Part shown: in pieces, positions 1 to 64,000 of the stretch
Position numbering within the stretch: the first letter of the stretch is position 1
Layout: each line of letters begins with the position of its first letter
Assembly (NCBI RefSeq): GCF_026151205.1
Contig: NC_087073.1
Coordinates: 10,202,636 to 10,266,635 of the forward strand
From: Bolinopsis microptera
Taxonomy: Eukaryota
Direction of reading: 5' to 3'
Length of the DNA stretch: 64,000 nucleotides
The notes under the pieces: generated by a model
What the model was told of the DNA's origin: nothing
Databases searched by the model: none
Seen by the model: the letters and a program-made list of their open reading frames with translations, nothing else
Translations under genes and position numbers: made by a program

Positions 1-821
1 GAGGCCGAGGAAAAATCGCCATTCCTCGGTAAAACCGAGGCCGAGGCCGAGGACTCGGTCGACCCTTGATGATTTCTAATTTCAACCTTTTCAAATTTAG
101 GAGCTATAGGTACTTTACAATCTATCTCACACATAATAGCTTGATGATCCCCAATACGTTCATCAAGAACAGAAGATTGAACAAAATCTGCATAACAGTT
201 AGTGAATATTACATCAATAGTAGTCTGGGTAAAATTGTCTCCACGTTTAGCAACTCTAGTTATCCCTTGAATGGTTTGAACTAGATTGTAACATCTCAAG
301 GTCATATCTAATTTTTTGTACTGGGTGGATGAGATATTATTCTGGTCAATGTTTATATCCCCAATCCAGATAACCTTTTTCCCGTTCAATTTTTTCATGC
401 AAAAATGAATGTACTCAATAAAGTTATCAACACTGCAATAATTTCCAGAGCGATAGAAGCAGCAAACATTGATCTTGCTTTTCTTAAGCTTCACCCATAA
501 TGCTTCAATGTTATCAAGCTTACTATCCATAACTAATTCTGTGTAAGCTAGTTTTTTGTTTATCATTAAGCCACAACCACCCCTAGAACTGTTTGGCCTG
601 TCGCATCGCATAATGTTGAAGGAGGAAGGAATATTTATGGTGTCTGTGTCAATAGTATCATTAAGATTCATCTCATTTAGGGAAAGTATGTCTAGCTTAT
701 GATCTCGAATGAGTTGAGTAAGTTCATTACTTTTAGCTAAATTTAGGAGACCACCTTGAATGTTACAGTGACCAATGCAAAGGTTATGAAATTTGTCAGC
801 TGAGTTGTGAATATTTGTCAT
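1..821 (-). CDS. partial non-LTR retrotransposon ORF, AP (EEP) endonuclease domain; 3' part lies off-window past pos 1
   Basis: Reverse-strand ATG (rc of 819-821) opens a stop-free frame to pos 1: MTNIHNSADKFHNLCIGHCNIQGG..ILSLNEMNL..RCDRPNSSRGGCGLMINKK..VIWIGDINIDQ..GDHQAIMCEI. These motifs (N..E, RxDR, GDxN, DH) are typical of the LINE ORF2 APE domain. It is absent from the ORF track because there is no stop inside the window. Confidence 0.55.
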   Translation of the reverse strand, partial: MTNIHNSADKFHNLCIGHCNIQGGLLNLAKSNELTQLIRDHKLDILSLNEMNLNDTIDTDTINIPSSFNIMRCDRPNSSRGGCGLMINKKLAYTELVMDSKLDNIEALWVKLKKSKINVCCFYRSGNYCSVDNFIEYIHFCMKKLNGKKVIWIGDINIDQNNISSTQYKKLDMTLRCYNLVQTIQGITRVAKRGDNFTQTTIDVIFTNCYADFVQSSVLDERIGDHQAIMCEIDCKVPIAPKFEKVEIRNHQGSTESSASASVLPRNGDFSSA

Positions 822-1084
822 TTCACAAAACGTGTTAGTCGTTGTGTCTGATTAAACTAAAATCAGGTGAAAATTATCCGCCTGTAAATATTTTCAATAG
901 AAAAGTTTTAAACTTGAAATCAAAATAAATATTCAGGTGGAAATGTCATGTCGATTTCAATGGTGAGCATGGTACTTGATGTGCTTTGCTAGTTTAAAGA
1001 TACCATCGCTGTTTAGATGCACATTGTCTTCCCCAAATCTACTAAAACAAGATGATTTCCTAAATCCAGATCTATCACTAAACA

Positions 1085-2228
1085 AAAATCGATTCATCTC
1101 TGTGGGTATAAAGCTAACAAACAAAAACAAATTCCAGCAATCTTGGGTAAGAACGTATCAGACTTGGACCGCTCCATATTTGCATTGCCAGTCAGACATG
1201 GTGGCCTAGGTATCTCCAACCCAGTTGAAAACTGCAATAGAGAATTCACAGCCTCAGTCACCATCACAAAAGACCTCACAGACCTGATTATCAACCAGCA
1301 AAACACCCTTGAACATTACAACATGTCAAATCAAAATGACACTATAAAAAGTCTCAAGGCAATCAAGGAGAAACACTTATTTACGGTTAGCAAATCAATA
1401 GAGGACAGTGTAAGAGATCCCAACCTAAAGAGATCCCTCCAGTTCATCAAAGAGAAAGGTTCAGGATGTTGGCTTACTGCACTTCCATTGAAGAGATTTG
1501 GCTACTCCCTGAACAAGATTGAGTTCCGTGATGCTCTGTACTTGCGTTATGGTTGGGAGATCCCTAACACCCCATTTCACTGTGCTTGTGGAGATAGAAA
1601 TAATGTGAATCACACACTTATATGCAAGAAAGGTGGCTATGTTTCTATGAGACACAACAACATCCGCGATCTAAATGCAGAGCTGCAGCGTGAAGTATGC
1701 AGAGATGTAGTGACTGAGCCAGCATTGATACCCCTTGATAATGAAGAAATTGTTGGTACCAATGCTGATAGAGCTGCACCTGATGTATCCTCACGAGGTC
1801 TCTGGAGCACATTTGAACGAACATTCTTTGATGTCTGTGTTACCCACCCCAACTCACCCACATATGACAAAAAAGATATGGAACAGATCTATAAAGCTCA
1901 TGAAATGAGGAAAATGAAAAAGTACAACAACAGAATCATCCAGGTGGAAAAAGGCACCTTTACTCCACTTATATACTCAACAAATGGCGGATGGGGTCCA
2001 CAAGCCACAAGATACCACAAGAGACTCGCTGAAAAACTATCCCAGAAGAGAGGAGAAGACTATGCGGCTATTATGTGTTACATGCGCACCAGGATTAGAT
2101 TCTCAATCCTCAGGAGCACCCTGATAGCGGTCAGGGGTGAGAGAGGGAGACGGCAATCGTATACATTGCCAGTCAGTGTAACTTCGTTTAACTTGATACC
2201 TGCCACCATGGACTATGAATGTTTCTAG
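1085..2228 (+). mobile_element. 5'-truncated RLE-type (R2-superfamily-like) non-LTR retrotransposon fragment, pol C-terminus only
   Basis: ORF 1143..2228 (in-frame from ~1083) aligns to the C-terminal ~280 aa of the 842-aa pol at 41027..43555 (LPVRHGGLGISNP~LPLKNGGMGMPQL; CWLTALPLKRFGYSLNKIEFRDALYLRY~NWLSCLPLRKHGFVLNKSEFRDSIRLRY). It carries the CCHC motif (HCACGDRNNVNHTLIC) followed by RHNNIRD...PD...FDV, typical of the restriction-like endonuclease of R2-group LINEs. Confidence 0.6.
1143..2228 (+). CDS. pol C-terminal fragment (CCHC zinc knuckle + restriction-like endonuclease) of the truncated LINE
   Basis: ORF track 361 aa; homology to the 41027..43555 ORF as described above. Confidence 0.6.
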   Translation: MGKNVSDLDRSIFALPVRHGGLGISNPVENCNREFTASVTITKDLTDLIINQQNTLEHYNMSNQNDTIKSLKAIKEKHLFTVSKSIEDSVRDPNLKRSLQFIKEKGSGCWLTALPLKRFGYSLNKIEFRDALYLRYGWEIPNTPFHCACGDRNNVNHTLICKKGGYVSMRHNNIRDLNAELQREVCRDVVTEPALIPLDNEEIVGTNADRAAPDVSSRGLWSTFERTFFDVCVTHPNSPTYDKKDMEQIYKAHEMRKMKKYNNRIIQVEKGTFTPLIYSTNGGWGPQATRYHKRLAEKLSQKRGEDYAAIMCYMRTRIRFSILRSTLIAVRGERGRRQSYTLPVSVTSFNLIPATMDYECF

Positions 2229-3784
2229 ACACTATCCTTTTGATATTGAGATATTGGTATTTCAGATCACGTGTACATCGTTCCTTTTTTTACGACACAG
2301 TAATTTATTGACACTCACAGCTATAATTTTAATCATTGAATCAGTATTTTTATCTGTGCTCTGCGAATGCATCACATGAATCAGTTTTTTAATCTATTAA
2401 CTTATTACACATTTGTGCTCTGCTTTAGCATCACTTGACTATTTAAAAAAAATTGTTTGTTCAGGCCATGACCTTATAGTCAGCCAATTGGCCATTGCTA
2501 TATTATGTGTATATTGTCTTAGTAAAGCTTATACTATAAAGCTAACAAACGAGTATTTGGAAGGAATCTTAGATAAAAAGATATTGATGTCATTTATCAC
2601 TTTATTTCTAGCAAAACTTTCTCTTGGTAAAATGTTTATGATCTTAATTTTTGCAGCTGGAGCCCACGAGTGAAGTGACTGGATCAGATTATCAATAGAG
2701 CGATTGGTGTTATCAAGGGCCTTTGCTTTTCCTGTGAACTCATCGGGTGACAATAATCTATTCCTCATGTGTCGAGGACTCTCTAGGATTAAGTGATACT
2801 ATCAATCAAATGAATACACAGGCAACGGAAATGGTCCATGGCTACCTTTTTTTCAGATCTCAATAATGTGTTCATTTGGGCCCTAAACAAAAAAGTGCTG
2901 CCTAGAATGGCCAGGATATGTAGGACGTAGGTGCGACAACTAAAACAATGTCAATTCCAACTAGTTGTGAAGCTTGTATGGACCTTTAGAAGTCGTTGGT
3001 TTACCACAGGAATTGATGGCAATACAAAATAGGCAAGGAAAATTCATGAAATGTATAATAGGGAACTTATTAATTAACTGATTAATCCATCCTAATGAGA
3101 TATAACAAACAGTATAATTAATATAATAGTTCCCGGAGCAATTGAAAAACCGTTAGCGGTGCGAAAAGATTCTAAGGATGCACATCACGTTTCTTCAGGG
3201 GACAATAATGACTTAAATTGTAAATTAGCACTAAACCTACTAGATATAGTAGTCGTGCAGTGGGTGCACAGAGGAATTTTATTTAATCTCGATTCAGTAG
3301 GACCCATCAAAGCGATTCGAAATGTTGTGTTGATATTTAGAGAGGGGTGAAAAATTTATAAAATAGCACTAAACCCACTAAATGCTAATTTTAGTAAAGT
3401 CGTGGGTGCAAAGAGGAATTTTATTTAATCTCAATTCAGACAGATTATCGGGAAATCCGCGATAGCAGATAAAGTATGACAGGGAGTAACCCATCAAAGC
3501 GATTCGAAATATTGTACCGTAAGTGTAACTTTTAATACACGTTTATTGCACAACCAACGCTGGACATGACTAATTACTCCAATCTGGAATATCTCTTCCA
3601 AAACTGGGCTATTAATGCCCAGAGATTGCTTAACTAGCCTTCAGTGACTGGTAACGGACTTAGTGGTTGCCGGTTGAGACTTAAAGTTCAACAAAAACAA
3701 CAATGGCGAACCTAGCAAGCGGCCACGGTCCTTTCGGTACAAATTTTCCTGCAGCATAGTCGGGACGCAACCCCAGGCATATGC

Positions 3785-3981
3785 ACTCTTGTTATTTTCG
3801 CAGCTCTAATGAAAGCCACTACCATTCACACCATGGTTTGGTGAGTGACAGCTGCCCATCAATTTTGAAATCTGGGCCCAACTTGGATTCGAACTCGCAA
3901 CATATCACAATGACCCCTAAATACTTACTTGAAAGCTATGCTTCACGTTGGGAAGCTTTTTACTGGGCGGAGCTCCCGCCG
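3785..3981 (+). repeat. segment X copy 1 (~197 bp) carrying a tRNA-like T-arm motif on the minus strand; E is inserted immediately to its right
   Basis: Identical to 20740-20937. The rc contains gcgaGTTCGAATCcaagttgggccca (tRNA T-loop consensus), but I could not fold a cloverleaf, so it is probably tRNA-derived (SINE-like). Confidence 0.4.
3972..3981. repeat. target-site duplication GCTCCCGCCG of E copy 1 (partner at 11268-11277)
   Basis: Identical 10-mers abut both E termini. A single occurrence is seen at the empty site 20928-20937. Confidence 0.55.
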
Positions 3982-4367
3982 GATGATAATTAATCACTCT
4001 ACAGTCGACTGTCACGTGACAAAAACGCCGTGATTTCATTGGTTAACCTGATAACGCGCCGCAGATCTCTATAAACACAAATTATTCATCGCGCGTGCAG
4101 TAAACTCAAATTAAGTCCTAATTTGTTACCGAAATTTGGCAACTATCAACATCATGGCACAATTAAGTCGCATGCCCAGTAAATTGCTAATCAAATGTAC
4201 GGCACTAATAATACAGTCTACACTTACAGTGTATGAATTCATGAACAAATTTATTAAGGCAGATTGGTAGAACAACGATCGTAAATGATAATTTGTATTA
4301 ACAGTGGAAAGTGTTCTTAAGGGAGACTGTTGTGCAGCCATGTCGGGAGTTATAAAACACCGAACAC

Positions 4368-5400
4368 GACATTAAAAACACTTTCCAACTACAAAACTTA
4401 ACCACTAAACCAGCTTTGAGCACCATTTCTAGGTTATGAGACGGCTAAATGATGCGAATAATAAATCCTCAGAGCTCCCAGTACTCTACATTAAAAACAC
4501 TTTCCAACTACAAAACTTAACCACAAAACCAGCGAGATCTGAGCACTATTTCTAGGTTATGAGACGGCTAAATGATGCGAATAATAAATCCTCAGAGCTC
4601 CCAGTACTCTACATTAAAAACACTTTCCAACTACAAAACTTAACCACTAAACCAGCTTTGAGCACTATTTCTAGGTTATGAGACGGCTAAATGATGCGAA
4701 TAATAAATCCTCAGAGCTCCCAGTACTCTACATTAAAAACACTTTCCAACTACAAAACTTAACCACAAAACCAGCTCTGAGCACTATTTCTAGGTTATGA
4801 GACGGCTAAATGATGCGAATAATAAATCCTCAGAGCTCCCAGTACTCTACATTAAAAACACTTTCCAACTACAAAACTTAACCACAAAACCAGCTCTGAG
4901 CACTATTTCTAGGTTATGAGACGGCTAAATGATGCGAATAATAAATCCTCAGATCTCCCAGTACTCTACATTAAAAACACTTTCCAACTACAAAACTTAA
5001 CCACAAAACCAGCTCTGAGCACTATTTCTAGGTTATGAGACAGCTAAATGATGCCAATTATAAATCCTCAGAGCTCCCAGTACTCTACATTAAAAACACT
5101 TTCCAACTACAAAACTTAACCACTAAACTGCAGCTCTGTGCACTATTTCTAGGTTATGAGACGGCTAAATGATGCCAATTATAAATCCTCAGAGCTCCCA
5201 GTACTCTACATTAAAAACACTTTCCAACTACAAAACTTAACCACAAAACCAGCTCTGAGCACTATTTCTAGGTTATGAGACGGCTAAATGATGCGAATAA
5301 TAAATCCTCAGAGCTCCTAGTACTCTACATTAAAAACACTTTCCAACTACAAAACTTAACCACAAAGCCAGCTTTGAGCACTATTTCTAGGTTCTAAAAC
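4368..5400. repeat. ~119-bp satellite, ~9 tandem units, inside E copy 1
   Basis: The unit acattaaaaacactttccaactacaaaacttaaccac...cagagctcccagtactct restarts at 4368, 4488, 4611, 4730, 4849, 4968, 5087, 5208 and 5327. Confidence 0.85.
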
Positions 5401-7319
5401 GACAAAACGATGCGAATTATAAATCTCCCACTGCGTAAGCCGGTAAACTAATTAACCGGCTAAAAAAGCTGAGACGGCTATTATGTATTATCGTAACGAC
5501 ATGATCACGGCCGTTAAATGGCTATTAGTTGACTGTTCATAACAGCTGCTCTATATTTGTGCGCTCTATCATAAGGTTGTTTCAGAGCTGCTAAACTCCG
5601 GCTAATATAACAAGCCTTTTTATATAGCCATTTAAGAAGGAAAAATACTTAGCACTTTACAACCAACAATCACTCATGTTTTAAACCTTTATAGCGAGTC
5701 GGCATATTACAATTTTACCGAAGTCAATTATTTTTACTTGAAAAGTATAAGAGTTAAGACTGCAGAATCTTTAGTATTATAAGTATAAAAAGCAGAAAAA
5801 CACGCCACATGAGGTCTCAAAATATAGATAACAGTAAGATTTTTAATCTGCCTGCACGTGAGATGGGGGGAATGTTTTTTATTCTTCTTCTTTGCAGGAA
5901 GTGGTAACCTGTTCTATCCCTCTAGTTCTTTTTGTTGTTACGCCACTGCTTGTTGTATTTCCTGCTATCACTGGTTGTGTGTTCCGGCCCTGTTAGTGTT
6001 CTTGGACAGCCAGGACTGTTTTTCTTTGCTCCTGATAAGATATTTATGATAAGATATTTATGAAAAATAAAATAAGGAGGAAAGGAATTATTCAACGTTT
6101 CAATGTGACAACATCGTAATCAAACGTGGGATCAACAGAAATTTGACTCTCATAAATAATATTCAATTCGGATTTCAAATATAATAAGGAGCTAAATAAA
6201 GTAGTGTTTAAACCAAATTAATTGATGAGTACACCCGTCTTATTATATGCTATAGATTGAGTTATACAATATCAATATATACATCTATGCAGAATTTGAT
6301 ATGTATGAATCATGATTCCACCTAATTTGTGAACGGAAATTATTGCGGAATCGAAACTTTTTAAATACAGTAAAACCCCGATTGACCGCGGAGTTTGGGG
6401 GAAAGGAAACATCTGCGGTAAATCGGGGTTCGTGGTAAATCGGGGTTTTGTTTGTTTACATTATACTAATTGTATCGATGTAAATACGTTTGGTCAAAGA
6501 AGAGTCAACCTAAAAGTAACAATTACATGGTAGTTCAGTACACTAATAAATATGTTGAGGATATCAACCTTAACAAGATCCTGAAATCATTCTCAGACAT
6601 GTAGACTTCCTCAAGTCTCATGGAATTAAAATCAAGTCTGAGAATAGAAAGCTTCCATATCTGTATGGTACGACAAAAATGCACAAGGACCCTATTAAAT
6701 TTCGATTCATTACATCTGGAAGAAATAGTTCCTTGCAGCAGTTGTCTGTAGCTGTTGGATTATGTTTGAAAACGTGTCTGAAAGTTGCTAAAAATTATTC
6801 TGGGATTAATCTTACTTCGGAATATGTATTTTAGCATGACGTGTCATTCTTTTTGTTAGTTCGTTTTCAATTTTTGATCTTAATTTTAATTTTCAGTACG
6901 TTTTACCTAAAAATATCATTTTTTAGCTAGCAGAATGGTTTTCAGAGGGCATTAATGAAATGTACTATGAGCTGGTCCCAAGTCCAGACGCCATTTTATT
7001 CTTTGTAATTTTAAATAACACTGTCTAGTCATTGACTACTGAATATACATGGAAACATATGTGGTCATAAGCTATCTATACTATACATTGCACATCGTTT
7101 ATTAATTGTAATTAAAGCAAGTCATTGAATGTTTTATCTGGCAACAGTGCACTGGGTAGGAATGTGAGTGTGTACTGTGTATTTTTTGTAGCTCGCTCAA
7201 TGGTGAATCTTAACGTAGGCCAATTTTATTTAGAGATATCAATTATATCATAGCCAAACTGGGGAAGGTTTTCATAGTCAACTTAAACAAGTTGTGATTA
7301 CATTACATAAGCTGACGGT

Positions 7320-8548
7320 TATTTTCGATTTTCTCAAGATCTAACTGATAGAATTTGAAATATTTCCTTGTGTTTGAAGTCATATCTCACGTTTGGCACA
7401 TAGAAATTCGCGCAAACTTGCTCAGATTATCCGTCTTATAGACATGTGACTATCTGGAAAGTTTAAAGAAATTCTATCAGTTAGATCTTGAGATAATCGA
7501 CTTTCGTCAAATATCGTACCAAAACCGCCAATTTGAGATATTTTAATGTGTTTGAAGTCATATCTCAAGTTTGGCTCATAAAAATTCGCCCAAACTTGCT
7601 CAGATTAATCGTCTTATAACCATGTAACTATCTGGAAAGTTTAAAAAATTCTATCAGTTAGATCTCAAAATATATGCCCGCGTTCCGCGAGAACGCACCA
7701 ATTAGAGATATTTTCTTGTGTTTGAAGTTATATCTCAAATTTGGCATATAGAAATTCGCTCAAACTTGCTCATATTGTCTGTCTTATAGCCATGTAACTA
7801 TTTGGAAACATTTTAAGAAATTCTATCAGTAAGATCTTGAGATAATGGACTTTCGTCAAATATCGTACCAAAACTGCCAATTTGAGATATTTTAATGTGT
7901 TTGAATTCATATCTCAAGTTTGGCACATATGAATTCGCCCAAACTTGCTCAGATTAATCGTCTTATAGCCATGTAACTATCTAGGGGGGGGGGGAGCCAA
8001 GGAGATATTTGTAGATATTTGTAGATTAATGTAGAATGAATAATCCACGAAAAAAGTGGTTGACATTCTACAAATTTATACATTTATCTCCAAAAATTCA
8101 GTAGAATTTCTGGGCACATATTTGAGATTACATTTTTGTAGATAAATGTAGATATTTGTAGATTATTGTCAATGGATAATTCACGAAAATTCTACAAATT
8201 CTACAAATTTATACATTTATCTCCAAAAATTCAGTAGAATTTCTGGGCACATATTTGAGATATACATTTTTTGTAGATAAATGTAGATATTTGTAGATTA
8301 TTGTAATGGATAATTCACGAAAAAAGTGGTGAATTAACGTATCCAAATATCTACAAAAATCTACTTGGCTCCCCCCCTATCTGGAAAGTTTAAAGAAATT
8401 CTATCAGTTAGATCTTGAGATAATCGACTTTCGTCAAATATCGTACCAAAACCGCCAATTTGAGATATTTTAATGTTTTTGAAGTCATATCTCAAGTTTG
8501 GCACATAGAAATTTGCCCAAACTTGCTCAGATTATCCGTCTTATAAAT
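7320..8548. repeat. ~178-bp satellite, ~5 units, inside E copy 1; interrupted by a nested MITE
   Basis: The unit tatctggaaagtttaaagaaattctatcagttagatcttgagataatcgactttcgtcaaatatcgtaccaaaaccgccaatttgagatatt...cttgctcagatta.tcgtcttata.ccatgtaac restarts at ~7451, 7629, 7799, 7978 and 8388. Confidence 0.8.
7983..8387. mobile_element. nested ~400-bp MITE with poly-G/poly-C termini (GGGGGGGAGCCAAG...CTTGGCTCCCCCCC), inserted in a satellite unit
   Basis: It interrupts the satellite between aactatct and ggaaag. 'tatct' is present on both sides, giving a probable 5-bp target-site duplication. The interior is two ~130-bp subrepeats (tacaaat/tagatatttgtagat-rich). Confidence 0.5.
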
Positions 8549-8756
8549 CAAGAGGCTTGCATATAATGAACATGTTGACATGGGTGCAGAGTTGAGTCTG
8601 TACGGAACCTAGTAGTTTCAGTTCCTTGTTTAACTTGCCGTACAGCAAGGACATCCACTACTTTAGCCCGGCGAGGCACATAACTCACTCTACAACTCCA
8701 TGTCAAATGTTTCATATATTCATATATAGCCATGTAACTATCTGGAAAGTTTAAAG

Positions 8757-9328
8757 TCAGGGTCAGGATCAGGATCAGGATCAGGATCAGGATCAGGGTC
8801 AGGATCAGGGTCAGGGTCAGGGTCAGGGTCAGGGTCAGGGTCAGGGTCAGGGTCAGGGTCAGGGTCAGGGTCAGGGTCAGGGTCAGGGTCAGGGTCAGGG
8901 TCAGGGTCAGGGTCAGGGTCAGGGTCAGGGTCAGGGTCAGGGTCAGGGTCAGGGTCAGGGTCAGGGTCAGGGTCAGGGTCAGGGTCAGGGTCAGGGTCAG
9001 GGTCAGGGTCAGGGTCAGGGTCAGGGTCAGGGTCAGGGTCAGGGTCAGGGTCAGGGTCAGGGTCAGGGTCAGGGTCAGGGTCAGGGTCAGGGTCAGGGTC
9101 AGGGTCAGGGTCAGGGTCAGGGTCAGGGTCAGGGTCAGGGTCAGGGTCAGGGTCAGGGTCAGGGTCAGGGTCAGGGTCAGGGTCAGGGTCAGGGTCAGGG
9201 TCAGGGTCAGGGTCAGGGTCAGGGTCAGGGTCAGGGTCAGGGTCAGGGTCAGGGTCAGGGTCAGGGTCAGGGTCAGGGTCAGGGTCAGGGTCAGGGTCAG
9301 GGTCAGGGTCAGGGTCAGGGTCAGGGTT
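8757..9328. repeat. hexanucleotide microsatellite (TCAGGG)n / (GGGTCA)n, ~95 units, preceded by a few TCAGGA units
   Basis: Pure hexamer array. It accounts for the spurious 265-aa 'TLTLTL' ORF at 8548-9345. The array begins inside a satellite unit, right after ...ctggaaagtttaaag. Confidence 0.95.
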
Positions 9329-11267
9329 AATTGTCGCCCACCCATTTTACCATGGAAAATGTAGTCATAAGCTATCTATATATAATATTATACATTGCAC
9401 ATCGTTTATTAATTGTAATTAAAGCAACTCATTGAATGTTTTATCTGGCAACAGTTATTATACATAGTGTGCACTGAGTAGGAATGTGAGTATGTATTTT
9501 TTGTACTTATTAACGGTGAATCTTAACGTGGGCTGATTTTATTTGGTGATATCAATTATTTCATAGCCAAACTGGGGAAGGTTAAATAAAACAAGTTGTA
9601 ATTAAATTAAATTAGCTGATAGTAGAAACTTTTCGCAAATAAACTGTGAATTAACAGTGAACAGTGAACACATATAATTTGAGAGAGAATTGATTCGTTC
9701 ACCGGACACATACATTATACTGTCCAGAGATATTATGGGAGGTTCAAGCTTATTAAAAGATTCTTTGAACTTTTGAAAAGTAGCAAAAATTGAGAAAAAT
9801 TGATAATCTAGGAGGGGATAGGGAGTTGGTTCAAACATATAAGTAATAAAACATGTTTTATTTTGCAGAATTATACAATATGCATATGTTATCGTCTTCG
9901 ACTATAAGGGATGATGGGGCGATGACGTGATTATAATTATATATGATAAAGTTCCAGGTGATGACTAATTGAAGGCGTGTAAGTGTGAGGATGAAGAATC
10001 AGCCTTGATGCATGAGCTGGAAGGGTGAACGAGGTAAAAATATGTACATGGTACAATTTCATAGAAACTGAGAACAAAAATCCTTTACATCAGTACAGAC
10101 CGATATGCTTGCCTTCAATTACAAACCTTGCTTTAAAAATGATATTGTTATTCAAGTTAAAAGCCTTCGAAGTTTTTTAATAAACTATCGCATGATATTG
10201 TATATCAATCAAATTGCAACTCTTAAGTTAACTTGTTGTTTAATTGTATTACTGAGTCATAAATGAACACTTGTAGTACGTACCTATATGGCGGTTGATC
10301 TGCAACTTGTCCCATGCTGATGAACCTGATAATTAAAATATTTGTTGTAAATATCCATAATATTCACACTAGATTCTAGACGGCAAAGTTCGAATTGCAG
10401 TCGGAACTGCAGAGTGGAGACGTACATTTTGTTAATTTACTAAAGTAACTGGTAAAAACACTTCTATGGAAATAAAACCAGGTTATATAATAAATTTATA
10501 GTCTATTAAACTACATCGATAATAGTATATTATATGGATAACAATAATAATAATATCAGTTTCGGCTGCTCAGGTCAAAATTCGAAAACCTATCATTTTA
10601 TGCAGCCTAGATTTAATGATTCAAATAAGAAGCGCAGTGTTTCTAAAGTAAGACCGTAGACTTCTACAATAGCTGGATCAGCTATGGCTTAAGGAAAAAC
10701 AATATATGCTCTTCGCATAAAAAAAACACAATTAAAACGAATGCAAAATTTGTGATTCTATTTCTAGGATGACATATCAAAAATATTTTTAAATAGGACT
10801 CAAGCAATCAGGCGTAATCTAAACTATAGTTTATTGATACTTCAACTTGGCTTTGCTTTATATTAAAATCTCAGCATTTTGATCCAGCGAAAAATTCTAT
10901 TTGTACCTCGACTCATATGTCATACGAAACAGTACACTAGAAAATACGGCTCAACAATTTTAACTTCTGAAGGCGGCTCTGTATCATTCTACATTCTGAC
11001 AACAGTCCTTCTATGCTATGTCAACAATTTAAAAACCTATTCATTCAACTTATAGGATTTCAAGGTATTACACAAGTGGCAATGATGAATCATGGATGAT
11101 AATTGATTATTGACGAAAACTCGACAAGCAAGTTTGAAACCCAAAGTAAGAAATCGGGATCAAATATGATTGACACGTAACGCGCGCGTATAACATGTGC
11201 TTATCCAATGCGAAACTAAAAGTGGTGAAAATGGAAGAATCGACTGTAGAGTGATTTAGCGCGACCG

Positions 11268-11277
11268 GCTCCCGCCG
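11268..11277. repeat. target-site duplication GCTCCCGCCG of E copy 1 (partner at 3972-3981)
   Basis: See partner. Confidence 0.55.
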
Positions 11278-12249
11278 AATAACATTCTCAATTCAATAGC
11301 AATCAAATGTTTACAATTAAACCAAACTGTGCACAATTGTAATGCGTGTGATATAGTTAAGAGACAAATACACGGTAAAGTAGGGTCAAGTAAAAATTAT
11401 GACATCACATCATCATACATGTCTAAAAAATATCATCGCATAAAATATAAAATAAATATTTCCCCACCAACATTAACTATTTACCAAATAAAATATTCTA
11501 AAAAAATTTATCAAAACATTATCCTATAAAGATCTTATCAAACTTCGCAGTGGAATACAAATTTATAAATTGCTTCCTTGCCACATGAGGACGAAACCAA
11601 ACACAATTGTTATGTTTCTCTTTATTACTTAAATTTAACAATAAGATTTTTTGAAACAGTGTACACATAATGTCACAATGACCCTATATAAAAATAACCC
11701 TTCAAAAAATCAATATTTTGAAAATCACCCTCGACCCTGTTATGGGCTCCAAGTTCAAATCTAAACTGTATATATTGACAAAGTTCTTACTCGCCCCTCT
11801 GTCTCCCTCTTTCTTACTGACAGAACTGGCTGGGTAAATATTAAAAAATACGTGGTAGAGAAACAAAACAAAAACCAATTTTTTTATTAATCATTCTGTA
11901 ATCAAAAATTAATATTGTAAACAATAATGTAAGACAGAGAGATTTTAAAAAGATTATATATTTAAAAAAGATCCTGTCCTCATTTGAAGGTTCGATGGTT
12001 GTAGCGCAATGCACTACTGGGCCACGCCGCACATCAAATAATTGTTCTCGCAACCGGTATAGATCGGCGAAATGCACATCGGTGAATTGGGCCTCGCCTT
12101 GTATCACGTCGTGACCCACATTGTCGTTTTACTAATACAGGGGAGCCGCGCACGAGGGTCATACAATGTGTGACAAATTTCGACAAGAAAGTGGCGCACT
12201 ACTTTGAAAAAATTTAAACGAGTATCACCCGTCTTTACATACAACATAG

Positions 12250-12375
12250 CCATGTGTTTACGCGTACTGCGTGACGTTGCTCTAACCATGAACCAGAGCC
12301 TCTCGCTTCATGTGAAACAAGCGCGTCACGCAGTACGCGTAGACACATGACTATGTGAATGCGTGACACACTTGT
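12250..12375. repeat. compound hairpin: ~32-bp inverted repeat (catagccatgtgtttacgcgtactgcgtgacg / cgtcacgcagtacgcgtagacacatgactatg) with an overlapping second inverted repeat (catgtgaaacaagcgcgtcacgc / gcgtgacacacttgtttcacaag)
   Basis: Read directly as reverse complements. Also present in the copy at ~24005-24130. Confidence 0.6.
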
Positions 12376-12397
12376 TTCACAAGTAGAATATCTTTGC

Positions 12398-13257
12398 CGC
12401 CTTCGGCGGTCGCGCGCTACTGCAGGCGAGAGGGATCTGGTTACAGCAATCACCCGTCAAAATTAATGATATGGCACAATATTTACAGTTTCAAAGGTTT
12501 TTTTGTAGTTTACTATATTCTACTTGCTAGTCCATCTATATTATAATTTAAAGTATTATGTTTGTTTGCACTTGCCATAATATTTCGAGAAGAAATCGGT
12601 GCGCGCTTCTTCGAAGAAATTTAGACGAGTAATATCTTGGAGGACTTCGCCGCTTCGATGCGCCGCGCAAGCTAGCATTCTTGCTTCGCGTCGCAGAGCT
12701 ACGATCTGGAAGGGTTGACATCGTCAATCAATGATCAAGTAACATCTGTCAATAACGAGGGTTATTTTACACACATGCACGTGCAATCATTGTTGGAACG
12801 ACGCGACATTTTCAACATAAGGAAGCAGCTTCGTTTTGAAATCCTAATAAGAACAACAGTGATTTCTTTACGGGGAGACAGAGGTGCGATAAAAAACTTT
12901 ATAACAAGTTCGGCCTAAAATTTGACCATTGTTAATGATCTGGCCCGGCGCGCGCTACTTCGTAGCACGTGCCATCGTTTCGAGAAAATTACTTTGAAGA
13001 AATTTAGACGAGTAACGTCCGTCAATCTAAAATATGTAAAAATTTTAGGTTTGATACCGTTAGTAGTGTCAACTGTCATCAGTAATACGAATCACAAAAT
13101 GGAATAAGGTTCAAGGGGATTAGCTCAACATAAGCTTCCGTAACAGTGTTTCCCAACCCATCCTAACAGCTATATAAAATTGGTTATACATTTGAGGAAG
13201 CAACACAATATTAAATAATACTGCATATGTTGCTCTAACCAGAGCCCTCTCGCTTGC
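12398..13257. mobile_element. TIR-bounded ~0.9 kb segment of Y (TIR ~45 bp, GCCTTCGGCGGTCGCGCGCTACTGCAGGCGAGAGGGATCTGGTTA); its 3' TIR is truncated by the duplication breakpoint
   Basis: The full copy at ~24155-25040 ends with aaccagagccctctcgcttgcagtagcgcgcgaccgccgaaggc, which is the reverse complement of its start. In unit 1 the end stops at gcagtagc|A. Confidence 0.35.
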
Positions 13258-13428
13258 AGTAGCTATTAATGCCCAGAGATTGCTTAACTAGCCTTCAGTG
13301 ACTGGTAACGGACTTAGTGGTTGCCGGTTGAGACTTAAAGTTCAACAAAAACAACAATGGCGAACCTAGCAAGCGGCCACGGTCCTTTCGGTACAAATTT
13401 TCCTGCAGCATAGTCGGGACGCAACCCC

Positions 13429-13438
13429 AGGCATATGC
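13429..13438. repeat. target-site duplication AGGCATATGC of E copy 2 (partner at 20730-20739)
   Basis: Identical 10-mers abut both E termini. A single occurrence is seen at the empty site 3775-3784. Confidence 0.55.
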
Positions 13439-15377
13439 GGTCGCGCTAAATCACTCTACAGTCGATTCTTCCATTTTCACCACTTTTAGTTTCGCATTGG
13501 ATAAGCACATGTTATACGCGCGCGTTACGTGTCAATCATATTTGATCCCGATTTCTTACTTTGGGTTTCAAACTTGCTTGTCGAGTTTTCGTCAATAATC
13601 AATTATCATCCATGATTCATCATTGCCACTTGTGTAATACCTTGAAATCCTATAAGTTGAATGAATAGGTTTTTAAATTGTTGACATAGCATAGAAGGAC
13701 TGTTGTCAGAATGTAGAATGATACAGAGCCGCCTTCAGAAGTTAAAATTGTTGAGCCGTATTTTCTAGTGTACTGTTTCGTATGACATATGAGTCGAGGT
13801 ACAAATAGAATTTTTCGCTGGATCAAAATGCTGAGATTTTAATATAAAGCAAAGCCAAGTTGAAGTATCAATAAACTATAGTTTAGATTACGCCTGATTG
13901 CTTGAGTCCTATTTAAAAATATTTTTGATATGTCATCCTAGAAATAGAATCACAAATTTTGCATTCGTTTTAATTGTGTTTTTTTTATGCGAAGAGCATA
14001 TATTGTTTTTCCTTAAGCCATAGCTGATCCAGCTATTGTAGAAGTCTACGGTCTTACTTTAGAAACACTGCGCTTCTTATTTGAATCATTAAATCTAGGC
14101 TGCATAAAATGATAGGTTTTCGAATTTTGACCTGAGCAGCCGAAACTGATATTATTATTATTGTTATCCATATAATATACTATTATCGATGTAGTTTAAT
14201 AGACTATAAATTTATTATATAACCTGGTTTTATTTCCATAGAAGTGTTTTTACCAGTTACTTTAGTAAATTAACAAAATGTACGTCTCCACTCTGCAGTT
14301 CCGACTGCAATTCGAACTTTGCCGTCTAGAATCTAGTGTGAATATTATGGATATTTACAACAAATATTTTAATTATCAGGTTCATCAGCATGGGACAAGT
14401 TGCAGATCAACCGCCATATAGGTACGTACTACAAGTGTTCATTTATGACTCAGTAATACAATTAAACAACAAGTTAACTTAAGAGTTGCAATTTGATTGA
14501 TATACAATATCATGCGATAGTTTATTAAAAAACTTCGAAGGCTTTTAACTTGAATAACAATATCATTTTTAAAGCAAGGTTTGTAATTGAAGGCAAGCAT
14601 ATCGGTCTGTACTGATGTAAAGGATTTTTGTTCTCAGTTTCTATGAAATTGTACCATGTACATATTTTTACCTCGTTCACCCTTCCAGCTCATGCATCAA
14701 GGCTGATTCTTCATCCTCACACTTACACGCCTTCAATTAGTCATCACCTGGAACTTTATCATATATAATTATAATCACGTCATCGCCCCATCATCCCTTA
14801 TAGTCGAAGACGATAACATATGCATATTGTATAATTCTGCAAAATAAAACATGTTTTATTACTTATATGTTTGAACCAACTCCCTATCCCCTCCTAGATT
14901 ATCAATTTTTCTCAATTTTTGCTACTTTTCAAAAGTTCAAAGAATCTTTTAATAAGCTTGAACCTCCCATAATATCTCTGGACAGTATAATGTATGTGTC
15001 CGGTGAACGAATCAATTCTCTCTCAAATTATATGTGTTCACTGTTCACTGTTAATTCACAGTTTATTTGCGAAAAGTTTCTACTATCAGCTAATTTAATT
15101 TAATTACAACTTGTTTTATTTAACCTTCCCCAGTTTGGCTATGAAATAATTGATATCACCAAATAAAATCAGCCCACGTTAAGATTCACCGTTAATAAGT
15201 ACAAAAAATACATACTCACATTCCTACTCAGTGCACACTATGTATAATAACTGTTGCCAGATAAAACATTCAATGAGTTGCTTTAATTACAATTAATAAA
15301 CGATGTGCAATGTATAATATTATATATAGATAGCTTATGACTACATTTTCCATGGTAAAATGGGTGGGCGACAATTA

Positions 15378-15957
15378 ACCCTGACCCTGACCCTGACCCT
15401 GACCCTGACCCTGACCCTGACCCTGACCCTGACCCTGACCCTGACCCTGACCCTGACCCTGACCCTGACCCTGACCCTGACCCTGACCCTGACCCTGACC
15501 CTGACCCTGACCCTGACCCTGACCCTGACCCTGACCCTGACCCTGACCCTGACCCTGACCCTGACCCTGACCCTGACCCTGACCCTGACCCTGACCCTGA
15601 CCCTGACCCTGACCCTGACCCTGACCCTGACCCTGACCCTGACCCTGACCCTGACCCTGACCCTGACCCTGACCCTGACCCTGACCCTGACCCTGACCCT
15701 GACCCTGACCCTGACCCTGACCCTGACCCTGACCCTGACCCTGACCCTGACCCTGACCCTGACCCTGACCCTGACCCTGACCCTGACCCTGACCCTGACC
15801 CTGACCCTGACCCTGACCCTGACCCTGACCCTGACCCTGACCCTGACCCTGACCCTGACCCTGACCCTGACCCTGACCCTGACCCTGACCCTGACCCTGA
15901 CCCTGATCCTGACCCTGATCCTGATCCTGATCCTGATCCTGATCCTGACCCTGACTT
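15378..15957. repeat. mirror hexamer array (CCCTGA)n, ~96 units
   Basis: Reverse complement of the left array. It is one unit longer (267- vs 265-aa spurious ORF). Confidence 0.95.
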
Positions 15958-16161
15958 TAAACTTTCCAGATAGTTACATGGCTATATATGAATATATGAA
16001 ACATTTGACATGGAGTTGTAGAGTGAGTTATGTGCCTCGCCGGGCTAAAGTAGTGGATGTCCTTGCTGTACGGCAAGTTAAACAAGGAACTGAAACTACT
16101 AGGTTCCGTACAGACTCAACTCTGCACCCATGTCAACATGTTCATTATATGCAAGCCTCTT

Positions 16162-17390
16162 GATTTATAAGACGGATAATCTGAGCAAGTTTGGGCAAAT
16201 TTCTATGTGCCAAACTTGAGATATGACTTCAAAAACATTAAAATATCTCAAATTGGCGGTTTTGGTACGATATTTGACGAAAGTCGATTATCTCAAGATC
16301 TAACTGATAGAATTTCTTTAAACTTTCCAGATAGGGGGGGAGCCAAGTAGATTTTTGTAGATATTTGGATACGTTAATTCACCACTTTTTTCGTGAATTA
16401 TCCATTACAATAATCTACAAATATCTACATTTATCTACAAAAAATGTATATCTCAAATATGTGCCCAGAAATTCTACTGAATTTTTGGAGATAAATGTAT
16501 AAATTTGTAGAATTTGTAGAATTTTCGTGAATTATCCATTGACAATAATCTACAAATATCTACATTTATCTACAAAAATGTAATCTCAAATATGTGCCCA
16601 GAAATTCTACTGAATTTTTGGAGATAAATGTATAAATTTGTAGAATGTCAACCACTTTTTTCGTGGATTATTCATTCTACATTAATCTACAAATATCTAC
16701 AAATATCTCCTTGGCTCCCCCCCCCCCAGATAGTTACATGGCTATAAGACGATTAATCTGAGCAAGTTTGGGCGAATTCATATGTGCCAAACTTGAGATA
16801 TGAATTCAAACACATTAAAATATCTCAAATTGGCAGTTTTGGTACGATATTTGACGAAAGTCCATTATCTCAAGATCTTACTGATAGAATTTCTTAAAAT
16901 GTTTCCAAATAGTTACATGGCTATAAGACAGACAATATGAGCAAGTTTGAGCGAATTTCTATATGCCAAATTTGAGATATAACTTCAAACACAAGAAAAT
17001 ATCTCTAATTGGTGCGTTCTCGCGGAACGCGGGCATATATTTTGAGATCTAACTGATAGAATTTTTTAAACTTTCCAGATAGTTACATGGTTATAAGACG
17101 ATTAATCTGAGCAAGTTTGGGCGAATTTTTATGAGCCAAACTTGAGATATGACTTCAAACACATTAAAATATCTCAAATTGGCGGTTTTGGTACGATATT
17201 TGACGAAAGTCGATTATCTCAAGATCTAACTGATAGAATTTCTTTAAACTTTCCAGATAGTCACATGTCTATAAGACGGATAATCTGAGCAAGTTTGCGC
17301 GAATTTCTATGTGCCAAACGTGAGATATGACTTCAAACACAAGGAAATATTTCAAATTCTATCAGTTAGATCTTGAGAAAATCGAAAATA
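16162..17390. repeat. mirror copy of the ~178-bp satellite inside E copy 2
   Basis: Reverse complement of 7320-8548. Confidence 0.8.
16334..16738. mobile_element. mirror copy of the nested poly-G/C-terminated MITE
   Basis: Reverse complement of 7983-8387. The G-run and C-run lengths are swapped accordingly (7 vs 11). Confidence 0.5.
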
Positions 17391-19309
17391 ACCGTCAGCT
17401 TATGTAATGTAATCACAACTTGTTTAAGTTGACTATGAAAACCTTCCCCAGTTTGGCTATGATATAATTGATATCTCTAAATAAAATTGGCCTACGTTAA
17501 GATTCACCATTGAGCGAGCTACAAAAAATACACAGTACACACTCACATTCCTACCCAGTGCACTGTTGCCAGATAAAACATTCAATGACTTGCTTTAATT
17601 ACAATTAATAAACGATGTGCAATGTATAGTATAGATAGCTTATGACCACATATGTTTCCATGTATATTCAGTAGTCAATGACTAGACAGTGTTATTTAAA
17701 ATTACAAAGAATAAAATGGCGTCTGGACTTGGGACCAGCTCATAGTACATTTCATTAATGCCCTCTGAAAACCATTCTGCTAGCTAAAAAATGATATTTT
17801 TAGGTAAAACGTACTGAAAATTAAAATTAAGATCAAAAATTGAAAACGAACTAACAAAAAGAATGACACGTCATGCTAAAATACATATTCCGAAGTAAGA
17901 TTAATCCCAGAATAATTTTTAGCAACTTTCAGACACGTTTTCAAACATAATCCAACAGCTACAGACAACTGCTGCAAGGAACTATTTCTTCCAGATGTAA
18001 TGAATCGAAATTTAATAGGGTCCTTGTGCATTTTTGTCGTACCATACAGATATGGAAGCTTTCTATTCTCAGACTTGATTTTAATTCCATGAGACTTGAG
18101 GAAGTCTACATGTCTGAGAATGATTTCAGGATCTTGTTAAGGTTGATATCCTCAACATATTTATTAGTGTACTGAACTACCATGTAATTGTTACTTTTAG
18201 GTTGACTCTTCTTTGACCAAACGTATTTACATCGATACAATTAGTATAATGTAAACAAACAAAACCCCGATTTACCACGAACCCCGATTTACCGCAGATG
18301 TTTCCTTTCCCCCAAACTCCGCGGTCAATCGGGGTTTTACTGTATTTAAAAAGTTTCGATTCCGCAATAATTTCCGTTCACAAATTAGGTGGAATCATGA
18401 TTCATACATATCAAATTCTGCATAGATGTATATATTGATATTGTATAACTCAATCTATAGCATATAATAAGACGGGTGTACTCATCAATTAATTTGGTTT
18501 AAACACTACTTTATTTAGCTCCTTATTATATTTGAAATCCGAATTGAATATTATTTATGAGAGTCAAATTTCTGTTGATCCCACGTTTGATTACGATGTT
18601 GTCACATTGAAACGTTGAATAATTCCTTTCCTCCTTATTTTATTTTTCATAAATATCTTATCATAAATATCTTATCAGGAGCAAAGAAAAACAGTCCTGG
18701 CTGTCCAAGAACACTAACAGGGCCGGAACACACAACCAGTGATAGCAGGAAATACAACAAGCAGTGGCGTAACAACAAAAAGAACTAGAGGGATAGAACA
18801 GGTTACCACTTCCTGCAAAGAAGAAGAATAAAAAACATTCCCCCCATCTCACGTGCAGGCAGATTAAAAATCTTACTGTTATCTATATTTTGAGACCTCA
18901 TGTGGCGTGTTTTTCTGCTTTTTATACTTATAATACTAAAGATTCTGCAGTCTTAACTCTTATACTTTTCAAGTAAAAATAATTGACTTCGGTAAAATTG
19001 TAATATGCCGACTCGCTATAAAGGTTTAAAACATGAGTGATTGTTGGTTGTAAAGTGCTAAGTATTTTTCCTTCTTAAATGGCTATATAAAAAGGCTTGT
19101 TATATTAGCCGGAGTTTAGCAGCTCTGAAACAACCTTATGATAGAGCGCACAAATATAGAGCAGCTGTTATGAACAGTCAACTAATAGCCATTTAACGGC
19201 CGTGATCATGTCGTTACGATAATACATAATAGCCGTCTCAGCTTTTTTAGCCGGTTAATTAGTTTACCGGCTTACGCAGTGGGAGATTTATAATTCGCAT
19301 CGTTTTGTC

Positions 19310-20342
19310 GTTTTAGAACCTAGAAATAGTGCTCAAAGCTGGCTTTGTGGTTAAGTTTTGTAGTTGGAAAGTGTTTTTAATGTAGAGTACTAGGAGCTCT
19401 GAGGATTTATTATTCGCATCATTTAGCCGTCTCATAACCTAGAAATAGTGCTCAGAGCTGGTTTTGTGGTTAAGTTTTGTAGTTGGAAAGTGTTTTTAAT
19501 GTAGAGTACTGGGAGCTCTGAGGATTTATAATTGGCATCATTTAGCCGTCTCATAACCTAGAAATAGTGCACAGAGCTGCAGTTTAGTGGTTAAGTTTTG
19601 TAGTTGGAAAGTGTTTTTAATGTAGAGTACTGGGAGCTCTGAGGATTTATAATTGGCATCATTTAGCTGTCTCATAACCTAGAAATAGTGCTCAGAGCTG
19701 GTTTTGTGGTTAAGTTTTGTAGTTGGAAAGTGTTTTTAATGTAGAGTACTGGGAGATCTGAGGATTTATTATTCGCATCATTTAGCCGTCTCATAACCTA
19801 GAAATAGTGCTCAGAGCTGGTTTTGTGGTTAAGTTTTGTAGTTGGAAAGTGTTTTTAATGTAGAGTACTGGGAGCTCTGAGGATTTATTATTCGCATCAT
19901 TTAGCCGTCTCATAACCTAGAAATAGTGCTCAGAGCTGGTTTTGTGGTTAAGTTTTGTAGTTGGAAAGTGTTTTTAATGTAGAGTACTGGGAGCTCTGAG
20001 GATTTATTATTCGCATCATTTAGCCGTCTCATAACCTAGAAATAGTGCTCAAAGCTGGTTTAGTGGTTAAGTTTTGTAGTTGGAAAGTGTTTTTAATGTA
20101 GAGTACTGGGAGCTCTGAGGATTTATTATTCGCATCATTTAGCCGTCTCATAACCTAGAAATAGTGCTCAGATCTCGCTGGTTTTGTGGTTAAGTTTTGT
20201 AGTTGGAAAGTGTTTTTAATGTAGAGTACTGGGAGCTCTGAGGATTTATTATTCGCATCATTTAGCCGTCTCATAACCTAGAAATGGTGCTCAAAGCTGG
20301 TTTAGTGGTTAAGTTTTGTAGTTGGAAAGTGTTTTTAATGTC
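19310..20342. repeat. mirror copy of the ~119-bp satellite inside E copy 2
   Basis: Reverse complement of 4368-5400. Confidence 0.85.
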
Positions 20343-20729
20343 GTGTTCGGTGTTTTATAACTCCCGACATGGCTGCACAACAGTCTCCCTTAAGAACACT
20401 TTCCACTGTTAATACAAATTATCATTTACGATCGTTGTTCTACCAATCTGCCTTAATAAATTTGTTCATGAATTCATACACTGTAAGTGTAGACTGTATT
20501 ATTAGTGCCGTACATTTGATTAGCAATTTACTGGGCATGCGACTTAATTGTGCCATGATGTTGATAGTTGCCAAATTTCGGTAACAAATTAGGACTTAAT
20601 TTGAGTTTACTGCACGCGCGATGAATAATTTGTGTTTATAGAGATCTGCGGCGCGTTATCAGGTTAACCAATGAAATCACGGCGTTTTTGTCACGTGACA
20701 GTCGACTGTAGAGTGATTAATTATCATCC

Positions 20730-20739
20730 AGGCATATGC
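20730..20739. repeat. target-site duplication AGGCATATGC of E copy 2 (partner at 13429-13438)
   Basis: See partner. Confidence 0.55.
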
Positions 20740-20937
20740 ACTCTTGTTATTTTCGCAGCTCTAATGAAAGCCACTACCATTCACACCATGGTTTGGTGAG
20801 TGACAGCTGCCCATCAATTTTGAAATCTGGGCCCAACTGGGATTCGAACTCGCAACATATCACAATGACCCCTAAATACTTACTTGAAAGCTATGCTTCA
20901 CGTTGGGAAGCTTTTTACTGGGCGGAGCTCCCGCCGA
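20740..20937 (+). repeat. segment X copy 2; E is inserted immediately to its left
   Basis: Direct repeat of 3785-3981. It is followed by gctcccgccg|aataacattc with no interruption, which is the empty site for the copy-1 insertion. Confidence 0.4.
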
Positions 20938-21716
20938 ATAACATTCTCAATTCAATAGCAATCAAATGTTTACAATTAAACCAAACTGTGCACAATTGTA
21001 ATGCGTGTGATATAGTTAAGAGACAAATACACGGTAAAGTAGGGTCAAGTAAAAATTATGACATCACATCATCATACATGTCTAAAAAATATCATCGCAT
21101 AAAATATAAAATAAATATTTCCCCACCAACATTAACTATTTACCAAATAAAATATTCTAAAAAAATTTATCAAAACATTATCCTATTTTAAAGATCTTAT
21201 CAAACTTCGCAGTGGAATACAAATTTATAAATTGCTTCTTTGCCACATGAGGACGAAACCAAACACAATCGTTATGTTTCTCTTTATTACTTAGATTGGA
21301 CAATAAGATTTTTTGAAACAGTGTATATATAAAAATAACCCTTCAAAAAATCAATATTTTGAAAATCACCCTCGACCCTGTTATGGGCTCCAAGTTCAAA
21401 TCTAAACTGTATATATTGACAGAGTTCTTACTTCTTACTCGCCCCTCTGTCTCCCTCTTTCTTACTGACATAACTGGCTGGGTAAATATTAAAAAATACG
21501 TGGTAGAGAAACAAAAAAAACCAATTTTTTTATTAATCATTCTGTAATCAAAAATTAATATTGTAAACAATAATAATGTAAGACAGAAAGATTTTAAAAA
21601 GATTATATATTTAAAAAAGATCCTGTCCTCATTTGAAGGTTCGATGGTTGTAGCGCAATGCACTACTGGGCCACGCCGCACATCAAATAATTGTTCTCGC
21701 AACCGGTATAATAGAT

Positions 21717-22216
21717 TTTACCAAAACCCATAATCATGGGTAGAGTGGACCGCTGTCAGTGTCTCTCTTTCCCAAACAAAAGGAAATGATATTACTTTGA
21801 ATGACCGTTATCAAATGCAAAATGATACCGAGAATGAAATCGGTCGCTCGCTTTTCCCATTCATTCACGGCTTACGAATTGTAATAAGTTTCGATTGATT
21901 ACATCAATCAGATGCTGTAAAAATCTCTTTGGGTTGCGTTCGGGTCGATACCTAGTATTTCGGGGTAAGGGTGGTAGTTATTAGTATTACTTATTGAATT
22001 AGCTGAAGTTTATTGAATCTTCATTGCCGAGTACAGCTGCCTTTGGGTAGTTCTTCTTAATCTATTACAATTGTAAATGAATGGGAAAAGCGAGCGACCG
22101 ATTTCATTCTCGGTATCATTTTGCATTTGAGAACGGTCAATCAAAGTAATATCATTTCCTTTTGTTTGGGAAAGAGAGACACTGACAGCGGTCCACTCTA
22201 CCCATGATTATGGGTT
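21717..22216. mobile_element. ~500-bp MITE with ~150-bp terminal inverted repeats, inserted into the Y copy of unit 2
   Basis: 21717-21868 (ttttaccaaaacccataatcatgggtagagtggaccgctgtcagtgtctc...) is the reverse complement of 22066-22216. It is absent from the corresponding site of unit 1 (12055, caaccggtatagatcggcg). Confidence 0.6.
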
Positions 22217-25200
22217 TTGGTAAAATATCATCTCTTTTTGATTATAATGTCAGGGTACTTTATAAAGTCGAAATATAAACTGATATCTTCATTAATAAGG
22301 AGGAAGTTTCAACGATTTCGAAATCTATCCTTTAAAAACATTTCCTTGTGTTTAGGGAAGCATATCGGTCGATCACAGACTGAATATGCCACTTAATACT
22401 CATTCAAGTTGGCATTAAATTCATATATAATGACATTAAACTGTCGTGGCAAAGCAGAATTTGTTGGAAATCACGAATGAGCAAAATTCTCACCTTTCGC
22501 ACGTGCAAACTTTGAGCAGACGTTGCGTGCGCATCCAATATTGAATAGCCGTAAATTTTTGCATGTAATTGTTTTATATATAGCTTGATAAGCATGCAAA
22601 GTTTCAAAGTATTTTAAGAAGAACTGTAATCACAACGGCACTCTAAAGTTGACAGAAAATGACGAAAACAGCAATTTTCAGTGATTTTAGCGATTTTCTA
22701 TCAATTTGGGCGTGTCCCAACGTGTGCAACTTTTCGATTTTCAACTTTAAAACTAGCCTATGACACAATTTATACCTATAGGAAGCAGAACTGAGCTCCA
22801 CAACCCAAGGCATGGCCCAACACCAGAGAATACTAAATCGCAAAATTGACGTTTTTATAAAATAATTCTTCAAAAAAGCACAAACTTCAATGACGAATAT
22901 TTTTATGAAGGAGCAAGCTAGAAAAACTTTCTGGTAGATTTTCAGAATGCTTGAACAATTATCTAAGATGAAAATTTCCTCAGATTTTGAATAAAATTAC
23001 TCCTTAATGGTTTAAAATTAATTTTAAAAGTTATTACTTTGTCAAAAATCAAATTTTAAAAACGGTTAACTTGATGACGTCATCAAGGGGTGTTTATGAC
23101 GTCATATAATTTTTTTATACAATGTAAACTAAAGTATAAACAATTATTTGCAAGACCTGTGGTCGGAAATGGCTGTATCTTTTACACTTTTGAATCTATG
23201 GACAATTAAATACAGGCTACAATTGACTGGCAAAGCGTCTATCCCTGAATATATATATATATGTATATATGTATCACGACAATCTATCGTAAAACAGGGG
23301 TTCTAGAAAACCCACTTCCCGATGCTCCTGAAACCTGAAACTTTTTTTGCAGTCGATTTGGTCAACGTCTAGACGCCCTGAAAAATTTCAGAGCTTTAAC
23401 TCAATTTTAACATGGTTTTTAAGGCACCTGAATATGGCGATTTTGGGTTTTTTACCGAATTTCGTATAACACCCTCGACCCTGTTATGGGCTCCAAGTTC
23501 AAATCTAAACTGTATATATTGACAGAGTTCTTACTTCTTACTCGCCCCTCTGTCTCCCTCTTTCTTACTGACATAACTGGCTGGGTAAATATTAAAAAAT
23601 ACGTGGTAGAGAAACAAAAAAAAACCAATTTTTTTATTAATCATTCTGTAATCAAAAATTAATATTGTAAACAATAATAATGTAAGACAGAAAGATTTTA
23701 AAAAGATTATATATTTAAAAAAGATCCTGTCCTCATTTGAAGGTTCGATGGTTGTAGCGCAATGCACTACTGGGCCACGCCGCACATCAAATAATTGTTC
23801 TCGCAACCGGTATAATAGATCGGCGAAATGCACATCGGGGAATTGGGCCTCGCCTTGTATCACGTCGTGACCCACATTGTCGTTTTACTAATACAGGGGA
23901 GCCGCGCACGAGGGTCATACAATGTGTGACAAATTTCGACAAGAAAGTGGCGCACTACTTTGAAAAAATTTAAACGAGTATCACCCGTCTTTACATACAA
24001 CATAGCCATGTGTTTACGCGTACTGCGTGACGTTGCTCTAACCATGAACCAGAGCCTCTCGCTTCATGTGAAACAAGCGCGTCACGCAGTACGCGTAGAC
24101 ACATGACTATGTGAATGCGTGACGCACTTGTTTCACAAGTAGAATATCTTTGCCGCCTTCGGCGGTCGCGCGCTACTGCAGGCGAGAGGGATCTGGTTAC
24201 AGCAATCACCCGTCAAAATTAATGATATGGCACAATATTTACAGTTTCAAAGGTTTTTTGTAGTTTACTATATTCTACTTGCTAGTCCATCTATATTATA
24301 ATTTAAAGTATTATGTTTGTTTGCACTTGCCATAATATTTCGAGAAGAAATCGGTGCGCGCTTCTTCGAAGAAATTTAGACGAGTAATATCTTGGAGGTC
24401 TTCGCCGCTTCGATGCGCCGCGCAAGCTAGCATTCTTGCTTCGCGTCGCAGAGCTACGATCTGGAAGGGTTGACATCGTCAATCAATGATCAAGTAACAT
24501 CTGTCAATAACGAGGGTTATTTTACACACATGCACGTGCAATCATTGTTGGAACGACGCGACATTTTCAACATAAGGAAGCAGCTTCGTTTTGAAATCCT
24601 AATAAGAACAACAGTGATTTCTTTACGGGGAGACATAGGTGCGATAAAAAACTTTATAACAAGTTCGGCCTAAAATTTGACCATTGTTAATGATCTGGCC
24701 CGGCGCGCGCTACTTCGTAGCACGTGCCATCGTTTCGAGAAGAAATTACTTTGAAGAAATTTAGACGAGTAACGTCCGTCAATCTAAAATATGTAAATAT
24801 TTTAGGTTTGATACCGTTAGTAATGTCAACTGTCATACGAATCACAAAATGGAATAAGGTTCAAGGGGATTAGCTCAACATAAGCTTCCGTAACAGTGTT
24901 TCCCAACCCATCCTAACAGCTATATAAAATTGGTTATACATTTGAGAAAGCAACACAATATTAAATAATACTGCATATGTTGCTCTAACCAGAGCCCTCT
25001 CGCTTGCAGTAGCGCGCGACCGCCGAAGGCATTACGCGTATACACATGGCTATGTGAACTGAATATGCATTGTCAAAAATATAAAATTAAAGGGGTGGTG
25101 GGGTGATCACAAAATGTGATGGTCCTGTAACCTGTTAAAGCTTAACGAATCTCAACATAAGTTGTAAGTGACATAGGAAGGTGACAAAGGGGTGTTAATG

Positions 25201-25865
25201 ACATGAAGGGCATTTAAAGTTACACCAGGTGAAATGATGGCTCAAAATAAGGTAGGACTTAAATTGGTGGGACGGAGCACTGGAATGAAAACCTTGATCC
25301 TCAGAATTGAAGAGTCCCCTTTCGCCTAGGGGACAACCTTTAATGTGAACCTAGCTTATCTAGGGATGCATGGTTATTTACTGGGCGATTTAAAAGTTCG
25401 AGGTCACCATTCACTTTTCGAATCATTCCAAAACTGTTACAAATGTTTCTGTAAAAAGTTTCTTAGAAGTTTCTTAAAGTGCAAGTATCAATGATGGATT
25501 CCTAGTTTTGGAGGCGAAGGGTGCCATGATCACCATTACATAGCACCCACAGCATAGTACCCACAGCTGCTCCCCTAGCATCTGTATTTTCTTCAGAGGA
25601 ATAGAGCAATTTTAATTTCCACATTTTCAGAATTAAATTAGAATCGTGTTTTGCACTCATTGCATATGGTTGACTGGTTTTTTAGATTAGCTTCTGTCGA
25701 GGTGCTTCATAAACGATTCCCTGTTCAATTTCGGACTATACACATCAACTTAGTGCAGAACTAAGCAAGTTATAGAACTATTTCATACGTATCAAATTGG
25801 ATGTGCTTTCGGTGGAGATATAGCATGCACCTTTTTAATTTATAATATTTGTGACGTTTTTTAAT

Positions 25866-25992
25866 TACCTTACTCGGGAATATTATGACTGGGATAAAGT
25901 GGTGGGTTTTGGAAAATTCCGCCATATTTTTCCGGGTCATTAATTTTTCCAGTCATAAATTAACCCGCTATAATGTTCCCTAGTAAGGTAAA
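25866..25992 (+). mobile_element. ~125-bp MITE, TIR TACCTTACTCGGGAATATTAT (family with further copies at 26017-26110, 58853-58965 and 59617-59731)
   Basis: It starts taccttactcgggaatattat and ends ataatgttccctagtaaggta. The flanks tta|...|taa suggest a TWA-like 3-bp target-site duplication. Confidence 0.5.
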
Positions 25993-26016
25993 CTAATAGT
26001 AATACATTTTGATGCT

Positions 26017-26110
26017 TGGTGGGTTTTGGAACATTCCGCCATATTTTTCCCGGTCATTAATTTCCCCAGTCATAAATTAACCCGCTATAATATTCCCGAG
26101 TAAGGTAGTT
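26017..26110 (+). mobile_element. partial second copy of the TACCTTACTCGGG MITE (5' TIR missing)
   Basis: ggtgggttttggaacattccgccatatttttcccggtcattaatttccccagtcataaattaacccgctataatattcccgagtaaggta. Confidence 0.45.
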
Positions 26111-26116
26111 GCCGAA

Positions 26117-26425
26117 CCTCTGCATCAGTGGCGTAACGAAAGGCCCTGCTGACCCCGCTGTGCAGGGGGGCGCCGTCTTAGGGGGGCGCCAAATCGTCGT
26201 TTGAATGTGGGACAATTTCGAAAACTTAACTAAAGTACTAGCAAAACTGCGCGTTTTGCTCTAGATACACACTTTTTTAGAGATTTTACCGGCGTATTCT
26301 TTAAAATCACCTAATTTGTTCAATTTTAGGGAGGGGCACCAAAAGGGGAGGGGGCGCCAACAGGGGGGCGCTTTTTTCGGCAGGGGGGCGCCAACAGGCA
26401 ACGTTACGCCACTGCTCTGCATCAC
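26117..26425. mobile_element. ~300-bp MITE-like element, TIR tgcatcAGTGGCGTAACG...CGTTACGCCACTgctctgca, GC-rich core with GGGGGGCGCC repeats; ~250 bp upstream of the TEP1 start
   Basis: Inverted termini read directly. The interior has four to five GGGGG(G)CGCC motifs. Confidence 0.45.
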
Positions 26426-26674
26426 CCTGTATGCTCTTGCTTACAATATTTGAGTAAGAATAAAACACAGGATGGGCTGTTGCCAGAATATCAACCATGT
26501 TATGACTTGACATTTAAAGTATGTAGCAGCTGCAACCCTGTTAAGTTTAATCTGAATTTTACTGATCTTTGTTTTACTTAACAATATCAATTAATAGTGT
26601 ATCAAATTCTTAATTAATTACTTCTATTTACTGTTAACATATTATCATTTTAACAGAAATATGACTTTCTCATA

Positions 26675-29600
26675 ATGTCGATAAAAAACCCTTTATTGGA
26701 GGGATACTCCTCACAAAAGAATGTTAAACTGCTGTCATCTTCCTCTTTAAAGAGTAGTGTCTTGAAGAGATCAAGTGACTTAACTGATGATCCCTTGCTT
26801 AAATCGTCAAAGTTACTTCGATCAAGTGTCCTTTCCTCACCATCACCATTGCTTCAATCTAGGCCTCTGACATCTGTTGGCTCGTCATACTTGTCAACAT
26901 GTACAACCACAAGCCAAAATCTTACCAGCTCTCTTATCACTACATCTGTATCCCTCTCTAACCCTTTGAGTGACTTGGGATCACAAAATGTGGCTGACAA
27001 GAATACCTCATTGAAGCCAAAACAAATGTTACAAGAAGAGGTAACAGACAGCAAAAGTGGAGAAAGAACTGACTTCTCTGAAATCTCCCCATTTCTAGAG
27101 GGGGAAGATATCATACCTATACCAGTGACTGAAAAAAGTAACGTTATCAACAATTACTTCAATACTATTTCCAAAGCTACTATCAAACTCACTGAAGAAG
27201 AAGTGCTCAAACAGGACTTTATCAATCTTGCTGCATGCTCTTTAATCAAAGCTCCTAAACTTGACAACAAAGATGACAATGTTAGGACCGGACTGATAAG
27301 TCTTGGAGAGAAGATCATTCTCATAGACCCTGAATTCATTTTAAAGATGGCACTCTTTACAAGAAAAGTTTTGAATATTCGGGTCACTGCCAATTTTCTA
27401 GTTGCTTTTGCTGCATTCAAGAAGGAATGTCGAAAATACATCAAGAAGTATTACCAAGAGACCGTTGTTCTACCCTCTGATTGGATTGATGTTGCTGAAC
27501 TGTATACATCTCTTGGAGACAAGAACATTGGATTCTCTGCTTTACCTGTCTGTTTGAGGAAAGCTATGACCAAAAAGTTTCCAAAGTTTGACACTTACCA
27601 GATAGGGAAGTACAACAAAAAGCCAAAGAAGAAAGCAGGTAAAAGCAATCCTGAAGAATCAGAGAATGAAGATGATGAAACAAAGCTTTATGAAAGGCAA
27701 CATTTTACATTGAAACAGCTGATTAGAAAGATACATATAAGTGATCCACCTGACATAGTCATGCCTGTTCTGGGAAAGAAATATCCTGAAACCCAGGAGC
27801 AGTTCTACCGCAGTAGGTTGTCGGGTTTGTGGGATGAAAGTCAGGCCGGCAAGAGAATGAAAGTACCCACACCGTACACATGGGAAACTCAACTAGCTGC
27901 AAAAGGGAACAATAGCGATACTTGGAAAGAGTTGATTCTTTCAAGAAAACTACCTTACATGGCAATGCTGAGGAACTTGAGGAACATTATTCAATCAGGA
28001 GTGAGAGATAACATCCATAAGATTGTCCAAAAGAAGTTGAGTTCCCCTGAAGATGTCAAGAGGAGTAAACAATTCCCATTTAGGTTTTTGAGTGCCTATG
28101 CTGTTCTAGATTCTTTAGAAAGTCAGCCTGGAAAGAGCATTTCTTGGTCGACCACTCCTGATTTTGAACAAGAAAAAATTCTTGACAGTTATAAGGCTTG
28201 CTTAGATAGAGCAGTTCAGCTTGCTGCCATCAATAATGTCAAACCTATCAAAGGCTCTTTGTTACTTATGTTTGATTGCAGTATCAAGATGGATGAGCAG
28301 TGCTCTGCCAAAGGATTGGGCCTTTCCCGGACGATAAGAGAAGTGGCTGGTTTGATGACCTTGATGTGTATGTTTTCTAGTGAGCACTGTGATGTTGTAT
28401 ACTACAATACCAATGGTACCACAAGAGGAGAAAAGATTGAAACTGGGGGAGAAATACTTAAGTTCCTATCTACCTTTGTTAAATTTTCAGAGGCAGCAAA
28501 TGAAAGACTTAATACTGGTACTCACATGTCCATCAGTGATTGTTGGGCTGAAATAACCAGTAAAGAAAGACACTACGATACAGTTATTCAAATCGCACCT
28601 AACTGTGATGATTTCGATTCATACACAAATCTGTATCGAGAAAAGGTAAACAGTGAAGTCCTTTATGTCAAAATGAACCTTAAATCAAAAACTACTGAGT
28701 TAAATGACATGATTTATATGGCTCATAGGAATGATGTAAGTCTTTCTGGTTTCAGTGATCAAATGTTACAATACATCTCCGAAAGAGGCTCTGGAGAGTT
28801 ATTGTCAAATGTTGAGTCCATCGATAAGAAGTTCAATCTTTTACCCCTACCAAGACTAATGGCCCAGAGCTATGTATCACCTCTGGCAACACAAGTAAAA
28901 TCAAGAGTTGTTCGGATATTTGTGTCTTCAACTTTTCTGGACCTTGAACATGACAGAAGGGAACTGATGAATGTCATCATGCCTCAAATTAAAAAATTGG
29001 CAATGGAAAAGAACTTCACTATCCAAGAGGTTGATTTAAGGTGGGGTGTTACAAAAGAAGAAGCATCTTCAAACAAAGTGATTCTTAGATGCCTTGAAGA
29101 AGTGTCTCGTTGTCATTATTTCTTGTGTATCCTTGGTGATCGATATGGAACCACATTTGATAGCTACCCATTGTCTCCGAATGCAGAATTCTCGTGGCTA
29201 CAGAATGAACAACCTGGTTTGAGCATGACTGAAATTGAAGTAACACATGCCTTGTTCTATTCTGACTCGACCAAGCTTCCTAAAAAGAACCAAATATTCT
29301 TAATCAGAGAAAATGGCAGTAACCGCGAAAGAAAAGTTGATCGACTAATTGACACAATAGAAAACTACTCCTTAGAAAGTGAGGAGCTATACATCAGAAG
29401 ATATCCAGCAGCTGACATCAGAGATATCGCACTTCAGGCTCTAAAGGAAGTTGTAGTGAAAGATATCTTAAATGACGACAGCAAAGATCTCTCCGACGAG
29501 GAGATGCACAATTCATATGTAGAACAACAGGCTCTTCTGTTTGTTGGAAGAGAGAAGCTGGCAAGTAGTTTGGTTAGTGCTATACAAAGAGGGCAGATTG

Positions 29601-31700
29601 TGATGGTTACTGGTCCAGTGGGCACAGGAAAATCTGCATTGACAGCAAAAGCCTTAACTATGTTCCCTGAGGAAAGTAGAAGGAACGATTTTCATCATGT
29701 TGTAAAACTCAATGCCAGCTCCAAAGACCTCAATATTCTGCTGAACAGATTATGCTTCCATTTATCCAAAATCCTGAACGAAGAACTGGAAGATCATTTC
29801 GAGCCCACCAGTACGCTGTGGGGTCAAATAGCTAAGTGTGAAACATCCTTCAAGATACTTATTGATGGCTGTGATGAGCTGCTCCAATCACATGACTTGT
29901 TTTCATGGCTGCCAGACAAGATTCCTAATAATATTACTCTGATTTTTACTGCAAGTTCCTCGGGGCAGTGGAGCACATACTTGAACAAGAAGTACTCATC
30001 CCTCAATACATTCAGTGTGTCGAAACTTTCTGCCAATGAAAAGGTTCAGGTTACTAAAGAAATGCTAGCTGCTTACGGTAAGAAGCTTGAGGAGAAGGGG
30101 TTCAACAGTCAACTGAGTCTACTTTTATCCAAAAGAGAAGCCAACAATCCTCTGTACATTGATCTTTGCATCAACCAACTTCGGCTTAATGCAATATTCG
30201 AGAATCTGACACAGTGTATCCAAGAGCTTCCCCAAACTACAGAGGAGCTGTATGTAAAAATACTTAAGTTCACTGTGCAAGAAGTCTATGTTGTTGGTGA
30301 CAAGCTCCTTGCTTATCTCTACTGCAGTAAGAATGGTATATCTGAGTCTGATATGCTTCATTTCCTTCAACTGAAGCCTCTAGCACTGGCCAGCCTACTG
30401 TATCATCTGAAGCTTTTTATCCACATCGACCAGAGCACCGGGATAATGTCCCTTGCCAATCAGTTTGCTAGGAAGGTAGTTCAAAGGAATTGTCTCAATG
30501 ACGAGAAGCTTGTTGATGTTCACAAGGAGTTAGCAGTGGAGTACTCCGTTTTGCTCGGAGGTTGTCACTACACATCTATCAGAAAGGACGCTTATCGGAG
30601 CATGCTGTTCCACTACACAGAGGCTGGAGAGTGGAGCACTGTTAGTGGATACCTCTCTGATATGAACTTTGTTCGTCAGATGATTTACTTAGGTTTACTT
30701 CCAGACCTCGTTTCCTTCTTTAATATTGATGTCGCTAAACTAAAAGGAGTTGCCAAGGCGTCATATAAGAATGCTATGAACAAAGATGGTATGAAGCGAT
30801 TGCAACAATTTCTCATTAACAACAAAACGATTCTTAGCAAAGAGCCATTTTTACTCCAGCAACGCTTGCTCCTTTGCGACGATTACTCTGAGGACAAGAT
30901 AGAAAACGATGATGACTTGATGTTCAACAGTTATGTTGGCTCCTTTAAGTCTCTCCAAGAAACCAAGCAAACGTACAAGTGCAACATGAATGAACACTTC
31001 AACAGTGTTGTTACTTGCTTGGCTGCTTCCGATGTCACTGAGATAGTATTGGTAGGCTTCCACGACAGTAAATTCCAAGCAATCAATTCGGCTGATTCCA
31101 CCATATCACAAACATATCGAGGGCACACCGGACCTATTACCTGCTGTGGTTTCCTAACTTCTTCCAGGTTCATATCTGCTGGCTCTGATGGTTCTCTGAG
31201 ACTTTGGAGCTTGTTAGACTCAGTGTGTCTTGCCAAGATAGTGCCACATATCTACCAGATCCAGGATATCCACGTTAACGAGGTCAGCAAGTGCGTGGTA
31301 TCCGCTGGTATCGACAGGAGAGTAACTGTGTGGCATAATGATGTCATATTCGATACAATAGAGTTTGAAAATCCCATGAACTGTATTAGATTTATTGAGA
31401 ATGGAAAGAAGTTTGTGGCTGGCTCGTGGACGGGTGAAGTCTATGCTTATGATTTGGTCCAGAAAGTAAAGATCACAGTGAAAAAAAGCGGAAAGGTTCA
31501 TAAAAACTCCATCCGGGCACTGTCTACTGGAAGGAAACATTTTGCTTCTCTCGATATCACTGGAGTTATATCCGTGTGGGATCAGATGACACTGGATGTT
31601 CTGCAATCAGTTCGCCTAAACAATGTCACTACTATATCGTATGACTTTAACGACCATCTCATGTACGGGCTGAGCAATGGTATCATAAATGTCACATCAG
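26675..31700 (+). CDS. TEP1: TEP1 ortholog exon 1 (telomerase protein component 1 / vault-associated TROVE-NACHT-WD40 protein). It covers the N-terminal Ser/Leu-rich repeats, the TROVE domain, DUF4062, the NACHT NTPase and the first WD40 repeats
   Basis: The 1711-aa ORF contains LPYMAMLRNLRNI (Ro60/TEP1 TROVE signature). It contains RIFVSSTFLDLEHDRRELMNVIMPQIKKLAMEKNFTIQEVDLRWGV...LGDRYG (DUF4062). It contains IVMVTGPVGTGKSALT (NACHT Walker A) and LLIDGCDEL (Walker B-like). It ends with WD-like repeats (GHTGPITCCGF..GSDGSLRLWSL). The donor aca tca g|gttttg lies at 31700/31701. Confidence 0.8.
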
Positions 31701-31768
31701 GTTTTGGTGATATGAGCACAGTTGGCATCCCTTCCTCTGAGCAGTTACCTCTCTGTACTGCTCTTCAG

Positions 31769-31956
31769 ATTCAGGACTCTATATCGGATACTACTCAGGA
31801 AAGGTTCTAAAGATACAGTCCGATAATGAAATCGACACATTGACCCCCCACAAAGGGAAGGTAAATCAGATCACTTCCTTTGAGATAGCAGGGACTGGGA
31901 AGTGGAGCGAAACAACTGAATTTGTTGCATCTTGCTCAGACGATGGAACAGTTCAT
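31769..31956 (+). CDS. TEP1: TEP1 exon 2 (WD40)
   Basis: Acceptor ctcttcag|at, 68-nt intron. Translation DSGLYIGYYSGKVLKIQSDNEIDTLTPHKGKVNQITSFEIAGTGKWSETTEFVASCSDDGTVH, then gtaagt. Confidence 0.65.
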
Positions 31957-32126
31957 GTAAGTTCTAGAAATTAAATTCTTTGTTCGATGTCTGTAATATT
32001 TTTGATTAATAGAGAACGATGTCGTGTTCAATACCAACGTCTGAATTGCGCATAATCTTAAAATTTATAATCATGATTTCTTTTATAGTTATTATAATCT
32101 GATTTTTATTTATTTATTGATTTTAG

Positions 32127-32348
32127 GTTCATTCCATACACGGTGACAACGCACTAGAAAATGAACTGACCCCACATATTGGGAAGATTCTAGCACTCTG
32201 CCCCGGAGCTACTGGAGTTATGTTCTCTGGAGGTTACGACTGTGCTATAACCGCCATGAAGTTTGAGAAGGACAATCAGTCCAAATACCTCACAGTACAG
32301 GAGGTCAAGTTACACGGACATACAGCTCCTGTTTCCACGCTTCTCACG
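32127..32348 (+). CDS. TEP1: TEP1 exon 3 (WD40)
   Basis: ttttag|gttcat ... VHSIHGDNALENELTPHIGKILALCPGATGVMFSGGYDCAITAMKFEKDNQSKYLTVQEVKLHGHTAPVSTLLT |gtatga. Confidence 0.6.
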
Positions 32349-32542
32349 GTATGAGCTGATTGTTAGTTTCGGCGTGTTACCTTTAAATACTATTGACATC
32401 ACCGTGAACATAATTTTACAAATACATAAAATCCAATCTGCCTCATATCGAGCTATGTACACTGTACAAGCTGTATAAGCTGTCCGTCTGCTATTATCAT
32501 CAATCCAAATCTGAATGAGTTTAACATTTCACTCCCCCTTAG

Positions 32543-32759
32543 TTGAAAGAGGGTGACAGACTGATCTCAGGTTCTCATGATGGCAGTGTGAAGTTGTGGA
32601 ACAAAGCAGGAACATGTGTGTTCACTGCCAGTAACGCTCACAGAGACTGGGTCACGTGCTCAGCAGCAGCTGGTGGTAGCGCTCAGGTCTTCGTTACTGG
32701 TTCTAATGATAACCTGGTCATTCTGTGGAAACTGGAGAATTCTAGAATTTACCATACTC
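32543..32759 (+). CDS. TEP1: TEP1 exon 4 (WD40)
   Basis: cccttag|ttgaaa ... LKEGDRLISGSHDGSVKLWNKAGTCVFTASNAHRDWVTCSAAAGGSAQVFVTGSNDNLVILWKLENSRIYHT |gtgagt. Confidence 0.6.
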
Positions 32760-33098
32760 GTGAGTGTTCATTACTTTGCACATAATATCTAACCGTAGGA
32801 TGGCTATTGGTTGATGCACTGTTATTTCATGTGGTTAGATTGTGCGTTGGCCGTTGCTTGAACCATAAATATCTAATAAATCTGTGAAATGATACTAACA
32901 TCTATTCATGGTAATATATTTTATCTAATTACAACACTACAAATCTATTACATTTATTGAGTATAATGTAACAGGATGGAAGTGTTTTTACCAGGTTCGC
33001 ACTCCATAGTATGTAGAATTTGGTTCAATTCTAGATGAAAAGCTCTAATATTCATTATTCATGAATCATGAAATTCCCAACATGGTTATCTTATTTCA

Positions 33099-33190
33099 GA
33101 CAAGTTCCTTGGGCACACTTCTCCTGTAACCTGTGTCAGTGTACTTGGTAACGAGACGACTCCTATCCAAATGATCATTGGTGGAGCTCA
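33099..33190 (+). CDS. TEP1: TEP1 exon 5 (WD40)
   Basis: tatttcag|ac ... HKFLGHTSPVTCVSVLGNETTPIQMIIGGAQ |gtaaga. Confidence 0.55.
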
Positions 33191-33577
33191 GGTAAGATCA
33201 TATTTGGATGATTCTAGTCACGTACAAGATTTGCGTATTTGTAATATTATGTTTAATGCATCAAATTGATAATACAACCATTACGTATTTGATGATCGAT
33301 CATAAAAACAGAAATAAGTCTCTGAATATATTTTTGTCTCCTCTTTTTGCGTCAGTTAAATTGTAGTATTGTCCATCTGGCATCATGAGCTTTAGCAGGC
33401 GATCACAGACGAGTACTCAGCACACCACATTCAAAACGTTATAGAATAAGCGACGCTACAAACTCCACTCAACATATCAGTGCGAATGCCTGACGCCTGA
33501 CAAGTCTAGAAGTTTTGCTATGTACAAGTCTAGAAGTACAAGTCTAGAAGTTTTGCTAACGGTAGTCATATCCTCAG

Positions 33578-33691
33578 GACGGAACGCTTGTACTCTGGAA
33601 CAAAGATGGCAAGTTCGTGTCCTCTACAAAACCTGCTGAACGTGGAGTTAACGCCTGTACATTCTTACCTGGGTCCTTCAGCAGCCCTACT
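33578..33691 (+). CDS. TEP1: TEP1 exon 6 (WD40)
   Basis: tcctcag|gac ... DGTLVLWNKDGKFVSSTKPAERGVNACTFLPGSFSSPT |gtgagt. Confidence 0.55.
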
Positions 33692-34217
33692 GTGAGTTAA
33701 CTAATAACTTTCTTATCTACTTACTCAAATGATAATGATCCTTTATTAATAAAAGAACAATTTACTGTACTGAATTGTATTTTCTGATCTATTTTAATGC
33801 GAAAAACCCGATCCCTGTAATTTCACTATTATAGAGAAATTAAATGAACTTAAAAAGAGTTATTATGTGAATCAGACATAAAACTCTTTGTTATAATCTC
33901 ACAACTTTGAAATCTTACCCGATAACATGAACATGTTTTCTTATCAAATTATGCGTTCGATAATGCGGGACCTAATATTAAATGTTTAAAGCTTTGCAGA
34001 CCAGGTACTCGATAATGCGACCTAATATTAAATGTTTAAAGCTTTGCAGATCAGGTTCCAATATTTTCATATTGAATTTGCAATGTTACATTTAAATCCA
34101 AAATAACAGTATGGTCGTTCACATTAATTGCTTGAATTACCGAACTTACAAAAAGTTCTCGAATGCGTGTTTAGTTTTATATCACACTGATTTAAGAACA
34201 TAAACTACCCCAAACAG

Positions 34218-34428
34218 GCTTACATCGGGACAGTTGACGGTGAAGTGAAATCAATGAAGCCCTCAAAACTTGGCATAATAACAAGCTTCACACACCACAC
34301 AGCGCTAGTGAGAAGTGTGAGAGGTATGAGCGGGAACAGCGTGGTCTCAATATCAGCTGATAATACCGTACAGAGCTGGAGCTGGGAGAGGGGAGCTGTT
34401 ACTACCACCAAACTTCAGAGCATTGCAG
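34218..34428 (+). CDS. TEP1: TEP1 exon 7 (WD40)
   Basis: caaacag|gct ... AYIGTVDGEVKSMKPSKLGIITSFTHHTALVRSVRGMSGNSVVSISADNTVQSWSWERGAVTTTKLQSIA |gtactg. Confidence 0.55.
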
Positions 34429-34632
34429 GTACTGGCTATTTATTAGTTTACTTCAGAGCATTGCATGTACTGGCCATTTATTAGTTTACTCTATTTACGC
34501 TTAAAAAAGAACATCTAAAGATATGACGTGATACCCACCGTTCTGTTCATTATAATATTGTGATCGTTTCTATAACTATTACCGTGGTTGTTTGAGTCAT
34601 CAATCAAGGAATAAACCAATAATCAATTGCAG

Positions 34633-34836
34633 ATATAAAATACAAAGTTGACGCGGTTGATGCCAACGGTTCCCATTCGTTCCGGATCGGAGTGGTGGAC
34701 AAGACAGGTAGCATTGCTCGCTGGAAACAACAGGATGATGTTATGTGCTTTGACTCTGAAACTGAGGGCCCAAAGAAACTCATGGCTTTTGCGTTAATAC
34801 CCCCAGCAGCAGACGGAAAACAGGCTAGATTACACG
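34633..34836 (+). CDS. TEP1: TEP1 exon 8
   Basis: caattgcag|at ... DIKYKVDAVDANGSHSFRIGVVDKTGSIARWKQQDDVMCFDSETEGPKKLMAFALIPPAADGKQARLH |gtacta. Confidence 0.5.
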
Positions 34837-34992
34837 GTACTAAAAGCGTTGATTTTTCTAATTTCAGGATTCGTTGAATTTTTCGTTGAATGAAACAAAA
34901 ATCATGTGCGTTCAACTTTCTTAGAAGTTTTAGGATAAGATTAAGATGTCTTTAGGTACAAATACTAAGACTATAATATAATATAATTTCAG

Positions 34993-35139
34993 TTCCAGAA
35001 CCTCCTACTGGAGTCTTGAGGTGTTTGGCATCCCACAATTTTATTGTTGAGATATTCTCCGAAAACAGGAGAGTTTACCTCAGAGTTTACTCTACTGATT
35101 CTCCCGAGGTTTACATGAAAGAGATTCTGACAGACGCAA
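34993..35139 (+). CDS. TEP1: TEP1 exon 9
   Basis: aatttcag|tt ... VPEPPTGVLRCLASHNFIVEIFSENRRVYLRVYSTDSPEVYMKEILTDA |gtgagt. Confidence 0.5.
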
Positions 35140-35440
35140 GTGAGTTCAAAATTACCAACGCTTTGAATCAGACACATTATCTCGATTTTGTTGATTTGTT
35201 CAGCTTACTATTAATTTAACATATTGTACATAATATTCAACTTGAATATATTATACAAGTAAATATATATACTATTATATAGTAATAGTATAAACAACCA
35301 TGTTGAATATATAACATGTATAATAATATGTATAATAATATGTTTAATATATATTATAATATGCAACATGGTTAAATATAGTATAAATATAGTATAAATA
35401 CTATAATATTATTATAAAATAAATATTTATCTTGTTTCAG

Positions 35441-35589
35441 GTATTATAACGTATGCTGAGCTGACTGAGGACGATATCTTTGTGCTTGGAAGTGTATCAA
35501 GTTTCATGCATGTTTGGAACCTGAAAACAAAGAAGCGAATGCCTTCTTCCAGTATTCGTGCGTCCATGAATGGAAGAAATATTAAAGAG
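35441..35589 (+). CDS. TEP1: TEP1 exon 10
   Basis: cttgtttcag|gt ... SIITYAELTEDDIFVLGSVSSFMHVWNLKTKKRMPSSSIRASMNGRNIKE |gtattt. Confidence 0.5.
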
Positions 35590-35829
35590 GTATTTAAGGT
35601 CGCATTTAATGAACGAGTTTATTATATAGTGATAAATGACGAAGTATAATAATATAATAATATGTATATTATAGTGATAATTGACGAAGTATAATAATAA
35701 TATAATAATATGTATATTTGAGGAATCTTAATCCTCCTCGCATCCGTTAGTCTCTCTTGTATCAAATATTGGGCCACAATTATATAATCATAAATCTGAG
35801 ACTAGAACCCTCAATCTGGTACATTTCAG

Positions 35830-35893
35830 AGATTCTTGTATCTGACTTCTGCTGCTTACTACGATGGCAAGAACGTCATGGGATTGGTGACAG
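35830..35893 (+). CDS. TEP1: TEP1 exon 11
   Basis: acatttcag|aga ... RFLYLTSAAYYDGKNVMGLVT |gttaat. The phase is consistent with exon 12. Confidence 0.45.
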
Positions 35894-36000
35894 GTTAATT
35901 TAGCATCCATTTAAATTTCCCCTTCATACTTAAACTTTCCTTAACACTGTTCTTAGTTTGTCCTTTAATGTTTGAGAACTGTTCTAAAGCAGAGGAAACT

Positions 36001-36520
36001 GTGCCCCAAGTGTGCCCCAAGTGTGCCCCAAGTGTGCCCCAAGTGTGCCCCAAGTGTGCCCCAAGTGTGCCCCAAGTGTGCCCCAGCTGTGTCCCAGCTG
36101 TGTCCCAGCTGTTTTCCCCGCCTATGCCCCAAGTGTGCCCCAAGTAACTTTTTGCCCCAAGTGTGCCCCAGGAATTTCAATTTTGTGCCCCAAGTGTGCC
36201 TAGCTAGATTACCAAGTGTGCCCCAAGTGTGCCCCAGCTGTGTCCCAACTGTTTTCCCCGCCTATGCCCCAAGTGTGCCCCAAGTTACTTTTTGCCTCAA
36301 GTGTGCCCCAAGAATTTTAATTTTGTGCCCCAAGTGTGCCTAGCTAGATTACCAAGTGTGCCCCAAGTGTGCCCCAGCTGTGTCCCATCGGTTTTCCCCG
36401 CCTATGCCCCAAGTGTGCCCCAAGTAACTTTTTGCCTCAAGTGTGCCCCAAGAATTTCAATTTTGTGCCCAAATTGTGCCCCAAGAATTTCAATTTTGTG
36501 CCCAAAGTGTGCCTAGCTGG
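36001..36520. repeat. intronic minisatellite: 11-bp (GTGCCCCAAGT)n, then ~120-bp higher-order units (gtgccccagctgtgtccca...ccccgcctatgccccaagtgtgccccaagtaactttttgcc.caagtgtgccccaagaatttcaattttgtgccccaagtgtgcctagctagattaccaa)
   Basis: Direct reading. It produces the spurious Cys/Pro-rich ORFs 35972-36343, 36012-36203 and 36229-36516 and antisense ORFs. It lies in the TEP1 intron between exons 11 and 12. Confidence 0.85.
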
Positions 36521-36678
36521 ATTACCAAATTCCCTAACTTGTTGATAATAACCTTATCTCTGTACACAATGTAACTTGTTGATAATAACCTTATCTCTGT
36601 ACACTGTGTAACTTGTTGATAATAACCTTATCTCTGTACACTGTGTAACTTGTTGATTATAACCTTATCTCTGTACAG

Positions 36679-36821
36679 GTCACATCATAGTACCTAACAA
36701 GAAAAAGAGTCTAGAGATAGTGGAGCGGGTGTTCAACTCGGCTGTAACAGCTATGGAGTGTGTTACAGACAAGGGGGGTAACTTGGTCATATTCGCGGGG
36801 AGCAAGGACGGTATTATCAAG
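36679..36821 (+). CDS. TEP1: TEP1 exon 12
   Basis: ctctgtacag|gtcac ... GHIIVPNKKKSLEIVERVFNSAVTAMECVTDKGGNLVIFAGSKDGIIK |gtaagg. It is preceded by four copies of a 37-bp repeat, each offering ctctgtacac/g. Confidence 0.5.
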
Positions 36822-37071
36822 GTAAGGGTTACAAATAATAATATTACAAATAATTAGCATAAGTAATGAGTATAAGTAATGAGTATAAATATTTGTAGAT
36901 CTAATATTACTTATTAGATCATAATAAAATGATCCAATATCTTATAGTAAAACCTTATCATAGTATTATAAGCCATTATAAGTACCCCTAAAATAATTAT
37001 GACACTGTATCCTAATCAATAGTTAATTAACGTACCTTTAAACTCTCTTTCTAAACATCTGTCTACCCCAG

Positions 37072-37257
37072 GTGTTAACAGCTGACCTGAAGGTGATGGG
37101 AATGTACCACACAAACGGTCCTGTCACCGTCCTCCGTGTTCTACGCCACCCTAACCGCCGAACCTACGACAAGGTGCCCGTTGTGGCTGGAGACAAGTGT
37201 GGCTGTGTCCACTTCCTTAAGTGGTACCCTCCCAAACGTAGCGTGGAGCTCAACTAG
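37072..37257 (+). CDS. TEP1: TEP1 terminal exon 13 with stop
   Basis: ctaccccag|gtg ... VLTADLKVMGMYHTNGPVTVLRVLRHPNRRTYDKVPVVAGDKCGCVHFLKWYPPKRSVELN*. This equals ORF-track 37072..37257. Confidence 0.6.
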   Translation: MLTADLKVMGMYHTNGPVTVLRVLRHPNRRTYDKVPVVAGDKCGCVHFLKWYPPKRSVELN

Positions 37258-39024
37258 AACTACTTCTGTAGAGGATCTAATGGGAGTGAAATGAAGTAAT
37301 ATCAGATGGGATCAGCTAAATGTGCAGGGAGAAATTATGAGAAATGGGAAAAAGAAATTTAATTAGTAAAGGTGATGAGGAAATTTGTTGTTGACGGTGG
37401 ATTTACCTGCTGATTTCAGCTGGGCCTGATGGTGTATAATAGTTGGTAGACCTTATCTACCAGCTATGTTGTAATAACTCAATCTGTTATCAGAAATATG
37501 TTAAACTGTATTTGCTATTAGTTTGTGGTATCGTATTTTGTGAGTATGATTTACGATATTATTATGGAATGATTACTAATCATGTGATATATTAATAGCT
37601 GTAGAATGTACAATTTGTACAATTTGAACATGTATTACGTAGTGTTATAACGGTATTTTCCTTGACCTTATCTACATGTTGTGTACTTTGTGTTACATAT
37701 TTGAGAGCTGGGTCCGGTTATAATCTAATAATCTGTTGCTTCATATTAGATATGGTTTTTAGTGATACACCAGTATACACCAGTATATAAGATAATTGTT
37801 AACTCTAGCTGGACTCCTGAAGCTTATAGTTGGTGTGAAATAGTACGTGTATATGATTTGGGGGCAGATCAAACTGTGTAAACTGTATTAACAACAATTT
37901 GCACAAGAAAGTGAAATGTTAGGAATGTGGCGTGTCATGCCGCCTGGATACCAGTCCAGCTATGTGACCCGCAATACTTCCAACATGCCCTCATATTTCT
38001 GGAAATTTGTAATAGTATGGAATTCATCATGACGTGGTCATTTGAAGCAATTTTGTGATGAATAAACTCAAAAAACCGTAATTTGAAACTCAGAAAATGA
38101 TTTGCTCTAATTTCCTGGAGATGAGTAACATCCCCAAATTGTATACATACCTACTACACGAAGCCATGCATTTAAATAGTTCCGTGTACATTGTACTTCC
38201 AGGACTCATCAGGTCACCACCAAAAGTATTTGAGATTTGTACTGCTGGAAATTTGATCCGCCTTTGGATTATGGCGATAAGACTGTTTATTTGTTACATC
38301 ACACCAATTTTTTGTATTTCCGATTTTCCATTCACTGCTTCACTGCATCAGTTTTCACGCTTATTGTATTACGCTTCATACCTCATGAGTTAATAATATT
38401 TTATCGATTTGACAGAAATTTCTATCATATTTCATTTGAAAATATTTGATCTAAGTTATGACTCGCTCATTTGGAAGTTAGTTTTTGCATGTGTTTTATA
38501 TAGTTTTTGTTTTATGAGTTTTTGAATAAAATTGTTTTAACGTTTAGTGTATGATATAATAAAAGTTCAGATCTACGTTTTCTTATAATAAATAATATAA
38601 TAATTGAACATTAAGATTATTCATTACTACTGCATAATATGATACCCCGCATATTATATAGTCCACTACATATTCCCACAGTCGCCTCCCCCCTTATGTT
38701 GCTCTACACGCTCATTAAGCTATTAAAGTACCTTGTCAGTGGGCGTGTAGTAATGGTGTTTCTCTCTCCCTTATATTGACCTGGACTGTATGACTGTGTG
38801 AGCGCTACCTGACGTTTTATGTCAGCTCTGCTCGCAGTTCCTTTTCTTGTATGCGAGGTTGTGCGTCTGCTTGTGCGTTTGTTCGTGCGTCGGTTTGCTT
38901 GCTGTATTATACTCATTTCAGTGATTCTTCTGTAGTCCGTGTTTTGAGTGTACATGTGAGAATTGTACATGATAAATATAACACACGTAATGATTGTGTC
39001 AGTGACACTACTGTAACTCTCTCA

Positions 39025-39025
<1 letters not shown>

Positions 39026-39094
<69 letters not shown>
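39026..39094. repeat. (CT)n dinucleotide microsatellite, ~34 units
   Basis: Direct reading. Confidence 0.95.
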
Positions 39095-39096
<2 letters not shown>

Positions 39097-40612
39097 TCTG
39101 TGTGATATATACAATTTACAGTGTGTGACTCAGCTGTGGTGTGTTCTAGATCATGTCACGAATAAAGTATCTTTTCTCCAGAGTAACAATCATTAGTACG
39201 ATCCCTGTGTGCTGGAAGCTTTGTTAGCTGCAATCATTCTCACAATGATCTGATATTGTAACTAGATTTCCTAGAGTGTTTCAATCGAATTATTTCCTCT
39301 TCCTCGAGAGAGACTCGTAGAACATTTCGTGTTTTCCTCGAACTACTCTACGTTTTCTGTTAACCTTGTAAGTGACACTGTCTACATTCACAAGAAATTT
39401 ATATGAGCATTACTCAGAATACTGTACAGTAACTGCCGATGTGAAACTTATTGTTTAGTAGTAGGTGTCTGCATCACTAATGATATATGTTCACTAGTTC
39501 CTGTTACCTGTGTTATGTTGTCACAAAATATCAGTCTACTGTTTTTTATTATCGTCACTGATCTTTTCTAGAAGTTAATTCCGTTGAGTAGGGTAGCTCC
39601 CTGGAATTGATGTGTTTCATAACTCTCATTAAATCATGTTGAAATGTTAAAACTCAAAATTCTGCCCCATTACGAGTTTCGTTTTGTTGAAGAGGCTGTT
39701 CGAATATTGTCGTGGATATGTTAGTAGTTTTATTATCGCTAGTTTATATTTTGTTTTTATTGTGATTATAGTTTGTTAGCTGTGCTAATGTAGCTTATTA
39801 TTGGAACTTTGAAAGTTTGAAAATTTAGTATTCAAGTAATTTTTGCGTGTGTAAGTTTAAGTTTAAGTTTTCATTCCAAAATGACGTTTTACTCACGCTT
39901 CAAGTACAATTCCTGTTCGTATACTAAAGACGATCGTTTAACTTATATTACTGCTTAAATGTATTTAAAAAGCTGTTCTTGATTCCAATTACAATAATAT
40001 CCTAAACAGACTCGCTAAATTTAACCTACAACTCTTATTCTAGGAACGATTATGACATGAAGACCTTACACACGGTGAGTTGAACATTTTCATCTTACTT
40101 TTATACAATGCACATATTTAACATATCTATGGATTTAAGATATATTTCAAAAATGCACAAGCTAGGAAGAAACTTCCACAAAATTTAGAACTGTCTGTTA
40201 CTTAGTAGAGTAGAAGTAGTAGAGTAGAAATATTTGAATAAAATATATCTTAATATCTTAACAATTCAAAGAATTCAACCAGGAGTATAAAATGTAACAC
40301 TTACAAAATACCTTTAGTATGCCTACTAAGTAAATAGATCTTGCAAAAATGCGAATAATTCAGGAGTATAATTGCGGACAATCTAGCAATACACGATAAA
40401 TTAATATACATGACATATTATGCTTTGAATCGTCTACATTGTACTTCTCACAATAGCCACATAATTTTGCTAACAATACTTTAATTAGTTAAAAGAGATA
40501 ATTACATGTCATTGCTAAAGTGGTGTGTTATAATGTCGTTATTTTGCAGTAAAAACAACAGCATTCTCTTCATCCCTTTCTCATTTCGTCCTAACTCCTT
40601 ACTGCAATCTGG

Positions 40613-43555
40613 TTGTTGTTTGAGTTGCTTTTTTTCATAGTTTCATTCATTGGACAGTACTCTCCTTTGGATGAAATGCTGGAATCGTGCCAGGTTTCAG
40701 ACACAGCGATTCGAATACATCAACGGACTCCGTATTTACCATCTCCAATAAAAAGTGAGCATGATGACATACCAGCAGAATGTACGGAGTTTAAAGAACA
40801 AATTGACAGTTGCTATGAGGAAATTGTACACTGGAAAAAGAATATTTTTGAGCCCCCAACATGTAAGATAGGGAGGGAATTTGTAAAGGAATTATCTACG
40901 TGGCTTGAACATTTTAATATAGGATCAGTTTATTAGTGTTCATCAATCAAAACATTTATTGTCCTTCCTGCTCTGCTTCTGCAAAAGCCATCCGCAAAAA
41001 GTAAAAAAGCTGAACATAAAGTCCTGTTGAAAAAACGGTTAGAATTATGGAGGCAGGGGAATATTTCTGCACTTATGAGGGAAGCAAGAACTATACAACG
41101 ACAACTAGCGAGGAGCTCTCGGAAGCAAGAAAAGGATTGTGCGAGAAAATTTGCCAACCTCATGTTTGAAGGGAAAGTCAGCTCTGCGGTGCGCATGTTG
41201 TGTGATAACGATAACAAAGGAATACTAGAAATGTCTACAGAGACTATGGACCAGCTATTGAAGAAGCATCCAGAACCAATGCCTATAGTGGAGAATAGTT
41301 TACTTTTTGGACCGATCGAGGAAATAGAAGAATCGTTGTTTTATAATATAGACGAGACAATGGTATTTAGGGCGGCAAAATTTACTAACGGTTCTGCTGG
41401 ACCATCACAAACTGATGCTGATTTTTTTAGATTCATTTTGACGCATAAGAATTTTAAAGAAGAGGGAAAGAAACTGAGAGATGAGATTGCTAAGTTTGCA
41501 AGGTTGATCGCGTCAAAACCGTATAATCCTGATCTGTTGGACTCCTACGTTAACAGTAGACTCATCCCGCTTAACAAGTGCCCAGGGGTGAGGCCAATAG
41601 GAATAGGGGAAACTTTTAGACGAATAGTGGGAAAATGTTTGAGTTGGGAATTGAAAACAGCGATCCAAGTTGCTGCTGGACCACTGCAGGTTTGTACAGG
41701 ACTAAAAAGTGGATCGGAAGCGGCAGTACATTACATGCGGGAGCAATTCGAAACAGAATCTGCAGAAGCAGTGATTTTAGTTGACGCCAGTAACGCTTTT
41801 AATTCTGTTAACAGACAAGCTCTCTTACACAACGTGAGAGTACTATGCCCGGAGTTGAGCATGATTGCAATCAACATGTACCGGAAACCATGCCGGCTAT
41901 TTGTTGGGGGAGCTGAAATCCCGAGTCGGGAGGGTACAACCCAGGGCGATAACCTGGCAATGTCGCTTTTTGCCATTGCAACTCTACCAGTACTACGGAA
42001 ATTAGAAGATCACGAAAAAGTGGCACAAGTATGGTTAGCAGATGACGCCACAGGAGTGGGTACTCTTCACGCACTTTTAGGATGGTGGAAAGATATCATT
42101 GAAGAAGGACTTAAGTATGGCTACTTCGTGAACCAGGAGAAATCTTGCTTGATCCTGAAAAATCCCGAACATTTACATACAGCTCAGGAAATATTTTCCG
42201 ATTGCAATATAGATATCAGAATAGATGGTCAAAGGCATTTAGGAGCTGTGCTGGGGACGCCTGAATTCAAGGATACCTACATTAACAACCTTGTATGTGA
42301 GTGGAGTGATATGCTAAAAAAGTTAGTACAGTTTGCCAAATCACAGCCTCAGGCAGCCTACGCTTGTTTTACGCACGGTGTCCGCCACAAATTTACATAT
42401 TTTATGAGGACACTAGATATCAGCTCTTATATGGGCCCTCTTGACAAAATAATCACTCATGAGCTTATTCCAACTATATTTGGTTGTCCAGTATCTCCTA
42501 TACACCGAGAGCTTATGTCATTACCATTAAAGAACGGAGGTATGGGAATGCCACAGTTGGAGTATCTAGCGAAAAGAGAACATGCTGCATCGCTTTTGGT
42601 AACCCGGGGACTGGTAAATTCCATGAAAGGAAAATCTCTTGCTACAACTGACACGGAATCGAGAGATGAGCTTCAAGATATGTTAAAACAGCGTGTTTTG
42701 GAATATAAAGAACAACAAGAGGAGATACTTAAAAAGGTTGACAAGAAGACTGCAAGGATTTTGGAGCAGATTAGCGAACCAGGGAGCTCAAATTGGCTCT
42801 CATGTCTACCACTAAGAAAACATGGTTTCGTTCTAAATAAATCTGAATTTAGGGATTCTATCAGATTGCGATACAACTTAGATCTGGATCGTTTACCTTC
42901 ACACTGTCCATGTGGAAAAACGTTTGATGTGAACCATTCTCTAAATTGCCATCTTGGTGGCTACATCATTATCAGACACAACGAAATTAGGGATTTTTTA
43001 AGAGGCTTGTTGAAGACGGTTTGCTCGGACGTGGAAGTTGAACCTCAGCTTCAAGAACTAGAAGGAGAGCAGTTCACGAGGTCTTCGACACTTACGGGTG
43101 ACCAGGCGAGACCGGATATAAAAGCTCGTGGTTTCTATAGGGCAGGCCAAGTGGCTTTTTTCGATGTTAAGGTAATTAATCCTAATTCTAATTCCTACCT
43201 TCAACATTCGACAAAGAAAGTCATGGAGAATGCCGAGAAACAGAAATCCAGATGTTACAACGAAAGGATTTTAAATGTAGAGCACGGATCATTTGCTCCA
43301 TTAATCTACTCAGTGACGGGTGGCATGGGACCGCAGGCTAAGACGTTCGAGAAACTACTATGCAATAAACTTGCATATAAACAAAAACAGAATTACAACG
43401 ATATTATTAATTATTATCGGTGTAAGTTATCTTTTTTAATTAGAAAAATGATTTTATTATGTATAAGAGGATCTAGAAAAACCTCAAATAGAACTGTAGA
43501 ATTATCTAACATGGATGATTTAGAATTTAACTCTTTCGAATCGAAAGTTAATTAA
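40613..43555 (+). mobile_element. RLE-type (R2-superfamily-like) non-LTR retrotransposon. It has a reverse transcriptase plus a CCHC zinc knuckle plus a restriction-like endonuclease, and no APE domain. The N-terminal region is probably 5' truncated. The reading frame is broken by one in-frame TAG at 40934
   Basis: ORF 40613..40936 and ORF 41027..43555 are in the same frame (both = 2 mod 3) and are separated by one stop. Reverse-transcriptase motifs RPIGIGE, ILVDASNAFNSVNR, QGDNLAMSLFAI and LADDATGV are present. The C-terminus has HCPCGKTFDVNHSLNC, RHNEIRDFL, RPDIKA and FFDVKV. An AT/TAA-rich tail (43770-43850) is a possible 3' end. Confidence 0.7.
41027..43555 (+). CDS. LINE pol (reverse transcriptase + CCHC + restriction-like endonuclease)
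   Basis: 842-aa ORF; the motifs are listed in the mobile-element entry. Confidence 0.75.
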   Translation: MKKRLELWRQGNISALMREARTIQRQLARSSRKQEKDCARKFANLMFEGKVSSAVRMLCDNDNKGILEMSTETMDQLLKKHPEPMPIVENSLLFGPIEEIEESLFYNIDETMVFRAAKFTNGSAGPSQTDADFFRFILTHKNFKEEGKKLRDEIAKFARLIASKPYNPDLLDSYVNSRLIPLNKCPGVRPIGIGETFRRIVGKCLSWELKTAIQVAAGPLQVCTGLKSGSEAAVHYMREQFETESAEAVILVDASNAFNSVNRQALLHNVRVLCPELSMIAINMYRKPCRLFVGGAEIPSREGTTQGDNLAMSLFAIATLPVLRKLEDHEKVAQVWLADDATGVGTLHALLGWWKDIIEEGLKYGYFVNQEKSCLILKNPEHLHTAQEIFSDCNIDIRIDGQRHLGAVLGTPEFKDTYINNLVCEWSDMLKKLVQFAKSQPQAAYACFTHGVRHKFTYFMRTLDISSYMGPLDKIITHELIPTIFGCPVSPIHRELMSLPLKNGGMGMPQLEYLAKREHAASLLVTRGLVNSMKGKSLATTDTESRDELQDMLKQRVLEYKEQQEEILKKVDKKTARILEQISEPGSSNWLSCLPLRKHGFVLNKSEFRDSIRLRYNLDLDRLPSHCPCGKTFDVNHSLNCHLGGYIIIRHNEIRDFLRGLLKTVCSDVEVEPQLQELEGEQFTRSSTLTGDQARPDIKARGFYRAGQVAFFDVKVINPNSNSYLQHSTKKVMENAEKQKSRCYNERILNVEHGSFAPLIYSVTGGMGPQAKTFEKLLCNKLAYKQKQNYNDIINYYRCKLSFLIRKMILLCIRGSRKTSNRTVELSNMDDLEFNSFESKVN

Positions 43556-46500
43556 TTTTTTCAGTCCCATGGACTGGTTTTTATTTTTGACAATGATGAT
43601 ATTCATTATATATAACCTGTAATACTATTCTGTATATATCTAATTTCGTTTTCCAAAAAAAAAACTCCTTTATAATTCTCTTTGTGACCGTTTGTGAGCT
43701 ATGTAGTATGTACCTGTATAAAATATCGTAACCGTATGTGGTAATTTGTTAGTCGGGGATGTGTACTTTGCTGAACGTAATTATATAATAATATAATAAT
43801 ATAATGTATAACTTATCGTATATAAGATAATGTATAATGGAAATTAGTTACTTAGTAGTCTGGTATTTGTAGGAGTCCGGAGAAATACATATTATTTTGT
43901 AATTAGTGGTGGTTTTGTTGTAGTTTTTTACTGAGAAGGCCGTTACACAATACTTAGAACAATTAGCCTTACGTTGTGTGTTTCCCTTCTTGTCCAAAAG
44001 CATTGTTTTTTTTGTTGTTGTTGGGGACCGGCCCGAAGTACCAGCCAATGTTTACTAAAAATATATACAATAAGTGTTATCAATTCAAAGTCAAAAACTC
44101 TCACAAGTGACAAGATTAGATATTATTGAAACGATTAAATTTGTACTTAGATCAATGTTAGCCACGTTTTGACAAAGGTTTAAATCACAACCCTTTATCT
44201 GAACACCTTATCCTAACCACACTTCATTAACCTTGTGTAATGCCTGTCAAGTGTCGAGTGCTTTGTATTTTGGCAACCACACTCACAGTTTATGTTATTT
44301 TTGGCAGGGTAACTATGGTAACTATGGTAGTATCGACTACTTAGCTGGAAATCACTTGTAAACTTCCTCCCATATTTGTACCGTAGTTAATCGTATAATA
44401 TGTGATAGCCAACCCGGGGCCGTGATAATTAATCAATCAAACTTATGATTATTTGAGCTTTGCAGTAATCAAGACAAATGTGACATAATCTCTGTGCTAT
44501 TAAACATCAATCTTTATTGCTTTGCTATTTCCTCCGCATAAGTTTAATCCACCAATACGGTATAATGTGCTCCTCGGATCAGCCATTCTGTCAAGAATGA
44601 GATAATTGCGATCCTTTTCATCTTACTAATCTATATTGACATCAGCACATTTTCGTTTTGTTGTAATGCCTTCCATTTGCTTGCGCCGTGCTTCATAGGG
44701 CTTGATTCGCTACTTCACTTACCATTATCGTTATGATTTCCTTGAACGGGGCTTCCAAACAGGAAATCAGTGTGCTGTTTTGAGTTTTGTCAGTTCAGCA
44801 AATACTTAACACAAGTTGTGCAACGTTATCGCTGAAAAGTGAAACTTGTTGAGCGTTATATTGTGAGGATTGTGGTTTATAGGATTCGAGATTTATGTCG
44901 ACCTTACCGCTTGACTTTGTCCTTAACGTCCTAAGTACACAAAAGGCTATATATTATATAGCCTTAGTGATAGAGAGCACTAAACTATAATATAGTCCTA
45001 TTCTAGTATACTCAGCTATACTAGGAAACACTAGCTTCTTAAGATCGATATAGAATGTATTAATAGAAAGTTAGAGAGGCAGCTAGTAGCTGTGTAGACA
45101 GCTAAGTGCTATTTTCACTCTTAATGTTTTAGTGCTTATTGTTTGTTATCTGTTTAATATTTTGAACTATTAGTATTTGTCGTTGTCTGCTTTTATTGTG
45201 TTATAATAAAATGACAATGGTACGCTTTACTTTTATATGGTAAATTAATTCAATGTTCTAAATAACTATAACCAATAACCTTTGCCACGTGAAAATGTAA
45301 AAGTGTTTCGTCGCATTATAACTTTATCCAGACTTTGTGCCTTTTCTGCGTTCTTATCTCCTCGCATGGCTCCACTCCGCTTCACCAGCTCCATTTACTT
45401 GAATGTTCCTATTTTTACCACAATATTACATTTATCACGTCAGTACTTGTATTGCTGGGGACCGTCTGTATCGTGTTCTTTGTTTCCTTTCTAAAAAACT
45501 CTTTACTAGCTTGAGTCTCTGCTAAGTTCAGTTTTAGATCTGAGTTTCGCAAGTTTGATGACCTGCCAGACAGAATATCTTTATAAATTCGAAGTGTGAT
45601 TTCAATTTGGCTGCCTGGTTTACACCAGACACACGCACGTGATTGGTCGATCCAAGATCACGTGACTAAATGAGGGCTTCCTATTCGCTAATCACAGGTC
45701 ACACACGTGAGTGTCTGCCAGTACACCATCTCCCGGCATATCCTACTTGAATGTTTCGTTTAGCTCGTGGAACGTGTACTCTGTTTATTAGCCGTCTTGT
45801 TGGTTTATTCGTGATAATACATGAACATCTAATTTAAATGAAGCTGCTGGTGCGTAATACAGGTACAACGATCAAAAGCACGACTAAAAGCTCGAATCCT
45901 CTTTAAACAAATTGAATTTCTACGATTCTACTCGCCCATCTGATTGGGTGCTGGATGCCGGTACCATCCAACTGCCACCTGATGACGTGTCCCACTACAA
46001 TTAATATAATTACTTTGTGCAATACGTTAATACCTTGGTTCTGTTTCAAGTAGCTTTGGTAATATTTCGTTTCTCATACCTAGGCCAGTTACGTACTTAC
46101 TAGCACTTTCTTCTGCAAGCAGAACGAATAGAACTATATTCTATTTAAAAAAGCAACTGCAGATGTAATTACCTAATATAGAGGTGAAATCAGCATCTTC
46201 GTGACGAAACATCTTTACTTACGTCAAGCCTCAAGGGGTTGCATTTTGTTTCATAATGCACGATACTTGAATAGATTTACTTCGAATACTTGAATATTTT
46301 AATATTTTAGTTTCAATGCAAACCAAATCTTTTGTGTTTCTGTAATTTCACTTACCCAGTTCATTTTGATCCCCCGACATCAATCTTCTGTCTCGAATAA
46401 GGTTGTAGCCCCTAATGCACCCTATAGAGATCTAAAGATATTGCAAAATCATTGTCTCTTGCAGATTCTTGCATACAGTTAACTCCTTTATAAAATTATA

Positions 46501-48147
46501 CGTCTCCTAACCTCACCTGAGATTGGCTAAAAGGTTCCTGCAAGTCCCTATATTTTGTACATAGTTACATCGCAAAGCACTTTGATTATATTAAACTGCT
46601 GGTTAGCTGCTTCTTCAGCTTTACTATATCAATCGTTTTTGGATATCTTTAGTTTCGTTCGTATATATATTACATGAACTTTGGATTGGGTGATTCAGTT
46701 CATTCGCAACCTTCAAAATACTGTCACGTGGCAAGTTGAGCCAATTTTAGTTTCTGTTTGTTACATATTTTAAATATTTACAACATGTTAAATATTTAAA
46801 TTCACCACTCGCGTGCTCTCACTCGTGCTCTTGCATCGACCTGTAAATTAACACTGCGCTGTGTGCAAAGAGATTTGCACAAAGCTTATATCGATCAAGA
46901 TTCTTGTCTCATTTGAGCAGCTATCAGTCGTTATGTATTGTTCACATTTAAATTGTACACACTACACACGTACTGAGTTCTTAATTCTAACTCATGCGAG
47001 GAAAATTCTGTGAGACCGCAGATCTGGCAACCCGCCAAGTAGATCACAGGATCGGAATGTGAAATTGAGAGCACGTGATATTGACAATTCTGAACGAGCT
47101 GTAGCTTTCTTGAAGAGTCTCTATTTAAGTTATTGTTGTGTTGTGAGTTACACAAATGCCATTATAAGACATAACGGAGTTACATCTGATGAGCATTGAG
47201 ATGTTAAAATGTTTCTTGTTTGTTGAATTGGTAATCATGTATGTGATCAAGAAGCTAACCTGAAAACGCGATTACATGACAGCAATTTAGTTTCCTGTAT
47301 CGCAAGTAACAAAGTTACAATACTTGTATCCATCCTAATGTAAACTCAAAGGTCTCATATCTTGCTGTTCACTGTTGCAGGTATCATTCAGTTTGCAAAC
47401 TTATTCTTCTTTTTGTCTTATACCTTTTCGGGAATGATTGCTATTCTGAGAAGAGCTTTATTGCAATTGAACAAACAATTTGCGTGACTCGAGCGTCATT
47501 CAAACCAAGTATGATGCAATGAATCTTATCTATGTAGATTTAATTTCACAGCATGTACACTTGCTACCAAAGATAATCCATCTCAAATTACACTTCTATT
47601 TGTTTACGATCTAGAAGCTTCTTACATGTAGACAGACGTGTCTCCTGTAAGTCGAATCCTTGCCACCGCAAATAGCCCGCTTCTGCTCCACGATAATAAC
47701 TTCGCCATCTGCAAATGCATGTAAATGATGTATTTATCGTGCACGCGTGATGTAAATCGTACAATGAGAATACAGAAACCTGGAACTGGACCAATACATG
47801 CATGGTGCCTAATAATCACGTGACAATAGTTTCATGGTACTCACCGGTCACGTGACCCATACTTTCGAGTGAAATTAAATTGACTTCTGGGGATTGACAA
47901 TGTCCTGATTTCTCGAATACAATACCTGCCAAGATTGCATTGTCCATTGTGTTGATATTAATTGTATTGCTTGGTAAGTATTACTTTGCTGCGAGCTCCA
48001 CAACCTGTCCTCCATTAGTCTGCCATTAGTCTGACATTAGTCTGCCATTAGTCTTCCTCTGGGTGTTACCTCTGTTTTACAGTGATGATTCGTAAAAGTC
48101 AGGCTCCGGATTTGTCGTCACTGGTCAGTCAAGCTAGTTCTAGACTC

Positions 48148-48236
48148 CAGTTCTAGTTCTAGTTCTAGTTCTAGTTCTAGTTCTAGTTCTAGTTCTAGTT
48201 CTAGTTCTAGTTCTAGTTCTAGTTCTAGTTCTAGTT
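48148..48236. repeat. (AGTTCT)n hexanucleotide microsatellite, ~15 units
   Basis: Direct reading. It produces the spurious 'ELELEL' ORF 48118-48309. Confidence 0.95.
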
Positions 48237-49123
48237 TGGTTCTAGTGACCCTGTTCTCAATTAAACTAGGGTTAAGTCCCACCCTGGTCGTTGTAACCCA
48301 CCCTTTCATAAATTCTTGGAACTCATTTCTTGGAACAGAGCCAAGTCACGTGGCCTGTACCCACACAAGTGCCCAAGTTAGCGGGAAACTTAATATGTAA
48401 GCTCATTGAGCCTACTTCCGTTTAAAACACAACCCTCTTAATGTAGGGCCCTCCGGTGGATTGGTATATAACTGTGTATATAATACAGTTTAATTAAGTT
48501 CAAATGTTACTGTAATTCGTGTTGTTAAGAAGTCCGCTAGTTTGCTGTCAAGTACTCTCAGTATTTAACAAGATTCCAGAGATAGTTATCTACTCCTGGA
48601 CAGTGTTGTAAAGGTGTTGTTATTTGTTGAGTAGTATTTCCTTGGTTTCTCTCCCATCTGTACAATGTAATACAATGTTCATTGATTCATTTGTAATCGT
48701 AGATCTCGGCTCGTACAGGCTTCCCTTCGTCCAATTTCACTTAATGATGTTAATGGAAAATGTCCAGCTAGTTTCCTAATTAAATGTAAATGCGTCTTGG
48801 CAGGCTGTTGGGTTATTCTGCGTACATTATTTTCCTTCTGTATAATTGTATATGAATTTGTGTGCATTGTTAATATTACAGTTGGGTTGTGATTACTTGC
48901 CAAGCGTTTGGTTTTTGTTTACATTCCTTTGGGCTGACGTAGTGCGATCTAATACTTATGACTTTATCATTAGCTTGCTTAAATGCATCAACTATTCATC
49001 ATTAGTCATTACTTCCTCATTACTGTCAAGTACATTGTCCCAACTTTCTGTAGCGCAATATTCTGAGTGGTTTATCAGATGTTAACTATTACATTATATC
49101 ATTTATATCTGCTCATTATTGAT

Positions 49124-49380
49124 ACAAACTCTACAAACTCTACAAACTCTCCAAACTCTACAAACTCTACAAACTCTACAAACTCTACAAACTCTACAAA
49201 TTCTACAAACTCTACAAACTCTACAAACTCTACAAACTCTACAAACTCTACAAACTCTACGTACTCTACAAACTCTACGTACTCTACAAACTCTACAAAC
49301 TCTACAAACTCTACAAACTCTACAAACTCTACAAATTCTACAAACTCTACAAACTCTAAAAACTCTACAAACTCTACAAA
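49124..49380. repeat. 9-bp minisatellite (CTACAAACT)n, ~28 units with a few variants (ctacgtact, ctacaaatt)
   Basis: Direct reading. It produces the spurious [15 protein letters not shown] and LQTLQT ORFs. Confidence 0.95.
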
Positions 49381-49524
49381 GGACACCCTTTTTGAGGTGA
49401 GGAAAGTTACGGACTTGTTACATCTTCTTAGGGCCTATCGTGATATCATGGATCGCTTAGGTTCCACCAGGATCTAGTAGTCCTCATATAAATTCTGCGT
49501 CATCTTCTGTCTAATGGACGTCTA

Positions 49525-49577
49525 GTGGGCTCCCCCGTGTAGCGGCCTTCCCCGTGTAGCGGCCTTCCCCGTGGAGC
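49525..49577. repeat. 18-bp tandem repeat x3 (CCCCGTGTAGCGGCCTTC)
   Basis: Direct reading. Confidence 0.8.
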
Positions 49578-52500
49578 GGCCTCCCTTGTGATATTAAAGG
49601 TTTTGGAAAGGGCACCGCTATCCATGCTAGGCTCGTCTAGTACCAGCAACCAGCCATTCTTTAGGGTAAGAAGCCGGGTAACATAATATATAACACAAAA
49701 TAATTATAATTTATAGTAATTAAATACAAGTTATTACTTATTAAGGTTAACTTTATTACAATAGAGGTGCCCGTTATTCTAGTGCATACAGCTATGAAGG
49801 TCACTTAGCAGTTAAAACCATTTTTAACTGGTATTGGCAGTGGCGAGTTAGATTCAATATCATGTACACTTGTGTGTTTTCAACGGTAATAAGCATAATT
49901 TCTTGTTTTGGTCAGTGTAGTTTGCAAACATAAGTGTTTTACAGCTTCATTCAGCAGGCAATTATTATATTTCCAAACGTCTCATAATTATGCAGTCAAT
50001 CAATTATCGCTCGGCGACTACAACTGCCAGCCTATTTTAATGCAATTTAAATTGGTAATTGGAATTTCCCCCAATATCTTGATTCTTTTTCACGCTATCT
50101 CCAAATGGAAACATCTAGAATTCTAAATTTAGCTTTCCGTGAACTATTTTAGCTTTTAAATTGATACACAAATTCATAATCTATTCAGATCTCATTGTCC
50201 GGGTTATATAAAATCTGAGGTTTGTTTTATTTCATCGGTGGAAGTGGTTGCTACCGAAGTCAGTTGTTGTTGATTATTCTCAATACATGATCTATTATTA
50301 TACTGTTCAAGCAAGCTATGAACCGTTGATTAATGAAACAGCATATTTTGTATTGATTTCCATCCTTCTGTAAATGTTAGTCTGAACAAAACTGTGAAAT
50401 CTTCCGTCAGAACCCGAAATAATTAATCCATTATGTTGCACGCTCTCCAACTCTCCGCACTCGCAAGCTTCTAAATAAAAGTGACTGATAGTTGCACAGA
50501 GGATGAATGGTATGGAATAGGGAGGAGGGATACCATAGTGCTCCCAGTGCTGTAAAATACTGCAGTGTATTTCATATCAGTATTCCGGCGGATACACCAT
50601 GTGCAGTATATGTTATGAATTATATTAGCTTCCCTAAATATTAGATCCCAGTATTAAATGTTGTAGTCTACTCTGTACTTTTCGTCTGGGGTATTTATCG
50701 ACTGCATTTGTATTTTCTTGACGGTTTTTAAAATGGTCGCGCTGTTATCAACCCTTGCTGACGTTTGTTGACGTGATCGGTCGCCTTCAAGCAAGTGGTT
50801 TCTGCTTTGCACAGTTCATATAATATGACCGAGGGAGGGGCGTAATCGTGTTTCATCCGGAGATATAGATCATATAGAATATTGCATAACTTGTTACATT
50901 TAACGGTGATATTATATATTGGGCTGGTCCAGTCAAGATAATGTCTAGACTCACGTGTACAACTATTGAGTTTCTCAATCTAATAACGCTACTTTTGTAA
51001 CCAAATATGGCAATTTTTGGTTTTATTAACAATCCTGTCAGCTTGAAATGAGCCTCCTCATAACCCATCAGTATTAGCGCAAGAGTTTTGAAACATCCTG
51101 TATATAAAAATGTTGAAGGTAAATGGCTTTCATCTACGTGACGATTGTATTGTTTTAAGATGGTCAAAGTTAGGACGATTTTGCGAATTGTAACGTTTTT
51201 ATAGTGTTCTACTAAACTAACTGTACGTCTAGCTCTATTATTTTATAAAATAAATTGTCTAATATAAATATTAGATTTATATGTAGAAATATAGTACTAC
51301 TTTATTTCTGACTCGTCCCATCATCATTATTCCATATAAAGAACTCTTAGAATGAGTGCCAGTGTGGGGAAGGTGTGTAAACGCTTACAAAGTCTTATGG
51401 GACCCCGGGGAAACGCCCTCATTCGTTAATTGTCATTCCTACACAGTAAGCTCATCGTAACTGTCCTTATAGTGCTGTGTGATAATTGCAGCTAAGGAGG
51501 CTTCAGTTGAAAGTGTTGCAAGTTTGTATGTGTTTCCAGTGTTGTAAGGGGGTGAATGAAGTAGTTTTTGTGTTCATTAATTTCTGGAGAAAATCTAATT
51601 TCATTAAGTCCTGGCTAAATACTTCGACTGATGAATGAGATGGGCGATATGAGTATCTTAATATGCCACCTTGATTATTAAGTTGCAGGAGCACAGCTTG
51701 AACCGGTGGTGGTGTGACTTATTATATGTGAAATATAATTTATTATGATAAAAGGTGTTACTAGTAAGAGATCTGGGGTCAACACAATTATTGCATCATT
51801 ATTGTTCCGCTGAATCTTATTACTCGCCTTACTTTTGTTCTGTTAGTCCTAATTTCGGTCACTCAGAAAAATAGCGTCGTCTCGAAACCTGAAGTGGAAG
51901 TAAACAGGCGTTTACGTGGCAGTCAAGTGATAAATATATATCTGCTATACAGCAAGGCAGTTACCAAGTCGAGCCTATTAATCTTCACCCTATTTCCAAG
52001 AAATCGAAATCTTGCATTATCTTTTAAGATAGGACAGATTACTAAAATCGTATGTTTCCATCTTGATAAGTGATAACTGCATTAAGTTTTATTTGCGGAA
52101 CTCTTATATTCTATTATATTCCAGCTTCTTCCTCAACATTCACGCTCTACACTCCTACATTTAGCAGCACTTTAAAGCAGACCTTTACTTTGATAGGGAG
52201 TTTAGTTTGTCTAGTTTAAATAGCGTTATCATACTCTTATAGAGTATGATACAGGGAGGGCCAAAAGTCAGTACCCATACGTTGGGTTTCTTATACCTCC
52301 GCCGTGTTTTATATTTGAGAGTTGTTGCTTTGCAGATGGCATACTGTACATACTTGTTCAAGGATTCCGTCGCCAAAATTTGAAAATTCGAATATTTTAG
52401 ACCACGCCCATTCAATATTAAAACACCTATATTGTTCTCTCTGAACATGCTGGACGCCTAAGTTTTTTAGAAACGGTAGATTATTAAATGTTGTATCTGA

Positions 52501-53702
52501 TCTAAAAAAAATGGTGTGAAACGGAGTAGAAATGACGAAGTTATCAAGCATTTTGTGTATCTCGTTAGCAAAATTGCTAACGCTGCAATTTATTGTTCAG
52601 ACGTCAATCAGAGGAAGTCATTTGAGCTGGTTCATTTCATCAAGAGCTTAGTCCTCAATAGTTTAGTCCCAAAATAGTTTATCAAACGGTCTCATGAGGC
52701 TGTCCAGTGTCCGTTACTTTTGTCAAAACACGAAGTTTCTCTGACAAGTTCCATCTTTCTGGTTCCTCATTTAGTGAGATTAGTTGACATTATATCAGAT
52801 GCACGAATACAGAAAACTAATTCGCAGAAGATGTGATCATAAAAACCAGATCCTTATCTAACTAGATGTAATGAAGTTTTCTAACTGGACCGTGCAATAC
52901 CCACGGAGCGATTAACAGTCTAAATTAACCACAGTAACGCTGCGTGATGCCAGGCAGAGTGTAGTCTTTAGTGAGATGCGTGTAATATAGCTCAGTGAGT
53001 CTTTGATTATTATATATTTTGTTGATCATGACCTGCTGTGCTTTCTCTCTCTTCCGGAGTCTTGGTTATAATATTATATGATTTGTGTTGCTGTTACTTC
53101 ATTCGAGATGGTGTTTTGGAATTCTGCTCTGCTGGCAGTTGTTAAGATAGCTTTTTCTTATTTTCGTGTATTATTTTATCGATATCAGTTATTGCTCTGC
53201 CGTTTTCTGACAAAATTGCCGTAAGACCATTTTTAAAATTCTGAATTCTTAAACTCAAACTTCTTTTTTTGGTGACGAAATATTCCTGGAAACGATCAGA
53301 AACGATCAGAACCAATCGCTGGCCCCTAGAAACCCTCGTTTAAAATCGCTTAAAATGCAAAAATGTATTATAAAATATAAATGTGTCAAAAGTGCTTGAA
53401 AACCTCGGATTTTTGAGTGGTCTTCAAGCACCTTTGTCAGAAAACGGCAGTGCTGCCGTTTGGATTTGTGTTCCATTCTGTATTGAATATCCCAACTTGT
53501 AGTAGCTTGAAAATTCGTATTTTTCTTAGAAATAAGGAAATTACAGTATTGTGTCGGATTACTCTCGACCGGACCGCACCGCTAACCTTCACACAGTCAT
53601 AATACTCTACTAACATTATTATTATCTCACCTCTAAAATCATTTTTTGGAGCACACGTCGCTAGTAAAGTAAGGAATGTAAGTAGCCTGTCTCCAAGAAA
53701 CC

Positions 53703-53800
53703 CTCACATTGTCTCCAAGAAAATCGCATGTTGTCTCAAAGAAAATCGCATGTTGTCTCCAAGAAAATCGCATGTTGTCTCCAAGAAAATCGCATGTTGT
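53703..53800. repeat. 22-bp minisatellite x~4.5 (TTGTCTCCAAGAAAATCGCATG)
   Basis: Direct reading. It produces ORFs 53709-53969 and 53728-53964. Confidence 0.85.
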
Positions 53801-56800
53801 CTCCACAAGTACGTTGTCCTCAAAAACAACGTACGTTGTCTCCTATGATCCAGGTTGTAACCGGAGCTGTCTTTGTCCTGTGCACCAGCTGGTGCACACG
53901 CTCAGTGAGTCACTTGTTACTGGTCAGCAGAGACTGGTTATTGAGAGAGTTGTTAGTAAACTAGTATAGTCATGTGAACTGTACTTATTGTCCTGATATT
54001 GAGTGGGTAACGCTGCCCTTCTCAGCCTCTTGTAACCTCACATCAGCCTCTTATAATCTCTGGGTACAAATAAGCCAGAAATGGAGATTGCCTGTTACTG
54101 GTAGATTAGCTGTCAACCTCTGACCAACCAACGAAAACGATTTTAACGGTCAACATAAATGGATTGAATTTGCAAATTGATCATGTCGAGACTGGCATCA
54201 AGTTTTAATTTTGATTTTATCATCTTGTCAAACTTTAATCTAATAATAATAAGATATTCATATGTAATACGTTTAGTTTGACTGTCAAACGAGTTAACTG
54301 TAGCCATGTGCGGCTTCTTCTGTTAATAGATGCGACGTTATTATGTGTTTTTGTACTCTGCTCTAATACACTTTCTAGGGGACACTACACCAGCTTATTA
54401 TAGTGGATTTTACTTGTGTTTAATCTACAAGTTTTACTCTATTTTATCCGACCTCTAGCTCTGTCTGTTGCTTCGTCGTTTTGGAACTTAGTTTGATTGT
54501 CAAATTGAATGAGCCTTTGTTTATGTTACATCATAAATCATTTGTCATACTAATCGCACCGTAGCACGTGTTTGGGGAAGTGTAGAATGTAGCCGCGCGT
54601 TCCATTGCACGTGGACGATGTGGTACAATGAGATCTCACTCTCACGATTCGCTGTACGGTCACCGACGTAGACGTTCCAGCACTGTTAGCTTCAAGTCCC
54701 TCAATAAGATACCCGGCGATGGAAAACCAGGTATTATAAACTAACAAATCAGGGATTTAGACGTGTCATTAGCGGGTTATTACTTTTGGTTTTGGTTTTA
54801 AAGCGGGTCAACGAGATTATATTATAAATGTGTAATTAATAATCCATGGGATTACAAAATTCGTATGTGACGTTCATAAAATTATGTTTATGGGATTTAC
54901 AATCCACATGGCACATGCAACTGATATTGATATCATGGTAACAATCATAACCATGATATTGATAAATGATATGGTAGTTAGTAGATCTTTATATCCAATA
55001 CATTCAGCTGATCTGTTAAAAGTAAGCGTAAGATTTAAAACATGTGGTGACGGCACCTCAGGTAAACGAACTGTGCAGTGTGCATCTTTAAACAAATCTA
55101 GATTACTGCGATATTGTCTGGGTGTTTGAGTTGTCTTGAGTTCGTTTGTTTGAAATATTTGAAATATTTGTGGTTGGATCTCTTTCCAATCCTCACGGAA
55201 AGCATTAGTATTGTAATTTTAGAGTTGTCACCAAGATACCGTGTATTATAGCCCTTCAAGTGTTAGTTAGTTAGTTACACAATACATTACAGCATTAAAA
55301 CTGACATACAATGACCAAAACATATGGCACCCCACTGTTATACATGTTATAAAATACGCTTTTAAGTAAACTTCCTAGCTCAGTAAGGTCGAACATCAAC
55401 CCTAACAAACGAGCAGTGTATATTCAGTTAGGAGGGTAAATTAAAAAAATTGTATATATTAATAAATGTGTTATAATAAATTATATATTATAATAAATAT
55501 ATTGTTGGCAAAATGTCAGGTACGTGGTCAATATCAAACTGAAAATCACGAACGGATTAACCAATCACAAAATAACTTGTATATAAAATATATGCACCCT
55601 GTGAAATGTATAATTAGATTACCACGGGTTGTGAATGTTAACTGCGGATAACCCAAGACGACATGAAATTTAACACAGTACGAGGCTCGGTTATCTCTCG
55701 AACTCGATTTTGATAATTTGAAGTTAAACTTTATCTACTTCAAGTTCCTCTTTATTTTCAATCAGCTCATCCAGACTTCAAATCCAATTTACTCTCGAGT
55801 CTGATAAGAAAATGAAGCTAACAGTAATTTTGAGTAGATCATAAATTGGCACTTAGACAGAACCAGACAAAATTAACAAGTCACTGACATGAAGTTTAAT
55901 TAGCATTAAATTTACCGCAATCAAGAAGATATTGTCCTTTTTAAAATTTGCGTCTCCCTTAATTTTATAGTCAATCGTCCAACAAAATTGGTTACTTTAT
56001 CATCTCTTATCAAATTAGGGGTCCCCCACTCCAAAGGACCAAAGATTAACATAAATTTATGATAAAATACAACGAGGTATCAAATTCCAAGTCTCCAGAA
56101 GGCATGATATAATATTAAGGATTAAGAAACCCTCACTTCTCTGGCTCCTCGTTCTCGATGTTCCATTTCCCATATTTCTGAATATTCATTGTGTTACCTC
56201 CTCCGAGAAATTTTGTTTACTTGTTTGTGTTTGATGTGTTGAAAGACTGTTATTCGGCTTGTGAAATGAAATGTATGTTATACGATGGTGTCATTTTGGA
56301 GGAATTTTCTGATTATTGGAATTATACAGACCTGTCAGGTAATTTGGGTAGATCATTTACATAATCTAGTAAGAGCGGGTGCTTAAAAACACTATGTACT
56401 ACTTTAAAATACCTACCAACTTTAAAATTTGGTAACAGGTCATTGGTTCTGGACAAAAGATTAATGCAAATAAAGTTCTGTGAAATTTAAATTCACTCCT
56501 CTATTGTATACAGCGCCCCTGTACTATGCACACTTCATATTTCACTACCACCAGTGTACATTGTACCTCATTTGTTTAGTCTTCTTAGTCTTATATAGGA
56601 TCTAATATGATTCACACTGAGCCGTATGCTGCTTTACATTACATCGCCCCAAATGCGTACGTGATTATGTTTAGCGTCCGGTACTTTGGATTACATCAGT
56701 AAATTACAAACAAATAGAACTTGAAGGTTGTTTTCAAACTGCATTGTATCTAGTTTCACAATGATCCTATCTCTTGACTCACCATATTTCTTACTCAATT

Positions 56801-57034
56801 TAAAAAAAAGTTTTATTTCACATTTCTTTAATCATAAATTGAATAGGAGCGTAGACCACGATTTATTCAACTAAGAATGAACTTTAGGAATATAATGTTC
56901 TGTGGTAATTATATAATAAAATATGAGTATTCACATTATGGCAAGTAGTTGATTTTAATGGAACTGAATCAGTTTCCCTAACTCTTGTGTCACAGTAGTT
57001 ACTATGTCTCATCTTAACACTCTTTGTTTCAGGT

Positions 57035-57124
57035 ATGGAGGGAGGAGAGGCGCCCTCAGTAGCAGATTACTTTGTGGTAGCGGGATTAGACGACTCTGTC
57101 ACACTTCTTCAGCCCCCCGAATAT
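57035..57124 (+). CDS. DENND4: DENND4-like gene, first coding exon (start of the MABP domain)
   Basis: ctttgtttcag|gt ATG; MEGGEAPSVADYFVVAGLDDSVTLLQPPEY |gttagt. The N-terminus resembles vertebrate DENND4 (..TDYFVVAGL..). Confidence 0.55.
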
Positions 57125-57315
57125 GTTAGTCCCATTGTTTGAGAGAATATGTCACTCACAAAACTTTTGCCAGATTAGAGAGAAAGCACCGATATTGAAA
57201 ATGTTGCTGGAATGTATTTTGTATACGCAAATAACCGTAAAAGCTGTCAGATGTCATGATATTTCCCTCTCAAATAACTGTCTGGCTTAAATTAACATTC
57301 CATTTTCTCCCCCAG

Positions 57316-57509
57316 GGTGACATACCACCGATAGTCGATCTAAAAATAGTGCTACCCCTCGAAAATGAGCTGTGTCCTGAAGGGTGGGAATATGTCACAC
57401 CCTCTCACGCACTTTACCCTGCTAACTTGAACTGGGTCAACCCTGCTCAACTTCCTGTTTATCTGATCTGCAGGAGAGGATATGATCTGAAACCTATATG
57501 TGAACTAGA
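57316..57509 (+). CDS. DENND4: DENND4-like exon (MABP)
   Basis: cccccag|ggt ... GDIPPIVDLKIVLPLENELCPEGWEYVTPSHALYPANLNWVNPAQLPVYLICRRGYDLKPICEL |gtgagt. Confidence 0.55.
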
Positions 57510-57649
57510 GTGAGTAGAACTTAAAGTTTACATTTTCTTACAATGTTTTCTAATGTATATCGGTGACTTTCCTGCTTTAAAAAAATTAATTCTGTGATAA
57601 GTTAGTGGATATTTTATTGGTTAAACATCTGACCCAATTTGTCTCCCAG

Positions 57650-57854
57650 AGTTCAATTCATCGAGCGGAAAGACAGAGTGAAGCAAGGGTTCGATTATAT
57701 CAAAACCTCGATAGGCGGAAAACCTGTGTCGCTGAATGGGCACGTGTCACGACCAAACAAACACGTGTACCTGGGGTATACACGAGCCATAACCAACTCC
57801 TTCACTGATGGCATTACTGTAATACACCATACCACAAGCAAGAGAGATGACAGT
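57650..57854 (+). CDS. DENND4: DENND4-like exon (MABP)
   Basis: tctcccag|a ... EVQFIERKDRVKQGFDYIKTSIGGKPVSLNGHVSRPNKHVYLGYTRAITNSFTDGITVIHHTTSKRDDS |gtaagt. Confidence 0.55.
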
Positions 57855-58328
57855 GTAAGTGGTTCACACTTATTTGCGGACAATGTGTGCAGGGGAATAC
57901 CTCTTACACTTGGTTATATCTCTTACTTCTGGCCTTGAACTAATGATAGGATCTGCAAAGATTCAAGAGAGCATATGTTTACTTTTGCGTTTATGTAACG
58001 CGCGGCTACGTTTTCATGATGCAACTTTTGCTCTTTTCGCGCTGTTTTTGACGCGCGTTTCATAGATTGCTGGCGCGCTAGTAAATTTCATGTGTTTTTG
58101 TTTACCGACCCAATTGTGTTGAAGATGGGAATTAATGAACTTGCCAACTTGTTTGATGACTTGTGAGGTCATACTTGATGGCTCTTCTGAACAATTAGAA
58201 GCTACGATGATCAGATTCTTTAATTGTGTTCGGGTTCCTTGCGTCCGCGAACTGTTGAGTTCAAAGTTGGTAACCATGGAAAATTAACAAATAAACAAAC
58301 TTTATTTGAACACACGTTCCTTTTTCAG

Positions 58329-58450
58329 AGACAGGGTTTCAAAAGCATTCGATTACACAAAAGCACGTTTGGTGGGGATACTTTCATCTCCTACAAACTA
58401 ACGAAATTCTACGCTGTCACGGGAATTTTCAAAGAATCATTATTGGACAG
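58329..58450 (+). CDS. DENND4: DENND4-like exon
   Basis: tttttcag|aga ... RQGFKSIRLHKSTFGGDTFISYKLTKFYAVTGIFKESLLD |gtaaaa. Confidence 0.5.
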
Positions 58451-58595
58451 GTAAAATATTTAAATTCTCTGATCACCAAGAAATCATCATACATCTTAAA
58501 CACATCTTGTACACTTGAAAATAGTTCGGCTCTTGAAATTTTTTTTCACATAAATCAGTCAAGCATAGTACGAGTTTTCATGTATTCTTATCCAG

Positions 58596-58755
58596 GCATC
58601 CGAAAGCTAACAACCCCACATTTCCTCTGGACGAAAAGAACTCGCCAGCTTTTTGTTTACCAATGGGAGTACAAGTGGAGTGGTTTCGCAATAGAGATCA
58701 GAAACCAGCACCACAGTACTCCTCATTTGTGTTGACTAATGAGAAGGGGCACAAG
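58596..58755 (+). CDS. DENND4: DENND4-like exon (uDENN)
   Basis: tatccag|g ... RHPKANNPTFPLDEKNSPAFCLPMGVQVEWFRNRDQKPAPQYSSFVLTNEKGHK |gttcgt. Confidence 0.55.
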
Positions 58756-58852
58756 GTTCGTCATTATCTTCCTTATTATCCGCGGTCATTTATTTAAAAA
58801 TCAGACTGGTGCAGGGTCGAAAATACGCTTAGTGATCGATCACATATTATGA

Positions 58853-58965
58853 CCTACCTTACTCGGGAATATTATAGCGGGTTAATTTATGACTGGGAAA
58901 ATTAATAACCGGGAAAAATATGGCGGACTTTCCCAAAATCCGCCAAATTATCCCGGTCATGTATT
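58853..58965 (-). mobile_element. copy of the TACCTTACTCGGG MITE (intronic)
   Basis: taccttactcgggaatattatagcgggttaatttatgactgggaaaattaataaccgggaaaaatatggcgga... matches the rc of 25866-25992. Confidence 0.45.
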
Positions 58966-59151
58966 TACCGGTGGCCGACCTTTCAAGTTTTTTTTCAGGT
59001 CAACAAATTTTCAACCGAAATTTCTGTTTTTGTTACTTGTTAAAGAAGTTATTTCATTTTACAGTTACTGATATTACTCAGAAATAGAAAAAAAGACACG
59101 TCTAGTATTTAAAGGAAAATAAATCTATAGCAATAATAAGTCAAATCTTCA

Positions 59152-59520
59152 TTAAAGCGTATTCTCATTCTCATTATCGCTAATGTCCCCTCCATTATCA
59201 TTATTGATATCCCCCTGCTGCTGACTGTCAAATTCGAAGTTGTATTGTTGTCTTAACAAGACTTTCATTTTGTCCGCTAATGGGGCTACTGCTCTGAAGG
59301 TCAGCCGGAGCTTAATTTCCTGCCCACCGCTTGGTATTGGGGAACGTCTTGGCTTTGCATCTTCAACTGCTCCAGTAATCAATCCACCGTGGACCATGAA
59401 ATAGTGGCACAGTTTACTCACTTCATGGGCAAGAAAAGTGAGAATCACGGTCCACCCTGAAATCTGATTTCTATAACCAAATTGTGATTTGTATAACGAA
59501 ATTATGGTAGCAACCGCCAA
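59152..59520 (-). CDS. 122-aa antisense ORF inside the DENND4 intron; unidentified, with an acidic C-terminal tail
   Basis: ORF track: MAVATIISLYKSQFGYRNQISGWTVILTFLAHEVSKLCHYFMVHGGLITGAVEDAKPRRSPIPSGGQEIKLRLTFRAVAPLADKMKVLLRQQYNFEFDSQQQGDINNDNGGDISDNENENTL. The composition is not low-complexity. I recognise no family. Confidence 0.2.
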   Translation of the reverse strand: MAVATIISLYKSQFGYRNQISGWTVILTFLAHEVSKLCHYFMVHGGLITGAVEDAKPRRSPIPSGGQEIKLRLTFRAVAPLADKMKVLLRQQYNFEFDSQQQGDINNDNGGDISDNENENTL

Positions 59521-59616
59521 TAAAGTTACAGCCCTCCATCCACTGCTTCAAAAGTCTTCTCTAGCACATATGAGACTTCAGGTAAAATATGATGATCACC
59601 ACCCCCTTGGAACCCC

Positions 59617-59731
59617 ATAATCTGAGTCGGCGGGTTTTTTTATGACTGGTAAAATTTTTGACCGGGAAAATCATGGCGGAATCTTCCAAAACCCACCACT
59701 TTATCCCGGTTATAATAATCCCGAGTAAGGT
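59617..59731 (-). mobile_element. copy of the TACCTTACTCGGG MITE (intronic; 5' TIR degenerate)
   Basis: ...atggcggaatcttccaaaacccaccactttatcccggttataataatcccgagtaaggta. Confidence 0.45.
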
Positions 59732-59878
59732 AAACAGGAAACATCTTTGTGGAAATTTTAGACCCCATTTCCTCCGTCAGCTATTTTATTCATATTTAGC
59801 AATTCTATAATTATTATCGTAAGCAATTTGATACATCCCATGACAATTTTTACTGACTTTTAACATTTACTTCTTCAG

Positions 59879-60225
59879 ATGTATGGTTCTGCACTCACAT
59901 TTTACGAACTTTTCATCGGCACTGAAAAGATCCAATCCTTATCAGAAAACTATCCCAAAGACCCTGACCTATTCCCATATGCAACCAAAAGTATTTGCAT
60001 CCTGTCTCGATGGCCTTCATTTTTTGAAACGTTTCAAAAATGGTTGACAGAGTTATACGAGATTTCAATATCAGGATTAGCGCTGACCATCCCAATTGAG
60101 CGGATGATATCTAACATGCTGTTTGATGTACCGTTCCCTACCCTTACCAAACCTACAGTATCCCTCTCTATTGGGGATAAGACTATACCATTCGAACAAC
60201 CACTCACTACTCAAATACCAACCAG
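59879..60225 (+). CDS. DENND4: DENND4-like exon (uDENN / cDENN)
   Basis: ttcttcag|atg ... MYGSALTFYELFIGTEKIQSLSENYPKDPDLFPYATKSICILSRWPSFFETFQKWLTELYEISISGLALTIPIERMISNMLFDVPFPTLTKPTVSLSIGDKTIPFEQPLTTQIPT |gtatta. Confidence 0.65.
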
Positions 60226-60422
60226 GTATTATTTATTTTCAATTCTAAGACAGTATACTGTTCTAGATTTCCCTCTAATAATTATAACCATTTGTACAGA
60301 AATATCATATCTTTTGAAAACTCCAAATGACTTCTGGCTTCCGGCCTTGTCTTTTTCTATTGACTCTTCCAAAAATTACATATCCCCACTATTTAAACCA
60401 TTAAAAAAATATCTTGTTTCAG

Positions 60423-60678
60423 CGGTGGCACAGTGAAAACGCTACTAGAATGTCTTGAACCAAATCACCTGTTGCAAGTCTTCTTCCAGCTCCTTCTTGA
60501 AGAAAATGTCCTGTTCATTTCATCGTCCTCACTAAATCTGACAGCGACGGCTGAGGCATTTTGTTCACTACTTTACCCCTTCAAGTGGATGTCCCCGTAC
60601 ATTCCTCTTCTTCCCCGGCTTATTGGAGAGAGTTGTTTGCAGACTTTGAGTTGGACTGTCCGGTACCCTTCATCATTG
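60423..60678 (+). CDS. DENND4: DENND4-like exon (cDENN core) with an internal +2/-1 frameshift near 60625-60640
   Basis: SGGTVKTLLECLEPNHLLQVFFQLLLEENVLFISSSSLNLTATAEAFCSLLYPFKWMSPYIPLLPRLIGE is in frame 1, then ELFADFELDCPVPFIIG is in frame 0. Both halves carry canonical DENN motifs (PFxWxxxYIPLLP and PVPFIIG). Donor cattg|gtaaat. Confidence 0.55.
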
Positions 60679-60808
60679 GTAAATGTTATCCCCATGTTGT
60701 AGGATTACCTAATTTTCCTGATTTCATACCGTTCTTTCTTCTCTTCTCTGAAATTATGTCTTAATCACAACAATTGGAGTTTGTAGTCTTCATATTGTCA
60801 CTCCTCAG

Positions 60809-60997
60809 GAATGAAGCGGGACTTTCTGGATATGTACCACTGTCCGGACCGAGTGACACAGGTGAACCTTGATCACAACACGGTCAGACTGCCCTCACGA
60901 TACATCAACCCAGCTGATTACCTCCCAAAACACGTGATTAACAACCTGAAGAACAGTCTCACTAGTATCTACAATATGTGTGACACCAATAGCAACG
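60809..60997 (+). CDS. DENND4: DENND4-like exon
   Basis: ctcctcag|ga ... GMKRDFLDMYHCPDRVTQVNLDHNTVRLPSRYINPADYLPKHVINNLKNSLTSIYNMCDTNSN |gtgagt. Confidence 0.5.
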
Positions 60998-61133
60998 GTG
61001 AGTGTTTGGTTGGGGATCTGGTATTCAAAATTGAATTGCATCCAAGTTACACAAAGGTTTTGTCATATAATGTGAGTTACGCCTTTACGAACTAAATCAT
61101 AATCAAGACTTCCCCTCACTCTTATTATTTCAG

Positions 61134-61327
61134 TTCGGACGAGAGCAGTCGAGCTGCAAGTTCAAGAGACATTCCTAAAATTCCAAGCAACTCTACTTAA
61201 AGGCTACACGGACTTTCTTCTTCCAGTTTTAGAGTCAAAAGACAAAAACTTCTGTAACGCTGAAAATCTATTTGATATCGAAAAGTTTATAGCTTCAAGG
61301 GAAGAGATTCAAAGGCCTTTCTATAAG
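61134..61327 (+). CDS. DENND4: DENND4-like exon (dDENN)
   Basis: tttcag|tt ... VRTRAVELQVQETFLKFQATLLKGYTDFLLPVLESKDKNFCNAENLFDIEKFIASREEIQRPFYK |gtatga. Confidence 0.5.
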
Positions 61328-61450
61328 GTATGATTATTTTGTTACTTTGTTTTACTTATTTCTCAGTAGACCGCAAAAGAACTATTTATCAAAATTATTT
61401 GAAATAATCTATTACTGTCATTATCCCTTAAATACAATCATTCATTTCAG

Positions 61451-61637
61451 AAACTGCTGAGTACCCAAATGTTCAATTGCTTTATCATAGCTCGATCATT
61501 TATATCCGACTCTGACGAAACGTTGGAGTTCTTTGACGGTTGTATAGAGAGGCTGGAAGATGATGCGCCGCTGCTGCACGAAACAGATTCTAATCGTGGG
61601 GTTACTGTGGTGGTTCAAACTGAGAAAATGAGTCAAG
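61451..61637 (+). CDS. DENND4: DENND4-like exon (dDENN)
   Basis: ttcatttcag|aaa ... KLLSTQMFNCFIIARSFISDSDETLEFFDGCIERLEDDAPLLHETDSNRGVTVVVQTEKMSQ |gtaaca. Confidence 0.5.
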
Positions 61638-61898
61638 GTAACATTTTAAATGGAAATTTGTTTTTATCATGAAGATTAATATCGTGGTATCAGGGCACTC
61701 CATTGAACATCATTATCTTAGCCTGGTGTATAAAGCACATCTCCATAATTACATTTGCAATGAATTATGGGAAGGGAAGACTTTAACCAACGACTTGTGC
61801 GTCTCAACAGTAAACAGTTAAGCATTGGTTGCGAAACTACGGGAAAATTCTTAGAAACGTAGATGTATTAAGTAGATCATAAGTTGGAAATATTGCAG

Positions 61899-62091
61899 GT
61901 CTGAAGCCGAGCAAGCTGTACAGTTACCCAGTATTCGTGCTGGATCAGGAACTGTTCTACACCAATGTTCCTGAGGAGAGAGGAGGCATGGAGAGATCGG
62001 TAATCTCACTGCGGACTAAAGTTGAGAAGCAGAAAATGTTAAAGCGTGCACGTGCAGCGAAGATGCGCTGTAACACTCTCTCGTGGAGCAA
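61899..62091 (+). CDS. DENND4: DENND4-like exon
   Basis: tattgcag|gt ... GLKPSKLYSYPVFVLDQELFYTNVPEERGGMERSVISLRTKVEKQKMLKRARAAKMRCNTLSWS |gtaagt. Confidence 0.5.
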
Positions 62092-62311
62092 GTAAGTCAA
62101 CTTCTTCTCTTTTTTACTCGTGCGTGGAACATACAAAGCTTACAATAAAATATGTCATGATCGATGTTTAATATTCGCGTATTTCCTATGCCGGCCAACC
62201 TATGGGAATCAAAAACTGTCTGTAGTCTTAGGACCCAGGTATTGGGTGATGACTGATAAGAAATCAGTTCACATCTCAATAATTCCACATCGCTAAAATA
62301 AACTCGTCCAG

Positions 62312-62465
62312 GTGTCTGTTGCAGCACGTGTACTGTGTATGGTACCTCTACCTTCCCTCTCTGATAACGATCTTAGAACCAGGAGATGAACAACGAGCTC
62401 AACTTAATACTGCCCTTCAGATTATACAGACTCTCAGGACTGACAGAAAAACTAACTTGGAAGAG
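62312..62465 (+). CDS. DENND4: DENND4-like exon
   Basis: cgtccag|gtg ... KCLLQHVYCVWYLYLPSLITILEPGDEQRAQLNTALQIIQTLRTDRKTNLEE |gtttat. This is the only open phase. Confidence 0.45.
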
Positions 62466-62594
62466 GTTTATTTCAAATGATTTAATTTTTTATATTTATC
62501 TCCTTTCTTTTTTTACTAATAAGTTTACAATCGATGAATCGATGAATTGGATTTAAAAAAAAAAACATAATCTAAATATTTCTCTTTACTTCAG

Positions 62595-63500
62595 GTGTGT
62601 TACAGAATATTGATATCTCTATCCGGGTTCTACGATCACCCTCAAGTTGCCATGGATACCTTCACCCACATGCAGGAGAACAAAATGAACATCAGCGCCG
62701 TAACATACGGTCACTACCATCGTGCCGTCCTCTTCAACGAGAACGTTAACGGGGACACAGAGACAAACCCTCTTACTCACTGGCGTATCTTGAGACTTTA
62801 TATCATGACTTGTGTTGCTTTCAAACGTTTCCGGCGACAAGCCCAAGTCCCCATAGGAAACACAAGTTCACTCGAAAGTATTGAATCGAGCGTTAAGAAC
62901 AATGATTCTCCCACCGGCACTGGCAGATTCTCATCTAACGGAATGTCAGATTCTGGGATAGAATTAGACCATCCCCTGTCAGCACTTAAAGTTTCGTTTG
63001 ACAAAAGGACTAGTACCGACACCAGTACAGCCAGTAGTCCCCCTACCACCGCCCAGAAACCCCCCACAGTTCCCATCAAAAAGAATCACCGCGGTCACAC
63101 TCGCAGTATATCAGACGTTTCCATGTTATCCGTAGGTAACATTCATCAGAGACAGCTGTCAGACGATGCTGGTTATAGAACCCTCTCCAGACTCAAATCA
63201 CCTCGCTTCAAAAGGAACAGTCTCATGGGTAAAACAGTTCAGGACAAGAGGGGGATATCTCGCAGTAACACAAACAGTTTTAAACGAACTAAAAACACCA
63301 TGACCCCAAGCAGTTCCACGTATAGTGTCCAGTCTCTGGAGCCGGAGGAGGATCCCGGAGAGTTTTATGTTAGGGAGTTTGAGAACCCTAACCCGATGAA
63401 GTTCACTTTAACACCAGAGTGCGGGGAGGATCTTGATCCTGACGCTGAACTCAAGGTTAAGATCTGGAGTTCGTACACGTGCTCTCATTGTCAGAGATGA
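62595..63500 (+). CDS. DENND4: DENND4-like large exon (PPR-like helical region, Ser/Thr-rich linker, start of a C4 zinc-ribbon-like motif). It ends in an apparent frameshift or mini-intron at ~63445-63497
   Basis: ORF track 301 aa: VCYRILISLSGFYDHPQVAMDTFTHMQENKMNISAVTYGHYHRAVLFNE ... SSYTCSHCQR*. The continuation IYDEQILAGWGHEESNLSTTCPYCDMTSVAQLSIE is in another frame (63497-63603, donor gag|gtgcag). Confidence 0.5.
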   Translation: MCYRILISLSGFYDHPQVAMDTFTHMQENKMNISAVTYGHYHRAVLFNENVNGDTETNPLTHWRILRLYIMTCVAFKRFRRQAQVPIGNTSSLESIESSVKNNDSPTGTGRFSSNGMSDSGIELDHPLSALKVSFDKRTSTDTSTASSPPTTAQKPPTVPIKKNHRGHTRSISDVSMLSVGNIHQRQLSDDAGYRTLSRLKSPRFKRNSLMGKTVQDKRGISRSNTNSFKRTKNTMTPSSSTYSVQSLEPEEDPGEFYVREFENPNPMKFTLTPECGEDLDPDAELKVKIWSSYTCSHCQR

Positions 63501-63741
63501 TCTACGATGAGCAGATTTTAGCAGGCTGGGGTCATGAGGAGAGTAACCTGTCCACTACTTGTCCCTACTGTGATATGACTTCTGTCGCCCAACTCTCTAT
63601 AGAGGTGCAGTGTTATTTTCTCTAGTTTTATTTTTAGCAAAAATGTTCAACCAGTTTTTAGTTAAAATATTTCTCAGTGTTAATATAATTTGTGAATGAG
63701 GTCACTCCGATGATCTAATATCTAAACTCAATTATAATCAG

Positions 63742-63893
63742 GTGACGTATCGGTCTTGTAACAGCGATGCAGAACCACTAACTCCGAAAACAATCCACCG
63801 GGAGAGCAGTATCAGCAAGACCCAACCAATCGACACTAACAATATTCAGATATCACTTGAAGGGGAGGACGACGCTATGGACTCTTACGATTC
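63742..63893 (+). CDS. DENND4: DENND4-like exon; the gene continues beyond the window
   Basis: aatcag|gtg ... VTYRSCNSDAEPLTPKTIHRESSISKTQPIDTNNIQISLEGEDDAMDSYDS |gtaagt. Confidence 0.45.
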
Positions 63894-64000
63894 TGGTAAG
63901 TTGTGATAAGAATAAGATAAAGCACCAGAAGTACGCTGCTATGTGAAGTCGTATTATCTTTGTAATCGTATCGGAAGCAAATGAATGTATTTTATCCATA

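Follow-up and report, generated by a model that had tools for sequence, protein, structure and literature searches.

In the 64,000-nt stretch of Bolinopsis microptera DNA that we analyzed (the window), a non-autonomous family of DDE-type transposons that makes 9-bp target-site duplications has very probably integrated twice, independently and recently. The element, E, is present twice within a tandem duplication whose segments run A-X-E'-Y and then A-E-X-Y, where E' is the inverted copy; this is the order that the preliminary description of the sequence had given. E copy 1 (3981–11267, minus strand, 7,287 bp) has its R end at 3981 and its L end at 11267, and E copy 2 (13438–20729, plus strand, 7,292 bp) has its L end at 13438 and its R end at 20729. 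The two copies are reverse complements over 7,297 aligned columns (99.89% identity) and share sharply defined ends. The mobile elements of the ctenophore phylum are barely characterized, and the locus offers a clean natural record of how recently a DNA transposon has been active in one of its members, although as a clean but ordinary example it leaves general concepts of transposition unchanged.

Insertion sites and target-site duplications

Each copy of E lies between direct repeats of its own, and each tandem unit retains the intact target of the other insertion, as the preliminary description had noted (3771–3791 and 20921–20947). Read directly from the sequence, copy 1 is flanked by GCTCCCGCC on the left (3972–3980) and identically on the right (11268–11276), while unit 2 holds a single GCTCCCGCC at the corresponding empty site (20927–20935). 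Copy 2 is likewise flanked by AGGCATATG (13429–13437 and 20730–20738), for which unit 1 has a single copy at 3775–3783. Neither empty site bears a footprint.

The duplications had been described as 10 bp long, with E placed at 3982–11267 and 13439–20729. Indeed, 10-nt strings do flank those coordinates, namely GCTCCCGCCG (3972–3981 and 11268–11277) and AGGCATATGC (13429–13438 and 20730–20739). Both 10-mers begin with C, so the choice between 9 and 10 bp needs information from outside the window. The earlier coordinates also bound the two copies one base out of register with each other (C-GGTCG...ATCATC versus GGTCG...ATCATC-C). The sole pair of boundaries that fits both copies as well as related ends from metagenomes is CGGTCG...ATCATCC, and we therefore read the target-site duplication as 9 bp rather than 10. 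This decision draws on the two insertions in the window and only two independent metagenome R ends, those of contigs L008 and L018, both of which finish in ...CATCC and then continue into unrelated sequence.

Structure of the element ends

With the boundaries set by 13 related metagenome ends, the termini of E are 5'-CGGTCGCGCTA and 5'-GGATGATAATT, each followed by an invariant 17-mer, AATCACTCTACAGTCGA. In copy 2 this 17-mer begins 11 nt inside the L end (13449–13465, plus strand); its other three copies are at 3992–4008 (plus), 11240–11256 (minus), and 20702–20718 (minus). Within the window, ATCACTCTACAGTCGA is found four times and no more, once at each end of the two E copies, against an expectation of zero in shuffled sequence. 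The preliminary description had the two copies of E ending in the same inverted repeat. The repeat is present at all four ends, but it is subterminal, with 11 non-identical bases outside it at each end. An alignment of eight ends is invariant at G2, T10, and positions 12–28, so that the 17-mer is conserved in eight of eight. Across the family, the 11-nt L end is 5'-CG(G/A)NCG(C/T)GCTA, and the 11-nt R end is 5'-GGATG(A/G)TNATT. Weaker blocks inward of the 17-bp repeat are common to both ends, and in E these imperfect blocks reach to ~75 nt, beyond which the ends are unrelated.

Relatives outside the window

Scanning marine metagenomes with the 17-mer returned 21 contigs; in 13 of them the similarity runs on through the same 11-nt termini and ends precisely with them. 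Thus, the search for further copies by their termini that the preliminary description had proposed succeeded. Contigs L022 and L023 are collinear with the left 1–4 kb of E at 68–86% identity, and there is a short relative, a MITE of ~370 bp, whose L and R ends are those of E. In contigs L017 and L004, the similarity further includes the non-E portion of the tandem unit (~80%), which indicates that they come from a related animal. E is thus a member of a genuine repeat family, best explained as a family of DNA transposons present in ctenophores. Pairing the metagenome ends by complementary flanks gave no pairs, and hence no complete insertion with both flanks outside the window. A scan of viral contigs gave a chance match only, and our literature search found no description of the family.

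The locus lies next to a TEP1 ORF that is 81% identical to the Mnemiopsis leidyi protein, in keeping with a ctenophore host. Contig L001 (ENA sample ERZ25073835) is 94% identical in TEP1, and upstream of the gene it is too divergent to show the locus with or without E.

The exact termini, the 9-bp duplication, and the 28-nt end signature make copies of the family, and their transposase, findable in ctenophore genomes; the end sequences CGGTCGCGCTAAATCACTCTACAGTCGA and GGATGATAATTAATCACTCTACAGTCGA can serve as queries. Should the family remain active, polymorphic markers and a candidate genetic tool would be available from its insertions.

Internal content and coding capacity

E contains four tandem arrays (119 bp × 8.8, 178 bp × 3.6, 133 bp × 2.4, and 6 bp × 96) that total ~2.6 kb, or ~35% of the element. 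In copy 2 coordinates, the hexamer array (ACCCTG)×96 spans 15378–15955 on the plus strand and is (TCAGGG)n on the opposite strand; the copy 1 array (8756–9327) has 95 units. A nested 390-bp MITE (16334–16723) has 34-bp inverted repeats and contains the 133-bp repeats. Tandem-array analysis places the 178-bp array at 16726–17358, and the 119-bp minisatellite (19285–20341) stops 388 bp short of the R terminus. The preliminary description had E consisting largely of three arrays plus a nested MITE; the MITE is real, while "largely" overstates the share of what are four arrays. Each array is present once and is not mirrored at the two ends. Telomere-like repeats recur in the family, as (TCAGGG)×96 in E and as TTAGGG blocks in its MITE relatives.

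E is non-autonomous and has no coding capacity, in agreement with the earlier reading that it has no ORF. In the first frame tested, there are 251 stop codons on the plus strand and 149 on the minus strand, and every long ORF is simply the hexamer array in translation. Four E-derived stretches had no Pfam match; an 86-codon stretch that seemed to resemble the N-terminus of a retroelement reverse transcriptase lacks Pfam support and was set aside. A chimeric query of sixteen stop-to-stop segments (from the left 1.7 kb, middle, and right end of E) had no homologue and so revealed no decayed transposase. The preliminary description had concluded that an active autonomous partner resides elsewhere in the genome. 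This is reasonable, although neither the window nor the 21 metagenome loci yielded a transposase, nor did a protein search with the ORFs of E. Exact-protein look-up of the TEP1 ORF, three ORFs from E or the tandem unit, and a 151-aa ORF in X-Y found none on record, and scanning the window for tRNAs and Rfam families gave no hits.

Age of the insertions and origin of the arrangement

Based on self-BLAST, repeat families, and boundaries read directly, tandem unit 1 (A-X-E'-Y1) spans 3608–13261 and unit 2 (A-E-X-Y2) spans 13262–25013, both on the plus strand. Unit 1 is 2,360 bp without E, and Y2 has ~2.1 kb extra. Outside E, 15 substitutions in 2,360 nt (0.64%) separate the units, along with indels. 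Had the copies of E been as old as the tandem duplication, ~46 differences would be expected between them; base by base, no substitution is seen in their 7.29 kb, and they diverge only by a net single hexamer unit of the (ACCCTG)n array and by one base at a C-run. From these divergences, both insertions are very recent and much younger than the tandem duplication. This bears out the earlier report of copies >99% identical, differing mainly in a hexamer unit and homopolymer length, and of very recent mobilization. Around the insertion sites, the first 640 nt hold one difference against ~4 expected, which had raised the suspicion of a gene-conversion tract, but the deficit is not significant (P ~0.09).

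Could the arrangement be a product of assembly? A fold-back chimera, which the preliminary description named as a possible refutation, is excluded because A, X, and Y flank E in direct, not inverted, orientation. It is unlikely that two divergent haplotypes (A-X-E'-Y1 and A-E-X-Y2) were concatenated, which would make the insertions alternative alleles. In highly polymorphic marine invertebrates, allelic divergence spans differences of this kind, and two units that are only 0.64% apart, plus indels and one 2.1-kb insertion, fall within the allelic range; there are also exactly two units in the window. However, false haplotype duplication normally switches inside homologous sequence, whereas at the Y1/A junction (13261/13262) a second element, M, breaks off 16 nt into its right inverted repeat and A begins, with only 2 nt of microhomology and no gap, a join unexpected from an overlap-based assembler. 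Even concatenated haplotypes would still need two independent integrations with separate 9-bp duplications. Far more improbable is a single insertion whose second copy arose by rearrangement during replication or recombination (inverted duplication or template switching), with no second transposition. The copies do form a 7.3-kb inverted repeat with 2,170 bp between them, a geometry known from complex rearrangements. Yet the flanks are direct, the second copy is complete at each end down to the last base, and it has a new 9-bp duplication (AGGCATATG) of sequence that is single-copy in the sister unit, a signature that neither recombination nor a template switch makes. Two integrations thus remain our preferred account.

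We also considered whether E itself mediated the tandem duplication. An apparent remnant of the E L terminus at the right boundary (GCGCGACCG, 25014–25022) would, if real, have implied E-mediated alternative transposition; we dropped this suspicion, as the letters belong to the 50-bp inverted repeat of M, a separate element of ~876 bp.

A possible history of transposition

In the history that we propose, a 2.36-kb segment was first duplicated in tandem, giving the units that are now 0.64% apart. Much later, E integrated twice: the inverted copy at the X|Y boundary of unit 1, and the other in unit 2, where it occupies the A|X boundary, a site that in homologous coordinates is 200 bp from the first. 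Presumably, a trans-acting transposase recognizes the two 17-mers of E, binds there, and cuts 11 bp outside each. Joining of the ends to a target cut with a 9-bp stagger would produce the 9-bp target-site duplications. The preliminary description called the locus textbook evidence of cut-and-paste transposition. Integration is indeed seen here, but the excision step is presumed, since both copies are retained and there is no footprint.

Most likely, the first copy gave rise to the second by hopping locally, over 2.2 kb, and the donor stayed in place through sister-chromatid repair or replication timing. P elements and Ac/Ds can transpose locally in this way: the donor is retained, and its new copy, often inverted, inserts no more than a few kb from it. 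If one E copy was, as we presume, the donor of the other, the pair would be similar in distance, inversion, and donor retention; P elements and Ac/Ds make 8-bp duplications, in contrast to the 9 bp of E.

Superfamily placement

The superfamily is suggested by comparison with known transposons. The preliminary description offered Mutator-like (MULE) or Rehavkus-like, or else P- or Foldback-like, elements. P-superfamily target-site duplications are 7–8 bp, and that of E is 9 bp (10 under the earlier boundaries), never 7–8. Foldback elements have long terminal inverted repeats built of tandem subrepeats; the unmirrored arrays of E, each present once, and its ends, unrelated past ~75 nt, do not fit. 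hAT elements, with 8-bp duplications, also fail to match the 9 bp of E.

We consider the chance that the E family is Mutator-like to be about even, an assignment made on the 9-bp duplication length alone, with no transposase-encoding relative found. MULE target-site duplications are 8–11 bp, mostly 9 (PMC6446971), and E falls within this range at its modal value. Like E, non-autonomous MULEs (among them some whose terminal repeats are short or degenerate) have large non-coding or cargo-carrying interiors and co-exist with short MITE-like relatives that share their termini; they are mobilized in trans, as E probably is. In contrast, the terminal inverted repeats of MULEs are usually long and near-identical (often hundreds of bp, with non-TIR exceptions), whereas E has a perfect subterminal repeat of only 17 bp, imperfect blocks that reach ~75 nt, and an outer 11 nt that differ between ends. 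Autonomous MULEs encode a MURA-type DDE transposase, and none is linked to the E family. Rehavkus, a Repbase group placed next to MULEs, combines a 9-bp duplication with a minisatellite before the 3' terminal repeat and has been described only from arthropods and annelids (PMC6446971). E resembles it only in its 9-bp duplication and in the minisatellite near one end (119 bp × 8.8, 388 bp from the R end). E differs in its three further, non-subterminal arrays, and Rehavkus is defined by a PHD-finger transposase; no transposase of any kind was recovered for E.

Membership in Merlin or in another, perhaps undescribed, DDE superfamily instead of Mutator-like elements is possible but less probable, and Merlin is the main alternative, second in likelihood to MULE. 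Merlin target-site duplications are 8–9 bp, its terminal repeats are 24–462 bp, and ctenophores carry it, with intact ORFs in Pleurobrachia and Beroe and remnants in Mnemiopsis (PMC8101967). E shares the duplication range, the short-to-medium terminal repeats, and the presence in ctenophore genomes with these IS1016-like elements, and MULEs do not typically have a repeat as short, or ends as asymmetric, as those of E. Merlin elements begin with 5'-GG at both termini, as does the R end of E, but its L end begins with CG, as do 11 of 13 L-type ends. Merlin duplications are also more often 8 bp, and no IS1595-type transposase, the Merlin type, was found for the E family.

It is a doubtful but conceivable further reading that the E family is an undescribed DDE lineage, possibly ctenophore-specific, with functionally distinct left and right ends. 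Its transposase would recognize the 17-bp site and cleave 11 bp outside it, at termini sharing only two bases, and the telomere-like repeats may be part of its biology and not passengers. The end geometry, a 17-bp site with termini 11 bp outside, has been conserved in three or more subfamilies and in two or more species.

Two insertions of element E in a tandem duplication

Repeat finding and self-BLAST of the window revealed a two-copy tandem duplication (unit 1, 3608-13261; unit 2, 13262-25013), each unit being interrupted by one copy of the ~7.29-kb element E. Both analyses bear out the segment order given in the preliminary description, A-X-E'-Y and then A-E-X-Y, where E' is inverted E. 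Segment A (3608-3784 = 13262-13438) is 100% identical between the units and segment X (3773-3981 = 20728-20936) 99.5% identical, while segment Y (11268-13263) matches 20927-25013. The E copies are mutual reverse complements (3978-11267 versus 20733-13438; 99.89% over 7,297 columns by self-BLAST), consistent with the >99% identity first reported. Base-by-base alignment found zero substitutions between them, only one net hexamer-array unit and one base at a C-run.

The 16-mer originally recognized at the ends of E has exactly four occurrences in the window, one at each E end, against a chance expectation of none. Reading the junctions confirmed the flanking direct repeats at both copies and both empty sites (3771-3791 and 20921-20947), which are free of footprint. 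The boundaries first proposed identified the copies but were offset by one base between them: C-GGTCG...ATCATC was read for copy 1, but GGTCG...ATCATC-C for copy 2. Two readings, and no others, suit both insertions: a 10-bp duplication around CGGTCG...ATCATC, or a 9-bp one around CGGTCG...ATCATCC. Because both 10-mers start with C, the in-window insertions alone cannot choose between them.

Relatives of E in metagenomes and the 9-bp duplication

The 17-mer AATCACTCTACAGTCGA, which adjoins both of E's different 11-nt termini (the L and R ends), served as query against public metagenome contigs. It matched in 21 contigs, and in 13 of these, forming three groups, similarity runs beyond the 17-mer, so the proposed search for other copies sharing the E termini did recover relatives. 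E-like L ends, each CGGTCGCGCTA plus the 17-mer and preceded by unrelated sequence, are present in contigs L003, L022, and L023; the latter two are collinear with the left 1-4 kb of E (68-86% identity). A second subfamily, F2, has CG(A/T)(G/T/A)(C/G)GTGCT(A/T) plus the 17-mer in eight contigs. R-type ends precede the 17-mer in L008 (GGATGGTCATT) and L018 (GGATGATGATT).

On the other strand, both R-type ends read ...CATCC and then pass into unrelated sequence, as do both E copies. The terminal C is thus E-family sequence; were it not, C would have to begin each of four independent insertion sites, and the L side has no matching C preference at insertion sites. Comparison with these relatives corrects the target-site duplication from 10 bp to what is very probably 9 bp. 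It places copy 1 at 3981-11267, flanked by GCTCCCGCC (3972-3980 and 11268-11276), and copy 2 at 13438-20729, flanked by AGGCATATG (13429-13437 and 20730-20738). Given these boundaries, the 17-mer lies exactly 11 nt inside both termini, so the inverted repeat described earlier is present at both ends but is subterminal. Across an eight-end alignment, G2, T10, and positions 12-28 are invariant.

Joining two overlapping contigs (L012 and L008) yields a putative ~370-bp MITE that has, as E does, an L-type end and an R-type end. At L018 608-832, the R end of another member, terminating at 832, holds a nested F2 MITE copy (L terminus at 785) 45 nt in from its terminus, a sign that the E family inserts into itself. 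L003 330-470 holds an 80-nt E-like L-end fragment between mutual reverse complements, GCTTAAGCCGGATG and CATCCGGCTTAAGC. Contigs L017 and L004 have further matches (~80%) to tandem-unit sequence outside E, and thus these contigs stem from a relative of the window's source animal.

Age and origin of the insertions

Once E is taken out, 15 substitutions in 2,360 nt (0.64%) separate the tandem units, along with several small indels and, in unit 2, an insertion of ~2.1 kb. Had E been as old as the duplication, ~46 differences between its copies would be expected at that divergence; there are none, so both insertions are much younger than the duplication. The second copy, full-length and inverted, has a 9-bp duplication of its own, and the duplicated sequence occurs just once in the sister unit, which requires a second integration event. 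Neither inversion nor template switching nor unequal crossing-over can yield that duplication.

An assembly fold-back chimera is ruled out, as the flanks lie in direct, not inverted, orientation and the element ends match, to the base, termini in unrelated contigs. It is also unlikely that haplotype pseudo-duplication produced the tandem arrangement: where segment Y of unit 1 meets segment A, the joined sequences are non-homologous, with 2 nt of microhomology, and no gap intervenes. This junction falls 16 nt within the right inverted repeat of a separate element, M. Even under pseudo-duplication, two integrations would be required.

The 9-bp stagger and the inverted repeats at the ends point to a DDE-type transposase supplied in trans. 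The copies are 2,170 bp apart (200 bp in homologous coordinates), a closeness suggestive of a local hop with the donor kept. Of the cut-and-paste transposition originally claimed, the integrations with duplications stand; excision, like the local-hop history, is something we infer, the empty sites having no footprint. The biology of the double insertion is ordinary.

Internal content and classification of E

E lacks coding capacity, as previously described: stop codons number 251 in the first + strand frame tested and 149 in the first - strand frame tested, and its long ORFs are hexamer-array translations only. A Pfam scan of four E-derived stretches gave no match, and a protein search with sixteen stop-to-stop segments gave no homologue. 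Rather than consisting largely of three tandem arrays, E has four (119 bp x8.8, 178 bp x3.6, 133 bp x2.4, and (ACCCTG)x96), totaling ~2.6 kb or 35% of its length. The nested MITE is present at 16334-16723 (390 bp, 34-bp inverted repeats). The E relative L023 has the flanking backbone without the arrays, which are thus lineage-specific additions. The hexamer array, (TCAGGG)n at 15378-15955 and 8756-9327, is one base off the metazoan telomere repeat TTAGGG; short MITE relatives carry 2-4 canonical TTAGGG units between their end regions (L012 2468-2521, L019 1528-1539, L008 1027-1038). The position of a telomere-like array beside the telomerase-associated protein 1 gene is probably a coincidence.

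P and hAT elements have 7-8-bp target-site duplications and are excluded by the 9 bp of E; Foldback is excluded because the arrays are not mirrored at E's two ends. Thus, of the classes initially suggested, P and Foldback drop out and MULE fits on duplication length, the best fit among the classes considered (8-11 bp, mostly 9, in MULEs; PMC6446971). E's subterminal repeat is short and its asymmetric termini are conserved, neither of which is typical of MULEs, and we give MULE membership about even weight. Rehavkus, recorded only in arthropods and annelids, pairs a 9-bp duplication with a minisatellite ahead of the 3' repeat (PMC6446971). Merlin, which occurs in ctenophores, has 8-9-bp duplications and 5'-GG termini (PMC8101967), but the L end of E breaks the GG rule. 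We consider Merlin improbable and something undescribed rather less probable still. No transposase was recovered from the window or the related loci, so superfamily placement stays inferential. A literature search turned up no description of the E family. Altogether, E is a new, or at least here uncatalogued, non-autonomous DNA-transposon family, just after two insertions.

Host genes and neighboring repeats

The window is eukaryotic. It includes a TEP1 gene (TROVE-NACHT-WD40; 26675-37284, + strand), whose first exon (26675-31810) is a 1,711-codon ORF 81% identical to a Mnemiopsis leidyi protein, identifying the host as a ctenophore, and 97-99% identical to ENA and Logan proteins. The spliced, transcript-like Logan contig L002 (98-100% identity) confirms the exons that follow, as far as about 37284. 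Upstream, 2791-3493 matches the 3' portion of this transcript in short stretches at ~80%, which suggests a decayed TEP1 paralogue. The window also holds a DENN-domain exon and LINE fragments. Non-LTR retrotransposon fragments encode an Exo_endo_phos endonuclease (3-851, - strand) and an RVT_1 reverse transcriptase (41027-43555, + strand). A 390-codon open stretch (1056-2225, + strand) has no Pfam match and carries "LPVRHGGLGI," which we take to be a motif of LINE ORF2 C-termini.

M is a ~876-bp MITE-like element, complete at 24155-25030 and truncated in unit 1 (12399-13263). Its ~50-bp inverted repeats, GCCTTCGGCGGTCGCGCGCTACTGCA(G/A)GCGAGAGGG..., include CGGTCGCGC(GC)TA, a near-match to E's 11-nt L terminus; that 9-mer occurs five times in the window versus 0.04 expected. 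Unit 2 has an extra ~1.75 kb (21717-23469), absent from unit 1, between 350-bp direct repeats (21367-21716 = 23470-23820, 99.7%). This segment opens with a 512-bp foldback (arms 21715-21868 and 22073-22226, 98%) and may have arisen by local tandem duplication or through a complex insertion. Self-BLAST detected further minisatellite or low-complexity arrays at 35997-36677 and 49123-49380, one in the TEP1 intron region and the other with repetitive ORFs at 49067-49477.

Follow-up and report, generated by a model that had tools for sequence, protein, structure and literature searches.

A 16.7-kb inverted repeat in a ctenophore genome as the probable product of two recent transposon insertions

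How does a chromosome come to carry a 16.7-kb palindrome, the arms of which differ by not a single substitution? That is the question raised by this locus, which is considered here within a window of 64,000 nucleotides, i.e., the whole of the stretch of DNA that was analysed. The answer very probably is that the palindrome is a by-product of transposition: two very recent insertions, in opposite orientations, of an element (E) into host DNA (X) that had previously been duplicated in tandem. X is intergenic DNA that lies, in the genome of a lobate ctenophore, upstream of a TEP1-like gene.

Arms, ends and interior of the E element

The inverted repeat that was pointed to by a first-pass annotation is genuine, at essentially the coordinates given there, with an arm identity that is far beyond chance. 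In its entirety it spans 16,749 bp and consists of three parts:

3981-11267, forward strand: left arm, E copy 1, 7,287 bp, a putative non-autonomous transposon with ends that match those of independent copies
11268-13437, forward strand: spacer, 2,170 bp, made up of the remainder of X unit 1 (11268-13261) and the first 176 bp of X unit 2 (13262-13437)
13438-20729, reverse strand: right arm, E copy 2, 7,292 bp, in inverted orientation

Global alignment of the arms over 7,287 bp yields 0 substitutions and two indels, both of a sort that is produced by slippage. One is of 1 bp, within a G10/G11 run near 7983/16728, and the other is of one GTCAGG unit, within a hexamer array of 95 versus 96 copies, near 8847/15863. 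As the ORFs at 8548-9345 and 15360-16163 both cross this array, they are not the identical pair that they had been taken to be, but instead are of 265 and 267 aa, respectively. The spacer, for its part, is ordinary host DNA that lies outside of the transposon.

The two termini of E, here as seen with the left copy, are as follows:

3981-4008, forward strand: 5' terminus, GGATGATAATT followed by the 17-bp core AATCACTCTACAGTCGA
11240-11267, forward strand: 3' terminus, the core in inverted orientation followed by TAGCGCGACCG

These terminal sequences, GGATGATAATTAATCACTCTACAGTCGA and TCGACTGTAGAGTGATTTAGCGCGACCG, form an inverted repeat of 28 bp that is imperfect overall but perfect over a 17-bp core, at positions 12-28 as counted from either end. 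Between ends, the outer 11 nt agree at only 3 positions, with each end type nonetheless conserved across copies. The 5' end opens with GG, while the 3' end, once reverse complemented, opens with CGG rather than GG. The core is present four times in the window, all at E ends, versus the 0.18 occurrences that would be expected, and no subterminal repetition of it was found.

The same termini are seen as well, with unrelated flanks, in four marine-metagenome contigs (L005, L006, L009 and L010), similarity to E breaking off exactly at 3981 and at 11267. Three of these (L005, L009 and L010) carry the 3' terminus, ending in TAGCGCGACCG, whereas L006 carries the 5' terminus, GGATG..., its first base equivalent to 3981. 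One of them, L010, in fact follows E collinearly from 11267 as far inward as about 7219, at ~84% identity in aligned blocks. That is, marine metagenomes hold multiple, dispersed copies with ends in common but with differing flanks. A scan of a viral collection for the terminal motif gave no match. Two matches to that motif in bacterial MAGs, from a prokaryotic genome collection, were taken to be chance, as similarity ends there, and so was the metagenome match L007, which sits in a bacterial coding region. A further metagenome match, L008, has just 23-26 nt in common with the motif.

Internally, approximately 35% of E is mini- or microsatellite, and nested within it is what is left of a retroelement:

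4369-5425: 119-bp minisatellite, 8.8 copies
6470-7042, forward strand: remnant, ~570 bp, of a Naiad-type Penelope-like retroelement, dead and internally deleted
7352-8323: 178-bp (x3.6) and 133-bp (x2.4) minisatellites
8756-9327: (GTCAGG)95 microsatellite, of 96 units in the right copy (15378-15955)

The remnant fuses ORF residues 177-215 with residues 422-496, plus 3'/pLTR-like sequence, and at the protein level is 88-95% identical to a Naiad-type element possessing an N-terminal GIY-YIG domain along with RT. Its identification is based on tblastn with P0121-P0123, on blastn with L003, and on the GIY-YIG Pfam annotation of P0122 and P0123. Otherwise E is non-coding. It has no intact ORF, a stop codon occurs every 10-15 codons, and an inventory of stop-free segments turned up none of more than 99 aa outside of the microsatellite. 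Scans against Rfam (E-value up to 0.1) and for tRNAs, over positions 1-27000, were similarly without match, hammerhead ribozyme included.

Filled and empty sites in duplicated host DNA

What surrounds the arms is as informative as the arms themselves. Each copy of E is bracketed by a perfect 9-bp target-site duplication, a different one for each copy (GCTCCCGCC on the left, AGGCATATG on the right), and these in turn are set within X:

3608-3980, forward strand: X unit 1, 5' part, preceding the left E insertion and holding the empty site of the right copy
3972-3980: target-site duplication of E copy 1, left side (GCTCCCGCC), the same 9-mer as at 11268-11276
11268-11276: target-site duplication of E copy 1, right side (GCTCCCGCC), matching 3972-3980
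13429-13437: target-site duplication of E copy 2, inner side (AGGCATATG)
20730-20738: target-site duplication of E copy 2, outer side (AGGCATATG)
20739-25013, forward strand: remainder of X unit 2, holding the empty site of E copy 1 along with an unrelated insert

X is a 2.36-kb tandem duplication of host DNA, its two units differing by about 0.7% in substitutions, with a 2-bp GC microhomology at the junction (13261|13262). The first-pass annotation had noted, correctly, that the flanks of the palindrome do not mirror one another. They are in fact direct paralogues, with 3608-3784 equivalent to 13262-13438 at 100% and 3773-3981 equivalent to 20728-20936 at 99.5%. The unrelated insert, of 1.75 kb, is found at 21717-23469, and a 351-bp duplication is present on its flanks. 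Just past X unit 2, at 25012-25022, is an 11-nt likeness to the E 3' end, which was judged likely to be a chance occurrence.

It is this paralogy that allows each insertion to be seen both with and without E. The site filled by copy 1 is found empty in X unit 2, as a single GCTCCCGCC at 20927-20935, and the site filled by copy 2 is found empty in X unit 1, as a single AGGCATATG at 3775-3783, with the context of the empty sites the same as that of the filled sites for 15 nt to each side. Both copies of E, that is, are classic filled-site/empty-site pairs in paralogous X units. With only two full copies seen, a second option would be that the duplication is of 10 bp and that E begins at 3982; it is disfavoured, however, because L006 also has the GG.

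A related species supplies an outside reference. Its orthologous contig (L001), with 94% nucleotide identity in the TEP1 gene, holds between the same flanks ~2.3 kb, equal to one X unit's worth, and E is absent.

Origin and age of the palindrome

The earlier proposal that the structure was built from oppositely oriented E copies is consequently strengthened, i.e., by the copies having their own 9-bp duplications, their own empty sites, and ends shared with a family. The sequence of events would have been that the 2.36-kb X was duplicated in tandem and that the 7.29-kb E then inserted twice, in opposite orientations and once per X unit, at non-equivalent sites 2.16 kb apart, with each insertion making its own 9-bp duplication. 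E would have been mobilised in trans, by a DDE transposase making a 9-bp staggered cut and presumably binding the 17-bp core that lies 11 nt from each E end. As the copies are identical save for the two slippage indels, and are very close together, the most economical version of this would be a short-range hop, in which one of the two copies would have given rise to the other and would itself have been kept, via replication timing or via sister-chromatid repair. Two insertions from a third, identical master copy could also be envisaged. E is not supported as having itself made the X duplication, as via alternative transposition, because 176 bp separate the duplication junction from the closest E end and the microhomology at that junction is a plain one of 2 bp.

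With regard to age, the upper bound (95%) on the divergence between the two E copies is 0.041%, while ~52 differences would be expected were the pair as old as the X duplication. Because the X units differ by ~0.7%, the E insertions should be much younger than that duplication, or else the arms have been homogenised. Filled and empty sites found together in one locus provide in this way a clean internal clock, with insertions that postdate a 0.7%-diverged duplication.

Homogenisation leads to a first, improbable alternative, which is that the palindrome is older and that its arms have been kept identical by gene conversion, as in the ampliconic palindromes of sex chromosomes. Long inverted repeats are well known to undergo intrachromosomal conversion, and 0 substitutions over 7.3 kb, set against the divergence of the flanking X paralogues, is in line with such a history. 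The X duplication is nevertheless young in its own right, and the insertions came later still; both arms break off abruptly at transposon termini, with the duplications intact; and the related-species locus, with a single X and lacking E, displays no conservation of the palindrome between species. Conversion is unneeded for explaining the data and would supplement rather than replace an origin by transposition, though the total identity of the arms could come partly from arm-to-arm conversion instead of from youth.

Quite improbable is an assembly artefact, whether from a fold-back chimeric read or from a phase switch in the identical 2.17-kb spacer that joined insertions from different haplotypes. 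The arm differences are confined to a homopolymer and a microsatellite, as sequencing error could also give. In addition, exact look-ups of four small ORFs within or beside the arms (9602-9838, 4126-4341, 20736-21191 and 3781-3993) returned no record in other assemblies or transcriptomes, nor did that of the TEP1-like ORF return a record, so that these look-ups supply no independent assembly over the junctions. A fold-back artefact, though, would have flanks that mirror each other and a unique spacer that is short or missing, whereas here there are 2,170 bp of host DNA between arms; the ends of each arm furthermore fall exactly on those of a transposon family that is found elsewhere, and the arms have differing 9-bp duplications with matching empty sites. 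The first-pass argument against a simple fold-back, which had been made from the flanks, holds because the arms are full elements with target-site duplications, empty sites and ends common to independent family members. These observations exclude a simple fold-back and show both E insertions to be biologically real; their placement in cis, on one chromosome, is that of the assembled sequence and is presumptive, with a phase switch in the spacer an improbable alternative.

Penelope-like elements of the Naiad type are found in ctenophores and are known to generate inverted repeats (PMC8557442), and E holds sequence that is 88-95% protein-identical to such an element. The palindrome might be read on that basis as a tandem/inverted insertion, i.e., an inverted, 5'-truncated copy beside a full copy. 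That reading is extremely improbable, indeed effectively refuted: the Penelope-derived portion is but ~570 bp (6470-7042), internally deleted and found mid-E rather than terminally; the arms are equal and full-length, neither of them 5'-truncated, with 2.17 kb of host DNA between; each has a 9-bp duplication and inverted-repeat termini; and there is no hammerhead or other Rfam match. Lastly, replication template switching or fold-back repair does yield inverted duplications with unique spacers, but an inverted segmental duplication so produced would neither give each arm a different 9-bp direct duplication, along with an empty site to match, nor put its boundaries at the termini of a repeat family dispersed among unrelated contigs, and the filled-site/empty-site pairs refute it.

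A striking 16.7-kb palindrome in this way reduces, in all probability, to two ordinary insertions, for which exact boundaries, duplications and empty sites can be supplied. They belong to a very recently active and apparently undescribed family of putative non-autonomous DNA transposons, from ctenophores, the mobile elements of which are poorly catalogued. With the E termini defined, both this family and an autonomous partner become searchable.

Likely consequences of the inverted pair and comparison with known systems

The consequences listed in the first-pass annotation are of a generic kind. Cruciform extrusion in duplex DNA drops steeply with spacers beyond about 100 bp (PMC10164571), and with a spacer of 2.2 kb it is unlikely. 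Given that 2.17-kb spacer, realistic routes instead are the annealing of single-stranded DNA, arm-to-arm recombination, or alternative transposition. Likely consequences accordingly would be inversion of the spacer by recombination between arms, alternative transposition employing mixed ends, and, if the locus is read through, dsRNA. Conceivably, the pair could also be mobile as a composite transposon of 16.7 kb, with host DNA as its cargo, or could drive alternative-transposition rearrangements beside the TEP1-like gene.

The dsRNA deserves separate consideration. Arms of 7.29 kb with 0 substitutions constitute an RNA-foldable long inverted repeat of the kind expected of hairpin-RNA loci, and in Mnemiopsis endo-siRNAs outnumber every other RNAi class detected, with multi-mapping clusters that map to transposons and that are structured (PMC6211395). 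A candidate hairpin-RNA/endo-siRNA locus is therefore plausible and biologically reasonable. That the pair actually serves as a natural silencer of its own family, with read-through giving a perfect hairpin of ~7 kb for Dicer to cut into endo-siRNAs, is unlikely; the locus is intergenic, E has no recognisable promoter or ORF, and the exact look-ups of the four ORFs gave no transcriptome record. Because E is non-coding, at most the ends and whatever non-coding body is common to a partner would be targeted. If small-RNA data exist for the species, then the locus could serve to ask whether, in an animal without microRNAs, the endo-siRNA pathway is supplied by long hairpins of transposon origin.

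As to what E is, its 28-bp inverted repeat and 9-bp duplication point to a non-autonomous cut-and-paste transposon that is Merlin-like or Mutator-like. Neither E itself nor the window nor the related contigs yielded a transposase, with the Penelope remnant the sole match in a protein search using concatenated stop-free segments of E and X, and with no match in a search using segments that overlap the termini of E and of its metagenomic relatives. As neither a transposase nor an autonomous partner was recovered, we infer both superfamily and mechanism from duplication length and end features; the partner itself may be missing from searchable data.

Merlin elements have 8-9-bp duplications, terminal 5'-GG, highly imperfect terminal inverted repeats (TIRs) and internal tandem repeats, and are present in ctenophores (PMC8101967). 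E resembles them in its 9-bp duplication, its imperfect TIR, its internal tandem repeats and its ctenophore host. Of its two ends, the 5' end opens with GG and the 3' end, reverse complemented, with CGG. No DDE_Tnp_IS1595 transposase was found linked to E, which, at 7.3 kb, is also far bigger than typical Merlin elements.

With Mutator-like elements (MULEs) the duplication is of 8-10 bp, typically 9 bp, and of 8-9 bp in animals (PMC5225508), a range within which E falls. Muta1 and its kin share with E such duplications, which are made without target preference, as well as abundant non-autonomous derivatives, heterogeneous interiors and near-identical young copies (PMC5225508, PMC5499845). Animal TIRs of this type, however, usually exceed 100 bp and have short subterminal repeats, whereas the E TIR is of 28 bp and imperfect, with no MULE transposase found.

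Foldback-type elements likewise present long inverted arms, rich in internal tandem repeats, around a unique middle. In the present case, by contrast, both arms are whole elements, each with a duplication to itself, and the segment between them is host DNA that has a neighbouring paralogous copy. Mobility of the composite as a unit is only conceivable. Closer in arrangement are the Ac/Ds pairs of maize and rice (PMC3239180, PMC4270019), with two TIR copies a few kb apart and in opposite orientation, each a normal insertion, which are substrates for alternative transposition, inversions and deletions. Those elements, though, are hAT, their duplications being of 8 bp and their transposases known; the duplications of the E pair are of 9 bp, the host is a ctenophore, and no rearrangement derivative was seen.

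For silencing by the hairpin of an inverted duplication, the precedent is maize Mu killer (PMC3440606). As with Mu killer and with Ac inverted duplications (PMC3440606; bioRxiv 10.1101/2020.01.07.897926), read-through from a flanking promoter could give a long, family-silencing hairpin. In those cases the duplicated part has transposase sequence, and transcription, siRNAs and silencing are demonstrated, while the present locus is a candidate with a non-coding element. Were the silencer reading nonetheless to be true, then this pair would be for ctenophores, one of the earliest-branching of animal lineages, what Mu killer is for maize.

Two insertions of one element

The inverted repeat claimed in the first-pass annotation is present, as seen with both a repeat finder and self-BLAST. 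The whole structure covers 16,749 bp, i.e., arms at 3981-11267 and 13438-20729 along with a 2,170-bp spacer. Upon global alignment the arms display no substitutions and two indels, one a single base within a G10/G11 run (~7983/16728) and the other a single repeat of a hexamer array, (GTCAGG)95 versus (GTCAGG)96 (~8847/15863). The identical ORF pairs that had also been reported are thus a trivial outcome of arm identity, and one such pair (8548-9345/15360-16163) in fact differs by two residues, as the hexamer array falls within both of its members.

Both arms are full copies of a single mobile element, E. They lie in host DNA where a 2.36-kb segment, X, has been duplicated in tandem to give two units, with 2-bp microhomology at the duplication junction.

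Copies of E and units of X, by window position
3981-11267, + strand: E copy 1; duplication GCTCCCGCC at 3972-3980 and 11268-11276
13438-20729, - strand: E copy 2; duplication AGGCATATG at 13429-13437 and 20730-20738
3608-3980 plus 11268-13261: X unit 1
13262-13437 plus 20730-25013: X unit 2

As the E copies occupy non-equivalent unit positions, each X unit supplies the other insertion's empty site. That is, a lone GCTCCCGCC at 20927-20935 is the empty site of the copy 1 insertion, and a lone AGGCATATG at 3775-3783 that of copy 2, with 15 nt to either side matching the filled-site flanks exactly in both cases. Such pairs of filled and empty sites are the classic mark of transposition having occurred twice, as independent events.

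Public metagenome contigs were scanned for the 17-bp subterminal core AATCACTCTACAGTCGA, and four marine contigs with real similarity to E were found. Three of these (L005, L009 and L010) have in common the 3' terminus ...GAGTGATTTAGCGCGACCG, with similarity that extends up to the counterpart of base 11267, no further, and unrelated flanks beyond. The fourth (L006) has the E 5' terminus, GGATG..ATTAATCACTCTACAGTCGACTGTCACGTGAC, from the base equivalent to 3981. Because GG directly follows all three independent 5' flanks, E very probably starts at 3981, and the target-site duplication would be 9 bp rather than 10 bp. In this register both ends consist of 11 end-specific nucleotides and then a perfect 17-bp core, inverted, which gives a 28-bp imperfect terminal inverted repeat (TIR). 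Within the window the core is seen at the four E ends only (0.18 expected by chance). The duplications, the empty sites and the independent family ends support, and indeed refine, the earlier reading of two E copies in opposite orientation.

Directly after the end of X unit 2, GCGCGCGACCG (25012-25022) resembles TAGCGCGACCG, the 3' terminus of E, apart from an additional CG. So short a match is probably due to chance, a transposon footprint at the edge of the duplication being the other possibility. Within X unit 2 lies an insert of 1,753 bp (21717-23469). A direct duplication of 351 bp of X sequence flanks it (21367-21716 and 23470-23820, 99.7%), and it begins with a 154-bp inverted repeat (21715-21868/22073-22226). 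On a related ctenophore contig, the DNA that directly follows the 3' side of a Naiad Penelope-like ORF (L004, 12911-13089) has 76% similarity to the end of the insert (23265-23445). Possibly the whole is a Penelope-type insertion whose target duplication is unusually long.

Age, origin and setting of the pair

From ~2.8 kb to 33 kb the window has a collinear counterpart in a genomic contig of a related species (L001). Between the same left and right flanks, this contig holds only ~2.3 kb, which amounts to a single diverged X unit without E. Duplication of X and insertion of the two E copies thus are lineage-specific. The X units differ by ~0.7% substitutions plus small indels. E copies of that age would be expected to show ~52 differences and none is seen (95% upper bound on divergence, 0.041%), so the insertions would seem to be at least ~17-fold younger than the X duplication or, instead, the arms to have been homogenised by gene conversion. 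Gene conversion between arms, which is possible, would be an addition to an origin by transposition rather than an alternative to it.

The insertions, identical in sequence, lie 2.16 kb apart, and evidence of a target hotspot at this spot was not found, the two target 9-mers being unrelated. Most simply, then, one copy would have been the donor of the other by short-range transposition, with the donor retained. Both insertions may instead derive from a third identical copy. Conceivably they are heterozygous, on different haplotypes that a phase switch inside the spacer has brought together; exact look-ups with four ORFs in or beside the arms found no independent assembly of the arm junctions. 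The earlier argument against a simple fold-back artefact is upheld, as the spacer is unique, the flanks are direct rather than mirrored, each insertion has a different duplication and an empty site to match, and the arm ends are the termini of independent family members. A replication-based inverted duplication is incompatible with the filled- and empty-site pairs and is rejected.

The locus is intergenic, its right edge ~5.7 kb upstream of the transcript start of a TEP1-like (telomerase-associated protein 1) gene at 26415-37284. As seen with a same-species transcript (L002), this gene has an intronless 5.1-kb first coding exon (26675-31810) and then ~11 short spliced exons; its Pfam domains are TROVE, DUF5920, DUF4062, NACHT and WD40. 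The window belongs to a lobate ctenophore that is near Mnemiopsis leidyi without being that species. Identity of the first exon is 81% with an M. leidyi protein, 99% with a spliced same-species transcript assembled from SRR26381704, and 97% (protein) or 94% (nucleotide) with L001 (ENA).

Complex minisatellites with 11-, 33-, 37- and 140-bp units occupy an intron of the TEP1-like gene (36000-36677); farther downstream (49123-49380) there is a (TACAAACTC)29 array. Dispersed repeats of ~70-106 bp (82-93% identity, some inverted), found upstream of the gene (25865-26108) and near DENN-domain exons (58854-59733), may be a small MITE-like family. Two reverse-transcriptase-related ORFs, 1143-2228 (361 aa) and 41027-43555 (842 aa), are conserved with each other towards the C terminus, in a region that contains an HN(N/E)IRD motif; Pfam recognises RVT_1 only.

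Content of E and possible consequences

E is without coding capacity, with stops every 10-15 codons in all frames, and the only open stretches of any length come from translating the hexamer array. Tandem repeats make up ~35% of it (119-bp unit x8.8, 178-bp unit x3.6, 133-bp unit x2.4, hexamer x95). The (GTCAGG)n array (8756-9327/15378-15955; 95-96 units, 99% purity) is a lineage-specific expansion, as it is missing from L010, which also is without the minisatellite block. Collinearity of L010 with E begins at the 3' end and reaches inward as far as ~7219 (~84% identity in aligned blocks). Rfam and tRNA scans of 1-27000 gave no matches.

With concatenated stop-free segments as the protein query, only three proteins (820-899 aa) matched, two of them with a GIY-YIG domain ahead of reverse transcriptase. 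Naiad-type Penelope-like elements are built in this way, and such elements are reported from ctenophores (PMC8557442). Mapped back, these proteins reveal a dead, internally deleted, nested Penelope remnant at 6470-7042 (mirror 17665-18240), of the N-terminal GIY-YIG plus RT type and with 88-95% protein-level identity to P0121, a protein from a marine-metagenome scaffold (L003). This remnant is a passenger of E, not its engine.

Functional interpretation of the inverted pair is speculative. Cruciform extrusion from duplex DNA, as had been suggested, is unlikely with a 2,170-bp spacer, given that inverted repeats in yeast already recombine ~300-fold less when their spacer is extended from 12 to 100 bp (PMC10164571). 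Kilobase-spaced repeats interact mainly in single-stranded regions, giving rise to fold-backs and dicentric chromosomes (PMC10164571), and for that reason instability here, while possible, would be much weaker than for a true palindrome. Better documented as risks of inversely oriented transposon pairs are spacer inversion, through recombination of the arms, and alternative transposition, in which ends of both copies take part (PMC3239180, PMC4270019).

That the locus is a source of hairpin RNA is reasonable in principle and, on balance, would be quite improbable. No RNAi class is more abundant in Mnemiopsis than endo-siRNAs, and clusters of multi-mapping small RNAs there fall on transposons and have secondary structure (PMC6211395). 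Maize Mu killer, an inverted transposon duplication, silences its own family upon being read through from a neighbouring gene (PMC3440606). No promoter is evident in E.

Affinities of the element

The fixed 9-bp duplication, together with short inverted termini, points to E as a putative DDE cut-and-paste transposon mobilised in trans. Merlin elements have an 8-9-bp duplication and terminal 5'-GG and are present in ctenophore genomes, with some families displaying highly imperfect TIRs and internal tandem repeats (PMC8101967); E resembles them in these respects, save that only its 5' end begins with GG, the reverse-complemented 3' end beginning with CGG. Mutator-like elements likewise have an 8-9-bp duplication and many heterogeneous non-autonomous derivatives (PMC5225508), and E matches on both counts. 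As searches of E, the window and related contigs found neither an autonomous relative nor any transposase, E is filed under neither group. Its family appears to be an undescribed one of ctenophores. The feature itself, in which two young insertions of a non-autonomous DNA transposon lie in inverse orientation, is a known kind of structure.

Follow-up and report, generated by a model that had tools for sequence, protein, structure and literature searches.

A TEP1 ortholog with a putative NADase domain in the lobate ctenophore Bolinopsis microptera, interrupted by a single-nucleotide frameshift

Introduction

Does the Bolinopsis microptera locus at positions 26675-37257 (+) encode an intact TEP1 protein, and is the break in its first long reading frame a feature of the animal or of the assembly? 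The locus lies in a 64,000-nucleotide stretch of DNA (GCF_026151205.1 NC_087073.1:10202636-10266635), referred to here as the window, and an earlier note made from the sequence alone had described it as a complete TEP1 gene. Our analysis makes it very probable that positions 26656-37257 (+) hold a single-copy TEP1 gene with 12 coding exons and a spliced leader (SL) trans-spliced mRNA, encoding a 2343-aa STAND protein when a G missing at position 31739 is restored.

Results

The gene at 26675-37257 (+) is the TEP1 ortholog (telomerase/vault-associated protein 1) of this lobate ctenophore, and the earlier proposal to that effect was borne out by Pfam domains and by colinearity with named metazoan TEP1s. 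With the exon-1 protein as the query, proteins named telomerase protein component 1 from Branchiostoma, Strongylocentrotus, Lingula, and molluscs were matched at E values of 1e-190 to 1e-213, the matches spanning 66-91% of the query. The direct ortholog in Mnemiopsis leidyi, ACHWQZ_G011221 (P0003, 2378 aa, NCBI), belongs to another genus or species and is annotated as hypothetical, not as TEP1; it is 81% identical to the window protein over exon 1. P0003 is in turn colinear with sea-urchin TEP1 from TROVE to the first WD40 repeats, over ~1,350 shown residues of a BLAST alignment with a stated span of 1,955 columns, which begins at LKQDFINLAA (P0003 aa 182), a motif located at aa 178-187 of the window protein. 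No second TEP1-like sequence was found within the 64-kb window, and related assemblies carry one intact TEP1 locus per haplotig.

The exon model is based on L001, a transcript contig of 7.1 kb whose source animal is nearly identical (98.9% at the nucleotide level). L001 is 98-100% identical to the window exon by exon and supports the following 12 coding exons, separated by 11 introns that are all GT-AG and 156-785 nt in length.

26656..26674, +, 5' UTR, 19 nt, 3' of the trans-splice acceptor AG at 26654-26655; L001 matches from ~26655
26675..31956, +, exon 1, coding, 5282 nt; L001 colinear over 26655-31958 at 98.9%, junction refined
32127..32348, +, exon 2 (WD40); transcript 99.1% identical, GT-AG junctions
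32543..32759, +, exon 3 (WD40); transcript L001
33100..33191, +, exon 4 (WD40); transcript L001
33578..33691, +, exon 5 (WD40); transcript L001
34218..34428, +, exon 6 (WD40); transcript L001
34633..34836, +, exon 7 (WD40); transcript L001
34993..35139, +, exon 8 (WD40); transcript L001
35441..35589, +, exon 9 (WD40); transcript L001
35830..35893, +, exon 10 (WD40); transcript L001
36679..36821, +, exon 11 (WD40); transcript L001
37072..37257, +, exon 12, TEP1 C-terminal propeller blade and TAG stop; transcript L001, Pfam Beta-prop_TEP1_C

Exon 1, which is conserved, encodes the N-terminal S/L-rich region and the TROVE, vWA-like, TIR-like NADase, and NACHT domains, followed by a helical region and the first of the beta-propellers. 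It ends at a GTAAGT donor at 31957, and seven of seven ctenophore genomic ORFs terminate by reading through past this same donor. The coding sequence closes at 37257, with the TAG stop in exon 12; the same 12 exon blocks recur at sister-genome locus L003 and in the protein from Mnemiopsis. P0004 shares 649 of the 654 C-terminal residues. The large first exon (~5.3 kb) and short introns described in the earlier note were confirmed, and its model proved wrong in one place: a 68-bp intron placed before 31810 was unsupported, and its 13 exons and ~2320 aa are replaced by 12 coding exons and 2343 aa after restoration of the G. The 1711-aa ATG ORF that it had equated with exon 1 is present at 26675-31810 (+), but the exon continues to 31956.

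L001 begins with 21 nt, CTATATAACAAATAATTTGAG, that do not occur in the window; they are similar to the 3'-terminal part of the spliced leader of Hormiphora, ...AAACAAATTAATTTGAG (PMC8527503). Evidence from this one contig indicates that the TEP1 mRNA probably carries a ctenophore spliced leader, joined 19 nt upstream of the ATG. The 5' UTR contains a tiny upstream ORF (ATGACTTTCTCATAA).

The protein presents the domain series TROVE, vWA-like DUF5920, DUF4062 TIR-like NADase domain, NACHT, and ~21 WD40 blades in three propellers, the blades being counted by eye. Domains encoded by exon 1 were placed as follows.

27206..28129, +, TROVE, ~aa 178-485, possibly to ~aa 560; Pfam PF05731, 2e-83, 281 bits, cut-off 23
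28364..28903, +, DUF5920 (vWA-like), aa 564-743; Pfam PF19334, 45.1 bits, cut-off 27, 1.2e-11
28913..29479, +, DUF4062/TeTIR/NIR TIR-like NADase domain, aa 747 to ~935; Pfam PF13271, 1e-14
29597..30073, +, NACHT NTPase, aa 975-1133; Pfam PF05729, 31.8 bits, barely exceeding the cut-off of 26.7

The order TROVE, DUF4062, NACHT, and WD40 had been recognized before and is upheld by Pfam, with TROVE and NACHT both found in the HMM check; that domain list was correct for the domains it named but overlooked the vWA-like DUF5920 in the gap between TROVE and DUF4062. DUF5920 holds the place of TROVE's vWA partner in TEP1, a TROVE-VWA pair having been described (10.64898/2026.09.21.753143). The TROVE motif LPYMAMLRNLRNI lies at aa 426-438 (27950-27988), and NACHT contains a Walker A motif, GPVGTGKS, at aa 980-987 (29612-29635) and a Walker B motif, ILIDGCDE, at aa 1061-1068 (29855-29878). 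In the C-terminal part, the Pfam family Beta-prop_TEP1_C reached 66.8-74.4 bits (cut-off 32), and Beta-prop_TEP1_2nd scored 85.8 bits with the full protein, under its cut-off of 89, and 92.4 bits with the C-terminal part alone, over it. The Ser/Leu-rich character reported for the N-terminus is real (21% S, 15% L, five L[LK]xS[SV] motifs), but the supposed repeats match no Pfam repeat family: at E<=0.01, aa 1-190 matched no Pfam family, including the 30-aa TEP1_N repeats, which are vertebrate-specific and not defining for the wider TEP1 family.

The DUF4062 domain has a TIR-like fold of the flavodoxin type and aligns with the human TEP1 domain 11gz_A at E = 4e-22, with E855 opposite E1008; this catalytic glutamate is invariant in 30 homologs. 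Its key residues, F749, S752, R761, R789-W790-G791, C806, R823, and E855, match all of the human TEP1 residues of NAD+ hydrolysis (F902, S905, R914, R942, W943, C959, R976, and E1008), and the sole mismatch among the residues compared is the less critical human R908, a Leu in the window protein. Altogether, the residues required for human TEP1 NADase activity are all conserved, and the window protein is a putative NADase.

Two tandem repeats and a MITE-like element accompany the gene.

26126..26414, strand unassigned, MITE-like element, GC-rich ends, perfect 13-nt inverted termini CAGTGGCGTAACG; homologous piece in L002 and L003
36000..36513, strand unassigned, minisatellite, 11-nt unit TGTGCCCCAAG, 140-nt higher-order repeat, intron 10; TRF
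36535..36677, strand unassigned, 37-nt tandem repeat, 3.9 copies, reaching the exon 11 acceptor; TRF

A GC-rich MITE had been reported ~250 bp upstream of the ATG, and the element seen there measures 289 nt across its termini, with its 3' end 261 nt upstream of the ATG; in the window it is present as one full copy, for which no target site duplication (TSD) was identified, and homologues in L002 and L003 occupy another position in reversed orientation. The minisatellite is likewise present, but its intron is the one separating exons 10 and 11 (intron 10) instead of exons 11 and 12, because the model has 12 exons without the unsupported 68-nt intron. It has no counterpart at the sister-genome locus L003, where the 37-nt tandem repeat has grown to ~1.1 kb. 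The same assembly region also contains a 7.3-kb palindrome that is free of mismatches (99.89%, gaps only).

As the window sequence stands, the reading frame of the gene is broken. In a gapped alignment with L001, one G is missing from the window at 31739.

31738..31740, +, 1-nt deletion site; window CCTCT-GAGCAG vs transcript CCTCTGGAGCAG

The frame shifts here and meets a stop at 31808-31810, and it is because of this missing G that the 1711-aa ORF stops at 31810. Since the frame is broken in exon 1, the full-length protein is not encoded by the exact window sequence, and the gene is not complete in the sense first claimed. All ten related sequences compared (P0001, P0121, P0123, P0002, P0005, P0006, P0009, P0010, P0003, and P0004) are in frame at the deletion site, which is read through in the transcript, in three related genomic contigs, and in every other ctenophore ortholog; the Mnemiopsis frame is thus intact where the window has its deletion. 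The dN/dS ratio is low on both sides of 31739 (0.146 upstream vs 0.105 downstream), and comparison of the gene with the transcript gives an omega of 0.13, comparison with the sister genome one of 0.10. L001 has a 1-nt insertion of its own, different from the window change, in an A-run (A7) at window position 27635, which splits the L001 ORF.

The deletion at 31739 most likely arose during sequencing or assembly. A real deletion, by which the sequenced haplotype of the animal would be a truncating TEP1 allele of 1688 native and 23 out-of-frame residues, is less probable. In its favor, the deletion sits in a GG dinucleotide with no long homopolymer, ctenophore genomes are highly heterozygous, indels included (PMC8527503), and the other animal's transcript with its A insertion raises the prospect that broken alleles might segregate. 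Against this, the downstream part is intact, with 11 of 11 introns GT-AG, no further stops, and the low dN/dS given above; the ten related sequences remain in frame; the suspicious mismatch-free palindrome suggests assembly artefacts in the region; and the A7 run of the transcript indel is a typical site of technical error. Were the allele real, it would keep TROVE, vWA, TIR-like, NACHT, and six blades of propeller 1, lose the other WD40 repeats, and be null or deregulated. That the genome and transcript frameshifts are both real, with truncating TEP1 alleles segregating in the species, is improbable; it would mean that full-length TEP1 is dispensable, or that a TROVE-TIR-NACHT product without most of the WD40 sensor is tolerated or used.

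The frame can also be restored by a 68-nt intron (31701-31768 or 31707-31774) within exon 1, as the 13-exon model had it, and GT..AG pairs exactly 68 nt apart are indeed present, but L001 is colinear across this stretch with the single G as its sole gap, marking the stretch as exonic. The 22-23 residues that would be removed (GFGDMSTVGIPSSGAVTSLYCS) are well conserved in the closest ctenophore orthologs but less well in the most distant ones; both potential donor sites (GTTTTG, GTGATA) are weak; and none of the 11 verified introns is shorter than 156 nt. The length of 2320 aa equals (7031-68)/3-1, i.e., the transcript model minus 68 nt, and this very unlikely intron appears to have been a device bridging the frameshift. 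Equally hard to credit is a decaying pseudogene with a functional TEP1 elsewhere in the genome, despite the independent frameshifts in window and transcript: the locus yields a transcript that is both spliced and trans-spliced, both omega values indicate strong purifying selection, and neither the lack of a second TEP1-like sequence in the window nor the one intact locus per haplotig in related assemblies favors it.

Discussion

The window protein and human/vertebrate TEP1, an RNA-binding and NAD-cleaving subunit of the vault and telomerase RNPs, share TROVE, vWA-like, DUF4062 (TeTIR/NIR), NACHT, helical region, and WD40 propellers in the same order, together with Walker A and B motifs and the TEP1-specific C-terminal propeller family. 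The window gene differs from its vertebrate counterparts in that its coding sequence is split into only 12 exons, the first of them 5.3 kb long, its mRNA is apparently SL trans-spliced, and its product has an S/L-rich low-complexity N-terminus in place of a detectable TEP1_N repeat. Other invertebrate TEP1s show ~30% identity with the window protein, which at 2343 aa is shorter than the named ones among the matches listed (~2,540-2,890 aa). Ro60 has the TROVE-vWA RNA-binding module in common but lacks the STAND part, whereas NWD1, NWD2, and NPHP3, animal TeTIR-NACHT-repeat proteins of which the NWD members share the TeTIR-NACHT-WD40 core, lack TROVE; only TEP1 combines TROVE-vWA with STAND, as the window protein does.

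The earlier note had placed the TROVE-NACHT architecture in an immune context; it is the DUF4062-NACHT pairing that can now be tied to bacterial immune NADases. Bacterial DUF4062 NADase defence proteins (Swarozyc, Avs-NIR, Vulcan/Vesta, and Evangelion) likewise have a TIR-like DUF4062 NADase domain with a catalytic Glu, which is often fused to a STAND NTPase and thought to be activated by oligomerisation; unlike the window protein, they have no RNA-binding extension of the TROVE/vWA kind, and it is phage proteins that their sensors recognise. Any immune role of the ctenophore gene would be hypothetical. A figure of the Mnemiopsis immune repertoire draws a NACHT/WD40/DUF4062 architecture (PMC11797021).

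TEP1 family function has been addressed previously (10.64898/2026.05.01.722283, 10.64898/2026.09.21.753143, 10.64898/2026.09.04.749371, PMC2193651), and the sponge and Dictyostelium TEP1 domains are NADase-active (10.64898/2026.09.21.753143). Neither vault or Y RNAs nor members of any other Rfam family were detected within the 64 kb of the window, and the literature searched yielded no mention of MVP or vaults in ctenophores. By analogy with the human, sponge, and Dictyostelium proteins, the TROVE/vWA module may bind a small pol III RNA (vault RNA), with the protein tethered inside vault particles, and the NACHT-WD40 part may serve as a nucleotide-dependent oligomerisation switch or sensor. 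The window TEP1 is an ordinary conserved gene, and its Mnemiopsis counterpart is already in NCBI.

An ortholog of TEP1 with the canonical domain order

An ORF of 1711 aa that starts with ATG occupies positions 26675-31810 of the window on the + strand, and Pfam assigned to it the following domains.

Pfam domains of the 1711-aa ORF (+ strand)
TROVE: first domain, 2e-83
DUF5920: aa 564-743, after TROVE
DUF4062: aa 747-855, after DUF5920
NACHT: aa 975-1133, after DUF4062, 31.8 bits (cut-off 26.7)
WD40 repeats: from ~aa 1430, after NACHT

Among solved structures, the sole match outside the WD40 repeats was 11gz_A ("Telomerase protein component 1"), which covers the DUF4062 region. Domain order and structure match together therefore establish that the core of the earlier note, i.e., TROVE, DUF4062, NACHT and WD40 repeats in that order, was correct. 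When 5.8 billion proteins were searched for orthologs, three groups were found among the matches: a 2378-aa "hypothetical protein" of Mnemiopsis leidyi with 81% identity; unnamed ctenophore ORFs whose identities form a graded series of 53-97%; and proteins named telomerase protein component 1 from amphioxus, sea urchins, brachiopods, nemerteans and molluscs, with ~30% identity and E values of 1e-190 to 1e-230. These matches place the window in a lobate ctenophore near Mnemiopsis. The Mnemiopsis ortholog and sea-urchin TEP1 are colinear from TROVE onward, across the TIR-like domain, NACHT and on into the WD40 repeats. The exact 1711-aa product was absent from a collection of 15 billion proteins; its Mnemiopsis counterpart is already deposited in NCBI, albeit without a name.

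All the features tested that define TEP1 at the sequence level were found, except for an uninterrupted frame in the present assembly. Altogether, the gene is a straightforward ortholog of TEP1, a known and widely conserved protein. A survey of metazoan proteomes reported NIR/TeTIR proteins in 88% of them (10.64898/2026.09.04.749371), and a figure of the Mnemiopsis immune repertoire draws the NACHT/WD40/DUF4062 architecture (PMC11797021). A tblastn search of the window with the frame-repaired protein detected no TEP1-like sequence beyond 26675-37257. An apparent TEP1-like fragment at 2791-3501 was rejected, its match having stemmed from the query L002, a related genomic locus.

Twelve coding exons and a 1-nt frameshift

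A match with 99% identity, P0004, is located on a 7099-nt Logan contig (L001, run SRR26381704) that represents a spliced transcript. L001 aligned to the window in 12 colinear blocks of 98-100% identity, and the junctions were refined by positional matching to P0004.

Coding exons (+ strand; L001 alignment refined against P0004)
Exon 1: 26675-31956
Exon 2: 32127-32348
Exon 3: 32543-32759
Exon 4: 33100-33191
Exon 5: 33578-33691
Exon 6: 34218-34428
Exon 7: 34633-34836
Exon 8: 34993-35139
Exon 9: 35441-35589
Exon 10: 35830-35893
Exon 11: 36679-36821
Exon 12: 37072-37257

The 11 introns measure 156-785 nt, each with GT-AG junctions, and the encoded C-terminal part agrees with P0004 at 649 of 654 residues. 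These 12 blocks were also recovered with the Mnemiopsis protein and in L003, a 350-kb contig of the sister genome. Since seven of seven ctenophore genomic ORFs (1730-1813 aa) end by reading through the intron-1 donor, after SCSDDGT[VI]HV, the giant first exon is conserved across the phylum.

Exon 1 extends past the ORF end at 31810. Where the transcript reads CCTCTGGAGCAG, the window reads CCTCT-GAGCAG, with one G absent at 31739; this loss shifts the frame and adds 23 foreign residues before the stop at 31810. The frame is kept at this site in the transcript, in three genomic ORFs from the nearest relative (P0001, P0121 and P0123), in the Mnemiopsis protein and in the further ctenophore sequences P0002, P0005, P0006, P0009 and P0010. 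With the G restored, the CDS is 7032 nt and the protein 2343 aa. The transcript supports 12 coding exons rather than the 13 exons and ~2320 aa proposed earlier, and it contradicts the smallest intron of that model, 68 bp, whose removal would moreover cost the protein residues that its closest orthologs share. Excising a 68-nt GT..AG segment from exon 1, either 31701-31768 or 31707-31774, reproduces those 13 exons, the 68-bp intron and the protein length exactly, as (7031-68)/3-1 = 2320.

We regard an assembly error as the more probable source of the missing G. The 1.96 kb of coding sequence downstream of 31739 is intact and, judged by dN/dS, evolves as slowly as the part before it (against the transcript, 0.105 downstream and 0.146 upstream; against the sister genome, 0.096), and the neighboring 17 kb hold an artifact-like 7.3-kb palindrome that is free of mismatches (99.89% identical). 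In favor of a real truncating allele, which we consider possible though rather unlikely, the site is only a GG dinucleotide, and the transcript has a 1-nt insertion of its own, unrelated to this site, within an A-run at the match of window 27635; the product of such an allele would break off where blade 7 of the first propeller begins. Explanations other than these two jointly merit very little weight.

The insertion in the transcript, at L001 position 1000, is one additional A (AAAGAAAAAAAGCAGG, compared to AAAGAAGAAAGCAGG in the window) that divides the L001 ORF into products of 322 aa and 1981 aa; the TEP1 gene has here another 1-nt indel, independent of the first and from a separate data set. 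The main practical value of the analysis lies in the corrected 12-exon model and the flagged frameshift, which annotation pipelines would otherwise render as a truncated protein or a spurious intron.

The 5' end of the mRNA

Nucleotides 1-21 of L001, CTATATAACAAATAATTTGAG, are not present in the window, and their junction falls at an AG acceptor (26654-26655), 19 nt 5' of the ATG. This leader is very similar to the 3' end of the spliced leader of Hormiphora, ...CTTTAAACAAATTAATTTGAG, a leader that more than half of the mRNAs in that ctenophore carry (PMC8527503). Given its absence from the window and this likeness, the TEP1 mRNA appears, on the basis of one contig, to carry a ctenophore spliced leader added by trans-splicing. 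The 19-nt UTR contains an upstream ORF of 4 codons.

Repeats, a MITE-like element and an upstream palindrome

The minisatellite that the earlier note had put between exons 11 and 12 is real and lies in intron 10 of the 12-exon model; the GC-rich MITE described upstream of the ATG proved to be an element with terminal inverted repeats, with no target-site duplication found and no second full copy within the window.

Repeats and MITE-like element at the TEP1 gene
36000-36513: minisatellite, intron 10; 11-nt unit TGTGCCCCAAG in a 140-nt higher-order repeat
36535-36677: 37-nt repeat, 3.9 copies, intron 10; adjoins the exon-11 acceptor
26126-26414: MITE-like element, 289 nt; perfect 13-nt terminal inverted repeats CAGTGGCGTAACG

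The sister genome (L003 19700-20850) is without the 11-nt array, and its 37-nt repeat family has grown to ~1.1 kb; intron 10 is a site of tandem-repeat turnover. The ends of the MITE-like element are 56-64% GC, and its homolog in the sister genome sits at a different position in the opposite orientation, which fits a mobile element. One-mismatch copies of its terminal repeat (CAGTGGCGTAACA), located in the two palindrome arms at 5936-5948 (-) and 18762-18774 (+), may be remnants of related elements. Just upstream of the element, a ~105-117-nt repeat forms two tandem copies (25865-26108), with two further copies in reverse orientation at 58855-58960 and 59630-59733.

The 7.3-kb palindrome is an inverted repeat upstream of TEP1, with gaps between its arms confined to a microsatellite. 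Its 2.2-kb spacer is repeated to the right in direct orientation at 94-98% identity only, and the sister genome lacks ~19 kb of the structure in its orthologous upstream region. The palindrome arose either by an inverted duplication in the very recent past or as a foldback artifact of the assembly. The long 12-nt microsatellites in its arms translate to (TL)n, giving spurious ORFs of 265 aa and 267 aa, and cause GC-skew spikes of +0.29 and -0.30.

Other features of the window
3978-11267 and 13438-20733: palindrome arms (spacer 11268-13437)
20927-25013: related copies, right of the palindrome
8618-9327 and 15246-15955: 12-nt microsatellites
4292-5544 and 19166-20418: 119-nt satellite
41027-43555 (+): retroelement ORF, 842 aa; reverse-transcriptase domain RVT_1, 1.4e-9
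[quoted passage not shown]
49067-49477 (+): microsatellite translating to (NST)n, yielding a spurious 136-aa ORF
59879-60436 (+): exon-like, DENN domain, 1.6e-12; downstream of TEP1, same strand
62595-63500 (+): ORF with no Pfam match, probably part of the DENN-domain gene

Propellers, NADase residues and proposed mechanism

Repair of the frame added the Pfam domain Beta-prop_TEP1_C (66.8 bits, cut-off 32), and Beta-prop_TEP1_2nd scored 85.8 bits on the repaired protein and 92.4 on its C-terminal part alone (cut-off 89). Counted by eye, the sequence has ~21 WD40-like blades, which would correspond to three seven-bladed propellers. The first 190 residues are rich in Ser (21%) and Leu (15%) with five short L[LK]xS[SV] motifs, bearing out that much of the N-terminal repeats noted earlier; no Pfam family matched aa 1-190, the vertebrate TEP1_N repeat included.

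Studies from 2026 established DUF4062 as a TIR-like NADase, naming it Swarozyc TIR-like, TeTIR or NIR, and showed that TEP1, a relative of bacterial anti-phage effectors, is an active TIR-like NADase within vault particles. The ctenophore domain aligned to the solved human domain without gaps (E = 4e-22), and F749, S752, R761, R789-W790-G791, C806, R823 and E855 occupy positions equivalent to those of the human domain and are invariant among 30 aligned metazoan TEP1s. The sole exception is human R908, a less critical residue, which is Leu in the ctenophore protein. In human TEP1, F902, R914, R942, C959 and R976 are among the residues required for NADase activity, and the TEP1 domains of sponge and Dictyostelium are active (10.64898/2026.09.21.753143); related domains serve as effectors of bacterial Avs and other defense systems (10.64898/2026.09.04.749371). 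These data demonstrate that ctenophores have kept the catalytic set of the NADase.

The conserved residues and fold match make the mechanism of TEP1 the most likely one, with RNA binding, vault association and catalysis putatively as in that protein. TROVE/vWA would bind RNA and tether the protein to the vault (PMC2193651). NACHT-WD40 would act as an oligomerization switch, by which the NADase may be activated. Rfam scans at gathering cut-offs and at E<=1 detected no vault RNA or Y RNA in the window, which also has no tRNA, and a literature search found no mention of MVP in Mnemiopsis. [quoted passage not shown] The complete TROVE-vWA-TIR-NACHT-WD40 architecture at the base of animals, implied before by the sponge and Dictyostelium proteins, is confirmed by a ctenophore ortholog with all catalytic residues, which provides a sequence for NADase assays in this lineage.
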